A stretch of 64,000 nt of DNA from positions 5,088,001 through 5,152,000 of the forward strand of contig OZ242296.1 in NCBI GenBank assembly GCA_965207735.1, in the 5' to 3' direction. Source of the stretch: Candidatus Versatilivorator sp. (GTDB taxonomy: Bacteria; Acidobacteriota; Terriglobia; Versatilivoradales; Versatilivoraceae). The notes beneath the pieces were generated by a model. That model was not told the DNA's origin and did no database searches. It saw nothing but the letters and a program-made list of their open reading frames with translations. The translations under genes and the position numbers were made by a program. Numbering within the stretch: the stretch's first letter is position 1; the number at the start of each line of letters is the position of its first letter. Below, piece by piece: positions 1 to 64,000 of this stretch.

Positions 1-303
1 GGGCTGGAAGCCCTGAGGCTGGTCAACAGCGGGAAAGGCGCCCGACATATGACCGCAGGCGTAGCCTCCTTCTCTCCCGGCTCGGCGGTTTTCCTGCACA
101 CCCACCCCTGTGAGGAGACGGTCATCATTCTGGAGGGCCGGGCAACGGCTGAGGTCGACGGCAAGATCTTTCAGCTCGGCAAGTATGACGCCACCATTGT
201 TCCGCCGCTGGTGCCTCACTGCTTTCGCAACGAGAGTCGGGAGCCCATGGTGATCGCCTATTTCTATCCCGACGTGGACGTAGCCCGGGATCCGGTGGAA
301 TAG
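1..303 (+). CDS. Cupin domain protein (5'-partial)
   Basis: Frame is open from base 1; cupin motifs LHTHPCEE and VPPLVPHCFRN. Confidence 0.85.
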   Translation, partial: GLEALRLVNSGKGARHMTAGVASFSPGSAVFLHTHPCEETVIILEGRATAEVDGKIFQLGKYDATIVPPLVPHCFRNESREPMVIAYFYPDVDVARDPVE

Positions 304-475
304 TTGAGAGTGGAGAGTGAATAGTTGAGAGTGGATAGCTATTGGATCCAGACGTTAAGCATCTTGTTGATCTTGGCCCGACCGTTTAAAGTGCGCAACC
401 ACGCTAAAAGGTACTTACCTGTTTCGGGAACCCTCCGGTGAAAACTCTTCACTCTCCACTCTTCACTCTCCACTA
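301..475. repeat. Inverted heptamer-array element (family D), copy 1
   Basis: 5 GAGTGGA-like units at 301-335 and 4 ACTCTCC-like units at 444-471 flank ~110 bp of unique sequence. Confidence 0.8.
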
Positions 476-490
476 AACCGAGGGTGTCCC

Positions 491-1882
491 ATGAATCGAA
501 GACAGCTTCTGCAGAGCCTTACCGTGGCTTCGGGATTGACGGCCACCGTGGCGGCCTGCAAGAACCAATCGGGAGAGCCGGCGGGATCCGCGGCTACCGG
601 TGGCTCCGGTTCCGGCGAACCGGTCTGTTACACCTCCGACTGGAAGCGCACCCGGCCGGACCTGGTGCTCTACCTGCCCAAGGAACCCCCCTACGCGTCC
701 GAGGCCAGCGACCACGTGCTTGTCGAGGTCACTCCCGGAGGTGACCTGCTGGCCATCTGGACCCTGGCCACCAAGGAGGGAGCCCACGACAATTCGGTGG
801 TGTACGCGCGCAGCAAGGACAACGGCGTGACCTGGACCCGGCCCCAGCCCATCGCGGCCCCCGAGAGACTGGGGACCTACTGCAACTTCGGCTGGCCGGT
901 GGTCAGCAAGTCGGGTCGCATCTACGTCTTCTACAACTTTGCCCCGGGAATCGGCGAGGGGTTCATCAACGCCCTCATGCGCTGCAAGTTTTCCGACGAT
1001 GACGGCTACACCTGGCAGGATGCCGGCATCGACATGCCCTACAAGAGGAACCCGAAGTACGATCATCCCGGTCCGGATGTGCTCAGTCGCTGCATCGTCT
1101 GGCAAAAGCCCATCCGGGACGCCAAGGACCGTCCGGTGGTTCCCCTGACCCGGTCCACGGCGGCTTACGTCAAGCCGTTTTCCAGGGACAAGAATCTGGG
1201 GGAATGCCGTTGCGAATTCATCCGTTACGAGAATATCGACGAGGGACCCCATCCCAGGGATCTCAAGCTGACTTATCTCCCCGAGGACGAGGATCTGATT
1301 TGGGTCCCCTGCACCTTCGAGCCGGAGAAATCCCAGGGATACACCTTCTGCCAGGAACCCGGGACCGTGCTCCTGCCGGACGGACGCCTGTTTGCGGCCA
1401 TGCGAACCGCCAACGGGCAGGTGTGGTACACGGTGTCGGACGACGCCGAGGCTCGGACCTGGCGGCAGGCCGAGATGTTGAGGTACCGCGACGGCGGGAA
1501 ACCGGTGGAGAACCCGGTCTCGCCCACCCCCATGTTCCGGCTCTCCGACGGACGCTTTCTGCTCTTCATGCAGAACCACGACGGCACGGGTTACGGAGGC
1601 AAGGGGCCGTTGGATCTCAACGCACGACGCCCGCAGTTTTTCGTGGTAGGGGAGTATCGCCCCCAGGCCCACCAGCCCGTCTGGTTCAGCCGGCCCAAGA
1701 TGATCTTCGACACCCACGCCACGGGTGTTTTCCCCAAGTACTGGAAGTGGTTGTCCATGTACGCCAGCTTCACCGAGCACCGGGGCAAGCGCATCCTCTG
1801 GTACGCCGACCGAAAGATTTTCGTGCTGGGGCGCACCATCACCGACGAGATGCTGGCCGACATGGCCGTTCCCAGAGCGTAG
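491..1882 (+). CDS. Sialidase-like (BNR/Asp-box) beta-propeller, Tat-exported lipoprotein
   Basis: MNRRQLL twin-arginine motif, VAAC lipobox, Asp boxes SKDNGVTW and SDDDGYTW. Confidence 0.8.
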   Translation: MNRRQLLQSLTVASGLTATVAACKNQSGEPAGSAATGGSGSGEPVCYTSDWKRTRPDLVLYLPKEPPYASEASDHVLVEVTPGGDLLAIWTLATKEGAHDNSVVYARSKDNGVTWTRPQPIAAPERLGTYCNFGWPVVSKSGRIYVFYNFAPGIGEGFINALMRCKFSDDDGYTWQDAGIDMPYKRNPKYDHPGPDVLSRCIVWQKPIRDAKDRPVVPLTRSTAAYVKPFSRDKNLGECRCEFIRYENIDEGPHPRDLKLTYLPEDEDLIWVPCTFEPEKSQGYTFCQEPGTVLLPDGRLFAAMRTANGQVWYTVSDDAEARTWRQAEMLRYRDGGKPVENPVSPTPMFRLSDGRFLLFMQNHDGTGYGGKGPLDLNARRPQFFVVGEYRPQAHQPVWFSRPKMIFDTHATGVFPKYWKWLSMYASFTEHRGKRILWYADRKIFVLGRTITDEMLADMAVPRA

Positions 1883-1911
1883 CGAGGTCGCGCCCGGACC
1901 GAAACGCATTT

Positions 1912-1941
1912 AAAAGAGTTATCCACTAAGGGCTACGAAGA
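1912..1941 (+). repeat. Truncated family A repeat fragment
   Basis: AAAAGAGTTATCCACTAAGGGCTACGAAGA resembles the repeat core at 9271-9301 and the intron 5' exon. Confidence 0.55.
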
Positions 1942-1955
1942 AATTGTTGATTTCT

Positions 1956-2264
1956 GAGCCTTTTGCAAAATTCGGAGTCGGGCGATCCTTTTTCAGATCG
2001 AGGGTTTTTCCTCCCGAGGCCCTCAAGGATCCGGTGACACTGAACCGGTTTGCCGTCTGAAGCTCAATGGCCACAAAAGGCACAAAAACACAAAGAGAAC
2101 CATCGGATCGGCAAGTCTCGAAATCAAGAAACTCGTTTTGTGCCTTTTGTGCTTTTTGTGGTTTCTGTTGTCTCTTGTGCTTATCGTGGTGAATGCTGGA
2201 GCCTGCAGCACATCATCCTTGCCGCCTCAATGTCATTCCCGATTGCGATATTTGCAAAAGGCTC
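1956..2264. mobile_element. MITE-like element with GAGCCTTTTGCAAA terminal inverted repeats, containing a family B repeat
   Basis: 1956-1973 GAGCCTTTTGCAAAATTC vs 2247-2264 GATATTTGCAAAAGGCTC (16/18 inverted match); related element at 52592-52816. Confidence 0.65.
2066..2194. repeat. Family B repeat (CCACAAAAGGCACAAAA inverted arms), copy 1
   Basis: Arms 2071-2094 and 2137-2161; near-identical to 52631-52759. Confidence 0.85.
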
Positions 2265-2271
2265 ATAATGA

Positions 2272-2423
2272 ACATGGATGCACAGGATGCACAGGATAAC
2301 CAGGACGGGACGCTGCTGCACGAGAAGCCGGCTCCGGCAATGATCGTGCGCGGATTTGCGGATGCTCAGGATTACCCGCTAGCCGTTTCCTGAAAAAATC
2401 CTGTGCATCCTGTGCATCCATGT
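2272..2423. repeat. Family C MITE-like element (GATGCACAG-unit inverted arms), copy 1
   Basis: Perfect 26-bp inverted repeat ACATGGATGCACAGGATGCACAGGAT at 2272-2297 and 2398-2423; core shared with 14876-15020 and 34234-34386. Confidence 0.9.
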
Positions 2424-2590
2424 GAATCAAAACCTGTTCCGAGCCTCCATAAAACTGTTGGCTGCGGAATTTTGCAAGAGGTTCTTCTGATTGTTGATTG
2501 GGAGGTATCCCAACTGACGTTGCCTCAAGATCCAAAATCCACAACACTTGACTCATCCGTCAGCGTTGTTTCGACTCAAGGAGTCATTCG

Positions 2591-3610
2591 ATGGCATACT
2601 CACGAGTTCCCCCCAGCACATTGAGCCGGCGCGGTTTTTTGGCCGGGCCGGTGGCGGCCACGGTCCTGGCGCTTCAGGGGCGGAGCCGGGCAGCGGCTCT
2701 CCCGATTCTCCCGGGGGCCGACTCCGCGACCGCCGTCGACCGGATCTACCGCAAGCTCCGGGGGCCGGTGGTGCCCATCAACATTCCCCTGGCCAAGGAC
2801 TACTCGGTGGACTACGGCAATCTCAGGGCCTACGTGGACTTCCTCTGCGAGAACCAGGCGCCGGTCATCTTCTTCACTCATGGCAGCAGCGAATTCAGGA
2901 GCATGAGCGAGCCTGAGATCGAGAAGCTGTGCCGGACCGCGGCCGAGCAGGCTCGCGGGCGTGCCCTGGTGATCGGGGGAACCGGGAAGTGGTGGACCGG
3001 CAAGAGTATCGACTTCATCCGGCGCCTGGAGGACTCGGGTGTGGATGGGGTCAACCTGCACCTCTTCACCAAGAAGCCGGAGGAGGTCTACGCCGCTTTT
3101 TCCGAAGTTTCCAGCCGAACCCGGCTGCCCCTGCTGGGTTACGACGAAGACTATTCGGCGGATCTGGTGGCCCGCCTGTCCACCATCCCCAAGGTGTGCG
3201 GACTGAAGAGCCATGACGCCCTCTACCGCTATCACGACTTCATCCGGGCGGTTAAGGACAAGGAATTTGTGGTCATTGGGGGGGGACAGATGCGTAATTT
3301 TCTCTATGGATACCTGATCGGCTCTCAAGGGTACCTCTGCGCCTATGCTCCCTTTGCCCCGGCAATCGCCTTCCGCTTCTACGGCGCTCTGGAACGCAAC
3401 GACCTGGATGAAGCCCGACGGGTGATGTTCGAATACGAAGATCCGCTCTTGAAAGTGGCCGGCTCCCTGGGCTGGGGCCAATCCATCAAGAGCATTCTGC
3501 AGATCAAGGGGCTCTTCCACACCAATCTGTGGCGGCCGCCCATTCCCTCCCACGGACCCGAGCAGAAAAAACAACTGAGGCAGTTCCTGGCCGACAAGGG
3601 CCTGCTGTAG
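2591..3610 (+). CDS. Dihydrodipicolinate synthase (class I aldolase) family protein with Tat signal
   Basis: HGSSEF motif, Schiff-base Lys in CGLKSH, N-terminal LSRRGFL. Confidence 0.8.
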   Translation: MAYSRVPPSTLSRRGFLAGPVAATVLALQGRSRAAALPILPGADSATAVDRIYRKLRGPVVPINIPLAKDYSVDYGNLRAYVDFLCENQAPVIFFTHGSSEFRSMSEPEIEKLCRTAAEQARGRALVIGGTGKWWTGKSIDFIRRLEDSGVDGVNLHLFTKKPEEVYAAFSEVSSRTRLPLLGYDEDYSADLVARLSTIPKVCGLKSHDALYRYHDFIRAVKDKEFVVIGGGQMRNFLYGYLIGSQGYLCAYAPFAPAIAFRFYGALERNDLDEARRVMFEYEDPLLKVAGSLGWGQSIKSILQIKGLFHTNLWRPPIPSHGPEQKKQLRQFLADKGLL

Positions 3611-3702
3611 CCGACCCTCGATTGCGTCCGGCCATCCATCGAGTCTATGATTGAGGTGGGGGTAGTCTCGCCTCTCGAGTTCCGAAGACACCCGCGCCAG
3701 TC

Positions 3703-4749
3703 ATGACACTGCCGACCGATCGCCGTGACTTCCTGAAATCCTCGGCCCTGATTGCGGGAGCTTCGGCGGTGACCTCCAGCCCAATGGCCATGTCCCTGAA
3801 ATCCCCTGTCGAGCCCGCCGCCGCGGTCGAGCTGAGAGCCAGGCTGCTGGAATGCCTGGGTGGAGACTGGCCCGAGCCCGGCGAGCTCGAGCCCAGGGTC
3901 ACACGGGAGGAGCAGCGCAAGGGTTACCGCTTGCTCCGGGTCGATTACGCGGTGGAGCCCGGCGATCGGGTGCCGGCCATCCTGTTGATCCCGGACGGAG
4001 TCACTCCCGCCTCGCCGGCCGCCGGGGTAGCCCTTTGGCACCAGCACGCGGGAAAGTGGCACCTGGGCAAGACCGAGCCCGCTGGCCTGGCCGGCGATCG
4101 GATGCACCATACCGGCGTGGCCCTGGTCCGACTGGGATACGTGGTCCTCTGTCCCGACGCCCTTTGCTTCGAAGATCGCCGGGATCCGGAGAGCCGGTTG
4201 AAGGGCGGCGATTATGAGCGGTACGAGTTCCTGCGTCAGGTGGTGAAGGGGCGCTGCATGGCCTGGAAAAACATTCTGGATATGCGGCGCGCCGTCGACT
4301 ACCTGAGCGCACGTCCGGAGGTCGACCCCCGGCGCCTGGGGTGTTACGGCCACTCCATGGGATCGACCCACACCTGGCTGGTGGGGCCCTGGGAACCGCG
4401 CTTGAAATGCCTGGTGGGCAACTGTTGCCTGCCCACCTACCGGGCGATTCATCGCCACAAGCTGCTCCACTGTTTCCCCAACTTCATCCCGGGTTTTCAC
4501 CGATTTGGGGATACTCCCGATATCGCCGGCCTGATTGCACCCAGGGCGCTGCATTTGAACTTTGGAGAGAACGACGCCAGCTCGCCCATCGGGGAGGTGC
4601 GGCGCGGCATGGAGCGCATCGGCCAAGCGTACGCCCGGGCCGGGGCCGCCGGCAGCTTCACCTGGTTCATCGAGCCCGGCGCCGGCCACGTCTTGTCGGA
4701 GAAGATGTGGCGGCGGGTCCGGGAGACGTTTGGGAAATACCTGGCGTGA
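3703..4749 (+). CDS. Alpha/beta hydrolase (dienelactone hydrolase / acetylxylan esterase-like), Tat signal
   Basis: GHSMG nucleophile elbow, GAGH, DRRDFLK. Confidence 0.85.
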   Translation: MTLPTDRRDFLKSSALIAGASAVTSSPMAMSLKSPVEPAAAVELRARLLECLGGDWPEPGELEPRVTREEQRKGYRLLRVDYAVEPGDRVPAILLIPDGVTPASPAAGVALWHQHAGKWHLGKTEPAGLAGDRMHHTGVALVRLGYVVLCPDALCFEDRRDPESRLKGGDYERYEFLRQVVKGRCMAWKNILDMRRAVDYLSARPEVDPRRLGCYGHSMGSTHTWLVGPWEPRLKCLVGNCCLPTYRAIHRHKLLHCFPNFIPGFHRFGDTPDIAGLIAPRALHLNFGENDASSPIGEVRRGMERIGQAYARAGAAGSFTWFIEPGAGHVLSEKMWRRVRETFGKYLA

Positions 4750-4847
4750 CGGTCCCCCCGGACAAGCAGGGCAGCCGCGGGGCGGTCGGTGGCCGCGCCG
4801 GCAGCGACGGGACATAGATAGATGGAGTCGAGAATGGAGAAGGCCGG

Positions 4848-6641
4848 ATGAGTCTGCAGCTCATGTGGTGTCGGTGGTTGATAAGCGGGTGTTTGGTGGG
4901 CTGTTTGCCGGCCGGGTGGTTGTCGGCGGAAACCGTTTTCCAGCGGTACCATCCGCAACCCCTGGAGATCCGCAACCATCCCTTGGAAATTGAGAACAAC
5001 TCCGACCATCCCTATCGGTTTGTGCTTTCCGTTTTAGGGGTGCGGCAAGCAGAGTTCGTTCCCCTGCTGGCTGTCGTTCTGGACCCGGAGGACTCCACGC
5101 CTCATCAGTGGATTGCGGTCTGGAACTTGAGCAGCAGCTCTCCCGGGTTCATCCAGCGAGTGAAGGCGGCGCTGCCGTTTCCCTGGTGGTCGCCTCGGGG
5201 CGGTGCAGGTGGAACCGCGGGGTCTATCCGAAGACTGCCCAAGCCGGTCTTGACGGCGCGTGGCCGAAAATCGGGCGCCAAGGGCCGGTTTGTCTGGGCA
5301 GCCGCCAGGACGGTGTCGGACTTCGCCAGTTTTTTCAGTCCGGGGCGGTTTGCGCTGGAGACCTACCGGGACCATCGCAACGATCTGGACGAACGGCAAT
5401 TCCATCAACTCTACTCCCTCCTGTTGCTCTATGAAGAGGCAGCGGCCCGGCAGTCCTCCGACCGGAACCTGGGGCTGCGAGCCATCATGGACTTGAAATA
5501 TACGGCCCTGATCAACCGCGAGGCTCTGGGCATCGTGGTGAGCGGTCGCTCCGAATACTGGGTGGTGGACAACTTCGAGACCCGCATGCGGGAAAAAATG
5601 GGGAAGGCGGCCGCCTATCTGCACAGCCGGGCCACTCTCCAAGACTTGCGTTTCCAGGAGGTTCACTTTGGACTGGATGGCCGGTGGCCGCTTTTTCGGA
5701 CCGCGGTTCTCTCGATCTGCAAGGCGGATCTGCCCAAACAGCCCAGGTCTTGGCCCAAGAATAATCCCTTCGACCTGGGCTACAACCCTTTCGAGCATCC
5801 GAAAGTCCGGGCACGCATGGACGAAAATCCCGAAGAAGAGATCCCGCTGGCCTATTACGTGCTCATCAGCGATTTCAAGTTGCGCCCGGTGATTGTGCTG
5901 AACTTCTTCAATCCGGGAAACCCCGGCCGAAGGCAGGACACGGCCGTGCTTCGCAACACGGCCGAGAATTTGCTTTCCGTCTATGGCTTGCCGCTCCACC
6001 TTCAGGCACTTCGCTACATCGGCAGTTGGAGCCTCGGCAGGAAAGACGTAACCTATTTCAGCACCCGATCGGTCTCCTCGGGAATCGAGCCGGCCAAGCT
6101 TTTTGCTCGAATGGGCTGGCATTTCGACGAGGACACCAATCGGCTGCTGCTCAGGATGCTGGATCGGCGCACCTCCAACCCACTGGCCGATTCCTTCGCC
6201 CGCCAGGCTGAGAACGCCAGGACCCGCCACCAGGCCATCACCCGAAACGCTTCCGGGCGGCTGCGCCTCTTCGTTCGCAGGGTCTACGAGGACGGAATTC
6301 GGGAGAGGCTCGACCTGGGCCGCCGCTCGATCTCCACTGAGGACATCGCCCGCTTCCGGCAACAGCGGCGGCTGGACCGAGCGCTGGAGATCATTCGCGG
6401 GTTCAATCGGCAGCCCCACATGAACGGGGTGGCCTGGCCCCGCCTGTTCCAGGCCTGGGACCGCCTTTCCGCGGCCGATCCGCGGCGCGGCCGGCCCGAG
6501 TCCCGGCGCTTCCTGCAGAAACTCCAACGGCTTTACCCGCGCGCGGTGCCGGAAGGATACCGGAGCCAGGTGGCGGGCTGGATTTTCCCCTCCGGCCCCG
6601 CCTCTCAGTCCTCGGCCTTCCCCGCTAAATCAACTCCTTGA
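4848..6641 (+). CDS. Secreted hypothetical protein
   Basis: 597-aa ORF with signal-like N-terminus; stop overlaps the next gene's TTG start. Confidence 0.7.
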   Translation: MSLQLMWCRWLISGCLVGCLPAGWLSAETVFQRYHPQPLEIRNHPLEIENNSDHPYRFVLSVLGVRQAEFVPLLAVVLDPEDSTPHQWIAVWNLSSSSPGFIQRVKAALPFPWWSPRGGAGGTAGSIRRLPKPVLTARGRKSGAKGRFVWAAARTVSDFASFFSPGRFALETYRDHRNDLDERQFHQLYSLLLLYEEAAARQSSDRNLGLRAIMDLKYTALINREALGIVVSGRSEYWVVDNFETRMREKMGKAAAYLHSRATLQDLRFQEVHFGLDGRWPLFRTAVLSICKADLPKQPRSWPKNNPFDLGYNPFEHPKVRARMDENPEEEIPLAYYVLISDFKLRPVIVLNFFNPGNPGRRQDTAVLRNTAENLLSVYGLPLHLQALRYIGSWSLGRKDVTYFSTRSVSSGIEPAKLFARMGWHFDEDTNRLLLRMLDRRTSNPLADSFARQAENARTRHQAITRNASGRLRLFVRRVYEDGIRERLDLGRRSISTEDIARFRQQRRLDRALEIIRGFNRQPHMNGVAWPRLFQAWDRLSAADPRRGRPESRRFLQKLQRLYPRAVPEGYRSQVAGWIFPSGPASQSSAFPAKSTP

Positions 6642-9226
6642 CCAGCGACTCGATTTCAAATCCAGGAACTCCAAGGCCATCTGCCCCAAGAAGGATTGCC
6701 TGCCTTCTGGCCGTCACCGCCTTGGGCATCTGCTGCGGTTCCGAATGGGCCGCGGCCGAGCCGGCCTCCCGGGAGCAGCGAGCCAGAGTCATTCTGCTCA
6801 AGGTCGACGGGCTATCGGGCCTCCTGATCGAGGCGGCTCTGGCCCCGCAATCGGAGGCCGCCTTGCGGCTGCCCTTTCCGGGACGCTTCCGAGAAGACTA
6901 CCGGGCCACAAAGACTCTGCTGGCAAGGGAAGAACTGCTCCCCAACATGAAGGAGTATTTTGTCCGTCAGGGAGTGCGTGCCGAAACCATCTTCACCGGC
7001 ACTCTGCCGCTCTCGGCTCCGGTTTGGGCCCAGATCGACTCGGGCCAGCCCAGCATCGTCAAGAGGAACTTTTACTTCAACCGGGCCAGCGGCGCCTCCG
7101 GAGTTTTTCTGAACGGCATGTTCGACTCGGCAGGCAAGCTGATCAAGGGCAGCGGGCGGACCCACGCTCTCTGGGAACTGGATCTGCTGGGGATTCCCAT
7201 TCTGCCGGATGCGTTTCCGCCGGAAAGGGTCTGGAGTTCCCTGCAGATCTTGAGCCGCAAGCGGTCGGCCATACAACTGGGGGCCATGGGCAAGTTCCTG
7301 GTCCGGGCCGGCGAACGAGAGTTCAGGCCGGGGGCCGTGATCCACCAGCACCTCTCCCACCTGGTGGCCTATCCCGACCATGTGGAACGCCTGGACCAAA
7401 GCTTGTCCCTTACCCTGGCCAAGTGGCTCAAGTGGCGGGCCGAGGAAGATCCCTCCGAGACTCTCGACTTTATCACCGCGCTGTTCGTGACGCTCGACCA
7501 CCGTTTTCATGTGGAAAGCTCCTACCGGTCGGTCCTGCACCTGCTGGTCAAGCTGGATGACTGGTTTGGAGAAGTCATGGGGGCGGTGGAGCAGACGGCT
7601 CGCCGGGACCGGACCCTGGTCGCCATGGCCTCCGACCATGGGATGAATCTCTATCCGGTCCACATCAACTACGGGTTCCCCATCAACCCCTGGCTGCGCC
7701 AGCCGGAATTTGGCGGCCACACCGTGTTGTCGCCGGAAGTGGAGGATTCCGATCATTCCTTGACTCGGCTGATTCCCGGGGTGGACTTCGGCAGGGTTTA
7801 CGAGAGCCCGGCATCCCCGTACGGCGAGACTGTGCCCTTCGGGTCCAAGGGGTACTTCACGGCCTTCGCCGCCAATATGGGGAATCCAAGATTCGATCTG
7901 TTTCTGCGCCATTCCGATCTGAACCGACTCCACCTGCTCCTGCTGGAGTCGCTGCGCCTGCGAATCGATGAGGAGAAGCTGGATCGCGTGTTTGAGGTCT
8001 TCCAGCCGGTCTTCCAAAGGGCTCGTCCCTGGTTGGAAGCGGATGCCTACTCCCTGCGGCAGGCCGCGGAGGTGTTCGAGGCGTGGTCGGAGCGGCATCT
8101 TGCGGCCGGAATGCCCTCGGCCAGGGACGCGGGCTCACGACTGGCTTCCGAGTCGAGACTCTATCGCAACCAGGCCACCATCCTACGGCGATTGCTGGCC
8201 GTACCGGTGGAAGAAGAGGAATGGCGCCGGTTCGTGCGGTCGGGTTTTGAAATCGATGGGGTGATCCCCAAAGGATACTTCGGCCCACCCAACAATCTGG
8301 CGGAACTTGCCAGTTACACCGTGGGCTGGGCCAAGCCGGCTACCGAGCGCTGGTCGCAGTCGGGCGAGGCGCCCTTTCGCACCCTGAACTATCCGGAACT
8401 GATTGCCGGCTATCGGGCGCTCAATCCGGATGCCTATGGGAACCGCTACCCCTTCAACCTGTTTGTCGCCCGGATGCCGCTGGAGGAATTGACCGGATGG
8501 AAGGGCCTGCCGCTCCGGCAGGCGCTGTGGCTGCTGGCCTCGGAAGATCGCGGCCAGGCAGTCCTTCTGGAAGCAAGAGACGGGCCCATCTGGTATGCGC
8601 CCCTCAAGAATCGCGGGGAGCTTGAAACGCTCGATGAAGCAGGGGCCGCCGGGTCCAGGGATCCTCTGGGGTACCCCGCCCGGTTGTGGGCACGCTGGCT
8701 CGACCCGCGCCGGTGGGTTTCGGAGACGGCCAGGCTGGACGCCAGCCTGGCCCCGGTGATCCTGGCCGACCTGTTTCGGCCGAACTTCCAGGACTTTTTG
8801 AGCAGCGAAAGTCGTGCCGGCGTTCTGTTGCCGCTGGACGGGTCCGGACGTCGGGAGGAGCTGGTGAGAGCGCTCCGGTTCCGCTTCGAACGGGCCACCC
8901 CCGACTTCCGCGTCTGGATGCGGCACGGCTGGAACGTCAACACCATGGGCCAGCAGCCGGGCGGCAGCCACGGCGGGTTCCTGCCCATGGAGACCCAGAC
9001 CGCCTTCATGGTCTGGGGAGGAGACGCTCTGCGTCTCAAGCGGGGCCGGAAGCTTGCCGGAGCCTTCCTCACCCTGGACATCGCTCCCACCCTGATGGAC
9101 GCTATCGGAAGGCTCGATCCCGTCAGCCGGCGGATCGTTCCCGATCCGGACCACGCCTCGCCGCCCGATTTCCCTCCCTATCCCGGTCGGATCATTCCCA
9201 TTCGGCAGCAGGCTGCCAATCCGTGA
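6638..9226 (+). CDS. Alkaline phosphatase superfamily (nucleotide pyrophosphatase/phosphodiesterase-like) protein, large and secreted
   Basis: Metal-ligand motifs VILLKVDGL, LDHRFH, ASDHG, GSHGGF, LDIAPT; signal peptide. Confidence 0.75.
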   Translation: MTSDSISNPGTPRPSAPRRIACLLAVTALGICCGSEWAAAEPASREQRARVILLKVDGLSGLLIEAALAPQSEAALRLPFPGRFREDYRATKTLLAREELLPNMKEYFVRQGVRAETIFTGTLPLSAPVWAQIDSGQPSIVKRNFYFNRASGASGVFLNGMFDSAGKLIKGSGRTHALWELDLLGIPILPDAFPPERVWSSLQILSRKRSAIQLGAMGKFLVRAGEREFRPGAVIHQHLSHLVAYPDHVERLDQSLSLTLAKWLKWRAEEDPSETLDFITALFVTLDHRFHVESSYRSVLHLLVKLDDWFGEVMGAVEQTARRDRTLVAMASDHGMNLYPVHINYGFPINPWLRQPEFGGHTVLSPEVEDSDHSLTRLIPGVDFGRVYESPASPYGETVPFGSKGYFTAFAANMGNPRFDLFLRHSDLNRLHLLLLESLRLRIDEEKLDRVFEVFQPVFQRARPWLEADAYSLRQAAEVFEAWSERHLAAGMPSARDAGSRLASESRLYRNQATILRRLLAVPVEEEEWRRFVRSGFEIDGVIPKGYFGPPNNLAELASYTVGWAKPATERWSQSGEAPFRTLNYPELIAGYRALNPDAYGNRYPFNLFVARMPLEELTGWKGLPLRQALWLLASEDRGQAVLLEARDGPIWYAPLKNRGELETLDEAGAAGSRDPLGYPARLWARWLDPRRWVSETARLDASLAPVILADLFRPNFQDFLSSESRAGVLLPLDGSGRREELVRALRFRFERATPDFRVWMRHGWNVNTMGQQPGGSHGGFLPMETQTAFMVWGGDALRLKRGRKLAGAFLTLDIAPTLMDAIGRLDPVSRRIVPDPDHASPPDFPPYPGRIIPIRQQAANP

Positions 9227-9238
9227 GGCGTGCAGTCT

Positions 9239-9426
9239 GGTTGCCTGAAACAACCGAAAAAAGACAAAAGAAAAAGAGCTATCCACGAAGGGCCACGAAG
9301 AACGACGAAGGGCCACTAAGGCGTTGAGGTTAACCGCGACGGGATACCAAGGTTGCGAAGGGATGATCGATTTCCAATGGTTTCACTCTCGCATGAACCG
9401 CACTGCAGGGCGGGGGCGGGACTTGT
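9239..9426 (+). repeat. Family A dispersed repeat (empty group II intron target), copy 1
   Basis: ATCCACGAAGGGCCA|CGAAGAACGACGAAGGGCCACTAAGGCGTTGAGGTTAA; matches 11461-11571, 34732-34920 and the intron flanks. Confidence 0.9.
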
Positions 9427-10360
9427 CGGGAACCGCCTTAACCCAGAGGGCGCGGTGATCGGAGAATCCGATCCTTTGCACGCGTCGGTCCTGGGCCTTC
9501 AATTTCCTGAGAAAGATCCAATCCAGCTTGAGCGGAGCCCAGGCATGGGTGCGCCCGGTTTGGGTAAAGGGTGTGGTGTATCCGTAAGTCTTCAGCCTGG
9601 CCAAAACGGGCCTGACCTGGCGATGGAGGAAGGGCAGGGGAAGCAGGTTTTCAACCCAGAGATAGTTCTGGGTGTTGAGGTCGCCGGCGATCAGAGAGGC
9701 TTGGGGCAGTTTTGAGGCGGCCTCGAGCACGGGATGAAGCTGCCGGCAGCGCTGTTTCAGGTTGATGCGGGTGTCCAGATGGAGGTTGACCAGGCCGACG
9801 GCGCCCAGGGGTGTGGCCGCAATGGCGGTCAGGGCAATGCGGCAGCGATTGTTGACCTTGAGGATAAAGCGGGGCAGATGGATGACCTCGGGGTCTTGCA
9901 GGGGGTAGCGGCTGAGAATGGCCAGTCCCTGGGCGCCGTTTTCTCCCACTCGCTGAGCCGGGGCGAAGAGATAGTCATAGCCGAGGTGTTTGGCAAGCCG
10001 GTCGATTACAAGGGAGCCCCGATCGGGGTGGTGCTCGACTTCCTGGAAGAAGAACAGATCGGACTGGAGGAGCTGGACCCTTTCCAGTTCCCGTTGAATA
10101 TTGCGGAAGGAAGTCTCGGTGGCCAGATTCAGGCTGGTGGCTGTCAGGCTGAGGGCCGGGGAGCGGACCGCCTGGTGGAATCTGCCGAATCGGGGGGCGA
10201 CCTCCAGGCACACCGGCCGGGTTCCACCCTCGCCGGGGATGGCGAGCGCCGAAAGGGTCAGAAAGACCGGCAGTAGACACTTGATAGTGAATCGGAAGCA
10301 GCCGTTGAAAAAACGGTTACACGATATTGTCGCCGGGAAAATGTTTCCTCGCACACTCAC
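9383..10360 (-). CDS. Endonuclease/exonuclease/phosphatase (EEP) family protein; start uncertain
   Basis: Motifs TSLN, FQEV, NLHLD, AGDLN, LDWIF, SDHRAL. Confidence 0.85.
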   Translation of the reverse strand: MSVRGNIFPATISCNRFFNGCFRFTIKCLLPVFLTLSALAIPGEGGTRPVCLEVAPRFGRFHQAVRSPALSLTATSLNLATETSFRNIQRELERVQLLQSDLFFFQEVEHHPDRGSLVIDRLAKHLGYDYLFAPAQRVGENGAQGLAILSRYPLQDPEVIHLPRFILKVNNRCRIALTAIAATPLGAVGLVNLHLDTRINLKQRCRQLHPVLEAASKLPQASLIAGDLNTQNYLWVENLLPLPFLHRQVRPVLARLKTYGYTTPFTQTGRTHAWAPLKLDWIFLRKLKAQDRRVQRIGFSDHRALWVKAVPDKSRPRPAVRFMRE

Positions 10361-10411
10361 AGATATTGAACGTTTGCAGGATGCATCCAGCGACCCGGTG
10401 AGAAATGCGGG

Positions 10412-11431
10412 CTAGGGCCAGGGGCGTCCGGCATCGGTGGCCTGGATCATGCGCTCCAGCCTGTCGGCAATGTAGCGGGTGCCGATGGCAATCAGCTTCT
10501 CCCCTTTTTCCGTGCTGGCCAGCAGGGCCTGCTCCTGACGGGCGCGGTCTCTGGGGTTTTCGGGGTTGGTGGTCCGCTGGGCATCGAAGGGTTCCATATA
10601 CTCCCAGACCTTGGGCGGCATGTCCGATTCATAGTTCAGACCGGCCCGGTCGTATTCCTCCAGGGTGACGAAACGCACCCGGTCCGGATAGGCGGCCATG
10701 ACGATCGAGGTTTCGTTTTCGGAGGCATGGCTGTGGCCGGTCTGGCGGGCGAGTGTGTCCAGCTCCCCGTCCAGCTTCTGCCGGTAGGAGGTCAGGAAGG
10801 TGGCCAACTCCTCCTCCTTGTAACCCTCCCCGTAGGAGACGGCATCCAGGGTGACGCCCAGTTTGCGGCGCCACTCCGGGACCGCCCCCTTGAGCAGGCC
10901 ATGGTTTCCCCCGTGGCCGTTGACCACCAGGATGGTGCCGAACCCGTGAGCGGTGAGGCTTTCGATCACGTCGAAGACATAAGCCAGAAAGGTTTCCTTG
11001 CGCAAGGTGAGGGTTCCCTTGCGGGCCATGTGATATGGGGAGTAACCCACCGGGCAGGGCGTGGAGACCGTCACCCGGGGGTAGAGCCGGAGGGCGGCCT
11101 GTTGAGCAAACAAGGTGGCGGTGGCGGCGTCTGTGATCAGCGCCAGGTGTTCGTTGTGCTGCTCGGTGGATCCGGTAGGCACGATGGCCGCCTTGAGATC
11201 GCCGCTCTGAAGAGCTTCCCGGACTTCCTTGCGGGTTCGTTCCCACAGCAGAACTTTCTGGGGATGGACAAAGCCGGAGGAAGAGCCGGCCATGGAGGAG
11301 GAGATCAGGGGGGCGGAGCGAGAATCGTAGGCCGCTGCCGGAGCAGAAGTGGGGGACCCAAGGATGGATCCGGCAGCCCCGGCGGCGCCCAGGGATTGCA
11401 GAAACCTTCGACGAGAAAACCCTGGTTGCAT
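10412..11431 (-). CDS. Creatininase family amidohydrolase with Tat signal
   Basis: GSTEQHNEHL..D, VNGHGGN, HASENETS; FSRRRFL. Confidence 0.88.
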   Translation of the reverse strand: MQPGFSRRRFLQSLGAAGAAGSILGSPTSAPAAAYDSRSAPLISSSMAGSSSGFVHPQKVLLWERTRKEVREALQSGDLKAAIVPTGSTEQHNEHLALITDAATATLFAQQAALRLYPRVTVSTPCPVGYSPYHMARKGTLTLRKETFLAYVFDVIESLTAHGFGTILVVNGHGGNHGLLKGAVPEWRRKLGVTLDAVSYGEGYKEEELATFLTSYRQKLDGELDTLARQTGHSHASENETSIVMAAYPDRVRFVTLEEYDRAGLNYESDMPPKVWEYMEPFDAQRTTNPENPRDRARQEQALLASTEKGEKLIAIGTRYIADRLERMIQATDAGRPWP

Positions 11432-11460
11432 CGCACAATCTCCTTCGCGACCGTGACATT

Positions 11461-11571
11461 CCGTCGCGGTTAACCTCAGCGCCTTAGTGGCCCTTCGTCG
11501 TTCTTCGTGCCCCTTCGTGGATAAGTCTTTTTCTTTGTCTCTTGTCGTTTTTCGGTTGTTTCAGACAAGCC
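11461..11571 (-). repeat. Family A dispersed repeat, copy 2
   Basis: Reverse complement reads ...TTATCCACGAAGGGGCA|CGAAGAACGACGAAGGGCCACTAAGGCGCTGAGGTTAACCGCGACGG. Confidence 0.9.
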
Positions 11572-12557
11572 TACCGCTTGAAAAAGAAGTCCTCGGCGGT
11601 CTTGATCAGGATCTGCTCCTTGTCCGCCGGGCTGAGAAAGTCGGCATGGTCCCGAATGAGGGCCACGGCCGGTTCAATTCCGTGCGGAGGGTCGGGCAAG
11701 GGATGCCTGGAGGGGCGGTCGGGAGGGAAAGGCGCATCGCTCTCCCACATACATCGTTCCGGACCGAAGGCCGCCACCACCCTCTTGATCAAGGGCAGCA
11801 GACTGGTGTAGGGAGGGGTTCTGCCTCGACTGTAGAAGGCTCCCACTTTCATCATGACCCGCTTGTGGTCGGCCATGCGCAGCAGGGCGGTCACTTCCTC
11901 TTCGGAGGAGCCCTCGTTAACCCCGGCCAGGTGGTCCAGGATGATGGGAGTTTCCGGGTAGCGGCTGCACATGCGGTCGATTTCGGGGAGATCCCGGGGG
12001 CCCATCAGGAAGCTCAGCGCCAGGTTGTGGTCGGCCCCCGCCTTGAACATTTTGTCGAATCCGGGGTGGTCCATCCACTGCGGGCCTCCTCCGAGGGGAG
12101 GACGGGTGCTGCCGCCGCGTACGCGAAAGGCGTAGACGCCCTGTTTGGAGAGTGCCACCATGGTCCGGTCGGGGCCGGCCAGGGAGACGTCGGTGACCGC
12201 CGGAATGATGCCGGTGCCTACGAAGTGTTCGGGGTCGTTGGCGATGACGTCCAGGATGTAGGAGTGGTCGAGGCCGTACCAGGTCATCTGGATCAGGTTG
12301 ATCTTGCCTACTCCGGACCGATGAGCCTCCTCGAGGAGCCTCTCCGCCGAAAAGCTCGGCACCCAGAGGTCTTCGGGCGTGAAGCCGTCAGCAAGCGGAA
12401 AGCGCTTGTGGTCGGAGCTCCAGATGTGAACGTGGGCATCCACGATGCGATGTTCGGTGGGCTTCGGTTTGGTGGGGTCCTTGCTGCCGCACGCCGCCGC
12501 CATCAGTCCGGCCCCTCCGGCTGCCAGCAGCCATTCGCGCCGGCTCATGCTGTCCAT
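11571..12557 (-). CDS. Amidohydrolase_2 family (lactonase-like), Tat lipoprotein
   Basis: VDAHVH, ILDHLA, MWESDAP; MSRREWL...MAAAC. Confidence 0.85.
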   Translation of the reverse strand: MDSMSRREWLLAAGGAGLMAAACGSKDPTKPKPTEHRIVDAHVHIWSSDHKRFPLADGFTPEDLWVPSFSAERLLEEAHRSGVGKINLIQMTWYGLDHSYILDVIANDPEHFVGTGIIPAVTDVSLAGPDRTMVALSKQGVYAFRVRGGSTRPPLGGGPQWMDHPGFDKMFKAGADHNLALSFLMGPRDLPEIDRMCSRYPETPIILDHLAGVNEGSSEEEVTALLRMADHKRVMMKVGAFYSRGRTPPYTSLLPLIKRVVAAFGPERCMWESDAPFPPDRPSRHPLPDPPHGIEPAVALIRDHADFLSPADKEQILIKTAEDFFFKR

Positions 12558-12569
12558 GACTGACCTCCC

Positions 12570-13592
12570 TCAACCTTCCCGCTTCACCTCGGAGTGGGAG
12601 CGGGCAATTTCGGCGATGACCGCCTTGTCCTGCTCAGCAACCTGGGTTCCCGGCGGCCTGACCGGCCCACCGGCCCGCCCCAGCGACTCCAGGGCCACCT
12701 TGATGGCGCTGATGCCATACCCGGGCTGAACCCCGCGCAGCTTGACCACCGGCTCGATCTTGTCCTTGAGCACCCGGTTCATCGGTTCCTTCTCTCCCGC
12801 CACGCCGTGCTTCCAGAAGGCGTGGCTGGCCTGGGGAACGAAAGTGGCCACCGCGGTGGTGTAGGCGCGGCCGCCCACCGGCAGGGTCTTGGCGGCGTGG
12901 CCCTCGCCTTCGGCCACCCAGAGGAAGTCGTCCGGAACCAGGTCGCCCAGGGCCAGACCCACCTGGGTGTCGCCGCTGGGGTCCTTGAAGCCGATGACGT
13001 TCTCGATCCGCGACAGTCTCTTCAACAGGCCAGGCCAGTACTCCTCGGACCGCGGATAGATGAGCACTCCGATGTCGACCGCCTTGGCCACGTCCAGGCA
13101 GCAGCGGTAGGTGCCCTCCTCCAGGCCCCAGCGGGAGCCCGGCGGAAAGATCAGCACGGCATCGGCCCCCGACTGTTCCGCATTGCGGGCCATGCTCAAT
13201 GCGTTGCGGTATCCGCCGCCGACCCCCGCCACCACCGGCATTTTCCCGTCGGCCCCGGCCACCGCCGCCGTGACCAGCGCCCGATGCTCTTCGATGTCCA
13301 GGCTGTAGAGCTCGCCCAGTCCCCCGGCAACCACGATGGTCATATTCTGGTGGAAGCCGCGGGCGTGATCGGCCACGTTGCGACGGAGCCCCTCCGAATC
13401 CAGCTCGAAGTCGGGGTGAAAGGTGGTGACCATGAAGTTGTGCACGCCCTGCAGGGACTGAATCAGATCCCTGCGGTTGCGGGCCTTTCCCGACCGTGGA
13501 GCGGCCTGGCAGGCGGCCATGGGACCCAGTGCCAGAGTTCCGGCGACCAGCGCAAGGTTCTGAACGAATCCTCTTCTGCTGTGTTCTCTCAT
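12570..13592 (-). CDS. DHDPS family protein (5-dehydro-4-deoxyglucarate dehydratase-like), Tat lipoprotein
   Basis: GGLGE, IYPR, IGFKD catalytic Lys; HSRRGFV...MAAC; GGAG RBS before ATG at 13592. Confidence 0.8.
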   Translation of the reverse strand: MREHSRRGFVQNLALVAGTLALGPMAACQAAPRSGKARNRRDLIQSLQGVHNFMVTTFHPDFELDSEGLRRNVADHARGFHQNMTIVVAGGLGELYSLDIEEHRALVTAAVAGADGKMPVVAGVGGGYRNALSMARNAEQSGADAVLIFPPGSRWGLEEGTYRCCLDVAKAVDIGVLIYPRSEEYWPGLLKRLSRIENVIGFKDPSGDTQVGLALGDLVPDDFLWVAEGEGHAAKTLPVGGRAYTTAVATFVPQASHAFWKHGVAGEKEPMNRVLKDKIEPVVKLRGVQPGYGISAIKVALESLGRAGGPVRPPGTQVAEQDKAVIAEIARSHSEVKREG

Positions 13593-13656
13593 GGCGCGTC
13601 TCCGGTTTCTTGCCACTCCAACCCGCGGTCAGGACCGGCTGACCTAACTCGGCGCC

Positions 13657-13685
13657 ATCATACTTGGTTGACCGGCGGCCAGCAA
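13657..13685 (-). promoter_or_regulatory. Putative sigma70 promoter for the DHDPS/amidohydrolase genes
   Basis: Minus strand TTGCTG-17 nt-TATGAT. Confidence 0.5.
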
Positions 13686-13774
13686 CCCCCATCTGGCCGC
13701 CCTCGACCCCATTGACAAGGCGCTTTCGGTCTGGATAGTCTCTCCCGGAAGCAAGACCGTTTCGGGAGGGAAGA

Positions 13775-14860
13775 GTGGTTCCGGTTTCCGGAGAAGAGGC
13801 GCGGCGGTCCTTCTGGTCGGGACGTCCGGTCATCGACTGCGACCTGCACAACGAAGTGCCCTCGCTGGAGGTGCTGAAGCCCTATCTGGCCGACCACTGG
13901 TGCGCCTATATCGAGGAGTCGGCCTTTCGGGGGCCGGATGCCGACGACTATCCCAAGGGAGCGCCAACCTCCATTCGACCGGGACTGGACTGGGAGGGAG
14001 AGGTGGAGGGGCAGCTTGCCCTCATGCAGGAGCAGGTGCTCGACCCGCTCCAGATCGAATTCGGTGTGCTGGACTGCGCCTACCGGGTTCAGGGGGTGCA
14101 CGACCCCAACCTGGCCGCGGCCCTGGCCTCGGCCATCAACCGGTGGCAGGTCGAGCACTGGTTGGACAAGGATCCCAGGTTGCGGGCTTCCATTGTGGCC
14201 CCCACCCAGAGCCCGGTGCTGGCGGCAAGGGAAGTCGACCGCTGGGGCGCCGATCCCCGTTTCGTACAGGCGGTCATGCCGGTCCGGTCGCTCATCCCGT
14301 ACGGCAACCGGATTTACGATCCCATCTATGAGGCGGCCACCCGCCACGATCTGGTGGTGGGGATTCAGTTCGGAGGAGCCCCCGGCCATCCCCCCACCCC
14401 CAGTGGCTGGCTCTCCACTTATCTGGAGGAGTACGCCGCCATGGCCCAGGTCTTTCAGTCCCAGGTGACCAGTTTGATCGTGGAAGGCGTGTTCGACCGC
14501 TTTCCCGACCTGAGAGTGGCTTTGATCGAGGCGGGCTGCACCTGGATGCCTTCGCTGATGTGGCGGCTCGACAAGGAGTGGCGGGGCCTGCGCCGAGACA
14601 TCCCCTGGGTCAAGCGCCCGCCCTCCGAATACATCCGCCGGCACATCCGACTCACGCTGCAGCCCGTGGATGCTCCGCCGTCTCCCGGGCAGCTCCTGGA
14701 GGTCATCGGCCAACTGGACTCCGACGAGATGCTGATGTTCGCCACCGACCATCCCCACTGGCACTTCGATCGCCTGGAAGAGGCCTTTCCGGCAGGCTTG
14801 TCCGAGTCCCTTGCCCGCCGGATACTGGCCGAAAACGCCCGCTCCTTTTACCGGCTCTAG
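13775..14860 (+). CDS. Amidohydrolase-fold protein, subunit 1 of a probable amidohydrolase-related dinuclear oxygenase
   Basis: IDCDLH, IEAG, TLQP, ATDHPHW; paralog of the next gene; Rieske gene follows. Confidence 0.8.
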   Translation: MVPVSGEEARRSFWSGRPVIDCDLHNEVPSLEVLKPYLADHWCAYIEESAFRGPDADDYPKGAPTSIRPGLDWEGEVEGQLALMQEQVLDPLQIEFGVLDCAYRVQGVHDPNLAAALASAINRWQVEHWLDKDPRLRASIVAPTQSPVLAAREVDRWGADPRFVQAVMPVRSLIPYGNRIYDPIYEAATRHDLVVGIQFGGAPGHPPTPSGWLSTYLEEYAAMAQVFQSQVTSLIVEGVFDRFPDLRVALIEAGCTWMPSLMWRLDKEWRGLRRDIPWVKRPPSEYIRRHIRLTLQPVDAPPSPGQLLEVIGQLDSDEMLMFATDHPHWHFDRLEEAFPAGLSESLARRILAENARSFYRL

Positions 14861-14875
14861 ATCGAGCCTTTGATT

Positions 14876-15020
14876 AACATCGATGCGCAGGATGCACAGG
14901 ATTTGTTCAGGAAACGCCCAGTTTCCATTCTTGAGCATCCGCAATCCCGCCTCTCATCATTGCCGGAGCCGGCTTCTCGTGCAGCAGCGTCCCGTACTGG
15001 TTATCCTGTGCATCGATGTT
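14876..15020. repeat. Family C element, copy 2 (reverse orientation), between two co-oriented paralogous genes
   Basis: AACATCGATGCGCAGGAT...ATCCTGTGCATCGATGTT; core matches reverse complement of copy 1. Confidence 0.88.
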
Positions 15021-15108
15021 GATTATGAAAAAATATCGATCCCCCACGCGTGTTAAGATGGGAACGCCTGGGGACAAGACCAGGCGGGGCACTGGAGAGC
15101 TCACAATA

Positions 15109-16209
15109 ATGGCGACAGCGATAAGCTCAACACCATCCCCGACCGACCGCAAAAAGTCGCAGTTGGAGGTCATCGACTGCGACATCCACAACATCATCCC
15201 CTCCAATGAGACCCTCTACAAGTACCTGCCGGAGCGCTGGCGCCGGCACCATCAGAGGTTCGGACTTCGCGGCCATCTGGGAGGAAATTATCCGCGGGCG
15301 CTGATGAACGCCGCCCGGCACGATGCCTGGCCGCCTTCGGGATTGCCGGCGGGCTCGGATCTGGAGTTCATGCGGGAGCAGTTGCTGGACGCCTATGACA
15401 TCCGATACGGCATCCTCAACTGCCTTTACGGGGCCGGCGGTCAACTCAACCTGGAGTACGGGGCCGCGCTGGCCCGGGCGATCAACGACTGGCAGATCGC
15501 CGAGTGGCTGGAACCGGAGCCCAGGCTGCGCGCCTCCATTGTCGTTCCCTACGAGGATGGGGAACTGGCGGCGGAAGAGATCGATCGGGTGGGAGGCCAT
15601 CCGGGATTCGTTCAGGTCCTCATGCTGGTTCGGACCAACGAGCCCCTGGGCCGGCCCAGGTACCGCAAGATCTACCAGGCCGCGCTGCGCCACCAACTGC
15701 CGGTGGGCATCCATTTCGGCGGCGCTGGCGCAGGACCCATTACCGGGGCCGGCTGGCCCTCCCACTACATCGAGGACCATGGGGGCATGCCCCAGGCCTT
15801 TCAGGCCCAGGTCATCAGCTTGGTTTGCGAGGGTGTGTTCGAGCAATTTCCCGCGTTAAAAGTGGCCCTGATCGAAGGGGGCTTCGCCTGGCTGGCTCCG
15901 CTCATGTGGCGGTTGGACCACGGTTGGCGCAAGCTTTCCGAGGAGATCCCCGCGCTCCGGCACCCGCCATCCACCTACGTTCGGAAGCATTTCTGGTTCA
16001 CCTCCCAGCCGATGGAAGAGCCTCCCCAGCCGCGCTACTTCCGGCAATTGCTGGAGCAGATGGACACCGATGACCGAATGATGTTTGCCACCGACTATCC
16101 GCACTGGGACTTCGATTCCCCGGAGAGCGCTCTGCCGGCCGGCTTGGCTCTGGAGTTGAAGAAGAAAATCATGTCGGAGAACGCGCGCGGGCTCTATGGT
16201 CTTGACTAG
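15109..16209 (+). CDS. Amidohydrolase-fold protein, subunit 2 of a probable amidohydrolase-related dinuclear oxygenase
   Basis: IDCDIH, GIHFGG, IEDH, IEGG, SQPMEEP, ATDYPHWD. Confidence 0.82.
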   Translation: MATAISSTPSPTDRKKSQLEVIDCDIHNIIPSNETLYKYLPERWRRHHQRFGLRGHLGGNYPRALMNAARHDAWPPSGLPAGSDLEFMREQLLDAYDIRYGILNCLYGAGGQLNLEYGAALARAINDWQIAEWLEPEPRLRASIVVPYEDGELAAEEIDRVGGHPGFVQVLMLVRTNEPLGRPRYRKIYQAALRHQLPVGIHFGGAGAGPITGAGWPSHYIEDHGGMPQAFQAQVISLVCEGVFEQFPALKVALIEGGFAWLAPLMWRLDHGWRKLSEEIPALRHPPSTYVRKHFWFTSQPMEEPPQPRYFRQLLEQMDTDDRMMFATDYPHWDFDSPESALPAGLALELKKKIMSENARGLYGLD

Positions 16210-16262
16210 GCTCCTCCCCAACCCGCCGGCCACAGCTCTTGGGGCGCCCCCCCTGAAATCGG

Positions 16263-16718
16263 ATGAGCCCAATGGCTGAGCACGTGGTGGCCACCCTTGG
16301 CGAGATACCGCCCGGCGGCCGGAAGATTGCCGAGGTCGAAGGCCGATCCATCGGCGTCTTCAACCTGAACGGCCGGTTCTTCGCCCTCTTGAATCGGTGT
16401 CCCCACCAGGGAGGCCCCCTCTGTCTGGGACAGCAGTCCGGTTTGCTCCAGGCCCGGGTTCCGGGCGAGTACAGCTATTCGCGCATCGGCGAGATCGTCC
16501 GCTGCCCCTGGCACGGTTGGGAGTTCGATCTCAAGACGGGGCGGTCCTGGTTCGATCCGGTTCGGACCCGGGTTCGCAACTATCGGGTTCGGGTGGAGAC
16601 CAGGGAATCCGAATGCGGGGGTTGTGAGGAGGAAGCCGGCCCCCGGCCGGGACCCTATCGGGCGGAAACCTATCCGGTTTCGGTCCGGCAGCAATACGTG
16701 GTGGTCGAGATTCCCTGA
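16263..16718 (+). CDS. Rieske [2Fe-2S] ferredoxin
   Basis: CPHQGG and CPWHGW motifs. Confidence 0.92.
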   Translation: MSPMAEHVVATLGEIPPGGRKIAEVEGRSIGVFNLNGRFFALLNRCPHQGGPLCLGQQSGLLQARVPGEYSYSRIGEIVRCPWHGWEFDLKTGRSWFDPVRTRVRNYRVRVETRESECGGCEEEAGPRPGPYRAETYPVSVRQQYVVVEIP

Positions 16719-16808
16719 CCGGAAGGCATCGCGCCGGGTGCGAAATCGCCGATTCGGCACTCGCCCGGACTAGAGCTACCAGCGCAAACAGACGGGAGGT
16801 GGATATAC

Positions 16809-18347
16809 ATGTGGCGAGGACCGGACCTGGCGGTGATCGGGCTCAATCTGGCGGTGATGGTCTGGATCGGCGTCTATTGCGCCCGCAAGAGCAAGTCCTC
16901 GGACGCCTACTTCCTGGCCGGGCGCAACATGGCCGGATGGGTGGTGGGAATGTCGATGATGGCCACCATCGTCAGCTCCATGACCTTCCTGGCCACACCG
17001 GGATTTACCTATTCCGAAAACTGGCGCTACATGCCGGCCAACTTCACCTACCTGCTGGCCGCCATCCCCGGGCTCCTGCTATTTATGCCGCTCTTCAGGC
17101 GGGGTGGGTTCCGGTCCGCCTACGAATACCTGGAAAAGCGGTTCGGCACCTGGGCGCGGCTCTATGCCGGAGGGGCCTTCATCCTGTTCCAGATGTTCCG
17201 GCTGGGCGTGATCCTCTACGCGGTCTGCCTGCCCATCAAGGCCATGACCGGATTTTCGCTGCCGTGGGTGATCGTGATCTTCGGGGTCTTGGTGGCCGCC
17301 TATACCATCGCCGGAGGTCTGGAGGCGGTCATCTGGACCGACTTGATCCAGGGTTTTGCCTTGATCCTGGGTGGACTCATCTGCCTGCCCATCATCTTCG
17401 GGATGGTGCCGGGCGGCTTCGGCCAGGTGATGGGAGTGGCGTTGGCCGACGGCAAGCTCTCGGTGGGCAGCACCGCCTTGAATTTCTCTGAAAAGACCGT
17501 TTGGGTGACAGCGCTCATGCACCTGTTCCACTTTACCCAGTACATGTGCGTCAATCAGATGACCATTCAGCGCTACCAGGCTATCAAGACCACCAGCGAA
17601 GCTCGCAAGGGGATCGTCCTGAGCGCGGTCACCACCGTGGCCGTCTGGGTGTTTTTCAGCTTTATCGGGACGGCGCTCTACGTCCTCTACAAGTACAATC
17701 CGGCTCCGGAAGTAGGGACGCTGCTGCCGGAGGAGGTATACCCCTTCTTCATTCTCAGCCACGTCCCGGCCGGAGTGGCCGGCTTCGTGATCTCGGGACT
17801 GCTGGCGGCGGCCATGTCGACCCTCGATTCCAGCATCAACGCCTCGGCGGCCACGGTCACCACCGACTTCTATCGACGGTTGTTGGCCCCCGACCGGTTG
17901 GAGCGCCATTACGTCACCTTCGGAAGATGGATCTCGGGGTTCTTCGGAGTGGTCATGATCGCCATCGCCCTGATCATCCACTTCACCCGCACCGAGACTC
18001 TGCAGGACCTTCAAGCCACCCTGATCTCCATCATGAGCGGGGGACTGCTGGGACTGTTCCTGCTGGGCCTGTTGACTCGACGGGTGGACGGCCGGTCGGC
18101 CCTGCAGGCCACCATGGTCACCCTGGCCGGGGTCTGCCTGTGGCTGTTCATCGACAGCCGGTTGGGCGCAGAGCTGTTTCCGTCCCTTGCCGCCCTGCTT
18201 CCCGACAAGTTCTGGATCATCGTGCTGGGCAACATCTTCCTGTTTGTGCTGGGAGTCGCGCTGAGCTACGGGTCACGGCGCAAGCCGGACCGTGACCTGA
18301 CCGATCTCACCGTCTGGACCGAAAGCGCCGGTAAAGTGAAAGCCTGA
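16809..18347 (+). CDS. Sodium:solute symporter (SSS) family transporter
   Basis: YFLAGR, SAYEYLEKRF, GGLEAVIWTD, AAAMSTLDS; many hydrophobic helices. Confidence 0.92.
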   Translation: MWRGPDLAVIGLNLAVMVWIGVYCARKSKSSDAYFLAGRNMAGWVVGMSMMATIVSSMTFLATPGFTYSENWRYMPANFTYLLAAIPGLLLFMPLFRRGGFRSAYEYLEKRFGTWARLYAGGAFILFQMFRLGVILYAVCLPIKAMTGFSLPWVIVIFGVLVAAYTIAGGLEAVIWTDLIQGFALILGGLICLPIIFGMVPGGFGQVMGVALADGKLSVGSTALNFSEKTVWVTALMHLFHFTQYMCVNQMTIQRYQAIKTTSEARKGIVLSAVTTVAVWVFFSFIGTALYVLYKYNPAPEVGTLLPEEVYPFFILSHVPAGVAGFVISGLLAAAMSTLDSSINASAATVTTDFYRRLLAPDRLERHYVTFGRWISGFFGVVMIAIALIIHFTRTETLQDLQATLISIMSGGLLGLFLLGLLTRRVDGRSALQATMVTLAGVCLWLFIDSRLGAELFPSLAALLPDKFWIIVLGNIFLFVLGVALSYGSRRKPDRDLTDLTVWTESAGKVKA

Positions 18348-18392
18348 AGGGGCAGATCTGCTGGCGAGGATTCGCCTCCGCGGGGCTGCCCG

Positions 18393-18656
18393 TGGTAGTC
18401 ACTCTCGGAGCGCCGCGTTGGCCCCCCTCCGGATCGACTGCGGGCTGGCGCCCTTGTCTCTCCGACTCCCCCTCAAGGGGGGAGTGATACTTGAGGCTTG
18501 CATCAGGCGCCTTGCCCGATTCCTGGGCAGGATGTAAACCATGTTCCCGGTCTACCGCATAAACTCCGTTCCCTCTTCATAACACGGGTATCACTCCCCC
18601 CTTGAGGGGGAGTCGCAGAAGTCGAGCCGAATGGCGAAGGCTGATGCGGAGGGGGG
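18393..18656. repeat. Family P palindromic composite repeat between convergent genes
   Basis: Two ACTCCCCC(C)TTGAGGGGGAGT-type palindromes around a ~110-bp core; reverse complement of 39261-39522. Confidence 0.88.
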
Positions 18657-18682
18657 CATACGCCGGTCCGCCGGTGCGGGCG

Positions 18683-20179
18683 CTACGCCCCGTGCCCTGG
18701 ATAGGTCAGGTTCTCCTCCAGGGGATAGAGGGATCGCCGTACGTTTCGGTAGCTGAAGTGGGCTGGGTTGGCGCTGGTGGACCCGGACGTGTCCACCAGA
18801 ATGGTGCGGTGGGCGATGGGTTCATAGGCTGCCCGGGGGGCGACCACTCCCTTGACCACCAGGATCTTCTTCTTTTCGGGCCTGAGCCCCAGGGCCCAGA
18901 GCTGCTCGAGGCTTCGGGGGGCCATTCGAATACTGGTCAGCACCAGGGTATTTTGGCGCGGCGTTTCCAGCACCGCCGTCACTCCCTGATCGAAGACCCC
19001 GTGGCCGCCGTGCCGCGGACGGCTTTCGGTGGAGCATCCGTCGGCGATGGATCGGATACTGCCCTTGACCCGCAGGGGACGGCCGTGCAGAGTGTCGCTC
19101 TTGGCGCCCACTGTCAACTCGATCGACTGCCGAACCCCACTTTGCACGCAGGCCGCCACGGCCTCGGGATCGTATAGCGACACCAGGGCCTTCGAGGCCT
19201 GCTGGCGCAGGATTTCCTCCAGCAGGATGGTGGAGTCGCCCGGGCTGCCTCCGCCGACGTTGTCCCCCACATCCAACAGCACAACGGGGCCGCCTGCTTC
19301 CCGGGCGGCGCTGCGCACGGCCTCGGCCGGACCGGGAAGGTCGCTGAGGAACTCCCCGCGGCGCTGCCAGGCTCTTTCCGCCAGCCAGCGGGCCGTCTTG
19401 CGCGCCAAGTCCTGGTCTCCGTCGGCGACGGCCAGAAAGGAGGCTCCCATCTCTTCCACGTCGGAATAGTAAAAACCCATGGCCGTGCTGGCCGAGAGAA
19501 TCCCCGGCCGGCCCAGCACCGACTCGACGTCCCGGTAGAGCTCCCTGGCAGGCGCCTCCTCCGTGTATTGCCGGGTGATGTTGAGCAACAGGGGAGGACG
19601 CTCCAGGGCCTGGACCGGGACTATCTCACCCCGAAGGGTCCGGGCCATCAGGTCGGCCGCCTCCAGGCCGCGCTCTCTCTGGTCCAGGTGGGGGTTGGAC
19701 CGGTAGACCACGATGGCGTCGGTGTTGCGGGCCATCTTGTCGGAGATGTTGGCATGCAGGTCGATGACGGCCAGGATGGGAATACGGGCCCCCAGGATCT
19801 GGCGGAAACGGGCGGCAAGCTCTCCGTCGGCGTCGGGGTAGCTCTCGGACACGGCCGCCCCGTGCAGGGCCACCAGCAGTCCGTCCAGCGGCAGGGCCGC
19901 GCGCAGGGCCTCGGTAAGGTCGGCAGCCAGCTCTTCGAAGGAGTCGCTGGGAATGGGGGCCGAAGGCACACCGTAGGCGGCCAGCAGAGGTACAGGCTCG
20001 AACCCGTATTCCCGGGAGCCTTCCAGGAATCCGCCGAGCTGGTGGTGGGTGCCTTCCCAGCGTTCCAGCAATGCTTTCCCCCGAGTCAGGCTGGTGTCCT
20101 TGAAGTGCTGATAAGGCGTGGGGATGGGGGAGAAGCTGTTGGATTCGTGCAGAAATCCGCCGATTCCGACGCGTTTCAT
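18683..20179 (-). CDS. M81 family metallopeptidase (MlrC-like)
   Basis: HESNSFS, LHGA, DLHANIS, YRSNPHLD, DVGDNVGGG; true start MKRVGIGG at 20179. Confidence 0.9.
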   Translation of the reverse strand: MKRVGIGGFLHESNSFSPIPTPYQHFKDTSLTRGKALLERWEGTHHQLGGFLEGSREYGFEPVPLLAAYGVPSAPIPSDSFEELAADLTEALRAALPLDGLLVALHGAAVSESYPDADGELAARFRQILGARIPILAVIDLHANISDKMARNTDAIVVYRSNPHLDQRERGLEAADLMARTLRGEIVPVQALERPPLLLNITRQYTEEAPARELYRDVESVLGRPGILSASTAMGFYYSDVEEMGASFLAVADGDQDLARKTARWLAERAWQRRGEFLSDLPGPAEAVRSAAREAGGPVVLLDVGDNVGGGSPGDSTILLEEILRQQASKALVSLYDPEAVAACVQSGVRQSIELTVGAKSDTLHGRPLRVKGSIRSIADGCSTESRPRHGGHGVFDQGVTAVLETPRQNTLVLTSIRMAPRSLEQLWALGLRPEKKKILVVKGVVAPRAAYEPIAHRTILVDTSGSTSANPAHFSYRNVRRSLYPLEENLTYPGHGA

Positions 20180-20205
20180 GAAAACTCCCGGGGAAGGCTG
20201 CGGGG

Positions 20206-22563
<2,358 letters not shown>

Positions 22564-22887
22564 GTCGATTGGCTCCTGGAGAAATGGAAACGATGCCCTG
22601 GACCCATGACTCGTGAATCCCGCCTCGGATCGGTTGCGAGGGCCGTGGGGATGGGGTCGGCTGAACCAGGGGGCTCCATACTACTGGATTGCGCACCCGA
22701 CGCCAACCGGGATTGTCCCGTTCGGGCTCCGGATAACTCCGACCACTAGATAACCACCCGGAGGGGGCGGGGCTGTGATAGATTCTGCACTGAACGCAGG
22801 GCGACGCTCGACATCATCCAATGGTCGGGGCGGCCCGGTTGTAGTCAATGGATTGAACCAGAAAGCGATCATGGAGGAGCGTTGCAG

Positions 22888-24075
22888 ATGACCAAGAGAG
22901 ATTTAGTCGCGCTGACGGTTTTGTGTGCTTTCGGTGTCCTGTGCCTGGCCGCCTGTCAACAGGCGCCGGTGGAAGAGCCGGCTCCGGCGGGGCCGCCCTT
23001 CAGCTCCGCCATCGAAGTGGATGACACTCTCTATCTGTCCGGGCAGGTGGGACTGGACCCGGAGACCCGGGAGATGGCCTCGGGAATCGAGGCGGAGACC
23101 AAGGTGACCATGGAGAATCTGAAGCGGGAACTGGAGGCCAAGGGATACGGCTTCTCCGACGTGGTGGCCACCCACGTATGGCTGACCGATATGGAGCAGA
23201 TCGGCCCGATGAGCAAGGTCTATCGCTCATTCCTGGAGCAGGACAAGCTTCCCAGCCGCACCACCGTCGCGGTTTCGGAGCTGGCGTTGGGAGCCGGCGT
23301 GGAAATCGCCATGGTCGCCGTGCGGGGAGAGAAGCAGTACGTCTATCCCGAAGGGACCGAGCCCGGCAAGGCGCCTTACAGTCCCGGCGTGCTGGCGGGG
23401 GACCGCCTCTTTGTGTCGGGTCAGGCCGGGGTCATTCCGGGAACGGCACCACCCAAACTGGTCGAAGGCGACATCAAGGCCCACGTGACCCAAACCCTCA
23501 AGAATATCGAGACGGTGCTGAAGGCAGCCGACATGGATTTCTCCAACGTGGTCTCGACCGAGGTCTTCATGACCAGCGGCGACTATTTCGGACCCATGAG
23601 CGAGACCTACGTTTCCATGGTGCCCGACCCCAAGCCGGCCCGGGTGCCCATTCTGGTCTCGGCCATTCCCCTCGGTTCACCCGTCGAAATCACCATGATC
23701 GCCAGCCGGGAGGAGAAAACGCCGGTGCTGCCTGAAGGCATGGGACCGAGCGGCGCTTACAGCCGCGGCCTCAAGGTGGGCAACACCATGTACATCGCCG
23801 GTGTGTTCAGCGCCAAGGAGACGGTGGAAGAGCGTGTGAACGATTGCCTGGATCGGGTGAAGCAGATCTACGAGGCCGGCGGGTTCGCCATGAGCGACGT
23901 GGTCGAGGCCAGGGTCTACCTCAAGGACTGGGAGGACTATGGCGGCATGAATGCCGCCTATCGGAAGTATTTCCCTGAAAATCCTCCGACCCGGGCCACC
24001 ATGGAAGTTCCCGATTCACCCGGGACGACCAAAATCGGGATGGCCTTCGTGGCCGCCAAGCCCGCGGCGGAATAG
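22888..24075 (+). CDS. Triple-domain RidA/YjgF family lipoprotein
   Basis: LAAC lipobox; three Rid units (LYLSGQ..PSRTTV, LFVSGQ..PARVPI, MYIAG..PTRATM); GGAGGA RBS. Confidence 0.88.
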   Translation: MTKRDLVALTVLCAFGVLCLAACQQAPVEEPAPAGPPFSSAIEVDDTLYLSGQVGLDPETREMASGIEAETKVTMENLKRELEAKGYGFSDVVATHVWLTDMEQIGPMSKVYRSFLEQDKLPSRTTVAVSELALGAGVEIAMVAVRGEKQYVYPEGTEPGKAPYSPGVLAGDRLFVSGQAGVIPGTAPPKLVEGDIKAHVTQTLKNIETVLKAADMDFSNVVSTEVFMTSGDYFGPMSETYVSMVPDPKPARVPILVSAIPLGSPVEITMIASREEKTPVLPEGMGPSGAYSRGLKVGNTMYIAGVFSAKETVEERVNDCLDRVKQIYEAGGFAMSDVVEARVYLKDWEDYGGMNAAYRKYFPENPPTRATMEVPDSPGTTKIGMAFVAAKPAAE

Positions 24076-24167
24076 CCGCGCCCCCGCCCCACACGACGGG
24101 GCGGCTCATAGGGGGCGAAACAGGGGTATTCCAGGCAAGACAAGCTTGAGGGCGAGGACGCTATTGT

Positions 24168-24575
24168 CTACAGGCGCTGAACATCGGGCAAGCTAGCCAT
24201 CTGTCTGTCGAGTGTCAAAACCTGCACGCCGGCGCGAGAGTACTCGTCAGCGATGAGGCGGTCGAAAAGGCCGGCGCCGCCGGATGCTTTCAGCGCGACG
24301 ATGACTGATCGCCCATTCAGCGGTGCGACGAGACCGCTGGTTAGGATGCTCAGTAGACCCGATCGAGCGTCAGCGCCGTTAAGTCCATAATGGTGCTGAA
24401 CGGCCACAAATGTTTCACCGATCACCTGGTTCGAAGCGAAGACCTCGGCGCCATCGCGTTCCACCAAGGCAATCAACTCTCGTTCGTAGCGCTCGTATTC
24501 GCTCGCCGGCGAGCCTGTCAACAGCCGCACCAGCACGGACGTATCAATCCCGTAGCGACGGGTCATAGGGCTCAC
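24168..24575 (-). CDS. PIN domain toxin (VapC-like)
   Basis: GIDTSVLVR, IGE, LFDRLI, LTLD; overlaps the upstream antitoxin gene. Confidence 0.85.
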   Translation of the reverse strand: MSPMTRRYGIDTSVLVRLLTGSPASEYERYERELIALVERDGAEVFASNQVIGETFVAVQHHYGLNGADARSGLLSILTSGLVAPLNGRSVIVALKASGGAGLFDRLIADEYSRAGVQVLTLDRQMASLPDVQRL

Positions 24576-24786
24576 TTCGGAATTTCTCTATGTCGAAGGG
24601 GGGATGTCCCGGTGGAATCTTGTGTCTGAGCGGGGCCAGTTTCGAATAGTCGATCCGCCGCGGCCGCAAAATGAAGCCCTCGGGACTTTCCTGGAGTTCG
24701 AGCCGGTCACCGGGCCCCACGCCCAGCGCAGCCAGCACCCGCGCCGGGAACGTGACCTGTCGCTTGGATGTAATCTTGACTATCAT
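24544..24786 (-). CDS. AbrB/MazE/SpoVT family antitoxin
   Basis: KITSKRQVTFP...LGVGPGDRL; GGAG RBS before ATG 24786. Confidence 0.88.
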   Translation of the reverse strand: MIVKITSKRQVTFPARVLAALGVGPGDRLELQESPEGFILRPRRIDYSKLAPLRHKIPPGHPPFDIEKFRSEPYDPSLRD

Positions 24787-24879
24787 GGCGGTTCTCCTTA
24801 CAAAAAACTTATCAAAGTAAGGCGATGGAATCAAGTATTGCGTCCTTAAGCAAAAAGCCGACAAATACCCCGACAAAAT

Positions 24880-24908
24880 TTGACTGCTGACACCGGCAGG
24901 TATAAAAT
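24880..24908 (+). promoter_or_regulatory. Putative sigma70 promoter of the DUF1553/DUF1501 operon
   Basis: TTGACT-17 nt-TAAAAT. Confidence 0.6.
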
Positions 24909-24979
24909 GCCACTGCCTTTAAAAATATATCCCGTAGTGTTGTTCAGACGCTTGCCGCGGCAAGTGGTTTGGGGGTTGT

Positions 24980-27823
24980 ATGAGCTACCTGGTGGTTCTC
25001 ATTGCTATTGCCGCTCACCTCATGGCTGTCTCTCTCCATGGGGAGGAACAGAAGCCCAGCTTCGAAGCTGACATTCGGCCTATTTTCGAGGCCCACTGCA
25101 ACGCCTGTCACCGGGGTACATCCCCCCAGAGCGGGCTGGTCATGGAGACGGTCGAGGCGCTTCTCAAAGGCGGCGAAAAGGAAGGTCCGTCGGTCATACC
25201 CGGACAGAGCGCCGAGAGTTCTCTTCTGCTCTATTTGAGGGGTGAACGCCAGCCCCAAATGCCCATAGGCGGCGATCCGCTGCCGGCGGAGCAGATCGAC
25301 CTGATCGCCCGCTGGGTCGACCAGCTTTCGCCCGGGCCCGACAACTCGAGCCAGGCGGCGACTGACACGGCCGCTGCTGACGCATCCGCCCATCAGTTCG
25401 AAACAGCCGTCAAGCCTCTCCTGGAGCAGCACTGCTTTACCTGCCATTCCATCCAGAACCACCAGAGTGGATTGGTGCTGGAAACCATGGCCTCCCTGCT
25501 GAAAGGAGGATCCCTGGGCGGTCCGGGAGTCATTCCGGGGAATAGCGCTTCCAGCCCGCTCATCCAGCGGTTGCTCGGCGAGAAGGCTCCCCAGATGCCC
25601 CTGAACGGGGAACCCCTGTCGGAAGAGCAGGTCGAGGCGATTGCGCAGTGGATCGACGAGTTGGAGGTGGCGCCTGTTCAGCAAGAGGCCGCGGCGGAAA
25701 AGCCCGGCTGGCCCTGGACTCCATTGGAAAAGCCGGCCGTTCCCCAGGTCAGTCGGAAGAGTTGGGTCAAGAACCCGATCGATGCCTTTGTGTTGGCCAA
25801 GCTGGAAGAAAAGGGCATGGAGCCGGCGCCTCCCGTAAACAGGCGTCAGTTGCTCCGAAGGCTCTATTTCGATCTGATCGGGTTGCCTCCCACATCCGAG
25901 GAGATGAAGGCCTTTCTCGAAGATGACTCGCCCGACGCCTACTCCAATGCCGTGGAAAGGCTGCTGGCCGACTCCCGCTACGGCGAGCGTTGGGCCCGGC
26001 ACTGGATGGACGTGGTGCGTTACGGCGATTCGGTGGGGGGCGGGTTGGACTATCCCTTGGCCCACATGTGGCGCTACCGGGACTACATCATCCGGGCGTT
26101 CAACCAGGACAAGCCTTACGACCGATTCATCAAGGAGCAGATAGCGGGGGACGCCTTCAGAAATTACGGGGAAGATGGGAGAATTGCCACCGCCTTCCTG
26201 AACCTGCAGGTACAGGTAGAGGGGTCGGGCGATCAGCGGCGTGATTTTCTGACGGATGTGGTGAATACCACCGGGTCGGTGTTTCTGGGAGTCACCCTGG
26301 GATGCGCCCGCTGTCACGACCACAAGTACGACCCCATTACCCACAAGGACTACTACCGCATCGAAGCCTTTTACGCCCCCATGCCCAAACCGCTGCCCCA
26401 GCCGGTGGGGTTCACCCAGTACGAACTCCCCAAGCAGAATCCCGAGCTCTGGGAACGCAAAGCCAAGGAATGGGAGGATCGGCTCAAGAAACGCAAGGAG
26501 TGGGCAGACGAGCTGCGCAAACAGGTCAAGGAAATTACCGATCCGCATCGGATTCTCATGTCGCCGCTGGACCTCAAGGACTGGGTGGTGGCCGACTTGA
26601 GGCGGGTGCCTTTTTCCACCAGCGAGCTGGTGCCCAAGGAGATCAGCAAACAGTTCTCCCTGATCGGGCGACAGAACGCCCGCTTTGCCAACCCCAACGA
26701 TCCCGACCGATACAAGGCCATGGCCTATGTACCCGCGGAACCACTGGGAAGCGTCGGGTATGCGCCAACCACCTTCCTGCTCAAGGGAGGCGACCCCGAG
26801 CTCAAGCAGGAAGTGGTGGAGCCCGGCTTTGTGGTGGCGGCCAGTGGGGACCCCGAGCCGGTGGATCTGAAGGGTTGGAGCGGGAGCCGGCGCAAGAAGC
26901 TGGCCAGTTGGCTGGCGAGCCCGGAGAATCCTCTGACGCCTCGCGTCATGGTGAACCGGATCTGGCAACACCACTTCGGAAAAGGGTTGGTGAAGACACC
27001 CAGCGACATGGGCAAGAACGGCGCGGGCACGGTCCATCCGGAGTTGATCGACTGGCTGGCGGCCGAGTTCATCGAAAAGAGCTGGAGCATCAAGGACATG
27101 CACCGCCTGATGCTGCATTCCAACCTCTTCCGCCAATCCCTGAACAATCCTCGCGCCACCGAATACGAATCTATCGACAGCGCCAATCGCTACCTGTGGC
27201 GGATGCCGCCCATTCGCCTGGAAGCCGAGGTTATTCGCGACAACATCCTGGCGGTGAGCGGCGACCTGAACCTGCTGGCCGGAGGCCCCAGCTTCTTCCC
27301 CGACCTGGAAGACGACATGATGAAGCGCGCCCGGACCTGGTGGGAGCCCGATTCTCAGGAGGAGCGCAACCGGCGAAGCGTCTATATGCTGCAACAGCGG
27401 GTGCTGGTGTCGCCCCTGATCTCGGTTTTCGACGGGCCCAACATCAGCGAGAGCTGCGATGTCCGGGAGGTCACCACCGTAACGCCTCAGGTGTTTGCCC
27501 TGTTCAACAGCAAGTTTGCCCACCAGAAGAGCCACGCCATGGCGGAGCGGATCCTGCAGGAGGTGGGGACGGATCCGGGCCGGCAGGTGGAGCGCGCCTT
27601 CCAGTTGGCCTTGCAGCGGCAGCCGACGCCGGTGGAAAAGATCCGGGGCATGAAGTTCCTGGGAGTTCAAACGGATGTGCCCGGGACCGAGTTGAGTCTT
27701 ACCCAGGCGGCCTATACCCCGGAGAGCGCCGGGAGCCTGCCATCCAATGGCAAGACCGGCAGGTCTCTGTCCGACTTTTGCCTGGCCATGTTCAATCTCA
27801 ATGAGTTTATTTTCCTGCAGTAG
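24980..27823 (+). CDS. Planctomycete cytochrome c (x2) + DUF1549 + DUF1553 (PSD1) protein
   Basis: CNACH, CFTCH, CARCH; WMDVVRYGDS; RVMVNRIWQHHFG; HPELIDWLA. Confidence 0.9.
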   Translation: MSYLVVLIAIAAHLMAVSLHGEEQKPSFEADIRPIFEAHCNACHRGTSPQSGLVMETVEALLKGGEKEGPSVIPGQSAESSLLLYLRGERQPQMPIGGDPLPAEQIDLIARWVDQLSPGPDNSSQAATDTAAADASAHQFETAVKPLLEQHCFTCHSIQNHQSGLVLETMASLLKGGSLGGPGVIPGNSASSPLIQRLLGEKAPQMPLNGEPLSEEQVEAIAQWIDELEVAPVQQEAAAEKPGWPWTPLEKPAVPQVSRKSWVKNPIDAFVLAKLEEKGMEPAPPVNRRQLLRRLYFDLIGLPPTSEEMKAFLEDDSPDAYSNAVERLLADSRYGERWARHWMDVVRYGDSVGGGLDYPLAHMWRYRDYIIRAFNQDKPYDRFIKEQIAGDAFRNYGEDGRIATAFLNLQVQVEGSGDQRRDFLTDVVNTTGSVFLGVTLGCARCHDHKYDPITHKDYYRIEAFYAPMPKPLPQPVGFTQYELPKQNPELWERKAKEWEDRLKKRKEWADELRKQVKEITDPHRILMSPLDLKDWVVADLRRVPFSTSELVPKEISKQFSLIGRQNARFANPNDPDRYKAMAYVPAEPLGSVGYAPTTFLLKGGDPELKQEVVEPGFVVAASGDPEPVDLKGWSGSRRKKLASWLASPENPLTPRVMVNRIWQHHFGKGLVKTPSDMGKNGAGTVHPELIDWLAAEFIEKSWSIKDMHRLMLHSNLFRQSLNNPRATEYESIDSANRYLWRMPPIRLEAEVIRDNILAVSGDLNLLAGGPSFFPDLEDDMMKRARTWWEPDSQEERNRRSVYMLQQRVLVSPLISVFDGPNISESCDVREVTTVTPQVFALFNSKFAHQKSHAMAERILQEVGTDPGRQVERAFQLALQRQPTPVEKIRGMKFLGVQTDVPGTELSLTQAAYTPESAGSLPSNGKTGRSLSDFCLAMFNLNEFIFLQ

Positions 27824-27865
27824 GCGAAGGAGTCCATTCGCAGCCTGCGAAAGAGTGGGGCACCG

Positions 27866-29320
27866 ATGCTGATCAAACCGCAATTCAATCAATGTGGGGA
27901 CGTCGAGGTCCAGGATCCCAGGTCAGGGGACGTGGGGCGCAGGGACTTCCTGTTCCGTATGGGCCGAGGGATCGGAGGGACCGCCCTGTCCTACATGCTG
28001 GCCCGGGATGGCCTGCTGGCCAAGGGGATCCCGGCGGGGAACCCTCTGGCTGCCAAGGCTCCCCATTTTGCTCCCAAGGCCAAGGCCTGCATCTTCCTCT
28101 TCATGGCCGGCGCTCCCAGCCAGATGGACACCTTCGACCCCAAGCCGATTCTGGCCAAGTACCACGGCACGCCCATCACCCGCATTTATGGGAGCCTGGA
28201 GAAGCGGATTTACGTAGGCAGCCCCTTCAAGTTTGCCAAACACGGTCAGTGCGGGATGGAAGTCTCGGAGATTTTTCCTCACCTTTCCACTTGCGTGGAT
28301 GACATTGCCGTGGTGCGTTCCCTGCATACCAACTCCAATAGCCATCCCACCGGGTTTATTCTGATGAACACCGGGGTGCAGGAGCCGGGCGCCGCTCCTT
28401 CCATGGGGTCCTGGCTGGTATATGGCCTCGGCACCGAGAACCAGAACATGCCGGGGTTTGTGGTGCTGCCCGACGGGGGAATCCAGGGCGGGATCGCCAA
28501 CTACTCCAACTCCTATCTGCCCACGGCTTATCAGGGCACGCTGATCAACCCCCAGGGGGTTCCCATCGTGGATCTGAAGCCCCCCAGTGGGGTGACCGTG
28601 AAGCAGCAGAGTGAGACGCTGGGGTTGATCAACGACTACAACCGGGGCTATATCGACTCGGACCCCGGCAACAGCGCTCTGCTGGGCCGGATGAAGAGTT
28701 ACGAGTTGGCCTTCCGCATGCAAATGGCCGTCCCCGATGCCCTGGACGTCGACCGGGAACCCGAAAAGGTCAAGGAGCTATACGGGTTGAACGACAAGAT
28801 CGCCGAGCCCATGGCCCGCCGCTGTCTGATGGCGCGACGCATGGTGGAAAGAGGCGTGCGGTTCGTGCAGATCTATTGCGGAGGCTGGGACTCCCATTCC
28901 GATATCGATGGGGGACATCGGCGCTGTGGTCTCAAAAGCGATCAGCCTGTAGCAGGTTTATTGAAGGACCTGAAGCAGAGAGGCTTGCTGGACGAGACCC
29001 TGGTGGTTTGGGGCGGCGAGTTCGGGCGGACCGCCGACAATCACATGTCCTTCTTCCGGGCCCATCCCGGGCGCGACCACAACGAGAAAGCCATGGTGAC
29101 CTGGTTTGCCGGCGGTGGGATCAAGGGAGGAACGGTGGTTGGCAACACCGACGAAATGGGGATCGAGGCTGCCGAAAACGTCTACCACCTGCATGATCTC
29201 CACGCCACCATCCTGCACCTGATGGGGTTGGATGACATGCGGCTCACCTACTACCACGCGGGCCGCTTCAAGCGCCTCACCGACCTGGGCGGCCGGGTCA
29301 TGAAGGAGATTGTGGCCTAA
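27866..29320 (+). CDS. DUF1501 family protein (Tat)
   Basis: GRRDFL, GAPSQMDTFDPKP, WDSH, GEFGRT, GRDH; usual partner of DUF1553. Confidence 0.92.
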   Translation: MLIKPQFNQCGDVEVQDPRSGDVGRRDFLFRMGRGIGGTALSYMLARDGLLAKGIPAGNPLAAKAPHFAPKAKACIFLFMAGAPSQMDTFDPKPILAKYHGTPITRIYGSLEKRIYVGSPFKFAKHGQCGMEVSEIFPHLSTCVDDIAVVRSLHTNSNSHPTGFILMNTGVQEPGAAPSMGSWLVYGLGTENQNMPGFVVLPDGGIQGGIANYSNSYLPTAYQGTLINPQGVPIVDLKPPSGVTVKQQSETLGLINDYNRGYIDSDPGNSALLGRMKSYELAFRMQMAVPDALDVDREPEKVKELYGLNDKIAEPMARRCLMARRMVERGVRFVQIYCGGWDSHSDIDGGHRRCGLKSDQPVAGLLKDLKQRGLLDETLVVWGGEFGRTADNHMSFFRAHPGRDHNEKAMVTWFAGGGIKGGTVVGNTDEMGIEAAENVYHLHDLHATILHLMGLDDMRLTYYHAGRFKRLTDLGGRVMKEIVA

Positions 29321-29324
29321 ATCT

Positions 29325-30812
29325 TTATTGAGTCGCCCCTGACGCAGGCCGCACCCGTTGCGGGGCTTGGTTTCCCTTGGGAGTTGCCTTCTCGGTCTTG
29401 TCCAGTTGCTGAAAGATGCGGACCTGTTCTCTGGCCTCCTCGATCTTCCCCAGCCTCCTCAACACCTTGGCCAATTGGATGTAGGCCTGCTTTCTCTTGG
29501 GCTCCTGCGCCACCACCTGCCTGAGCAGCTTCAGAGCCTTCTCGAATTCTCCGGACTTCAAATAGATATCGCTTAAATCCTGCAGCGCCGGGACCCCCCC
29601 CTGGTTGAGGCGTATTGCCTCCTCGAACAGGGTGGTTGCCTCCGAGGTCTTCTGCTGATGGGCCAGGACCCTTGCCAAGCCCAGCCTGGCCCCGGCCATC
29701 AGTTCCGGGTCGTCTTGGATCATGGGGAGGAGCTTTCTGAGATGGGTCTCGGCTTCCTGGAAGCGGCCCATGATCTCCAGGTCCAGGCCGCCGTTGTACA
29801 GGACCAGGGGGTAGTTGGGAAACCGCTCCAGCAGTTGGAGCGAGTTATCAAACGCCTTCTGATAGTTCTCGTCCTTGCGATAGGCGCTCAGCAGGAGCAG
29901 GTGCACGTCGGGATCGTCCGGGAAGCGGTCGGTCAACCCCTTGAGGCTTCGTATGGCCTCCGCGTACTCGCCGCCGTCGATCATCACCTTGCTCAGCAGA
30001 AAGATCGCCTTGGGGGCCTCTGGTTGTAGTTCCAAAACCTTGCCGAGGGACCGTTTGGCTTCGGCGAGCTTCTTGGCTTCCAACAGGCCCATGCCCTGAA
30101 GCAGCAGCGCCGGGACCAGGTCCGGCTGGAGCTGAAGAGCCTTGTCCAGCAGTGGCCCCATGCGGTCGATCCGATTGGTTCGAGACAGGGCCAGGGCAAG
30201 CAGGTAGTGGGCTTCGGCCGATCGGGGGAGGCGTTCCACACTCCGGGTCAGGAGGGGCACCGACTCCCGGTAGAGATTCCTCTCTGTCAGCAGCCGGCAC
30301 ACCGACAACAGGGATTCCGGGTCGGCCTGGGATGCCTGTTCCATTTTGGCGGCGATCTGCAGAGCCTGGCTGGTCTGGCCGGTTTCAAGCAGGGCCTGGC
30401 ACAGGTAGTAGAGGGCCTCGGGAATGGCATCAATCCGGGGTTGGAGAGGCTGCAGCGAATCGACGCATTGAGTGTATTTCTTGCCCTTGCAGTAGACGAT
30501 GCCCAGCCTGATCCTGGAGAATTCGAGCCCGGGACTGAGGATCAGCGACTCCCGATAGGCCTGCTCGGCCTGGTTCAGCTTGCCCTGGTTTTCACAAATG
30601 AAACCCAAAAGACGATAGGCGTCAGGGGAGGGCTGATCGGACAGGAGGGAGCGGATCGACTCTTCCGCCTCGGCCAGTCTGCCGGCCTGGGCCTGCTCCA
30701 CCGCCTGGCGGAAACGCGGGTCCATGCCTTGAGCAGCTTGGGAGGCCTGCACCAGCAGGAAACCACACAGGCTAAGGAGTCCAATGGCAATTTTTGCGTG
30801 GAGGGAATTCAC
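29325..30812 (-). CDS. Secreted tetratricopeptide repeat protein
   Basis: Signal peptide followed by many TPR units. Confidence 0.85.
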   Translation of the reverse strand: MNSLHAKIAIGLLSLCGFLLVQASQAAQGMDPRFRQAVEQAQAGRLAEAEESIRSLLSDQPSPDAYRLLGFICENQGKLNQAEQAYRESLILSPGLEFSRIRLGIVYCKGKKYTQCVDSLQPLQPRIDAIPEALYYLCQALLETGQTSQALQIAAKMEQASQADPESLLSVCRLLTERNLYRESVPLLTRSVERLPRSAEAHYLLALALSRTNRIDRMGPLLDKALQLQPDLVPALLLQGMGLLEAKKLAEAKRSLGKVLELQPEAPKAIFLLSKVMIDGGEYAEAIRSLKGLTDRFPDDPDVHLLLLSAYRKDENYQKAFDNSLQLLERFPNYPLVLYNGGLDLEIMGRFQEAETHLRKLLPMIQDDPELMAGARLGLARVLAHQQKTSEATTLFEEAIRLNQGGVPALQDLSDIYLKSGEFEKALKLLRQVVAQEPKRKQAYIQLAKVLRRLGKIEEAREQVRIFQQLDKTEKATPKGNQAPQRVRPASGATQ

Positions 30813-30886
30813 GAGTGTCGAGTCAGAGTGTGAGACCTGAATTCATGGGATCGCCTTCAAATATTAGCATGGGGTCGAGCTTCTTG

Positions 30887-31087
30887 ATCCTGCGCATCCT
30901 GTCTATCCATGTATTTTCATTAACATGGATGCACAGGAACTACAGGATTTGGTTTTGGGAGGTTTTGGGAGTCCGGCGTCGTGTATGTCCGTTAATCCGC
31001 AGGGCGTCGTCGGATCATCTTCTGAGTGAGCGTCGTGTGCACCGGCTTCACGTTCTGCCAATCCTGTGCATCCTGTCCATCCATGTT
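30887..31087. repeat. Family C element, divergent copy (30922-31087) plus an extra half-arm (30887-30912)
   Basis: AACATGGATGCACAGGA...ATCCTGTGCATCCTGTCCATCCATGTT. Confidence 0.75.
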
Positions 31088-31271
31088 CTTAATCATGGAA
31101 AGAATATTCGATCCCTTTCCGGCCCGGCTTTTGCGATTTCCCTTCAAGGGATCAGTCCCCCCCGGGAGCGCGGGCGTCCCGCCCGCATCCTCGGCCTTTC
31201 GAGTTGAAAGTCGTGCTTCCCTCACAGAGGGGGACAGAGTATGTGTTAAACTATAGGCAACGGAAAATACC

Positions 31272-31511
31272 ATGACCGCCGCCGTATTCGACACCTTGAA
31301 AGCCAGCCGTAAACTCAAGGCCGCCGGCATCGACCAAGCGCACACCGAAGCCATTGTCCAGTCAATGGCCGAGGCCTTCGACGACTCCGTCGCCACCAAG
31401 GCCGACCTCAAGGCCGCCATCGCCGAGGTCAAAGCCGACATGCTCAAGACCGCCATCGCCGTCGTGGTCGCCAACGTCAGTCTCACCGTCGCTCTGATCA
31501 AACTGCTATAG
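31272..31511 (+). CDS. Small DUF1640/CCDC90-like coiled-coil membrane protein
   Basis: FDTLKASRKLKAAG...AIV...ATKADL and a C-terminal hydrophobic helix. Confidence 0.8.
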   Translation: MTAAVFDTLKASRKLKAAGIDQAHTEAIVQSMAEAFDDSVATKADLKAAIAEVKADMLKTAIAVVVANVSLTVALIKLL

Positions 31512-31646
31512 CCGTCTGATCCAATCCAAGTGCGGTCGCGACTGAACGGGTACTAGCCGGGCACATCCCTTACACAATAAACTGCGAAGGTCGTAGGCAC
31601 CGGGCCAAGGTTTCGGGGCAAGGAGGACGACCGTTCAACCATCCGC

Positions 31647-32183
31647 TCAGCGTCTTCGTCGCCGGCCTTCCCGCTTGCGGGGGCCGGTTGAACCTGCATC
31701 TGCCCCTTGCGTTGGTGTCGGTTTTCTCAACGCCGTGGCTCGGCGGGCGGTCAGAAGAACCGCAATGAAAAGGAACAGCGCCCCGACGGGAACCAGCAGG
31801 ATTCCCAGTCCGGGGTCGCCACCGTGGATCACTACGCCGCCCAGAAAAAATCCTCCCGGCAGGCAGAACGTGGCGCCCATCAGGCAGGGCGAAGCCAGAC
31901 GAGCCAGGCGCACCGTGTCTGCCGCCAAATGAGGCAAGGTAACCGCAAAGGCCAGGTTGACCAGGGAGAGCAGGACTCCGTGTGCATGGGCCAGGGTCCA
32001 CATGAACCGCCGGGTTTCGTTGGCCACGTCCAGGTACCAACCCACCTTGAATCCGTGCAGGGATTCAAGCACGATTCCCAGGGTCAGGAAGCAGAGCAGG
32101 GACCACCACCCGAAGCGCAAGTGGCGGCGGAGGTAGGCGGCGGTGGCGGTTTCAGCGGCTGTAGGGGTTGAATCCGGTTCCAC
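31647..32183 (-). CDS. Hypothetical four-helix membrane protein
   Basis: About 4 hydrophobic segments with His motifs (ESLHG, LAHAHG); downstream of the multiheme gene. Confidence 0.75.
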   Translation of the reverse strand: MEPDSTPTAAETATAAYLRRHLRFGWWSLLCFLTLGIVLESLHGFKVGWYLDVANETRRFMWTLAHAHGVLLSLVNLAFAVTLPHLAADTVRLARLASPCLMGATFCLPGGFFLGGVVIHGGDPGLGILLVPVGALFLFIAVLLTARRATALRKPTPTQGADAGSTGPRKREGRRRRR

Positions 32184-32224
32184 TGCTCAATGCCTCCCGT
32201 TCCGTTATCTCGGGATGAGGGGTG

Positions 32225-34114
32225 TTATTCGGCCAGGCTGACGACCCGGTCGTCCCGCTGGCGCAGCAAGCGTTCCTGCAAATGTCGGCGCACGGCCCCC
32301 TCGGCATCGATGAGGACCTCCGGCCTGTCCGGTTCATGAGGAAGGTCCTGCCAGCGTTCCAGGACCTCTTTATGGGCTGCCGCCCTCACTTGGGGGGCAC
32401 CGAAGAATTCATAGTTCCAGTCGGCGAAGGCCTCCGACCGCCTCAGGGAGCGTGCGGCAATGAAGCGTACGGCATCGTAGGGATCTTCCAGGAGCTGTCC
32501 CAGGTGGGGCGGCATCCAGTCAGATCCCGAAGCTTGGCGAGCCGAATCCCACCCCAGGCTCCAGGCCATCAAGGCCCGCTGCCCGGCGTCGCCGCGCAGC
32601 AGCCACAACAGGGAGGCCGCCACCGAGCGTTCCTCCCGCGATAGCTTGGGCTTGGGGACATCGTACCACTCTTCCAGGTGAGAAGCCGCCCAGTCCAGGG
32701 TCTTGTCCAGGTGACACTGGTTGCAGGCGTTGGGACGTCCGGTCTGCAGACTGGCCTGGACGGTGGGCGTGTCGATCTGGTGGCTTCGGATGGCCTTGAG
32801 GATTCCGTAGGTGGTGTAGGGCATGTGGCAGTTGTAGCACCGGCTGCCGGTGGAGGCCGGCGGGTGGTGGGTATGGGCCGGGGTTTCGAAGCGAGCCGAG
32901 TCATGGCACTGCAGACAGGCCTGGTTGCCCCGCATACCTGGCTTGAGCTGGTCGACGGCCCACAGGCTCAGCGGCCTGGGATCCTCCGGCGACTGGTGCA
33001 TGGCGTGGCAGGAAAGGCAGGACAGCTCCCCCCGCTGAAAGCAGGGGGTCTCGATCAGGCCGTTGTACTCTCTGCCCGAGACGCGAACCATGCCGTCCGA
33101 CCAGAACTTCTCCTCCCAGTAGGTGGGTTTGCGCTTGGCCAGTTGCTGCAGCCGTGGCTGCTGCCTGTCCTGGAGTCGCACCACCAGCTTGGTCTCCGAA
33201 AGCACCTGGCCGGGCCGGTAGGGATAGCCGTGGTCCATCCACTGCTGGAAGTCGTCCTTCTCGTAGAATTCCAGGATTCCATGACACTGGCCGCAGACCT
33301 GGGAGGAAAGTTCATGAGAGAGGCGAGCCGGTTGAACGATGGAGGGGTCGGCGGTCCCATTCAGGTGAAAGCCGTAGCGGCGCAAGGGATTGCGGTTGAG
33401 CAGCACGTGGGCCTCGCCGGGCCCGTGGCAGGCCTCACAGGAGATGCCGAACTCGGCCACCCGGGTATCGAAGCTCAAATCGGTCAAGGCCACCTTGGAG
33501 CGTCCCCAGTCGGGTGAACGGGTTTTCCCCTGGGTGGTGTGGCACTTGATGCAGGCCATGTTCCAGGCGCCGGGCAGAGCCGACTTGATCTCGGGCGCGG
33601 GCGGGGTGAGGAAAGTGGCGTTGCGGGGAATCCACTGCTGTTCCTCGATCAGGTAAATGTAGGGAATCTGACCCAGCTTGCGGCTGTGTCCGGTCGCATA
33701 CCAGTAGACCTGCATGTGGTGGGAGCCGGTAATCATGGCCAACCGAAGGCGACGGGGCCGGCCGGCCGGACCGGCGTTGTCCATCTGGAACCATACGTCG
33801 CGACCCTGTCGCAGCAGGCGAAAAGTCTGGCCCAAAAAGGAAAAGGGCTGGTTGATGGGCCCCGCCACCGTATCGGCGTCGGCCACCTGGGTCATGGTTC
33901 GGTGGAAGGAACCGTACCAGGTGCTGTAGTTGTGGGGATGGCAGGACTGACAGGCCTGAGAAGAGGTGTAGCTGTCTTCCCGGACCTGGATGGGCCGATT
34001 CCGCGGGATCCAGTCCTGGGCCGCTCGGCGGTAGTCGGAGAGGTTGCAGGCAGCCAGGAAGAGGACCAGCAGCAACGTCACCGCCTGGCAAATTCGGCTG
34101 AGCCGGTCACCCAT
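32225..34114 (-). CDS. Octaheme cytochrome c lipoprotein with C-terminal helical (HEAT-like) region
   Basis: FLAAC lipobox; 8 CxxCH (CQSCH, CIKCH, CEACH, CGQCH, CLSCH, CLQCH, CYNCH, CNQCH). Confidence 0.88.
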   Translation of the reverse strand: MGDRLSRICQAVTLLLVLFLAACNLSDYRRAAQDWIPRNRPIQVREDSYTSSQACQSCHPHNYSTWYGSFHRTMTQVADADTVAGPINQPFSFLGQTFRLLRQGRDVWFQMDNAGPAGRPRRLRLAMITGSHHMQVYWYATGHSRKLGQIPYIYLIEEQQWIPRNATFLTPPAPEIKSALPGAWNMACIKCHTTQGKTRSPDWGRSKVALTDLSFDTRVAEFGISCEACHGPGEAHVLLNRNPLRRYGFHLNGTADPSIVQPARLSHELSSQVCGQCHGILEFYEKDDFQQWMDHGYPYRPGQVLSETKLVVRLQDRQQPRLQQLAKRKPTYWEEKFWSDGMVRVSGREYNGLIETPCFQRGELSCLSCHAMHQSPEDPRPLSLWAVDQLKPGMRGNQACLQCHDSARFETPAHTHHPPASTGSRCYNCHMPYTTYGILKAIRSHQIDTPTVQASLQTGRPNACNQCHLDKTLDWAASHLEEWYDVPKPKLSREERSVAASLLWLLRGDAGQRALMAWSLGWDSARQASGSDWMPPHLGQLLEDPYDAVRFIAARSLRRSEAFADWNYEFFGAPQVRAAAHKEVLERWQDLPHEPDRPEVLIDAEGAVRRHLQERLLRQRDDRVVSLAE

Positions 34115-34233
34115 CCTTGCGCCCCCTTGCGACCCCCGCCCTGTGGTACGGATCATGCGAGAAAAAACAACGAATCTTCATAGCCGGTCGGCAACAAGGA
34201 CCCTGTTCCCTTAGCACGGTTTTCTACCTATTG

Positions 34234-34386
34234 AACATCGATGCACAGGATTAACAGGATTAACAGGACGAGAGCTTCCTGCACCAGAAGCCAACTCGGG
34301 CGATGATCCGGTGCGGATTTGCGGATTCCCGGCATTGGAAGCCAGCCGTTTCCTGAAGAATCCTGTGAATCCTGTGCATCGATGTT
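34234..34386. repeat. Family C element, copy 3
   Basis: AACATCGATGCACAGGATTAACAGGAT...ATCCTGTGAATCCTGTGCATCGATGTT. Confidence 0.88.
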
Positions 34387-34603
34387 AATGATCTCTTTAA
34401 ATCACGATGGGGTCGGAAGCCCCCCACTGGCTCCGCCGCGGTCCTTGTTGCTTCTTCGCGGACAAATCCTCTTTGTCCCTTGTGTCCTTCGTTGACCCCC
34501 TTGCCGACCTTCGCCCCATCCCTCTTGAGCCTTCTCCAGCGCCTTCGTGGATCACTCCTTTTTCTTTTGTTTCAGGAGAGCCGGTCTCCGGGGCGTCGCG
34601 CTT

Positions 34604-34700
34604 TCGGCCGTCTGCTGTCGCCGCCTTCGCGGCTCGACGTGGAGCTACCCCTTTCCATGGGCTCACGCCCACGGCTACCTGCTGCCGCCGCTCCGCGGCT
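34604..34700 (-). repeat. Family F REP-like hairpin cluster
   Basis: Reverse complement GCCGCGGAGCGGC..AGCCGTGGGCGTGAGCCCATGG..GCCGCGAAGGCGGCGAC; similar at 63214-63300 and 48049-48133. Confidence 0.75.
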
Positions 34701-34731
34701 CGATGGGTCGCCCGGGGATAATCAATCTCCA

Positions 34732-34920
34732 ACAAGTCCCGCCCCTGCCCTGCCGGGCGGATCATCCGAGGGTGAAACAATCAGAAATCGATTATCCTTT
34801 CGCGACCTTGGTACCCCGTCGCGGTCAACCTCAACGCCTTAGTGCCCCTTCGTCGTTCTTCGTGCCCCTTCGTGGATAAGTCTTTGTCTTTTGTCGTTTG
34901 TCGGTTGTTTCAGACAAGCC
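34732..34920 (-). repeat. Family A dispersed repeat, copy 3
   Basis: Reverse complement ...TTATCCACGAAGGGGCA|CGAAGAACGACGAAGGGGCACTAAGGCGTTGAGG...GGGCGGGACTTGT. Confidence 0.9.
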
Positions 34921-35069
34921 TTTTCTGCGCAGGAGAAATGATTGTACAGGAAGCCGGGATTCCCGGGAAATCCTGGCCGGTGCCGCCGCTACCCAGCCGA
35001 GTCGGAGCGGCAAGGTCCTTCCCAGGCCCGGATTAAACTCAGGCCCCACCGGCTCGTGTGCCTGCAGGC

Positions 35070-35103
35070 AAAAAAAAGCCCCGGCTCGGTGAGAGCCGGG
35101 GCT
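35070..35103 (-). terminator. Rho-independent terminator of the TonB receptor gene
   Basis: Stem GCCCCGGCTC/GAGCCGGGGC with 5-nt loop, followed by T8 on the minus strand, ~20 nt after the stop. Confidence 0.85.
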
Positions 35104-35123
35104 GGCGGAAAAGCTGCCTTCGA

Positions 35124-38100
35124 TTAGTACTCAAATGCAATGTTGAAACGCACCGATCGCATGCCCGCTCGCAACCCGGGCAGCCGGGTGGCGGTGGGCG
35201 AGTTGATGTTGAAGGCCGGCTGGTTGGGACTGTATCCCCAACTGGCGTAGTTGAAGGGGTTGTTGATCTGGGAGGAGAAGAGGATGTTCATGTTCTCTCC
35301 GATGGGGAAGTTCTTGAAGAGTCCCAGAGCCATCGAGAACACGTTGGGCGCCCGCAGGATGTTTCTCCCCGAGTTGCCGTAGCGCCCGATGTTGTTTTCA
35401 GGCACGGCAAAGGCGCCGGCATTGTACCAGTCGTCGTCGCTGCCGTCCGGTTTTACCCAGCTCTTCCAGGTTCCCACCAGATCGGGACGGCCCGACCTCC
35501 GTCCCAGTCCGGAGGGGTCGGGTCCGGAGTAGGAGACGCTGACGCCCTGGCCGGAGAGGATGTTGGTCTGGGTCGAGAGTTCCCAGCCTCCCAGGATCTG
35601 GTTCATGACCCCCGAAATCCCGGAGCCGAACTGCTGGCCTCTGCCGTAGGGGACTTGCCAGTGGACGTAGTTCACCGTGCGGAAGGGAGCCACGGCGCTG
35701 CTTTCGGCCCGGTCGCAGCGGCGGCAGTGAGGATTCTCGTTGGCGTTGCCGCGGTTGCTGTTGAACCGCACCTCCACCACGTCGGTCATCTGCTTGGACC
35801 AGGCCATGCCAATCTCCCCGGAGAAGCCGAAGACATTGCGGGGATAGATGACCGCCTCGAAGGCGTGGTAGGTGGCGCCGCCGCCGTTGTGGGTCTCGTT
35901 GATGGAGTTGTAGTTGCGAACCAGGCGGCGGTCGTCGCTCCAGGCCACGCCCGCCTGGGGCATGGGCAGATTGATGTCTCTCCGGTAGAACATCTGGGTC
36001 TCCTTGCTCCAGATGTAGGAGACCCGGGCCCGCTGCCCACCCACTTCGTTCTCGATGCTGATGTTCCCCTGCTGGGTGTAGGGCCAGACGGCGTCGGGGT
36101 TCACGTAGCTGAGGCTGGGGATGGGAGGAGCGCCCAGCACCGAGGGATCCGGCAGCCCCACCGGCCAGGTGAATTTGGGCTGGGCTCTACCGCTGCTGTT
36201 GTCCACGTTGTTGAAGGTGTAGGAGAGAGCGAAAGGTCCTCCGGTTTCGACAAAATCAAGCCGGGTCAGCCGCTGCATGATGGCGTACATGCCGTAGCCG
36301 GCCCGGATGACCAGCTTGTCGTCGAAGTTGGGCCGCCAGGCCAGACCGAAGCGAGGCTGGATTTTACTCTTGTCGACGTTCCACAGGCCGCTGGGCAACC
36401 CGGCCGCCGAGGCGGTGATGACGGGATTGCGGTCCAGCACCCAGAGCGGATCGATAAAGCCCATGGCGAATTCATCCGGAACCACGATCGCGTTTCGTTG
36501 CGGATCGTAGGTGTAGTGGAGTCCCAGCTCGTCGGTGGTGGGCGAAGATACGTCGTAGCGCACGCCGTAGGACAAGGTCAGGTTGGGAAGGACTCTGTAG
36601 GTGTCGGTGATGAACACCCCCACTGAATGGGCCTGCTTCACGATGATGGGCCGGAGGTTGCCCTTGCCCATGGTCGTGGGCATGCCCAGCAGAAAGTCGG
36701 CGTAGGGATTGCCGGTAAAGGCTCCGCTAAAGGTTTGAGTCCCCCAGTTGGTGCTCCAGACCCGGTTGGATTCGTCGGTGGGTCGCCGGATCTCGAATCC
36801 CGCCTGGATGCTGTGCTTGCCCTTGTACCAGGAGAGGGAGTCGCTCACCGTCCACTGATAGGTTCGGGTGAGATTGGTCCCCCAGCCGTTGAAGGGAGTG
36901 AACCCGGCGATCTGGAAATTGGGTCCCGAACTGGCCTCGCCGGAGTCAGGCGCCGTGATGCCGGTCAGACCCAGGTCCTTGAGCCTGGCTTCCGCCCAGG
37001 CGACGGTGTCAGCAGGATTGCCGCCCCGCGTGTAGTTCCGGTAGACGTTACAGGAGGCGCAGTTGTAGAAGCCGATGCGGAACTCGTTGACCAGCGTGGG
37101 CGAGAGGGTGTTGGTGGTGCCCAGGGCGAAGGTCTTGGCGCAGCAGCTCTGGTGGAAGGGCCCGGCCCAGTCGTACACCGAGCGGTCGTTGAAGCCCCCG
37201 GCGCCGTCCCAGGCATCGCTGTGCTCGGCATAGGAGGTCAGCACCTCGAAAGTCTCGGTTACCTTGTGGTCGAAGCGATAGTTGATCCTGCGGCCCCCGG
37301 ATGCCAGGTAGGTCCAGACGCCCGGCGCCCGGTTGGTGCCGGGTATGGGATCGCGCAGATAGGTGTTGAGCTTGACGGCGATGGGGTGAATGCGATCGGC
37401 GGGAATGATGTTTCCCGCGAAGTCCATACCGGTGACCGGGTCGACCAACTGCGTACCGAAGGAGGACAGGTCGCCGCTGCGCCAGGCTGTCTCGGGATGG
37501 ATCTGGCTCACCTGATTGTCGCCGGCATTGTTCTTGCGGGTGATGTAGGTGAGCATCCAGTAGGAACGGTTGCGGCCGTCATAGATCTTGGGGACCCAGG
37601 CGGGGCCGTTGACCACGAATCCGGCCTCCCATCGCCCCGTGCCGGCCCCCCGGTTGTGGTTGCGCGGGTTGAGGGCGTTCAGGGCGTTGTTGAACATGGT
37701 TCCCTCAATGCGGCCGTGGAAGCTGTTGGTGCCCCGCTTGGTGACGATCTGGATGTTGACCGGCGTCTGGAAGTTGGCCGGGGCCACCGTGTGGGTGACC
37801 TTGACTTCATCCACCGCATAGGAGGAGAGATAGAGACGATAGGCGTCCAGTTCCGCACCGTCCATGGACATGTGGGCCGAGCCCTCGCGAGTTCCGTGAT
37901 AGCCGAAGTAGCCGCCTGCCTGGGAAACGGTGGGCTGGCCGAAGGTCACTCCGGTGTTTTGAGCGCTGGGATTCCGGGTCCAGTACTTGCCGGCCCGGAC
38001 CGTGGACACGTCGGCGGTCTCGGTGACGATCACGGCCGCCTCGGCGGTGACGCTGATCTCGGTGGCGATGTCACCCACCTCGAGTTGCACGTCCACGCGG

Positions 38101-38417
38101 GCCGTACGGCCGGAGCCCACCACCACGCCGGTGTTGATGTAACGGTTGAAGCCCGCCATCTCGACTTCTACCGTGTAGCTGGCCGGAGGAATGGTGGAGA
38201 ACAGGTAGTTCCCGTCGCTTTCGGTAGTGAGCGTCCGCTCAACCGCGGTCAGCTCGGAGCGGAGAACGACGGTGGCTCCCACCACCACCGCCCCATCGGG
38301 GTCGGTCACGTTGCCGATGATGTTGCCGTTGAGGATCTGTCCGTAAAGGCTGCCGCTCATGGAAAGAGCAGCCAGCAGAGAAGCCAGAACGAAACCCTTG
38401 AACGTCTTGCTTAGCAT
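35124..38417 (-). CDS. TonB-dependent receptor-like outer membrane protein with carboxypeptidase regulatory-like N-domain
   Basis: Signal peptide, GNVTDPDGAVVVGATV, VTKRGTNSFHG, C-terminal FNIAFEY; AGGAGG RBS. Confidence 0.9.
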   Translation of the reverse strand: MLSKTFKGFVLASLLAALSMSGSLYGQILNGNIIGNVTDPDGAVVVGATVVLRSELTAVERTLTTESDGNYLFSTIPPASYTVEVEMAGFNRYINTGVVVGSGRTARVDVQLEVGDIATEISVTAEAAVIVTETADVSTVRAGKYWTRNPSAQNTGVTFGQPTVSQAGGYFGYHGTREGSAHMSMDGAELDAYRLYLSSYAVDEVKVTHTVAPANFQTPVNIQIVTKRGTNSFHGRIEGTMFNNALNALNPRNHNRGAGTGRWEAGFVVNGPAWVPKIYDGRNRSYWMLTYITRKNNAGDNQVSQIHPETAWRSGDLSSFGTQLVDPVTGMDFAGNIIPADRIHPIAVKLNTYLRDPIPGTNRAPGVWTYLASGGRRINYRFDHKVTETFEVLTSYAEHSDAWDGAGGFNDRSVYDWAGPFHQSCCAKTFALGTTNTLSPTLVNEFRIGFYNCASCNVYRNYTRGGNPADTVAWAEARLKDLGLTGITAPDSGEASSGPNFQIAGFTPFNGWGTNLTRTYQWTVSDSLSWYKGKHSIQAGFEIRRPTDESNRVWSTNWGTQTFSGAFTGNPYADFLLGMPTTMGKGNLRPIIVKQAHSVGVFITDTYRVLPNLTLSYGVRYDVSSPTTDELGLHYTYDPQRNAIVVPDEFAMGFIDPLWVLDRNPVITASAAGLPSGLWNVDKSKIQPRFGLAWRPNFDDKLVIRAGYGMYAIMQRLTRLDFVETGGPFALSYTFNNVDNSSGRAQPKFTWPVGLPDPSVLGAPPIPSLSYVNPDAVWPYTQQGNISIENEVGGQRARVSYIWSKETQMFYRRDINLPMPQAGVAWSDDRRLVRNYNSINETHNGGGATYHAFEAVIYPRNVFGFSGEIGMAWSKQMTDVVEVRFNSNRGNANENPHCRRCDRAESSAVAPFRTVNYVHWQVPYGRGQQFGSGISGVMNQILGGWELSTQTNILSGQGVSVSYSGPDPSGLGRRSGRPDLVGTWKSWVKPDGSDDDWYNAGAFAVPENNIGRYGNSGRNILRAPNVFSMALGLFKNFPIGENMNILFSSQINNPFNYASWGYSPNQPAFNINSPTATRLPGLRAGMRSVRFNIAFEY

Positions 38418-38892
38418 GGTGCCTCCTGAAACTCTATGGGTCTGAAATAGACCTCGGGATTGTCTCACTTGAGTACCGTATTTCGGTTGTAAGAACTTTT
38501 ACTGTTGCGAGTAGCTGCAATTTTCTTGCCAAAACTCCAAGGAGAGCAAAAAAAGTGCAAGGTACTCATTTTAGGATGTTTAGAGCCCACATTGCCTTTG
38601 GTGCCCGCACCCGTTTCTCGATTGAATCTACGAGATATTGAAGTGGCGTCGTACCTCCGTGGCCAATCCTTCTCGAATCGCGCAACAAGTTCCATGAAAT
38701 GAGTCACTTAAGATTTAACCGATCCGAATACGAAATTACGGAGCAGAATGGCGGTTGTTTCGGGTTTTCGAACTGTTTGGCAGCCGCTGGGCCGGGGATC
38801 CGGAGAGCATTGCGCTATCACAGCCGGAAGGCGCAGTCTCGCGGCTCGGCGCCCACCCCAATTTCCCAAAGGTCCCTTCAAAAAACTCAAGA

Positions 38893-39570
38893 ATCACTCC
38901 CCCTTGAGGGGGAGTCGGAGAGACAAGGGCTTCGCCCGCAGTCGATCCGGAGGGGGGCAGACGCGGCGTCGCGTAAGTGAGATTCAGCAGTGGGTAGGTG
39001 GCGCCGGCCAGGTTCCCCCCACCGCATCAGCCTTCGCCATTCGGCTCGGCTTCTGCGACTCCCCCACCGCAACCGACGCACGCCGGTGGTTACCGCTACG
39101 GCGCACAAGATCTCGCCTTTGGCTCGCCTTGTGCGAACCCCCCACCGCATCAGCCTTCGCCATTCGGCTCGGCTTCTGCGACTCCCCCACCGCAACCGAC
39201 GCACGCCAGCGGTTACCGCTACGGCGCACAAGATCTCGCCTTTGGCTCGCCTTGTGCGAACCCCCCACCGCATCAGCCTTCGCCATTCGGCTCGACTTCT
39301 GCGACTCCCCCTCGAGGGGGAGTGATATCCGTGTTATGAAGAGGGAACGGAGTTTATGCGGTAGACTGGGAACATGGTTTACATCATGCCCCGGGATCGG
39401 GCAAGAGGCTTGGTGCAGGCCTCAAGTATCACTCCCCCCTTGAGGGGGAGTCGGAGAGACAAGGGCGCAGCCCGCAGTCGATCCGGAGGGGGGCAAGCGC
39501 GGCGCCCCGAGAGTGACTACCAAAAGGCGCAGCCCGCGGTCGAGCCGGTGGGGGGCAAAACGCGGCGCCC
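38893..39570. repeat. Family P composite repeat with an internal 123-bp tandem duplication
   Basis: Units start at 39015, 39138 and 39261 (CCCCCCACCGCATCAGCCTTCGCCATTCGGCTCG...); three ACTCCCCC..GAGGGGGAGT palindromes. Confidence 0.9.
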
Positions 39571-39640
39571 CGTGACTGGAGTTCAGCTGCGATTGTGACA
39601 TCCGAACGGTACTCCCTGCGTCGTCGTACCGCCCCCGACC

Positions 39641-39670
39641 TTGACGCCCTCAACTGATTCTTCCCATAAT
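39641..39670 (+). promoter_or_regulatory. Putative sigma70 promoter upstream of the CRTAC1 genes
   Basis: TTGACG-18 nt-CATAAT. Confidence 0.4.
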
Positions 39671-39714
39671 TTGAACTGGATTCGGATTCGGCATCTGCAG
39701 GAGGAGTTCCTCCG

Positions 39715-42120
39715 GTGAGACCACCGAAGTCGGCCCTCAGACAGCCGCCGCAATGGGAACCGATTGTCGGTCGGGCGCGGCGCCCCATGCCTCTGCGGAC
39801 CGCCGTCAGTGCGATTCTGATGCTGCTGCCGGCTTTCTTGGCAAGCCCTCACGGTCGTAGTGCGGACCCACCCGGCAAGGAGGCTCTTGCCAGCCACCGG
39901 AAAATGCTACAGGTCCTGAGTGAACTCAAGCAGCGCGTTCCCGACCGCGATCCGGTGCTGGGTGACTTCCGGGCTCGCCACCTGCGGGCGGAACTGGAAG
40001 CCCTGGAGGCCGGCCGCAAGAAGGCCGGGTTCTTTCCCCAAGTGACGCGCTGGAGGCTCCATTTCGACCTGGCCCGGGAGGAACTGCAGCTGGGTAACGA
40101 GCAGCGCGCCCTGGAGCATTCCGGCGCCGCCTTCAGCCTGCTGCCTCAAGTCGAGAACCTGTTGCGGGCGGACCTGCCCATCCGGCTGCGCTTCCAGCTC
40201 GGGGTGTCTCACCTGCGTGTCGGAGAGACCCAGAACTGCTGCCTGCGGGCCAATCCCGACAGTTGCATTCTGCCCATCCGGGAAGGGGGTATCCATACCG
40301 AGCCGGAGGGATCCCGGCAGGCCATCCGCTATTTCACTCAGGTGCTGGAACGCTCGGCCTCGGACTCCATTGCCTACCTGGAGTCCCGCTGGCTGCTGAA
40401 CATCGCCCATATGACCCTGGGGACCTACCCCGAGGGCGTGCCCCGGGCCTATCTCATCCCTCCCGGCACGTTCGAGTCCGATGCGCCCTTCCCCAGGTTC
40501 CACAACATCGCGGCCGATCTGGGACTGGACACCTTCAACCTGGCCGGCGGCGCCTGTGCCGACGACTTCAACAACGACGGCTATCTGGACCTGGTCGTTT
40601 CCACCTGGGACCCGGCGGAGCAGATGCGCTTCTTCCTGAACAAGGGGGACGGTTCCTTCGTGGACCGGACCCGGGAAGCCGGGCTGACCGGGCTCTTGGG
40701 TGGCATCAATCTGCTGCAGGGCGATTACGACAACGACGGCCACCTGGACCTGCTGGTCCTGCGGGGGGGATGGCTGGGGGACAGCGACCGGCATCCCAAC
40801 TCGCTCCTCAGAAACAACGGCGACGGGACCTTCACCGACGTGACCTTCCTGGCGGGACTGGGCGAGGTGCACTATCCCACCCAGACGGCCTCCTGGGCGG
40901 ACTACGACAACGACGGCCACCTGGACCTCTATGTCGGCAACGAAGCCACCCGCCGAGGGATCTTTCTGCCCCAACGCCTGGGCGAGGTCGAGGACGACCG
41001 GCTGCCCTTTCCCTGCCAACTCTTCCGCAACAACGGCGACGGCACCTTCACGGACGTGGCCCGGCAGGCGGGGGTCGCCAACAATCGCTGGACCAAGGGA
41101 GTGATCTGGGCGGACTATGACGGAGACCGCTATCCCGACCTCTACGTCTCCAATTTCTGGGAGCCCAATCGGCTCTACCGCAACAACCGGGACGGAACCT
41201 TTACCGACGTGGCCGGCAGGCTGGGCGTCAGCGGCCCCATGGCCAGTTTCCCGGCCTGGTTTTGGGATTTCGACAACGACGGGACCCAGGATCTCTACGT
41301 TTCGGCCTATATGACCGAAGTGGCCGACCTGGCTTCCGCCAGTTTGGGCCTCCCCTTTGAAACCGAGCTGCCTCGGCTCTATCGCGGCGACGGGTCGGGA
41401 GGTTTTGAAGAGGTGAGCCGGCAACTCCACCTCGACCGGCCTTCGGCCCCCATGGGATCCAACTTCGGAGATCTGGACAACGACGGCTTTCTCGACTTTT
41501 ACCTGGGCACCGGCACCCCGGACTACCACGACCTGATGCCCAATCTGATGTACCGCAACCTGGAAGGGAAAGGGTTCGCCGACGTCTCCATCGCCGGCGG
41601 CTTTGCCCACCTGCAGAAAGGACACGGGGTGGTTTTCGCCGACTTCGACCACGATGGGGACCAGGACATCTTCGAGCAGATGGGCGGCTCTTACGCGGGC
41701 GACAAGTACGCCGACGCCTTCTACGAGAATCCCGGTTTCGGTAATCGCTGGATCGCAGTCCAGCTCGTGGGGAAGCGCTCCAACCGATCCGCCGTCGGCG
41801 CCCGCATTCGTCTGGAGGTGGAGGAGGAGGGCAAGCCCCGGACCATCTTCAAGACGGTCAACAGCGGCGGCACCTTCGGCGCCAACCCCTTGCGCCAGAC
41901 CATCGGGTTGGGCCGGGCGTCGACAGTCCTCCGCCTGGAGGTCTTCTGGCCCACCAGCGGCCAGACCCAGGTCTTCCGGGATGTGCCCGTGGATCGGTTC
42001 ATCCGCATCGTGGAGGGTGAAGACCGGTACCGCCGGCTCTCACTGCCGAAGTTCCTCCTGGGCGGGAGGGCCAAGAATGAGCGGCAGGCCGGCTTGCCGC
42101 GGGAGCAAGGGGCAAGATAA
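39715..42120 (+). CDS. CRTAC1 / FG-GAP repeat + ASPIC/UnbV protein with an N-terminal helical Cys-containing domain
   Basis: Repeated DYDNDG.LDL; ETQNCC...CILP; SNRSAVGARI; alternative start at 39787. Confidence 0.88.
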   Translation: MRPPKSALRQPPQWEPIVGRARRPMPLRTAVSAILMLLPAFLASPHGRSADPPGKEALASHRKMLQVLSELKQRVPDRDPVLGDFRARHLRAELEALEAGRKKAGFFPQVTRWRLHFDLAREELQLGNEQRALEHSGAAFSLLPQVENLLRADLPIRLRFQLGVSHLRVGETQNCCLRANPDSCILPIREGGIHTEPEGSRQAIRYFTQVLERSASDSIAYLESRWLLNIAHMTLGTYPEGVPRAYLIPPGTFESDAPFPRFHNIAADLGLDTFNLAGGACADDFNNDGYLDLVVSTWDPAEQMRFFLNKGDGSFVDRTREAGLTGLLGGINLLQGDYDNDGHLDLLVLRGGWLGDSDRHPNSLLRNNGDGTFTDVTFLAGLGEVHYPTQTASWADYDNDGHLDLYVGNEATRRGIFLPQRLGEVEDDRLPFPCQLFRNNGDGTFTDVARQAGVANNRWTKGVIWADYDGDRYPDLYVSNFWEPNRLYRNNRDGTFTDVAGRLGVSGPMASFPAWFWDFDNDGTQDLYVSAYMTEVADLASASLGLPFETELPRLYRGDGSGGFEEVSRQLHLDRPSAPMGSNFGDLDNDGFLDFYLGTGTPDYHDLMPNLMYRNLEGKGFADVSIAGGFAHLQKGHGVVFADFDHDGDQDIFEQMGGSYAGDKYADAFYENPGFGNRWIAVQLVGKRSNRSAVGARIRLEVEEEGKPRTIFKTVNSGGTFGANPLRQTIGLGRASTVLRLEVFWPTSGQTQVFRDVPVDRFIRIVEGEDRYRRLSLPKFLLGGRAKNERQAGLPREQGAR

Positions 42121-42233
42121 ATGGTCGAGTGTCGGACCGGGAGAGGTTTGGAAATGGATCGGTCAATCTTTGTCCCACCGGGGCTTTCGTGCCGGAGCCC
42201 GGTTCCCCTCCAAAGATCGGGTGGGTCAGTTCC

Positions 42234-43979
42234 ATGAATCGACATTCCTCTCAAGTGAAGCGCCGGCCTTGGCGCGGCCTGCTGGCAGCGCTTGGGGCGG
42301 CAGCCCTGGCTCCGGTCTGGGGAGGCATCGGAATACCGGCATGGCCGGACTCCCCATCCCCCTTTCGCGACAACCGGGCTGGGGCCGGCATCGATTTCCG
42401 GCACCAGCGAGGCGCTTCCGACCAGAAGCACCTGGTGGAGACGGTGGGCTCCGGATGCGCCCTGTTCGACTACGACAACGACGGGCGGCTGGATATTCTG
42501 CTGATCAACGGAGGCCTTACGCCCGACACCAGCGCCGCCGGGCCGGTTGGCCACGCGCTCTATCGCAACCTGGCCAACGGCCGCTTCCAGGAGGTGACCG
42601 CAAGGGCGGGGTTGGAGGGCAACGGCGCCTTCGGCATGGGCGTTGCCGTGGGCGACTACGACAATGACGGCGACCGCGACGTCTACATCACCAACTTCGG
42701 ACTCAACGCGCTCTATCGCAACAACGGGGACGGCACCTTCAGCGACGTTACGGCCAAAGCCGGCGTCGGCTGTTCCGACTGGAGCACCAGCGCCGCCTTC
42801 TTCGACCTGGAGAACGACGGCGACCTGGACCTCTACGTGACCAACTACCTGGAGACCAGCTTCGAGACCAGTCCCCACTGCGAGCTGAAGAACATTCGGA
42901 CCTATTGTTATCCTGGCAACTACGACGGCGTCGCCGACAGGCTATACGAGAACCTGGGCGGAGGTCGCTTCCGGGACGTGTCCTCCGCCGCCGGCATCCT
43001 CAACCCGGAGGGCAAGGGCCTGGGGGTGGTGGCGGCCGATTTCGACGATGACGGCTGGATGGACCTCTACGTCGCCAACGACACGGAAAGGAATTTCCAC
43101 TACCGGAACAATCGTCAGGGTGGATTCGAAGACATGACCCTGCTTTCGGGAACCGGCTACAACGAGGAGGCCAATCCGGAAGCGGGAATGGGCACCGACG
43201 CGGCCGACTACGACGGGGACGGCCTGATGGATATCGTGGTGACCAACTACGATATGGAGACCAACGCCCTCTACCGCAACCACCAGGACTGGCTGTTCAC
43301 CGATGAACGGGCCTCCTCCGGAGTCACCCGGGGAGATCAGTTCCTGCTGGGGTTCGGCACCGGGTTCCTGGATTTCGACAATGACGGGGATCAGGATCTG
43401 CTGGTGGTCAACGGACACGTCCTGGACAACGTCGAGCAAGTCCAGTTCGGCTTTCGTTACGCCCAGCCCGACATGCTGCTGGAGAACCGGCAGGGCAAGT
43501 TCAGCGAACACGCGGGCTTCTCGCGGGAGGCGGGACTGGAGCCGAGGGTCGGACGCGGTTCCTGCTTTGGAGATCTGGACAACGACGGCGATTTGGATGT
43601 CCTGGTCAACAACTGCGGCGGGCGGCCCCATCTGCTCATGAACCAGGTCGGGAGCCGGCGGAACTGGATTCTGCTTAACCTGATCGGTTCCCGCAGCAAC
43701 CGCGACGGCGTGGGGGCCAGGATCGAAGTGACGACTGCGGCCGGCCGGCAAATCGACCAGGTGACGGGAGGCGGAGGCTATCTGGGGGCCAGTGACCTGC
43801 GGGCTCACTTTGGCCTGGGCGATGCCGACCGGATCCAATCCCTGCGGATCCGTTGGCCGGGGGGCGCCGAAGAGGTGTATCGGGACCTGGACGCCAATCG
43901 GATACTCTCTATCAAGGAAGGTGCAGGGAAGGTAGAGGTCACGCGGGAATCGCAGCCGGCCGGGAACGTCGAACCGTAG
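42234..43979 (+). CDS. CRTAC1 / FG-GAP repeat + ASPIC/UnbV protein
   Basis: DYDNDG repeats; SNRDGVGARI; HFGLG; IRWPGG. Confidence 0.9.
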   Translation: MNRHSSQVKRRPWRGLLAALGAAALAPVWGGIGIPAWPDSPSPFRDNRAGAGIDFRHQRGASDQKHLVETVGSGCALFDYDNDGRLDILLINGGLTPDTSAAGPVGHALYRNLANGRFQEVTARAGLEGNGAFGMGVAVGDYDNDGDRDVYITNFGLNALYRNNGDGTFSDVTAKAGVGCSDWSTSAAFFDLENDGDLDLYVTNYLETSFETSPHCELKNIRTYCYPGNYDGVADRLYENLGGGRFRDVSSAAGILNPEGKGLGVVAADFDDDGWMDLYVANDTERNFHYRNNRQGGFEDMTLLSGTGYNEEANPEAGMGTDAADYDGDGLMDIVVTNYDMETNALYRNHQDWLFTDERASSGVTRGDQFLLGFGTGFLDFDNDGDQDLLVVNGHVLDNVEQVQFGFRYAQPDMLLENRQGKFSEHAGFSREAGLEPRVGRGSCFGDLDNDGDLDVLVNNCGGRPHLLMNQVGSRRNWILLNLIGSRSNRDGVGARIEVTTAAGRQIDQVTGGGGYLGASDLRAHFGLGDADRIQSLRIRWPGGAEEVYRDLDANRILSIKEGAGKVEVTRESQPAGNVEP

Positions 43980-44010
43980 CGAGGCAGGAGGTCGGACCGA
44001 CAAGGAATGA

Positions 44011-44102
44011 ATTGTTGATTGCTGATTTCTGATTGTAGATTGGGGTGTTGTGATAGATGGCTTTGCCTCGAATCAAAATATCGGCAATCCAAATACCACA
44101 AT
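44011..44102. repeat. Degenerate inverted heptamer element (family E)
   Basis: ATTGTTG ATTGCTG ATTTCTG ATTGTAG, then a loose complementary arm at 44071-44102. Confidence 0.5.
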
Positions 44103-44178
44103 GCCTGACTCATCCTTCATCGTTGTCTCGGCTCGACAGATCAGGTGCAGCGTCCCCTATGCGCGCTCAAGATGCTGG

Positions 44179-44280
44179 AGCGGGACCATTGCCGGGAATG
44201 GCCACAAAAGGCACAAAAACACAAAAAGAGCAGGACGATCTCAGAAAATTCGTTTTGTGACTTTTGTGCTTTTTGTGGTT
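44179..44280. repeat. Family B repeat, copy 2
   Basis: GCGGGACCATTGCCGGGAATGGCCACAAAAGGCACAAAAACACAAA...TTTTGTGACTTTTGTGCTTTTTGTGG. Confidence 0.85.
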
Positions 44281-44526
44281 GGAGAGCATTTCTCACCAGG
44301 TCGCACCCGATATGAAAAAAGGTACAACATCAGGTTTGCCGGCAAAAATGACCTGCCCCGCTTGTCGTTGAGGGAGGGCCATGTTTCTTTTTGTCTATTC
44401 GTGTTCATTCGTGGTTCGAGTTCATTAACGATCGGCCGTTTTTCCTCATATGATCCGCAGGGCAGGGCGGGGACTTGGGCGGGGCCCGGGTCGCTGTGTC
44501 ATTGCCTTTGAGGTTGGAGGTGGTCC

Positions 44527-45348
44527 ATGTCGGTTATGAATAATGGTCGTACCGGGGCCACGAGGACCTTGATCGTGATGGCCCTGGGTTTGTGGCTGGT
44601 TCTGCCGGTGGGCGGTCAATGGCAGAAGAAGCCCTTTCAGGAGTGGACTCGGGATGAAGCCCGCAAGGTATTGAGAAAATCTCCCTGGGGGAAGTCCCAC
44701 CTCTTCGTCATCCCCTCGGGGGACGGCTATGAGAGAGACCTGCGGAACGAACGAGCGGCCTGGCCCGGCCTGGACCCCCAAGGGCCTCCCGACCCGACCC
44801 GATCCGGCGATGTGGACCAGCGCCTGGCCTCCCGTTCCGACGACCCGCTGGACGACCCGCGCAACTCCATCAGGCAGGGGGAATCTCGGGATGGCGGCGC
44901 CAGGCGCGCGGCTGAACGCTATCGCGTCTTCTGGTACTCCTCTCTCAGGGTCCGTCAATCCATTGGCCGGCTTCGCCAACTCCGGGGGTTGGACCTGAAG
45001 GAACAGATGCAGGCGCTTCACGGGCAATCCCGCCGACATCACATCATCGCCGTGGCCGGCTCGGTTTCCAGATTCTATCGCCGCGCCACCCTGGAGGAGA
45101 TCCAGGGAAAGACCTTCCTGCTGTCCGGAAAGCGCAAGCCCAAGAAGATCGCCCCGGTACAGTTCGTGGGTCCGGAGACCTTGCGTTTCCCTATGGCTCT
45201 CTTCCTCTTTCCCCGGGTCACAGAGGCGGGGCGGTCGGTGGAACTGAGAGACGGGGAAGCCCGGTTCATCAGCCGTCACGGGCCTCTGAAGGTGAAGACT
45301 TCCTTCAAGCTGAAGAAGATGAAGACGGACGGTAAGCTGGACCTTTAA
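44527..45348 (+). CDS. Secreted hypothetical protein
   Basis: GGAGG RBS, signal peptide, WQKKPFQEWT...SPW. Confidence 0.75.
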   Translation: MSVMNNGRTGATRTLIVMALGLWLVLPVGGQWQKKPFQEWTRDEARKVLRKSPWGKSHLFVIPSGDGYERDLRNERAAWPGLDPQGPPDPTRSGDVDQRLASRSDDPLDDPRNSIRQGESRDGGARRAAERYRVFWYSSLRVRQSIGRLRQLRGLDLKEQMQALHGQSRRHHIIAVAGSVSRFYRRATLEEIQGKTFLLSGKRKPKKIAPVQFVGPETLRFPMALFLFPRVTEAGRSVELRDGEARFISRHGPLKVKTSFKLKKMKTDGKLDL

Positions 45349-45351
45349 CGG

Positions 45352-45516
45352 CAGTGGAGAGTGGAGAGTGGATAGTGTTCTGTCTTAGAAATAGGGTTGC
45401 CATATTTCGGGGCGCAACGGCTCGGATTCCAGGAGCGACGATGCTTTACGCATCGATCAAAAAACTCTCCACTCTCCACTCTTCACTCTCCACTCTCCAC
45501 TCACCACTCTCCACTA
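45352..45516. repeat. Family D inverted heptamer element, copy 2, overlapping the start of the next CDS
   Basis: 3 GAGTGGA-like units at 45352-45372; 7 ACTCTCC-like units at 45464-45512. Confidence 0.85.
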
Positions 45517-47882
45517 TTCTCGGAATTGCGGTGCTGCTGGCTGCTTGCGTCATCCTGATCGGGCAAGCTGTCGTTTCCCGGGCGTCGGAGGCGGATGCCG
45601 CTCCCGGGTACCTCGACCCGCAAACCTGCCAGCCCTGCCACGCCGAAATCTACCGGAGCTATCAGAAGGTGGCCATGGGGCGTTCCTTTTACAAGCCCTC
45701 CCCCGCGAACGTCATCGAGGATTACACCACCGACAACCACCTCTTTCACGCGCCCTCCAATCGCCATTACCGGATGGTGCAGCGCAACGGCAAGTTCTAC
45801 CAGAGACGCTACCAGTTGGACGATCAGGGCAGGGAAAAGAACGTCTTCGAACTGGAAGTGACCCACATCATGGGTTCCGGCAACCATGCCCGAACCTATC
45901 TGAGCCTGGCCGAGAATGGCGTGTTGCGGCAACTGCCGGTGAGCTGGTATTCCCAGGGCAAGGGCTGGGGGATGAGTCCGGGGTACGACCATGCCCGCCA
46001 CGACGATTTCCGCCGCCGGGTCGGCCACTCCTGCATGTTCTGCCACAACGGCTATCCGCGGCTTCCCGAGCCCAGCGACCGCTACGGTCGGCAGAGCCGC
46101 TTCCCCCGCGATCTGCCCTCCGGCATCGACTGCCAGCGCTGCCACGGTCCCGGTTCTCGGCATGTGGATCTGTTGTCGAGTGGAGAGTCGGCCACGGAGG
46201 CGGTCCGCGCGGCCATCCTCAATCCCGCCCGTTTGAGTCCGGAGCGCCAGATGGACGTATGCATGCAGTGTCACGTCCAGTCCACGCTGGGCAACCTGGG
46301 AGACCGGGTCCGGCGGGCTGGGCGCTCCGTCTATTCCTTCCGTCCCGGAGAGTCGCTGGATGACTACATCGTGCACTTCGACCTGGTGGGACCCGATCCC
46401 GGCAGGCCGGCGGACCGTTTCGAGATCGACAGCACTGCCTATCGGCTGCTCCAGTCAAGCTGTTTCCAGGAGAGCCAGGGAGCCATGACCTGCACCACCT
46501 GCCACGATCCCCATACGACGCCCCGAGGGCCGGATGCGGTTCAACATTTCCGCCAGCGCTGCATGAGCTGCCACCCCAGCCTTTCGGTCCGGGTCCACCC
46601 GCAGCCGGGTCAAAGCGATTGCGTGGCTTGCCACATGCCCAGGCGGCGGACCGAGGACGCCGTTCACGTGGTGATGACCGACCACTGGATTCAGAGCCGT
46701 CCGCCCGAGCGGGACCTGCTGGCCCCGCTCGAGGAAGACCATACTCCCCATGAAGGGACGGTGGTGCTGAACGACCCGGAGGCGCTTCCGGCATCGGTAC
46801 GGGACATTTATTGGGGGTTGGCCCAAGTCCGGTCTCCCTCCCACCTCCGGCGGGGCCTGAGCAAGCTGGAGGACCGCTTGAGCCGGGAGACCTCTTTCCA
46901 TCCGCAAGTTCTTGCCGAATGGGGCAAGGCTCTGCTGGAGGCCGGCGAACGGGACTCTGCCGAGGCTCGATTGCGCCAGGCCCTGCAGCAGGATTCCAAC
47001 ATGGTCACTGCCCGCACCAGGCTGGCGGACATGCTGAGAGAGCAGGAGAACTGGGATCAGGCCGTCCGCCACTACCGGATGGCCTTGGCGGTCGATCCCA
47101 GCTATGGAGAGGCCGAGATCGGTCTGGGGCTCATCGCGAAGGGACAGGGGCAGATCGAATCGGCCATCGCCCACTTTCGCCGGGCAGTGAAGCACAACCC
47201 CTTTCTGGCCGAAGGTTTTGCCAATCTGGGGACGGTCTATCTCCAGCAAGGGGAGTGGAACCGGGCCGTTCAAGAGCTTGAGAAAGCCTTGAGCATCGAA
47301 CCGGCCAACGCCCAGGTCCATCTGAATCTGGGAACGGCGCTGTCCAGAGCGGGCCGGCAACCCCAGGCCCTGGAGGCCTTCGCCGAGGCGGTTCGCCTCA
47401 AGCCGGACCTCTCCAAGGCTCACTACAGTCTGGGCCTGGCTCTGGCTCGCGCGGGCCGACCGGGGCAGGCGATCGAGGCATTCCGCCAAGCCATCCAACT
47501 CCAACCCGAAGACGCCGACTATCATTACAATCTGGGGGTGGCCCACAACGAGCTGGGACAGTTGGAAGAAGCCCTGGCGGCGTTTCGGGAAGCCGTCCGG
47601 CTGAGGCCGGAAGATGCCGAGGGCTATTCCAGTCTCGGCTTGGCCTACGCCCAACTGGGTCGGCTGCCCGAGGCTCTCGAGGCCTTTCAAAAGACGGCCT
47701 CCATTCGGCCCAACGATCCCGAAATCCGGTTCTTCTTGGGAATGGCCCATCTCACGTTGGGGAACAGGGAGGCGGCGCAGAAGGAATACGAGACATTGAA
47801 GCGCCTGGGCGCGCACAAGAGGGCGGGAATGCTGAATGACCAGATGGACCGGCAAAATCCTGGCGACCCGCCCCGGGATTAG
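45441..47882 (+). CDS. Heptaheme cytochrome c - TPR fusion protein, paralog 1
   Basis: 7 CxxCH (CQPCH, CMFCH, CQRCH, CMQCH, CTTCH, CMSCH, CVACH), MTDH, then TPRs; AGGAG RBS before ATG 45441. Confidence 0.88.
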   Translation: MLYASIKKLSTLHSSLSTLHSPLSTILGIAVLLAACVILIGQAVVSRASEADAAPGYLDPQTCQPCHAEIYRSYQKVAMGRSFYKPSPANVIEDYTTDNHLFHAPSNRHYRMVQRNGKFYQRRYQLDDQGREKNVFELEVTHIMGSGNHARTYLSLAENGVLRQLPVSWYSQGKGWGMSPGYDHARHDDFRRRVGHSCMFCHNGYPRLPEPSDRYGRQSRFPRDLPSGIDCQRCHGPGSRHVDLLSSGESATEAVRAAILNPARLSPERQMDVCMQCHVQSTLGNLGDRVRRAGRSVYSFRPGESLDDYIVHFDLVGPDPGRPADRFEIDSTAYRLLQSSCFQESQGAMTCTTCHDPHTTPRGPDAVQHFRQRCMSCHPSLSVRVHPQPGQSDCVACHMPRRRTEDAVHVVMTDHWIQSRPPERDLLAPLEEDHTPHEGTVVLNDPEALPASVRDIYWGLAQVRSPSHLRRGLSKLEDRLSRETSFHPQVLAEWGKALLEAGERDSAEARLRQALQQDSNMVTARTRLADMLREQENWDQAVRHYRMALAVDPSYGEAEIGLGLIAKGQGQIESAIAHFRRAVKHNPFLAEGFANLGTVYLQQGEWNRAVQELEKALSIEPANAQVHLNLGTALSRAGRQPQALEAFAEAVRLKPDLSKAHYSLGLALARAGRPGQAIEAFRQAIQLQPEDADYHYNLGVAHNELGQLEEALAAFREAVRLRPEDAEGYSSLGLAYAQLGRLPEALEAFQKTASIRPNDPEIRFFLGMAHLTLGNREAAQKEYETLKRLGAHKRAGMLNDQMDRQNPGDPPRD

Positions 47883-48048
47883 GTCGGAATACTTCCACCG
47901 GGGGACGCCCGGAAGCGGGGAAACCACACAGAGATAATCTAGGGGAATTTCCCGTCCCCGGGCAGTGTTGTGGGTAAGGAGAGAGCTGCGAAGCTGCGGT
48001 TGGAGTGGGTAGGCCGAGCAAACGCTTACTACAAGCCATCCTTATCGA

Positions 48049-48133
48049 GCAGCGTAGCTGCGGTCTCGGGTAGCCCCGGGCGGGAGCCCGGGGTCGTTGG
48101 GTCTCGGCAACCTCGCAGCCGCGAAGCGGCGGA
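48049..48133 (+). repeat. Family F REP-like hairpin cluster, divergent copy
   Basis: GCAGCGTAGCTGC..AGCCCCGGGCGGGAGCCCGGGG..GCCGCGAAGCGGC. Confidence 0.6.
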
Positions 48134-48203
48134 TCAGTGGTGTCTGTCGGGAACACACCAATTCGCCAAAGAAACGTTAAACACATATCAAGGTGGGAGT
48201 GTT

Positions 48204-51038
48204 GTGGGCGGCCTCGCGCCACTCTCAGGGAATGCTGGTTTGAGAAAAGCTGATCTTCAGAGTCACGGCTGTTCGCGCCGGAATCGATCCGCCGGATTAT
48301 TCTGGTCTCTCGCCCCGGTAGTTGCCTGGGCTGTCCTGGCAGGGCAGGACACTGTCTCTCAAGCTTCGAAGCCGGATGCCACCGCCGGGTATGTCGACCC
48401 GCAAACCTGTCAGCCCTGTCACTCCGACATCCATGACAGTTATCAGCAAGTCGCCATGGGCCGCTCCTTCTATGTACCCACGGCAGAGAACGTCATCGAG
48501 GACTACGAGGTCAACAACCACTTCTTCCACGAGCTTTCCAACCGCCACTATCGGATGATTCAGCGCGACGGGCGGTTCTACCAGAGGCGCTACCAACTGG
48601 ATGCCCAGGGCCGCGAGCAGAATGTCTTCGAGATGGAGGCCACCCACATCATCGGCTCGGGAATCCACGCCCGCAGCTATCTCCATCTGGACGCCGGCGG
48701 CGTGCTGAGGCAGCTGCCGGCGAGCTGGTATACCCAGGAGCAGCGCTGGGCCATGAGTCCAGGCTACGACCGGTCCGACCATGAGGGTTTCAGCCGGCAG
48801 GTGACCCATGCCTGCATGTTCTGCCACAATGCCTATCCGCCCCTTCCGGAACCCTCGGACCGGCTTGGGCTCGACAGCCGTTTCCCCAGGGAACTGCCGT
48901 CGGGGATCGACTGCCAGCGCTGCCACGGTCCCGGCGCCCGGCACCTGGAGCTGGTTTCCAGCGGCAGGGCGGATGCGGCCGACCTCCGCCGGGCCATTGT
49001 GAATCCGGTCCGTCTGGGTCCCGAGCGGGAATTGGAGGTCTGCATGCAGTGCCACCTGCCGGTGGCCACCGCCGGCCCTCACATCCAGCGTTTCGGGCGC
49101 TCGATCTACTCCTACCGGCCGGGCGAACCCCTGGCGGACTACGCCGTCCGGTTCGATCTGGTCAATCCCGAGACCCGGAAGTTGAGCGAGCGGTTCGAGG
49201 TGGACAGCAGCAGCTATCGCCTGCGCCGGTCGCCCTGCTTCATCGGCAGCCGGGGAAAGATGACCTGCACCACCTGTCATGATCCCCATCACGCTCCCCG
49301 CGGGGAAGAAGCGGTGCGGCACTATCGGGAGCGCTGTCTGGATTGTCACGCCGAGGTGTCGCCGCTGGCCCATCCCCAGCCGGGGGAGAGCGATTGCGCG
49401 AGCTGCCATATGCCCCAGCGCCGCACCCAGGACGCGGTTCACGTGGTGATGACCGATCACTTCATCCAGCGCTACCCTCCCCCAAGGGACCTGCTGGCGC
49501 CCCTCAAGGAAGACCACTCCCCCAATCCCGACGAGGTGGTGTTGCACCAGCCGGATGCGTTGCCCGATTCGGAACGGGAAATTTACCGGGGATTGGGACA
49601 GATTCGGTCCCCGGTCCATTTTGCCCGGGGGGTGGACCGGCTGGAACTGGCCCTTCCCCAATGGCAGGGGAGCAGTCCTGAGCCCTACCTTCAGTTGGCC
49701 CTGGTGCAGGTGGAGTCGGGAGACCTGGATCAAGCCGGAATCCATCTGAGACGAGCCCTGGAGGCCGATCCGGAGCTGGCGCCCGCCCGCTTTCGGTTGG
49801 GGGAGGTGCTGAGGAAGCAGGGCCGTCCGGACGAGGCGGCCGAGCAGTACCGGCACACCCTTCGCCTCAATCCCGGCCACGCCGCCGCCCGCAACGGCCT
49901 GGGACTGATCCTGAAGGAGCGGCAACAGATCGAGGCGGCGCAGGAACACTTTCGACTGGCTTTGCGCAGCGATCCTCTGCTGGCGGACGCCCATGCCAAT
50001 TCAGGAACCATATTTCTGCAGCAGGGTCAGGTAGACGAGGCCACCCGGGAGTTTTATCGCGCTTTGCAGATCGAACCCAACAACCCCGGGGTATACCGCT
50101 CGCTGGGGGTGGCTCGGGCGGGGTTGGGCCGACACCCGCAAGCCGTCAGCGACTTTCAGCAGGCCATCTCGCTAAAGCCGGAGGACGCCGAAGCCCATTA
50201 CAACCTGGGTCTGTCTCAGAACGAGCTGGGCCGGCACGGGGAAGCCATTCGCGCCTTTCGAAAAGCCATCGACCTCAGAAGCGACTATGCCGAAGCCCAT
50301 TCCAGCCTGGGAGTGACCTATGGCCAGGCGGAGCGCCTGCCGGAGGCGGTGGAGGCCTTTCGGCAGGCGGTCAAGATCGATCCCGACTACGGCGAGGCCT
50401 ATTCCAACCTGGGTCTGGTTCTGGGCCAACTGGGGCAATGGAGGGAGGCTGCCGCGGCCCTGGCTCAAGTGGTCCGCATCGATCCGGAGGATGCCGAGAC
50501 CTGCCTCAAACTGGGTCTTGCCTACGGCCAGGCCAGTCAATTCCAGCAAGCGGTGGAGTCCTTTCAGCAGGCCATCGAGATCAAGCCCGACTTTGCCGAA
50601 GCCTACTCCAACCTGGGGGCGGCCTTCGGCCAACTGGGCCGGCACCAGGAAGCCGGTCAGGCCTTCCGGGAAGCCGTGCGCCTGCAGCCCGAATCATTGC
50701 AGGCTCACCTCCATCTTGGAACGGCCTACGTGAAATTGGGGCGCCTGCCGGAGGCCATCCAGGCTTTTCATGGGGCTACCCGCATCAAGCCCGACCTGGT
50801 CCAACTGCACCAGTTCATTGGGGAAGCCCACGCCCAGTTGGGACAGCCGCAACGGGCCATCCCCGCCTTCAGGCAGGTTCTCCGTTTCAAGCCTGGAGAT
50901 GTCGCCGCGCGCTTTCATCTTGGGCTGGCCTATCTGGAGGCAGGAGACAGAGCCTCGGCCCTGGAGCAGTACCGCAAGCTGAAAGATCTGGATGAGGCCA
51001 GGGCGGCAGAGTTGATGGATCAAATCAACCGAAATTAA
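48204..51038 (+). CDS. Heptaheme cytochrome c - TPR fusion protein, paralog 2 (start uncertain)
   Basis: 7 CxxCH and the longest TPR array of the three; the track start at 47970 runs through repeat DNA. Confidence 0.88.
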   Translation: MGGLAPLSGNAGLRKADLQSHGCSRRNRSAGLFWSLAPVVAWAVLAGQDTVSQASKPDATAGYVDPQTCQPCHSDIHDSYQQVAMGRSFYVPTAENVIEDYEVNNHFFHELSNRHYRMIQRDGRFYQRRYQLDAQGREQNVFEMEATHIIGSGIHARSYLHLDAGGVLRQLPASWYTQEQRWAMSPGYDRSDHEGFSRQVTHACMFCHNAYPPLPEPSDRLGLDSRFPRELPSGIDCQRCHGPGARHLELVSSGRADAADLRRAIVNPVRLGPERELEVCMQCHLPVATAGPHIQRFGRSIYSYRPGEPLADYAVRFDLVNPETRKLSERFEVDSSSYRLRRSPCFIGSRGKMTCTTCHDPHHAPRGEEAVRHYRERCLDCHAEVSPLAHPQPGESDCASCHMPQRRTQDAVHVVMTDHFIQRYPPPRDLLAPLKEDHSPNPDEVVLHQPDALPDSEREIYRGLGQIRSPVHFARGVDRLELALPQWQGSSPEPYLQLALVQVESGDLDQAGIHLRRALEADPELAPARFRLGEVLRKQGRPDEAAEQYRHTLRLNPGHAAARNGLGLILKERQQIEAAQEHFRLALRSDPLLADAHANSGTIFLQQGQVDEATREFYRALQIEPNNPGVYRSLGVARAGLGRHPQAVSDFQQAISLKPEDAEAHYNLGLSQNELGRHGEAIRAFRKAIDLRSDYAEAHSSLGVTYGQAERLPEAVEAFRQAVKIDPDYGEAYSNLGLVLGQLGQWREAAAALAQVVRIDPEDAETCLKLGLAYGQASQFQQAVESFQQAIEIKPDFAEAYSNLGAAFGQLGRHQEAGQAFREAVRLQPESLQAHLHLGTAYVKLGRLPEAIQAFHGATRIKPDLVQLHQFIGEAHAQLGQPQRAIPAFRQVLRFKPGDVAARFHLGLAYLEAGDRASALEQYRKLKDLDEARAAELMDQINRN

Positions 51039-52432
51039 CGCACCAGCCGGGATTTGGGGAACTGGTTGAGCCAGCCAAACCAGAAGGCTCGATGGGCGGG
51101 AAGTCTCAACCGCTTCTCCCCCGCTTTGTTGGTGAGGGCCTCCTCGCTGACCCTCCAGGATTGCTTGCGGCTGTCCGTCAGCTTGGCCTTGCGGTTCCAG
51201 CGGGTGAAGGTCACTCCGGTGGCGTCGTAGACACGGTTGGCGCCCGAACGGTCGGTCAGGATGACCACCGACTGAGAGCCCACCCGATCATGGTAGAGCG
51301 GGTTCGTACCCAGGAAATCGGTGTCAAAGGCCACCGCCTCCCCCTCCAGCAGCAGGGCCACCACCTCCTGTTTGTTGGGAAGGCGCTGGTCCCGGTAGCG
51401 GACCGGAAACATCAGGGACTGAGTCCCGAAATAGGCGCGGTAGGCCACGCCTTCGCCATAGTCGCGCCGGTGGCCGGTTTCCAGGGAGAGCACCCGGGTT
51501 CGGGGGTGGCTTTTTCTCCAAGCGCTCCAGGTGGTGGTCACGATGGGAAGCCGTTTCAGCTTCAGTTCCGATCCCACCAGCTTGCCGGCGACAGGAATCC
51601 CTTCCAGGGCCGACCAGAGCGAGCGGGTCTGGCGGTCGTACATGAGCTTGTTGGAGCGGAAGAGAAAGCCGCTGGTCCCGAAATCGAACTGCCGCTTGCC
51701 GACCCGCTGGTCGTAGAGCACGGCTGATCCGCACAGGGTACAGTAGGCGCAGGTCACATCCATGCCGCCCACGGTGTCATTGAAGAGCTCGTGCCAGGCC
51801 AGGATGCGCTTGGGATAGGCTTTGGCTTCCCCGTTGAGGTATACCCCGAAAATCACGTCGGTTCCATCCAGATAAGCGGCTTCCCCGGCTTCGATGAACC
51901 TGGGATGCTCCAGAGGGGGGATTCCATCCACCTTCACCCCACCCCACACGATCTCGTCCAGGCGGATGGTGTGCTTCATACCCGGATAGAACCACCAGTG
52001 AAACCGCTCGTCGATGGGGGCGTGGATTTCGGCCTTGAAGGCCGGATAGAAGGGATGCACTTCGAAATCCTGTTCCCACAGCCACTCCATCATGGGGTAG
52101 AGGTCTCGATCCACATCCTGGCCGGTCTTCCTCTCCAACAGGTCCCACAACTTGCCTGCCGGAGTCTCGTCGTCGAACAGGAGCTCCTGGCGGGGGGCGA
52201 AAAAACGCAGCGTTTCCACCACCATCGGCGCCAGGCTCATCTCCCATTCGGCCTCGAAGGCTTCCAGGGCTCCTTCTTTCTGGTCCAGGAAGTCGAACAA
52301 GTACTGCACCACCTGCTTCTGACGCTCGGTTCCCTGGGGAGATTCGCCGGCGGGCAGGGTCGCCGAGACCCCGGCCGGGTGCAGACCGAGCAGGACAGCC
52401 AGTAGTGCCGAAGTGAACATTTGTGCCGCCAT
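51035..52432 (-). CDS. DUF3179 domain protein
   Basis: GGVKVDGIP, AYP..IL.WHE, YCTLCGS, FGTSG.L..SN..MYDRQT.SLW, FWFGW; GGAG RBS. Confidence 0.88.
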   Translation of the reverse strand: MAAQMFTSALLAVLLGLHPAGVSATLPAGESPQGTERQKQVVQYLFDFLDQKEGALEAFEAEWEMSLAPMVVETLRFFAPRQELLFDDETPAGKLWDLLERKTGQDVDRDLYPMMEWLWEQDFEVHPFYPAFKAEIHAPIDERFHWWFYPGMKHTIRLDEIVWGGVKVDGIPPLEHPRFIEAGEAAYLDGTDVIFGVYLNGEAKAYPKRILAWHELFNDTVGGMDVTCAYCTLCGSAVLYDQRVGKRQFDFGTSGFLFRSNKLMYDRQTRSLWSALEGIPVAGKLVGSELKLKRLPIVTTTWSAWRKSHPRTRVLSLETGHRRDYGEGVAYRAYFGTQSLMFPVRYRDQRLPNKQEVVALLLEGEAVAFDTDFLGTNPLYHDRVGSQSVVILTDRSGANRVYDATGVTFTRWNRKAKLTDSRKQSWRVSEEALTNKAGEKRLRLPAHRAFWFGWLNQFPKSRLVR

Positions 52433-52591
52433 GGTTGCTCCAACGCGATGGGATATTCTCATATCGCACATTTCGAGGATGAATGCCAGCCCCAAGTACG
52501 GGCGGCGTGGCGGATCGCATCGCTTCCGGAAGGCGAAGGCCGATGAGGTGGGAGGTTCTGGGACACCAGGCAGGGGAATCGGTAGATACTT

Positions 52592-52816
52592 GAGGCGTTT
52601 GCAAAATTCATCAGCGGGACCTTTGCCGGGAATGGCCACAAAAGGCACAAAAACACAAAAAGAACCATCGGATGGGCAAGTCTCGAAATCAAGAAACTCG
52701 TTTTGTGCCTTTTGTGCTTGTTGTGGTTTCTGTTGTCTCTTGTGCTTATCGTGGTGAATCAAAACCTGTTCCGAGCCTCCATAAAACGGTTGGCTGCGGA
52801 ATTTTGCAAAAGGCTC
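52592..52816. mobile_element. MITE-like element containing family B repeat copy 3
   Basis: Ends GAGGCGTTTGCAAAATTC and GAATTTTGCAAAAGGCTC; interior matches 2066-2194 joined to 2422-2484. Confidence 0.7.
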
Positions 52817-53012
52817 ACTTCATAATTCATTACAAATGGTGCCCAGGATTACAGGACGCCGGACTGGCACAGGCAATCCCGTATGCCCTGTCCACCGATG
52901 TAAATGAGCCCTGTAGCTCACGAGGCGGCGGAAAGAGCCCCTCGCCGCCAACTGAGTTAAAATCGGCCGGCCGATGGTGTAAAATAGAAGCCTACATTCC
53001 TTTTCTTCAATC

Positions 53013-55424
53013 ATGGGTTGGATGACGATGCATCTACGCACATGGCTTCGGCATTGCGCCCCTTTGCTGGTCATTGGGCTGACCGTGGCATTTTGGGCGC
53101 CAACTCCAGTGCCCGCTGCTCCTGACGAACAGGAGCCGAAATCCGACGAGTCATCGCCGGGCTTCACCTTCAGGGTCCCGGTGAACGTGGTGCTGGTGAA
53201 CGTTACCGTCGCCGACAAGGCCGGCAGGCCGGTCAAGGACCTGACCGTCGAGGACTTCAAGCTCTATGAGGACGGCAAGCGCCAACGGATTCAAAGCTTT
53301 GAGGTGGAATCCAGTCAACTGGAGCCCGGGACCAATGGGGCGGATGCAGCCGCCAAACGCACGGGGCCGCCCACCCCAGGTGCACAGGTTGCAGCCGAAG
53401 AGTCAGGCGACCGCACCCGGCTGATCAGTTACTTCATCGACGACCTGACGGCCCGTTCCCCCAGATACTTTTTCTGGGTCGTATCCGCGCTGCAGAAGTT
53501 TATTGCCGAGGAGATGGGTCCGCAGGACCAGGTGGGCGTCTTTTCGGCCTCGGGACATGTCCGAATCCCCTTCACCGGCGACCGCAAGCTGCTTCGGGAA
53601 CGGATCGAGGACCTCCACATCGGGAAGTTCTACCTGTCCCGCCCCTATCGCAGCCGCTGCCCGGTCATGTCCGACATGCAGGCGATCCGGATCGTGGACG
53701 GACACCAGGGGATCGATTTCACCCGGGCCTTCAGGGAGGCCAGCAGGTGCATCGAAGTGCGGGATCTGGACCCGGGCGACATCGAACAGCACGTGCGCGC
53801 CGAAGCTTTTCACCAGTACTCGGGAGCCCAGACGGCCATCCAGAAGATGGTGGCGGCCCTGCGCCACCATCTCCAGACCCTGCAGCATTTTACGGCCAGC
53901 AAATCGGTGGTGCTCTTTTCGGACGGATTCGTCCCGGCGAGGCCCATGCGCTGGAGGTTGGACCAGGTCGTGAGCCGGGCTCTGCGCTCCCGGGTGGCCG
54001 TCAACGTGGTGGACATTCGAGGACTGTACACCGTCGGCTTCGAGGCCGCCAACAATGATCTGGCCAGGAACCTGACCGGTGAACCGATCAGCCAGGAGGA
54101 CTTCAATGCGGGCCTGGACATGGCCAGCGAATTCTCCGGTCTCTTCCGGGACCAGACCTATCAGCGCCGCCCCCTGGAAAAGCTGAGCGAGGAGACCGGG
54201 GGCATCCTGTTCACCGACAACAACGACCTGGTAGCGGGCCTAGGCCAGATCAGCAATACCCAGTCCTATTACTATGTGCTCTCTTACGCTTCCCCCGATC
54301 AGAAGGCCAACGGCAAGTACCACAAGATCCGGGTGGAAGTGGACCGTCCCGCCCTCGAGCTCAGTTACCGCCGAGGCTACTATGCTCCCCGGGAGATCCT
54401 CTCCCTGGAGGACCGCAAGAACGAAGACATTCAACTGGCCCTGGCCGCCCCGGGGAATTTCGATGAGATTCCGCTGCAACTGGACTACCGTTCGTCTCCG
54501 GCCCAGGATGACCGCTATCGCCTGAGCGTCTTCACCAACGTCGGTATCGCGGGGGTGCCCTTTCGGCAGGAGGGAGAACGGCGTCAGAATCTCCTCCATT
54601 TGTTGCTGATGGTCTACGACCAGGATGGCGAGCGCGTGGACGGGTCCCAGAAGACCATCGAACTGAACCTGAGCGAATCCAGCTACCGCACCATGCTCCA
54701 GCGCGGCTTCACCACCAGAACCGACCTGGAGGTTCCTGTCGGCCTCTACAATGTCAAGGCGGTGGTCAGAGAAAGCCACCAGACCCGGATGGGGTCGCTC
54801 GACGAGACGGTCACTCTGCCCCTTCCTGAGAGCGCCCCGCCTGCCCCCCAATCTCCCGCTGACCTCGGGGTTGCGGAAGCGGTTGCACCCGCCCTTCCCG
54901 AGGAGTTCGTACCCTCGGAATCCGCCCGCCCGACCTCGGCTGACGAAGACCCGGACCCGTCCCTGCCCGCGGGCGGTCTGGAGAGCAGCCGGTTGGTGCT
55001 GACCCAGCAGCTCACGCCGCTGGCCGATCTGAACGCCGAACTGCAGGCCAGTCTGCTGGAGAGCGGGGAGGCCATGATCTTCGGAGACGTCCAGATTCAT
55101 TCTCCGCTGGACGACCGGATCGACCGCCAATTCCCCGTCACCTTTTTCTATACCCTCTACAACCTGATGTATCCCCGGGAGAGCCAGGGAATGACGGCCA
55201 AGATTCAATTGACCGACAGGTGGGGCCAGGTCAGTCGGTTTCCCTTGATCACCTTGAGTGAAGGCCAGATCGAGCCTCTGGCAGAGGGCGTTGTGAATGT
55301 GGCCTTCAACCTGTCTTTCAAGAACGTGGAGCCCGGCCAGTACAAGCTGACCCTGATGACCCGGGCGCCCGGAGCCAGCGGCCAGTCGGTCGGCGCCCGG
55401 GCCACGGTGACGGTCCTGCAGTAG
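53013..55424 (+). CDS. Acidobacterial VWA (VWFA-related) domain protein
   Basis: FRVPVNVVLVNVTV.DK.G.PV.DLT.EDF, KSVVLFSDGF, LSEETGG, YYVLSY, YRRGYYAP. Confidence 0.88.
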   Translation: MGWMTMHLRTWLRHCAPLLVIGLTVAFWAPTPVPAAPDEQEPKSDESSPGFTFRVPVNVVLVNVTVADKAGRPVKDLTVEDFKLYEDGKRQRIQSFEVESSQLEPGTNGADAAAKRTGPPTPGAQVAAEESGDRTRLISYFIDDLTARSPRYFFWVVSALQKFIAEEMGPQDQVGVFSASGHVRIPFTGDRKLLRERIEDLHIGKFYLSRPYRSRCPVMSDMQAIRIVDGHQGIDFTRAFREASRCIEVRDLDPGDIEQHVRAEAFHQYSGAQTAIQKMVAALRHHLQTLQHFTASKSVVLFSDGFVPARPMRWRLDQVVSRALRSRVAVNVVDIRGLYTVGFEAANNDLARNLTGEPISQEDFNAGLDMASEFSGLFRDQTYQRRPLEKLSEETGGILFTDNNDLVAGLGQISNTQSYYYVLSYASPDQKANGKYHKIRVEVDRPALELSYRRGYYAPREILSLEDRKNEDIQLALAAPGNFDEIPLQLDYRSSPAQDDRYRLSVFTNVGIAGVPFRQEGERRQNLLHLLLMVYDQDGERVDGSQKTIELNLSESSYRTMLQRGFTTRTDLEVPVGLYNVKAVVRESHQTRMGSLDETVTLPLPESAPPAPQSPADLGVAEAVAPALPEEFVPSESARPTSADEDPDPSLPAGGLESSRLVLTQQLTPLADLNAELQASLLESGEAMIFGDVQIHSPLDDRIDRQFPVTFFYTLYNLMYPRESQGMTAKIQLTDRWGQVSRFPLITLSEGQIEPLAEGVVNVAFNLSFKNVEPGQYKLTLMTRAPGASGQSVGARATVTVLQ

Positions 55425-55647
55425 CAGCCTTTCCGATATTCCCTAAACGCGCCCAGGGTGCTATGATTGCGAAAGGAAATCATCAGTGGAAATGGCAGCG
55501 GTCGGAGGGACTTTTCTTTCAGCGGGGGCTTTCTGAGGCAGGGTGGCTGCCGGAACCGGGAAGCCGCTCATTGTCGTCGTTGCCGCTGATCCCATTGCGC
55601 CATTAGAATCTCCGGGTGCCACGGGCATGCCGGGAACAGGAGGCTGC

Positions 55648-56766
55648 ATGTCACGTCTGGTCAAGTCTTCAGGGTTGCCGCTTCTGGTGGTGGCGCTCTT
55701 CGGCCTGTTCGCCCCCGAGGTTTGCGAGGCTCAGAGAGCGCAGGTTATGGGGCAGGTCAAGGGGGTTGACGGCAAACCTCTGAAGGGTGCCGTGATTCAC
55801 ATCGATGACACCCAGACCGTGCGAAAGTTCACGGTCAAGACCAACAAGAAGGGCCGCTACTTTCACGGAGCCATCCCCCTGGGTTACTACCGGGTGAGTG
55901 TGCAGGTGAACGGCACGGAAATGCACGCGGTGCCCCGGGTGAGGATTTACCGGACCAAGCGGCCGGGCGACACCTTTGCCTATGATGCCGAACCCGTTAA
56001 GGTGGACTTCGATCTTGAGGCAATCGCCAAGTTGAAAAAGAAGCGTCAGCAGGCCCTGGCCAAACGCTCGGTCGCCGAAGTCGCCGCCGATCGCGCCAAG
56101 CAGGAAGAGCGCAAGTTCGGCCACATGAACGAGGCGTTCAAGAAGGGCCGGGAACATTTCCATGCCAGGCGCTTCCGGCAGGCCTTGCAGGCCTACGTCC
56201 AGGCGGCCGAGATGGACCCGCGGCAACACATCATTTTCGCAGAGATGGGGGAGGCGCACCGGGCATTGCGGAAATACGATGCTGCCATTGAGAGCTACCA
56301 GAAGGCCCTTACGGTTCTGGCTCAGAACCCCGACTCCAAGGTGGGCGCCAAGTATCAGATGAATCTGGGCCTGCTTTACGGGTTGATGGACAAGACCGAC
56401 AAAGCCCTGGGGGCCATCAACCAGGCCCTGGAATTGAATCCCGGGGGCGCGGACCTGGCCTATTTCAACCTGGGGGCTACCCTGGTGAACAGCGGCCGAA
56501 ACGAGGGGGCCATCAGCGCCTTCAGGAAAGCCCTCGAAGCCAATCCCGAACATGCCAATTCCCAATACCAACTGGGAGTCTGCCTGCTGGGGATGGCCAC
56601 TGTGGACGAGCAGGGAAGGTCCATTCCGCCTCCGGGCACCCTGGAGGCCTTCAAGAAATACGTGGAGTTGGAACCTTCGGGTCCCTATGCCGCCGAAGCC
56701 AACAGCATGATTCAGGCACTGGCGGCTCAAGTGAAGACCACCTTCGACGCCAAGAAGGACAAGTAG
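55648..56766 (+). CDS. Carboxypeptidase regulatory-like domain + TPR protein, secreted
   Basis: AGGAGG RBS, signal peptide, GQVKGVDGKPLKGA, TPRs. Confidence 0.85.
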   Translation: MSRLVKSSGLPLLVVALFGLFAPEVCEAQRAQVMGQVKGVDGKPLKGAVIHIDDTQTVRKFTVKTNKKGRYFHGAIPLGYYRVSVQVNGTEMHAVPRVRIYRTKRPGDTFAYDAEPVKVDFDLEAIAKLKKKRQQALAKRSVAEVAADRAKQEERKFGHMNEAFKKGREHFHARRFRQALQAYVQAAEMDPRQHIIFAEMGEAHRALRKYDAAIESYQKALTVLAQNPDSKVGAKYQMNLGLLYGLMDKTDKALGAINQALELNPGGADLAYFNLGATLVNSGRNEGAISAFRKALEANPEHANSQYQLGVCLLGMATVDEQGRSIPPPGTLEAFKKYVELEPSGPYAAEANSMIQALAAQVKTTFDAKKDK

Positions 56767-56848
56767 AGGCACCCACTAGCCCTTCCGTCCTGTCTCTGCC
56801 AAGGATGATGGCGTCCGCCCGGGATGGTCCCAAGTGTCCTTCCTGGAA

Positions 56849-59206
56849 ATGACGGTTCCGGAATTCTGCCGCCGAATGGGTTGGGCGGGCCTGGGTCTGG
56901 TTTGCCTGGCCTGCCTCTGGTCCCTGGCCGGCAACACCCGACCCAGCCAAGCCCCCACCCACTCCACTCCCGACTCCCGAGTCTGTCAATCCTGCCATGC
57001 CGAGATCTACCGGAGCTACGGGGAAGTGGCCATGGCCCGCTCCCTCTACCGGCCCTCGCCGGACAACCTGATCGAGGATTACACCCGGGAAAACCACTTC
57101 TACCACGCCCCCTCGAAGCGACATTACCGGATGGTGCAGCGGGAGGGGCGCTTCTACCAGAGGCGCTACCAACTGCATGCCGGGGGAGGAGAGACAAACG
57201 TCCTGGAACGGGAGGTGACCCACATCATCGGTTCAGGCGAGCATGCCCGCAGCTATCTGAGCCTGGATGAGGGAGGTGTGCTGCGACAGTTGCCGGTGAC
57301 CTGGTATCCCCAGATTCAGCGCTGGGGGATGAGCCCCGGCTACGACCACCCGGACCACGAAGACTTCAGCCGACAAGTCACTCACTCCTGTCTGTTCTGT
57401 CACAACGGCTATCCCCAGCTCCCGGAACCCTCGGACCGCTACGGCCAACGGAACGTTTTCAGGAGTGAGCTGCCCTCCGGCATCGGTTGCCACCGTTGCC
57501 ACGGACCGGGCTCCGACCACGTGAAGGTGGCATCGAGCCGAACAGCCGCGGTCGGTCAGATTCGTCAATCCATCGTCAATCCGGCCAGGCTGAGCCCCGA
57601 AAGGCAACTGGATGTCTGCCTGCAATGTCATCTGGAAGCCGCTGCGGCCGCGCCGCGGTTCAGGCGGTCAGGCCGGCCGGTTAATTCCTTTCAGCCGGGG
57701 GAGTCCCTGGCGGATTACATCGTCCACTTCGATCTCGGAGATCCAAACTCGGAGCACCCGCCCGATCGTTTCGAGATCGACAGCGCCGGCTACCGGATGC
57801 GGCAGTCGGCCTGCTTCCGCTTGAGCCGGGGCGCCATGACCTGCACCACCTGCCATGACCCCCACCGCAAACTACGAGGGGAGGCGGCGGTGAGGCATTA
57901 CCGGGAACGCTGCCTGAGTTGCCACAACCGGCCCTCGCCCGCCGTCCACGGAGAGACACCTCCCGGCGATTGCACCGCTTGCCACATGCCCAAACGCCGG
58001 GCTCAGGACGTGGTGCACGCGGTCATGACCGATCACCTGATTCAGAAGGGCCCTCCCGGGCCGAACCTGCTGGCGCCACTTGAGGAAGACCATTCCCCCA
58101 GGAAGGAGCAGCCGTTGTTGTACTTTCCCCGGTCGCTGTCCGCCTGGGAACGAAATCTCTATTTGGGGATGGCCGAGGTGCAGACCCCGGGAAACCTGCG
58201 GCAAGGTTTGGACCGGCTCGCGGCAGCCCTGGAGCGGAAGAGCGCTTCTTTCGCCGAGCCCTACGTCAAGTTGGCCACGGCCCATGCCGAGACCGGGGCC
58301 TACGATGCGGCTCGCGCCAGCTTGCGACGAGCCCTTGACATCGATCCCGACAGCCCCATCGCCCGTTTCAACCTGGCCGAGGTGATGCGGCGGCAGGGCC
58401 AATACGCGGCCGCTGTCGAGCAATATCGGAGAATTCTGGCGATCGACCCAAACTATGCCAAGGCCCATCTGGGGCTGGGGCTGGTCAACCGGCAACAGGG
58501 CCGACCGGCAATGGATTCGTTCCGGCAGGCTTTGCAGTCCGATCCGCTTCTGGCGGAGGCCCACCTCGGACTGGGACGGGAATCCCTGGAAAGGGGACCG
58601 GCTGCCGAGGCGGCACGCCATTTTCTCCAGGCCCTCCGGGCCGACCCGGACAGCGCCGAGGCCCATCTGAACCTGGGCTTGGCCCAGGCGCGGCAGGGCC
58701 TTCAGGAGGAAGCTCTGGCAGCCTTTCGCCAAGCCGCCGCAATGGATCCCGCTTCTCCTGAAGCCCACTACAACCTGGGGGTGGCTCTGGCTCGGAAGGG
58801 ACGCATCCGGGAGGCTTTGAAGTCCTTTCGGGAAGCGGTCCGCCTGAGGCCGGAGGACGTCGAAGCCCGCTCCAACCTTGGGATGGCCTACAGCCAACTG
58901 GACCGGCTGGAGGACGCCGTGGAGGCCTTTCGCCAAGCCGTGCGCCTCCAGCCCGATTCAGCCAGGGCTTACTTCAACCTGGGCCTGACCCAGGCCCGCC
59001 TGGGCCGCTCGCGGGAGGCCGTCGAGGCCCTGTCGCGAAGCGCGAGCCTCTCCCCCCGTAATGCCGAGATCCGGTTCCACCTGGGCCTGCTCTACCTGAG
59101 TGCGGGCGAGAGGGCCTCGGCGCTGGAGCAGTATGAGGTCCTCAAGGAATTGGACCCGAAACGGGCCAGGACGCTGGGGGAAAGTATCCGGGGGAAAGAG
59201 CGGTGA
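56849..59206 (+). CDS. Heptaheme cytochrome c - TPR fusion protein, paralog 3
   Basis: 7 CxxCH (CQSCH, CLFCH, CHRCH, CLQCH, CTTCH, CLSCH, CTACH) then TPRs. Confidence 0.88.
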   Translation: MTVPEFCRRMGWAGLGLVCLACLWSLAGNTRPSQAPTHSTPDSRVCQSCHAEIYRSYGEVAMARSLYRPSPDNLIEDYTRENHFYHAPSKRHYRMVQREGRFYQRRYQLHAGGGETNVLEREVTHIIGSGEHARSYLSLDEGGVLRQLPVTWYPQIQRWGMSPGYDHPDHEDFSRQVTHSCLFCHNGYPQLPEPSDRYGQRNVFRSELPSGIGCHRCHGPGSDHVKVASSRTAAVGQIRQSIVNPARLSPERQLDVCLQCHLEAAAAAPRFRRSGRPVNSFQPGESLADYIVHFDLGDPNSEHPPDRFEIDSAGYRMRQSACFRLSRGAMTCTTCHDPHRKLRGEAAVRHYRERCLSCHNRPSPAVHGETPPGDCTACHMPKRRAQDVVHAVMTDHLIQKGPPGPNLLAPLEEDHSPRKEQPLLYFPRSLSAWERNLYLGMAEVQTPGNLRQGLDRLAAALERKSASFAEPYVKLATAHAETGAYDAARASLRRALDIDPDSPIARFNLAEVMRRQGQYAAAVEQYRRILAIDPNYAKAHLGLGLVNRQQGRPAMDSFRQALQSDPLLAEAHLGLGRESLERGPAAEAARHFLQALRADPDSAEAHLNLGLAQARQGLQEEALAAFRQAAAMDPASPEAHYNLGVALARKGRIREALKSFREAVRLRPEDVEARSNLGMAYSQLDRLEDAVEAFRQAVRLQPDSARAYFNLGLTQARLGRSREAVEALSRSASLSPRNAEIRFHLGLLYLSAGERASALEQYEVLKELDPKRARTLGESIRGKER

Positions 59207-59216
59207 GAAATGCGGG

Positions 59217-60926
59217 CTAACCCCGATAGTTCAAGTGGATTTCCACGCTCTGCACCACCAGGGGCGGACGCAGCCGTGCATCCCGTTCCAGCAGGCGCAC
59301 CTGGACCACGTGGGTGCCCCGGGCAGCTTGTTCGGGCCGCAGCTTCCATACCAGCCAGCTGTCCTCAGCCACGTCCGAGGGGTTGTCCGGGTCCTCCGCG
59401 GCCACGTTGCGTATCTGAGGCTCGGGCAAGCGGGCGCCGTCCAGGCTGACTTCGACCTTGTCCGCGACCGAGCGGTGTTTCAGTTCCAGCTGCAGCTCGG
59501 CGGTCTTGAGATTTCCTTCGCGAGCTTCCTGAACCGAGTCATCGTAGACCTTGACGTGGAAGCGGGGGCCTTCCTCCGTCAGTGTCCGGTAGAGCGCCAC
59601 CGGGGTTTCTCCATAGAGGCGGTCGTGAAGGTCGGCGCCGGCCCAGTTTCCTTCCTTGGGTTCACTGAAAGGCCAGCCGCCGACGTAGCGGTGCAGGGTG
59701 GCGTAGACCTTGTCGGTTCCCTTGAGTGTCCCGAGCGATCCCACGGTCGTCAGCAGCGGGCGGCGGGTCTTTTCGTTGGCGTGCCAGTTGAAGCAGTAGA
59801 TGCCGTCGGCCCCGCGTTCCCAGTAGCCGGCGGCGGCGGCCCGCACCATGGCCTCATGCCATTCCTGGTGGGACTTCAGCCCCTGGTGGGGGCCCCAGAA
59901 GCCGCTGTCGAAGCCGGGATAGAAGCGGATCCCGCTGCCTTTCAGCAGGTCGAGGAAGGCTTCCACCTCCACGCCGTAATCGGTTCCGGCTCCACCCCCG
60001 GCCGCCATCATGTCGCAGAGGTCTTCCCGGACCCAGGTCTTCAGGTCGTAGCCGATGCGCCGGCAGGCCTCCAAGGTGGTGGCCACTCTTACCGACACGT
60101 AGAAGGGCCTGCCCCTCTCCCGGCCCAGGCGTCGGGTCATGGAGCGCAAGGCGCGCTGGAGGTCCGTCAGGGTATAGCTGAGGCGGGAGGCGTCATCCAG
60201 GGGCAGGTGGAAGGCGTGGCGCTGCCAGTCCAGCTCGACTCCGTCCCAGTCAGCCAGCTTGCAGACCTCGGTGACGCTCTGCAGGCGGAGTTCCCGGATC
60301 TGGGGGATGGCGAAGTTCCAGGAGGCCGCGAACCACTTGGGAGCCTGGCGGGGTCCCAGGCACCACTCCGGGTGCTGCTTGCGCAAGGGAGTCAGGCCTT
60401 CGATGCTGGCCTCGGCCATGTCCTCGAGCTGCAGTCCGTTGAAGTGGTTGTCGTTCATACGGATGGAGGCGTAGACATGCATTCCCAGCTCGTGACCTCG
60501 CTTCACCAGGGCGGCATAGGGATTCTCTCCCTTCCGCAGCAGTTCCCGGATGCCTTCGTTGTGCCGCATGGACCGCACCGTGTCGTAGAGGCGGCCCTGG
60601 GAGTCGCCCGCCATTTCCATGGTCTTGGAGGGCCACTTGGCCTCGTGCTCGCCGGTGCACCAGAAGTGCGCCCCCACCTGAGTGTCCTTCATGGGAGCGT
60701 ATGCCTTTTCCACGAACTGCTCCACCGATTGCGGGTACTCGGAGTAATCGTGCGGGGCTCCGTCCCAGTTGTAGATGACCGGATAGGCCGGTGGCCTGTC
60801 TTTGACGGACCCTTGGGAAGAACTGCCTGCAGCTTTCCCCTGCAGGGGAAATTCGGTCAGGGACCCTCCCCAGGCCGCCATGCCCAGGGCTCCCGTTTCC
60901 AGAAAGGTTCGTCGGTTGAATTCCAT
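59217..60926 (-). CDS. Tat-exported glycoside hydrolase-like TIM barrel (GHL10-like)
   Basis: FNRRTFL; YASIRMND.H, HPEW, DGVELDW.R, GADGIY.FN. Confidence 0.7.
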   Translation of the reverse strand: MEFNRRTFLETGALGMAAWGGSLTEFPLQGKAAGSSSQGSVKDRPPAYPVIYNWDGAPHDYSEYPQSVEQFVEKAYAPMKDTQVGAHFWCTGEHEAKWPSKTMEMAGDSQGRLYDTVRSMRHNEGIRELLRKGENPYAALVKRGHELGMHVYASIRMNDNHFNGLQLEDMAEASIEGLTPLRKQHPEWCLGPRQAPKWFAASWNFAIPQIRELRLQSVTEVCKLADWDGVELDWQRHAFHLPLDDASRLSYTLTDLQRALRSMTRRLGRERGRPFYVSVRVATTLEACRRIGYDLKTWVREDLCDMMAAGGGAGTDYGVEVEAFLDLLKGSGIRFYPGFDSGFWGPHQGLKSHQEWHEAMVRAAAAGYWERGADGIYCFNWHANEKTRRPLLTTVGSLGTLKGTDKVYATLHRYVGGWPFSEPKEGNWAGADLHDRLYGETPVALYRTLTEEGPRFHVKVYDDSVQEAREGNLKTAELQLELKHRSVADKVEVSLDGARLPEPQIRNVAAEDPDNPSDVAEDSWLVWKLRPEQAARGTHVVQVRLLERDARLRPPLVVQSVEIHLNYRG

Positions 60927-61060
60927 TTTGGGGACTCCTTCTCTTGAATGTCACCGCTCGCTGGGGCGGCGAACTCGGTCAAGGTCGTTGCGGAACCAAT
61001 AGCTTGGGGGTGCAGGCGCCCGCACACTGTAACACCAAAAGCCCGGAGGGAAAAAGAGTT

Positions 61061-61083
61061 AAAGAGTTATCCACGAAGGGACA
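61061..61083 (+). repeat. Family A repeat copy 4, left part (intron 5' exon, IBS1 at 61077-61083)
   Basis: AAAGAGTTATCCACGAAGGGACA abuts the GTGCG intron start. Confidence 0.88.
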
Positions 61084-63078
61084 GTGCGCCGTGGAAAGGC
61101 GCCTTCTTCTGGCGGGTGCGAACCCCGCCCAACAACTGTCGCTCCGGTTGGTAGCAGCCAGGGCGGATCATGGAGGTAACGAAATGGTCTGAAGCACTCT
61201 GGGGTCAAGGGCCGCCAAGGGCGGCTCAGCGAGCATGCGGGCCGGAACGCGAGTGAACGTCGAGCAGGCCTCGAAACGGACAATACGGAAGCCGACCCTC
61301 CTGTCTTTAGGGGAAGGCCGTTGGCGGATGGGGAAGAGAGCGACGCGGGCACCGATCCGCTTCCGTCGGGGTAGTGACGCTGGCACGCATGGAAGGGGAA
61401 GAAGGCAGCAACACGGGAAGCCCTGGGGGAGATGCGGCACACATCAACCGGGACCCCGCGAGGGGCAGGCCGGGCCGTCAGGGTGGCGGATGGGTCGGTA
61501 GTACCGGAGAAGCCGGGTAACGCCGGTGGAGGGAAGGGACCCTGAGTTGAGAGCAGCATGGAAAGGAGGCAAGGCGTGGCCACTGACAAGAGTCTAACAG
61601 GGTCAGAGGGGGTTCGGAAATTCCAGACCATGCTACATGCGAAAGCGAAGGAGGACCCCAAGCGGCGGTTTCATGCGCTGTCGGACAAGGTGTGGCGAGA
61701 GGACTTTCTGAAGGAAGCCTGGGCACAGGTACGCCGAAACGGCGGGTCGGCCGGGGTGGACGGGGAGGGCTTCAAGGACATCGAGGCGTATGGGGTGGAG
61801 GGCTGGCTGGGGGAACTGGCGCGGGACCTGAGGGAAGGAACCTACGTACCGAAGCCGGTGCGGCAGGTGCTGATCCCGAAGAAACAGCCCGGCAAGTTCC
61901 GGCCTTTGGGCATACCCTGCATACGGGACCGGGTAGCGCAGACGGCGGCTTTGCTGGTGTTGGAGCCGATCTTCGAAGCGGACCTGCAACCGGAGCAATA
62001 TGGCTATCGGCGGGGGCGGAGTGCCAACGACGCGGTCAAACGCGTGCATGAACTCCTGCAAAGGGGTTACCAGGAGGTGGTTGACGGCGACCTGTCCAAC
62101 TACTTCGGCGAGATTCCGCATGCGGAGCTGATTCGAAGCATTGCCCGGCGCGTGAGTGACGGGAGGATGCTCAAGCTCATCAAGGCATGGCTGGAGATGC
62201 CGGTGGAGGAGGACGACGGGAAGGGTGGCAGACGCCGCCGGAACCGAGGGCGCCGGGAGCGGAAGGGGACACCGCAAGGAGCCCCGATCTCACCGTTGCT
62301 CAGCAATCTCTACATGCGGCGCTTCGTTTTGGGCTGGAAGGTGCTGGGATATGCCCGGCGCTTCTGTGCGGAGATCGTCAACTATGCGGATGACTTCCGT
62401 GTACTCGGCAGGGCACCGGCGGCAGAGATGCTGACGGCGGTCAAGCGGATCATGGAGGAGCTGAAGCTACCGGTCAACGAGCGGAAGACCCGATGCTTGC
62501 GGTGTCCGGAGGAACCGATGGGGTTTCTGGGATATCGCATCGGACGCAACTATCGCCCCAAAGGGAAAGGAGCCTACATCGGCACACGACCCAGCCAGGC
62601 GAGCGTCCAGAGCATCTGCCGCAAGATCAGCGAGTGGACGGCGCCGAGGAACGGGACGCTGCTTCGAGGACAGATGGTAGAACACCTGAACCGGGCGATG
62701 ACCGGGTGGGCGAACTACTTCGTTCTGGGGCAGGTGAGCCCGGCCTACCGAGCGATCGACCGCCACGCGGGCGGGCGGCTGCGTCAGTGGCTCTGTCGGA
62801 AGCACAAGGTGAGGACCGGGGGGAGTGTGCGCTTCTCGGACGAGAGACTATGGAAAACCTATGGACTCACTTGCCTGGGGTCGAAGCCACAGAGCCTTCC
62901 GAGGGCGAAGGCATGATCTTGACTGAAAGCCGGATGCGGGAAAACCGCACGTCCGGTTTGACGAGCGGGGGCGAGGAAACGCAGCGAGGAACGAGATTGA
63001 GGCACCGGCGAGTGGCGAAAGCCGCCGGCAACAGCGACTCCCTCGATCTAAGGCCGGCGCGCCTCCCCTCGACTCTAC
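61084..63078 (+). mobile_element. Complete group II intron (1995 nt, IIB-type; probably bacterial class E/F)
   Basis: 5' GTGCG; EBS1 hairpin 61291-61318; RT ORF; domain V AAGCCGGATGCGGGAAAACCGCACGTCCGGTTT at 62927-62959; 3' end CTCGACTCTAC; excision restores an intact family A repeat. Confidence 0.93.
61558..62916 (+). CDS. ltrA: Group II intron reverse transcriptase/maturase without endonuclease domain
   Basis: RPLGIP..RDRVAQ, DGDLSNYF, GTPQGAPISPLL, YADD, FLG, GWANYF; 452 aa, no HNH. Confidence 0.95.
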   Translation: MERRQGVATDKSLTGSEGVRKFQTMLHAKAKEDPKRRFHALSDKVWREDFLKEAWAQVRRNGGSAGVDGEGFKDIEAYGVEGWLGELARDLREGTYVPKPVRQVLIPKKQPGKFRPLGIPCIRDRVAQTAALLVLEPIFEADLQPEQYGYRRGRSANDAVKRVHELLQRGYQEVVDGDLSNYFGEIPHAELIRSIARRVSDGRMLKLIKAWLEMPVEEDDGKGGRRRRNRGRRERKGTPQGAPISPLLSNLYMRRFVLGWKVLGYARRFCAEIVNYADDFRVLGRAPAAEMLTAVKRIMEELKLPVNERKTRCLRCPEEPMGFLGYRIGRNYRPKGKGAYIGTRPSQASVQSICRKISEWTAPRNGTLLRGQMVEHLNRAMTGWANYFVLGQVSPAYRAIDRHAGGRLRQWLCRKHKVRTGGSVRFSDERLWKTYGLTCLGSKPQSLPRAKA

Positions 63079-63197
63079 CGAAGAACGACGAAGGGCCACT
63101 AAGGCGTTGAGGTTAATCGCGAAGGGATGCCAAGGTTGCGAAGGGATGATCGATTTCCGATTGTTTCACTCTCGTATGATCCGCCCGGCAGGGCAGG
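63079..63197 (+). repeat. Family A repeat copy 4, right part (intron 3' exon)
   Basis: CGAAGAACGACGAAGGGCCACTAAGGCGTTGAGGTTAATCGCG... continues the repeat exactly. Confidence 0.9.
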
Positions 63198-63213
63198 AGC
63201 CCGGCTTCCCTGA

Positions 63214-63300
63214 GAGCGGCGAAGCCGCGGCAGCACTTAGCCGTGGGCGTCAGCCCATGGGAAGCGTCGCCTATTGGTGTCGAGCCGCGTAGGCGGCGAC
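63214..63300 (+). repeat. Family F REP-like hairpin cluster
   Basis: GCGGCGAAGCCGC..AGCCGTGGGCGTCAGCCCATGG..GCCGCGTAGGCGGCGAC. Confidence 0.75.
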
Positions 63301-63672
63301 TACATCAGAAAACTTGTAACTGCTCATTATAATATACTTACTGTGGTTCTCCCTGTTGTAATCCCCTCATTATATCCCTCTATTTGAACGGGAATCCACT
63401 GGACCTTTCGGGACGTTGGTGGACAGTCTTACGATCATTCGACCCCCGAGACTCTGCGTCCGAGACCGTCGAGCGGGGTGGTAGAATGCCCCTGGGTTCG
63501 GATCGGAGATATTGGGTTGTGAGCATCCTCCAGCCTTGCCCTTCTCGGCCTCTGGCCATCTGTGGTCGACTGTTCTTCGAGGGCCTCATCAGTGAGGACG
63601 CGCAGCCAGGAACTGACGTTGAGGCGCCGCTGGATGCCGAGGCGCTCGATGGCCTTCCCGCCAGGGATCACT

Positions 63673-63904
63673 GTGGTGAGAGCGACCTCCCCAAAAGGGG
63701 GGCAAAGGGCCGACACCTTTGCCGACACCTTTTCCCGCGCCCGTGGCGCACCAGCGGCGAAAAAGGGGGGGTCGCTCTCACCACCATCTCCCCTCCCGTG
63801 CGGCGCGCCGTTGCGCCGTGCGACGCGGGCGACGCGCGAGGCCCAGCCTCGTTTCGCTTTGTCGCATCGGACGCGGGAAATCCGCGTTGTCCCGCGTCTG
63901 GTGC
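63673..63904 (+). other. Highly structured, apparently non-coding segment of unknown function
   Basis: 20-bp stem 63673-63692/63765-63784 enclosing a GCCGACACCTTT tandem; 15-bp stem 63864-63878/63890-63904. Confidence 0.55.
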
Positions 63905-64000
63905 AGCGTTTCGGAAAATCCCCCACCACAACGGCGACGGCTCCGCCCTCTGAGAGAAAGACGTTGTGCGTAGCAGGATCTCCGACATGTTAGTCCGACA

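Follow-up and report, generated by a model that had tools for sequence, protein, structure and literature searches.

Internally deleted GxxExxY cassettes and their insertion sequence flanks in Candidatus Versatilivorator

Four short repeats with inverted arms in the genome of Candidatus Versatilivorator (Acidobacteriota) raise the question of where such gene-less sequences come from and what multiplies them. The window, that is, the whole stretch of DNA analysed here, covers 64,000 nucleotides of this complete 5.26-Mb genome (C1:5088001-5152000). A preliminary description had regarded the four repeats as internally deleted derivatives of a GxxExxY gene cassette and had taken this gene, together with its arms, for a mobile unit. 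Inspection of the sequence found all four elements at the positions given there, with ACAT...ATGT bounds at 2272-2423, 14877-15019, 30923-31086 and 34235-34385, and the four core translations quoted were reproduced, elements 1 and 4 being on the plus strand and elements 2 and 3 on the minus strand. The elements and their parts are the following:

2272..2423, plus strand: element 1, with one in-frame 321-bp deletion relative to the parent gene
2272-2297 and 2398-2423, plus strand: left and right arms of element 1
After the left arm to about 2358, plus strand: 5' gene remnant of element 1
2359-2396, plus strand: 3' gene remnant of element 1, containing the parent's stop (2388-2390)
14877..15019, minus strand: element 2, short class, no insertion sequence (IS) end adjacent
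30887..30912, minus strand: lone arm, outward-facing relative to element 3
30923..31086, minus strand: element 3, divergent short-class copy with a nearest-neighbour identity of 0.74, no IS end adjacent
34235..34385, plus strand: element 4, short class, 97.5% identical to three other copies

Each arm is composed of a terminal ACAT(C/G)GAT and one to four copies of NNACAGGAT. A fuzzy search of the whole genome for such arms returned 135 left arms and 153 right arms, forming 86 pairs and leaving 116 arms unpaired. The family analysed here comprises the 85 pairs of at least 120 bp, one pair of 58 bp being left out; 51 copies belong to the short class, 21 to a 192-217-bp class, 6 to a 226-236-bp class and 7 to others. 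The paired-arm pattern has 32 matches in this genome and none in the reversed control. Among 41 genomes it is present in 13 of the 14 from the genus (12 of 13 besides this one) and in none of the 27 outside it. The arm-bounded elements are short, multicopy and non-coding and have terminal inverted repeats, which are the hallmarks of MITEs. Element 1, folded as single-stranded DNA, reaches -50.5 kcal/mol (z -8.15), a value equalled by 0 of 200 shuffles. No replication-strand bias was seen, 47 of the 85 copies lying on the leading strand. The arm pair formed by the lone arm at 30887..30912 and element 3 is also present in two relatives, without the core of element 3.

The parent gene and its deletion derivatives

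It is essentially certain that the four repeats and their family are internally deleted remnants of a GxxExxY cassette, as the preliminary description had proposed; the proposal is borne out by intact parents with the same arms and by homology of the cores with the arms removed. All 85 arm-free cores align to the parents above all 255 mononucleotide shuffles and all reverse complements (medians 49.6, -25.7 and -26.4 for cores, shuffles and reverse complements, respectively), and each of the four window cores, stripped of its arms, scores above all 200 of its own shuffles against the parent gene. In all 85 elements this DNA homology covers both ends of the parent gene on the sense strand. The short class retains parent core bases 0-52 and 373-412, i.e., it has a single 321-bp in-frame deletion, which removes the GxxExxY motif and the active site. 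Longer classes retain about 0-87 plus 204-259 or 201-279 of the parent core. The remnants trace to a few founding deletions.

The search for PF13366 genes and their flanks that had been suggested together with this proposal found the parents in six congeners. There, a full gene lies between the same arms, with its N-terminus encoded by the left arm and its stop preceding the right arm. The other expectation, a profile match of the translated cores, did not hold for the short copies: the translated cores of elements 1, 2 and 4 matched no NCBIfam family at E up to 10. In a pairwise comparison, 18 of 24 residues of the element 1 translation are identical to the parent, part of them arm-encoded. 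The genome of Ca. Versatilivorator has lost the intact gene: a PF13366 search, tblastn and a custom profile found no intact GxxExxY gene in it, five PF13366 fragments being present, and no autonomous partner with the same ends as the arm-bounded elements was found in it either. Deletion derivatives are seen elsewhere too, a Pirellulaceae genome having one full and five deleted GxxExxY copies in tandem.

All six congeners carry their copy at one junction, which we take to be that between gspE and gspF of the type II secretion cluster. This anchor was found in 13 of the 14 genus genomes, and 6 of these 13 have the full gene at it. At the same junction, the genome studied here has two gene-less elements (161 and 145 bp), G002 has one remnant and G011 several remnants with other deletions, G009 has a different repeat, and G001, G004 and G007 have 5-40 bp only. 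In the six parent genomes the gene is thus single-copy, fixed in its locus and flanked by repeats, which is what characterizes the enzyme gene of REPIN-RAYT systems. Paired hits number 18-105 in the six parent genomes, 0 in G001 and 5-55 in the seven genomes without the gene; copy number across the genus does not follow the presence of the parent. G001 has a related gene elsewhere; a gene of the same subfamily is found in 7 of the 14 genus genomes. The gene of G001 lies between two hairpins, upstream of a cytochrome gene, and in opposite orientation. This cytochrome gene is the ortholog of window 32225-34156, beside the gap holding element 4.

The parent protein of the relatives scores 145.8 bits against TIGR04256 (GxxExxY / PF13366; curated cut-off 35). 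E44, D83, E93 and K95 are invariant in 64 relatives, with a D...ExK motif. The predicted model (pLDDT 86.2) matches the Cas4-like SSO0001 (Z 8.0, rmsd 3.2, 99 aligned, Foldseek E 6.9e-4) and the archaeal Hjc (Z 6.6, rmsd 3.3, 85 aligned). By fold and D...ExK motif, the protein is predicted to be a PD-(D/E)xK nuclease. These two features it has in common with SSO0001, Hjc and lambda exonuclease, but it has no clear best partner among them, and because the top structural matches are tied the substrate of the nuclease cannot be assigned. A sequence search of the PDB with the parent protein gave nothing significant, i.e., no solved sequence relative. A fold of the PD-(D/E)xK type is not known as a stand-alone transposase. 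The PF13366 entry gives the function as unknown and refers to multiple transfers (PMC3424549).

The gene is under purifying selection, with dN/dS of 0.06-0.28 over 15 pairs. In 13 of these 15 its dS exceeds that of the adjacent gspF gene, and one pair is discordant; in G006 it is gspF that is the outlier, the GxxExxY gene being close to that of G012. This pattern suggests that the GxxExxY gene was exchanged among genomes, although codon bias could inflate the dS difference.

Insertion sequence ends and orthologous sites

Outside the arms, the flanking sequence is mostly repetitive as well. It is unique on both sides in 2 of the 85 elements, and for 159 of 200 arms in this genome the outer flank is common to others. 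An identical core is found with different flanking modules, and identical modules are found with different cores. The commonest upstream module is the left end, and a common downstream module the right end, of a resident IS110 element (NF033542, 220 bits, cut-off 140) that has 10 intact copies, 97-100% identical. Its left end is present at most 330 bp upstream of 37 of the 85 elements (random places, 11/1000; mirrored orientation, 1/85) and its right end at most 300 bp downstream of 38 (random places, 12/1000; mirrored orientation, 2/85). Both ends in the correct orientation flank 24 of the 85 elements and 2 of 1000 random places. A looser IS110 motif is found at 48 of 85 elements, to which 8 in IS1182-like composites are added; 20 of these 48 correspond to a degenerate version located 15 bp upstream, which is also found before the parent gene, so some of the association is inherited and does not indicate movement. 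We had considered the sequence upstream of the parent as a native flank carried along, an idea that was dropped since this sequence is a degenerate IS110 left end.

The second carrier is a resident IS1182-like element of 1487 bp with GAGCC-type ends, which has 43 identical copies, 36 of them with 4-bp duplications. The family name is approximate, the best model for the transposase being IS1182 at 117 bits vs a cut-off of 270. The carrier features in the window are the following:

1956..2484, plus strand: non-autonomous composite of 529 bp carrying element 1, bounded by IS1182-like terminal inverted repeats
1952..1955 (left) and 2485-2488 (right), plus strand: 4-bp target duplication TTCT of this composite
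2069..2161, plus strand: sister element, in which CACAAAAGG-type 9-mer arms enclose a C-terminal remnant from a different GxxExxY subfamily
34133..34169, plus strand: degenerate IS110 left end, 65 bp upstream of element 4
34735..34918, plus strand: IS110 miniature with CACGAAGG-arm cargo, left end to about 34778, right end 34903-34918

The terminal repeats and the duplication length of the element 1 carrier match those of the intact IS1182-like element, and the sister element is its second cargo. Among the four IS1182-like composites with both ends found, two have an exact 4-bp duplication. Element 4 has, besides its degenerate IS110 left end, a right end 517 bp away. No recognised IS end lies upstream of 29 of the 85 copies, including elements 2 and 3, and some of these keep a right end. 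Median nearest-neighbour identity is 0.971 for carried copies (n=56) and 0.847 for uncarried ones (n=29; p 5e-7, the copies being non-independent). Judged by this identity, the carried copies appear to be younger. Finally, G012 has, and G013 lacks, an IS110-ended unit carrying such an element (window about 11440-11575); the IS110 target word is found at either end.

Several observations concern the carriers themselves. The insertion target of the active IS110 (C1:2818838-2820512 and nine further copies) resembles its own right end, and consequently IS110 and over 200 miniatures stack in tandem with varied cargo. At window 52589-52816 there is a version of the element 1 composite minus the element and about 100 bp, with the joint at a 6-bp GTGAAT repeat. 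At C1:3929358-3931435, a 1.9-kb IS is inserted in the left arm region of a family element that is intact in G002. Two other candidates for a carrier were rejected. The REPs of the resident RAYT lie within 300 bp of only 5 of the 85 elements. The elements also bear what we take to be a resemblance to IS91 ends; no Y2 transposase was found in this genome, and one was found in 3 of the 14 genus genomes.

Presence and absence at orthologous loci, together with target duplications, had been proposed as a check on mobility. The comparison brought out turnover, but across the relatives neither a target duplication nor a clean empty site at the arms; these genomes are 80-97% identical, which blurs footprints. 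Within this genome, 30 candidate empty sites are mostly tandem-arm artefacts, and two are genuine but open to more than one reading, one being a collapse to a single ACATCGATGT palindrome and the other an ATTAAT site. The element loci of G002, mapped on this genome, show swaps of whole patchworks and no clean arm-only insertion, and orthologous gaps in relatives hold different patchworks with common end modules. In twelve relatives, the gap of element 2 holds this family (three), CACGAAGG arrays (five), another miniature (one) or no repeat (three); in the closest relative, an additional 399 bp lies there between two left arms. At the element 4 site, the closest relative has a copy of the 198-bp class behind the same upstream module. 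Module swaps often map at the arms (elements 2 and 4), a position that recombination or arm-directed cutting would explain no less than IS carriage. Over window 1000-19000, the contigs from four public runs contain no joint skipping elements 1 or 2, a negative that carries no weight because contigs break at repeats.

We favour, with fair confidence, the view that the recent spread of the family is due to carriage by IS110 and IS1182-like miniatures in combination with recombination. The copies in this genome likely multiplied mainly as passengers in miniatures of these two resident insertion sequences. Deletions may arise in or beside the parent locus, gene-less remnants may then be captured between IS ends, and IS transposases would move the composites in trans; recombination between common repeat modules likely reshuffles the copies. 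Movement in trans of this kind has been shown for ISPpu9, where an IS110 transposase mobilises a gene-less derivative (PMC12288879). The view that the repeats are arm-bounded MITEs mobilised by the nuclease finds no support here, given the missing intact gene, the missing duplication at the arms and the position of the young copies inside IS ends.

Arms across phyla and competing explanations

Among 80 related loci from many phyla, 75 have an intact ORF, and 49 of these have the arm word of the present family upstream and its complement downstream (control, 4/432). The arm of the present family accompanies 74 of 79 proteins at no less than 57% identity and 0 of 23 below that value (102 of 110 loci scored, three loci counted twice). 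Other GxxExxY subfamilies have other arm words. That the gene and its arms moved as a unit between lineages is supported indirectly, by shared arms and by the signs of exchange. To that extent the mobile unit envisaged in the preliminary description finds support, but the copies in this genome do not show the arms to be its bounds.

The 75 loci fall into 55 flanking contexts, an upper estimate from crude ORF clustering, and 16 of them sit between genes that we take to be hsdR and hsdM. Of 57 distinct hsdR-hsdM loci, 43 reach hsdM. One of the 43 has the cassette with arms, one has a single chance word and 41 have neither; no target duplication could be read at the cassette. Small accessory genes of various kinds make this junction of a type I system a hotspot. 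For example, G042 has the order hsdR, GxxExxY with a 16-unit arm, hairpin, a presumably hicB/hicA-like pair, hairpin and hsdM, in which the hairpins punctuate the accessory genes and resemble cassette boundaries.

In a Dehalococcoidia genome with an intact parent, most of the 85 arm hits are lone arms, and a common flank was seen for 0 of 30 sampled, which means that IS carriers are dispensable in some genomes. An Opitutales genome lies in between, with a common flank for 14 of 25 sampled arms. Five of the Dehalococcoidia arm sites, when set against up to ten relatives, proved polymorphic; they lie at gene 3' ends in the gene's direction and look like short replacements without duplication, within the limits set by relatives that are 70-90% identical. 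Among the 31 genomes of this clade, 3 have parent and arms, 10 have arms with no parent found (82 arms in one of them) and 18 have neither. Dispersal of arms without common flanks makes a nuclease-driven REP-like mobility system, composed of the predicted nuclease and the arms, possible. The predicted nuclease may itself have given rise to the older copies outside IS carriers and have moved the full cassette from lineage to lineage; it probably cuts at or near the arms and promotes recombinational copying, and not strand-transfer transposition. As a separate observation, lone arms in G044 and at the loci L328-L337 are inserted in the gene's direction at a stop codon or directly behind it, some of them supplying the stop, and have the 5' consensus GAACTN.

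A more comprehensive reading, which we put forward tentatively and only as a whole, is that GxxExxY cassettes are selfish DNA. A predicted nuclease of 130-150 residues would recognise and cut its own arms, which overlap the gene, and repair would copy arms, deleted cassettes and neighbouring cargo without target duplications; each protein subfamily would have an arm word of its own across many phyla, and dead miniatures would hijack IS110/IS1182 ends after gene loss.

In a stricter form, which we regard as unlikely, the GxxExxY protein is a dedicated mobilising enzyme for which its own arms are the recognition signal, and which cuts and places copies of arm-bounded elements at new intergenic sites; most copies would predate the loss of the gene, and the IS ends would be later neighbours in common hotspots. 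The correspondence of arm type and protein subfamily agrees with such an enzyme, as do purifying selection, the dS pattern suggestive of exchange and the invariance of D83, E93 and K95. So do the Dehalococcoidia lone arms, with unique flanks and polymorphic among relatives, and the distribution of the parent in that clade (3/3 parent genomes with arms, parent in 0/18 armless genomes). However, since the gene overlaps part of the arms, co-inheritance is enough to account for the match of arm and subfamily. Moreover, this genome has no intact gene even though 10 of 85 copies have a neighbour at 99% identity or above, the fixed distances and single orientation relative to the IS110 ends are unexpected of chance neighbours, no comparison gave a target duplication at the arms, and ten arm-bearing Dehalococcoidia genomes yielded no parent.

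Host homologous recombination and slippage could also have spread the remnants by converting patchworks, with no need of an IS transposase or a nuclease. The different patchworks with common end modules in orthologous gaps, the loss of 399 bp between two left arms at element 2 and the tandem arrays at parent loci are all as this would predict. Recombination alone, however, cannot seed empty sites, and the 4-bp duplication of the element 1 composite, which matches the IS, and the IS110-ended unit that distinguishes G012 from G013 make it a rather improbable explanation. Finally, it is hardly credible that the elements are kept for a function as a small peptide, a structured RNA or a CsrA-binding sequence. 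Such a function would agree with the in-frame main deletion, with the ATG and at least 30 open codons seen in 18 of 51 short copies, with the strong hairpin and with what we take to be CsrB-like CAGGA words, but 23 of the 51 short copies stop before 30 codons, variability is equal over codon positions (0.185, 0.174 and 0.190 in 47 copies), CsrA was not found in this genome and orthologous sites turn over freely.

Relation to known repeat systems

Comparison with three known systems may help to place these elements. First, there are the REPIN-RAYT systems, in which RAYT is proposed as the mobilising enzyme, and the REPtrons and TIRtrons (PMC3116915, PMC3733652). The likeness includes an enzyme gene in single copy between inverted repeats of its own, numerous gene-less intergenic hairpin copies, tandem clusters, mosaics and repeats that outlast gene loss. 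In contrast, the GxxExxY partner is a predicted PD-(D/E)xK nuclease and RAYT an HUH tyrosine (Y1) transposase, and the GxxExxY arms are 9-mer arrays encoding the protein N-terminus, with a gene remnant as spacer. The genome studied here has, separately, an intact RAYT with its own REPs of the CGTC type. It is located at about C1 2226920-2227510, flanked by these REPs, and has tandem relics of its own 3' end; CGTC repeats are reported to lack a flanked transposase (PMC3733652).

Second, IS-derived MITEs are likewise short, non-coding, high-copy internal deletions of an identifiable parent with terminal inverted repeats. Here, however, the parent is no known transposase, there is no target duplication at the elements' own ends, and the amplified unit usually reaches past the arms to IS ends. 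Third, MITEPpu9 of ISPpu9 (PMC12288879) is similarly gene-less, has IS110 ends, lies beside an intact IS110 and has tandem modules; the cargo is foreign in our case, consisting of nuclease-cassette remnants, and the carriers are known from assembled sequence. No description of nuclease-plus-arm cassettes was found in the literature searched, which mostly excluded subscription papers. In a reverse-transcriptase preprint, GxxExxY is a passing label.

These observations link a protein family that is widespread but functionally uncharacterised with a specific candidate DNA substrate, and parent, remnant and empty alleles matched at one locus make the function directly testable. They also indicate that a high copy number of such elements is no proof of nuclease-driven movement, since young copies ride IS miniatures. 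Should the arms indeed be mobilised by the nuclease, this would be a mobilising enzyme of very small size, and intergenic repeats in many uncultured phyla would have a new origin. If the cassettes are selfish DNA, they would constitute a REP/RAYT analogue on a different catalytic fold.

Other repeats in the window are related or comparable to this family. The CACGAAGG 9-mer arms are those of a second GxxExxY subfamily, which is truncated here and intact in G011, G009 and G002; in the window these arms occur at 9237-9441, 11430-11575 and 34722-34922, and the copy at 11446-11560 is absent from contigs of two other runs. The repeats at 18383-18686, 38856-39588, 45440-45519 and 43996-44102 are CCCCCTTGAGGGGG hairpins and 7-mer arrays (CTCTCCA and GATTGTT types), all of them polymorphic among relatives.

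Follow-up and report, generated by a model that had tools for sequence, protein, structure and literature searches.

Near one end of a 64,000-nucleotide stretch of the Candidatus Versatilivorator sp. genome (contig OZ242296.1; hereafter the window), a group II intron interrupts a dispersed repeat that also occurs uninterrupted in the same window. The locus raises the question of how an intron without an endonuclease (En) domain finds such a repeat, and what the repeat is. A preliminary description of the window proposed that the intron uses an anonymous, abundant intergenic repeat as a multi-copy safe harbor through a wobble-rich EBS1. We argue instead, with good but not full confidence, that the intron likely retrohomes to a short module that was itself probably multiplied as cargo of a gene-less IS110 miniature, mobilized in trans by a self-targeting IS110. 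The observations underlying this reading are the intron copies and their flanks, the covariation of EBS1 with IBS1, the ends common to the IS110 and the repeat, the covariation of the IS110 donor guide, and the presence of the module beside GxxExxY genes.

An En-less intron with IIE/IIF-type RNA

The following features were assigned to the intron and the repeat copy that contains it (all on the + strand).

61055..61083, 5′ half of the host repeat, probably a GxxExxY-cassette terminal module, without an IS110 end
61068..61072, TA-N-CC word at −16 to −12, common to target families A, C and D and to the off-target sites
61078..61083, IBS1 (GGGACA), from the sequence
61084..63078, group II intron, En-less, IIE/IIF-type RNA, 1,995 nt with GTGCG..AC ends
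61138..61144, α, pairs with α′
61283..61290, putative EBS2-position segment, read by eye
61302..61307, EBS1 (UGUCUU) in the terminal loop 61302-61309, from local and consensus folds and covariation with exon ends
61313, likely EBS3 (G), at a presumed position
61338..61344, α′ terminating a stem-loop, a trait of IIE/IIF introns (PMC3753933), from local and consensus folds
61558..62916, RT/maturase ORF, 452 aa, no endonuclease domain, YADD at 62383-62394
62925..62962, domain V, showing the AGC triad and a 5-nt loop, from an Rfam match and folds
62963..63078, long domain VI and 3′ end with the bulged A at 63072, from a fold of 62915-63078 (z −3.9)
63079..63206, remaining (3′) half of the host repeat, which closes with an IS110-derived end of about 50 nt and a CT core

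The intron carries the hallmarks of bacterial group II introns (GUGYG...AY ends, the domain V AGC triad and a bulged A in domain VI), and Rfam models match at 61110-61252 (group-II-D1D4-4) and 62925-63078 (Intron_gpII). The 452-aa ORF lies in domain IV, scores 328.7 bits against TIGR04416 (cut-off 300) and contains RVT_1 and GIIM domains with no En domain, in agreement with the preliminary description; the nearest named homologues come from Terriglobia and Ca. Versatilivorator genomes. Subtracting the coding sequence leaves a ribozyme of 636 nt (1995−1359). A 5-nt domain V loop and an α′ that ends a stem-loop are given as IIE/IIF traits in the accessible text of PMC3753933. By its RNA traits the intron is of the IIE/IIF type (class E/F), with E, F and the g-groups taken jointly; our RT tree comprised the sibling introns. 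Class C (IIC) identity was ruled out by the 6-nt EBS1 and by the EBS2 segment, which matches perfectly in a sibling that targets IS1380 ends.

Folding of domain I had been suggested as a check on EBS1. Local and consensus folds place EBS1 in a terminal loop, but the minimum free energy (MFE) fold of the whole domain was no better than that of shuffled sequences (z 0.67); the structure thus rests on covariation together with the local and consensus folds. Read by eye, EBS2 pairs with the module target over just 3–4 bp (GGA versus TCC), compared with 6 bp in the IS1380-targeting sibling. We take EBS3 to lie at 61313 by analogy with IIB architecture. The +1 base is C in 12 of the 13 intron copies and T in one, and its variation in the family at IS1634 ends counts against a strict EBS3 rule.

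Intron copies share an insertion target

Excision of the intron restores the repeat exactly, as had been claimed. The rejoined 24-nt junction has 18 exact matches in the intron-free genome and 141 with at most one mismatch, while moving the boundaries by 1–2 nt leaves 0–1 exact matches. Three empty copies were already described with their junctions and alleles, all of which we confirm, and a fourth, absent from the earlier account, comprises the module only; the coordinates below are those of our repeat model.

1909..1942, + strand, module-only copy
9241..9423, + strand, empty complete miniature, allele GGGCCA (mismatch at −3), junction 9295/9296
11431..11569, − strand, empty 3′-truncated element (131 of 184 model positions), allele GGGGCA, junction 11508/11507
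34735..34918, − strand, empty complete miniature, allele GGGGCA, junction 34863/34862

We then tabulated the flanks of every intron copy across the genome, searched as one contig of 5.26 Mb. It holds 45 introns of this group in all: 13 copies at least 99.5% identical (nine identical, another differing by a 1-nt deletion), two siblings that retain the coding region (94% and 86%), 29 derivatives of 866–870 nt that lack the ORF, and one 117-nt remnant. The module hosts 11 of the 13 copies, which upholds the proposal that an abundant repeat between genes provides the intron with multiple targets; nine of these lie at the main junction register, one is shifted by two bases with perfect EBS1–IBS1 pairing, and one occupies a truncated module head. 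The remaining two sit off the repeat in unique DNA with good IBS1 sequences. The orthologous site is intron-free in 4/4 relatives. In seven public runs, all assembled contigs, joints across the intron were indistinguishable from empty repeat DNA.

Among same-genus relatives, all 11 introns with module-type loops are located in the module or its sister module. Distant homologues behave differently: at 51 of their loci (74–80% amino acid identity), the module was absent from the 11 parsed 5′ exons and the 44 parsed 3′ exons, and four such homologues in one alphaproteobacterial genome have the loop associated with IS1380 ends. The pairing of intron and module thus looks genus-limited.

EBS1 covaries with the target across sibling introns

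To define the guide, we compiled the 5′ ends of 84 introns in 10 genomes of the same genus. Fifteen that were truncated, deleted or head-to-tail were left out, and the 69 with a readable loop and exon were combined with 44 introns of the genome itself to give 113 intron–target pairs. Ten loop hexamers occur in this set, and 95% of the variable positions are paired with the exon end, compared with 52% in shuffled sets, none of 30,000 shuffles reaching the observed value (kinship being ignored in this comparison). Positions −1 to −6 are paired in 107–113 of the 113 siblings, whereas −7 is paired in 88/113, although in all 13 copies of the UGUCUU intron. Covariation over ten variants thus supports the loop previously named as EBS1 but not its proposed 7-nt length: EBS1 is best taken as the 6 nt UGUCUU at 61302-61307, and a 7–8 nt EBS1 and a full EBS2 were rejected for this intron by the same covariation across siblings.

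A given loop variant corresponds to a single abundant repeat family, and five repeat families are targeted in the genus. Loops UGUCUU, UGUGUU, UGUGUA, UGUUUU and UGACUU direct 22 of 24 introns to the module, one of them to the sister module; UGAGAA corresponds to IS1380 ends (60/63 introns), UGUUAA and UGUUAU to IS1634 ends (13/20), and UGUAAU and UGAAUU to two unnamed repeats with three introns each. Whether copies or close homologues lie in unrelated sequence had been posed as the critical question for the repeat-targeting idea. Two of the 13 copies do, but the close homologues with other loops use other repeats, which refines the idea and does not refute it.

Wobble pairing widens the set of usable sites

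The repeat offers about 290 first-subunit sites. UGUCUU pairs with 194 of these without mismatch, whereas a perfect complement of the commonest allele would fit 150. Wobble therefore widens the target set. The earlier expectation that a wobble-rich EBS1 tolerates repeat variants is borne out to this extent but not for mismatched alleles: nine of the 194 matched sites are filled versus none of the 96 mismatched ones (p = 0.03), and the GGGCCA class, which has the mismatch at −3 seen in the 9.3-kb copy, is empty at 0/49. A mismatch at −3 is not tolerated by this intron. Tolerance is thus limited, and 2/13 copies lie off the repeat.

Selection may have favored this wobble. A serious competing account, which we place a little below even, holds that the wobble-rich EBS1 perfectly complements an allele that is older or minor (AAGACA, off register by two bases), is A/U-rich through a folding constraint (a C-rich loop would mispair with a G-run in the stem), or both, with tolerance a by-product. 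UGUCUU forms a wholly Watson–Crick duplex with 0/290 first-subunit sites, and it pairs perfectly at the insertion in the shifted register, at one site outside the repeat and at locus L056 of relative genome G005. Whatever the target, all 10 variants have A or U at loop positions 5–6, as a folding constraint would also give, and locus L061 of G005, with loop UGACUU, occupies a GGGCCA allele despite the mismatch. Against this by-product account, UGUCUU ranks third in coverage among the 256 possible UG-NNNN loops, and the best, UGUUUU (201 sites), is present in relative G002; moreover, the module allele GACACA co-occurs with the matching loop UGUGU(U/A) in 6/6 cases.

An upstream word and strand orientation

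Six base pairs are probably supplemented by sequence farther upstream. Of 11 distinct off-family sites, 10 carry the TA dinucleotide at −17 to −15, against a chance expectation of about 5%, and no intron occupies any of the 114 second-subunit sites that have a fitting IBS1 and lack TA-N-CC. With the origin placed at dnaA, the introns are oriented for the lagging-strand template in 11/13 copies and 38/45 introns; by local GC skew the counts are 8/13 (not significant) and 36/45. Filled sites differ in orientation from fitting empty sites (p = 0.04), while the comparison with all empty first-subunit sites gives 7/9 versus 139/281 (p = 0.17). The TA-N-CC word and the lagging-template bias likely add specificity.

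In an alternative account there is no real repeat targeting: the intron would enter any TA-N-CC + IBS1 + C/T word, and the repeat would simply be a rich source of such words in intergenic DNA, which tolerates insertions. We regard it as unlikely, though it deserves weight. The two off-repeat copies have good IBS1 sequences, 168 of the 293 word matches in the genome fall outside the repeat set, and 7/19 copies of the IS1634-end family are off target. Yet the repeat contains 125/293 words and has received 11/13 copies, and across the genus each loop variant points to one abundant repeat family. The short-word account is mechanistically compatible with retrohoming to the module and differs from it solely in the role given to purifying selection.

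The host repeat resembles an IS110 miniature

A profile of the 184-bp repeat unit has 327 matches in the genome, of which 168 have both ends. Elements tend to stack: 115 of 204 ends are followed by another element, and there are 29 arrays of 2–4. The repeat is present in 12 of 13 same-genus genomes and in none of 27 others searched. Elements avoid long ORFs, falling within them in 14/59 cases versus 252/300 for random sites, and six-frame translation of the unit gave nothing convincing as coding. Neighboring Acido-Lenti-1 hairpins are separate elements.

The likely source of the repeat's ends is a 1.68-kb IS110 present in 10 copies, each of which directly precedes a repeat start (10/10) and has both ends in common with the repeat. 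Its recombinase gene, located outside the window, encodes a DEDD recombinase (NF033542, 222 bits against a cut-off of 140; PF01548 and PF02371). The repeat carries the shared IS110 end and about 50 nt of the opposite IS110 end, and has no recombinase gene. Hence, in place of the anonymous safe harbor of the preliminary description, the repeat looks like a miniature IS110 containing a GxxExxY-cassette end, and on sequence grounds it is likely an IS110 MITE. The intron-bearing copy in the window combines the module with one IS110 end; the other IS110 end, ~26 nt at the start of the 184-bp unit, is missing. Discovery of the IS110 partner led us to abandon IS91-, integron- and REP-type interpretations of the repeat.

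The 257-nt non-coding end of the IS110 contains two guide-like words, which match donor and target around a 2-nt core. The second (donor) guide equals the element's own end and covaries with it in 10/10 copies and at 13/13 loci of relatives; the first (target) guide also matches the element's own end here, and in relative G008 it changes together with the flanking target. The flanks of 89 unstacked element ends likewise resemble the element's own end. By eye, the target guide predicts the diagnostic base in just 7/10 of the IS110's own insertions, and MFE folding of the non-coding end did not recover a two-loop bridge-RNA fold. In G009 and G011, full-length miniatures are present with no match to the IS110 at E ≤ 1e-60. 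The pattern fits a predicted bridge-RNA element that targets its own end and may move its gene-less derivative in trans. The 7/10 result and the miniatures of G009 and G011 speak against it, as does the fact that circle intermediates were not seen.

The cargo has a separate history. The module occurs on both sides of GxxExxY genes (TIGR04256), facing inward, at 7 of 34 loci, all in one subfamily; the 34 loci comprise 30 of 46 matches and four from another search. Several relatives match the cargo module and not the IS110 ends, and the cargo is thus older than its capture by the IS110. The part of the repeat into which the intron lands is likely, from its sequence context, the terminal repeat of GxxExxY cassettes.

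That the module predates the IS110 ends, that 10/10 IS110 copies adjoin a repeat, and that REP-targeting IS110s are known (PMC1525189, accessible text) would also agree with a REP/REPIN-like or cassette-derived repeat that is nothing more than an IS110 target. This we judge improbable: the shared end on the IS side varies with IS subtype and donor guide (10/10) and is hence a property of the IS, and the repeat possesses, besides that end, ~50 nt of the opposite one.

A model for the spread of the intron

Taken together, retrohoming to an IS110-multiplied module can be pictured as follows. In origin the module would have been a terminal repeat of a GxxExxY cassette, oriented inward, that was captured between two IS110 ends with a CT/AG core. 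Recombinase and bridge RNA supplied in trans would then place new copies at similar sequences and build head-to-tail stacks, as a target guide that matches the element's own end implies; by analogy with the element described in PMC12288879, the miniature may be excised and inserted at the two-base core. As proposed for RmInt1/RmInt2 (PMC4615759, PMC5894124), the intron RNP may reverse-splice into the single-stranded lagging-strand template at replication forks, with nascent DNA probably priming cDNA synthesis. The target would be read through six EBS1 base pairs, two or three of them U–G wobbles, a C or T at +1, and TA-N-CC at −16 to −12. This word may be recognized by the protein, a short EBS2 or both; a protein contact near −16/−15 is suggested by RmInt1/RmInt2 (PMC4615759, PMC5894124). 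Point changes in the loop would retarget siblings to other repeats or track local module alleles, and the ORF-less siblings presumably borrow the protein. Occupancy is low (9/194 fitting sites filled), which counts against this explanation.

Each of the five intron-bearing complete units has an intron-less nearest unit (5/5), and the host units are 13–34 edits apart while their introns are identical or almost so; these insertions are therefore recent and separate. Co-transposition of intron-loaded units was rejected on these grounds, and passive spread in general, whether as passengers of IS110-moved miniatures or through recombination or gene conversion among repeats, is very improbable, since two copies are surrounded by unique DNA and the host unit in the window lacks one IS110 end. 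In favor of passive spread, five copies belong to complete units that, loaded with the intron, reach ~2.2 kb, close to the size of the IS110.

More tentatively, and with slightly less confidence than we give the by-product account of the wobble, retrohoming to the module may form part of a chain of two RNA-guided systems. The self-targeting IS110 would make landing pads and the intron lineage would chase them, selection on the six-base guide favoring in each species the wobble loop that covers most alleles, and two to four base changes sufficing to reach the ends of IS1380, IS1634 and other repeats. If true, these introns would amount to a natural library, spanning the genus, of En-less targetrons that have been reprogrammed while keeping a constant two-base protein anchor.

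Relation to known systems

The comparisons below refer to the accessible portions of the cited reports. The closest parallels are RmInt1 and RmInt2 of Sinorhizobium meliloti (class D; PMC4615759, PMC5894124), which target ISRm2011-2 and the inverted repeats (IRs) of ISRm17, respectively. Like the present intron they are En-less, home to a multi-copy target in a mobile element with relaxed EBS2 pairing, depend on critical bases at −16/−15, and show a lagging-template bias. They differ in that the RNA here is of the IIE/IIF type, the siblings use five target families, and the target, with ~290 sites, appears to be the internal cargo of an IS110 miniature devoid of genes rather than the IR or a gene of an autonomous IS. 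In TeI3/TeI4 of Thermosynechococcus elongatus (PMC2882425), one lineage has likewise been split by EBS changes, ORF-less copies outnumber coding ones, and one family sits in an IS; there, however, En cleavage and mostly unique sites are involved, whereas here En is absent and each family has an abundant repeat.

The miniature itself is comparable to MITEPpu9/ssr9, the partner of ISPpu9 (IS110) in Pseudomonas putida (PMC12288879), a gene-less module between IS110 ends with an AG core that is found next to the IS and in tandem. ISPpu9 targets REPs, while the guide predicted here matches the element's own end; 168 complete copies contrast with eight, and the cargo here is a probable GxxExxY-cassette end and an intron homing site. 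Two of nine P. putida introns are REP-associated (PMC1525189).

With class E/F introns (PMC3753933, PMC3552965), our intron shares the 5-nt domain V loop, α′ at a stem-loop end, a 636-nt size without the ORF, the missing En and a weak EBS2. PMC3753933 leaves the homing determinants of IIE/IIF introns open, and no statement on repeat targeting by class E/F introns was found in the accessible text of either paper. Class C introns at terminators and attC sites (PMC4424553) also use a recurring non-coding motif, but they do so without EBS2, with a short EBS1 and a hairpin requirement, unlike the 6-nt EBS1 that covaries with sequence here.

The preliminary description had not recognized the intron–repeat pairing as described. 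Our literature search, most subscription papers being outside its scope, indeed turned up no intron residing in either an IS110 MITE or a GxxExxY flank and no three-tier chain of this kind. On the other hand, published precedents exist for introns that home into multi-copy mobile DNA, for relaxed pairing, for families defined by their EBS and for ORF-less hitch-hikers (PMC4615759, PMC2882425). The novelty is the combination and the natural retargeting series; every ingredient has precedent, and the mechanism is not new.

What the combination suggests is that an intron whose specificity barely exceeds six base pairs may persist without hitting genes by aiming its guide at an abundant mobile repeat, here apparently amplified by a bridge recombinase. 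One mobile element thereby probably generates new landing sites for another. The 113 natural intron–target pairs supply rules for IIE/IIF introns (a 6-nt EBS1, wobble permitted at −3, −5 and −6, and a TA-N-CC anchor) and make the idea of selection for wobble testable. Several public runs that contain the stretch bear the label sponge metagenome. In two RNA runs, a sister loop (UGGUUU) and the GGGCCA allele are both present, unlinked, a weak hint.

Exchanged and reduced intron forms

One distinct 3' half, comprising domains IV–VI, is common to ORF-less derivatives (sibling introns without the RT ORF) of two different target families in this genome (G000), as exemplified by:

C1:54800-55668, ORF-less derivative with the common 3' half
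C1:1134708-1135573, ORF-less derivative with the common 3' half

ORF-less copies aimed at the repeat module occur in three same-genus relatives (G004, G005, and G008), and intron domain I appears to have been swapped among chassis. A further relative carries a head-to-tail pair of intron copies (locus L098, G011:C1:155437-159432), which resembles the arrangement reported for RmInt2, and one distant locus, L256, looks to be arranged in the same way. Two internally deleted remnants retain exact intron ends at their target sites:

G000:C1:4260992-4261108, 117-nt remnant
Locus L102, 313-nt remnant

Target repeats of the sibling introns

Genome-wide in G000, empty fitting sites on the lagging-strand template are under-represented both in target family A (34 of 101) and in family C (31/95), and for family C this scarcity fits consumption by introns. 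Targets of sibling introns include:

G000 C1:2497470, example of unnamed repeat family B (14 copies)
G000 C1:143144, example of unnamed repeat family E (32 ends)
Window 59219, minus strand, empty IS1380-type end
Window 10414, minus strand, empty IS1380-type end

No partner gene was found near the family B and E repeats in G000.

An intron copy at a gene start

G000:C1:2851096-2853090, minus strand, off-repeat intron copy 4 nt upstream of an ATG

The ATG starts a long ORF, with the intron in sense, and a purine-rich stretch lies on the opposite side of the intron from this codon. Expression of the downstream gene may require splicing.

Elements adjoining the repeat

REP-like Acido-Lenti-1 hairpins occur at:

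Window 63215-63260
Window 34655-34700
Window 48048-48093

Two of these three adjoin repeat copies, directly behind them. Shortened GxxExxY remnants also adjoin repeats in G000, and the flanking repeats at loci L151-L179 are short-period, face inward and are particular to the GxxExxY subfamily that they flank. In G008, an 80%-identical IS110 (L123, L132) has its predicted target guide switched to a 7-nt tandem repeat, a case of natural bridge-RNA retargeting.
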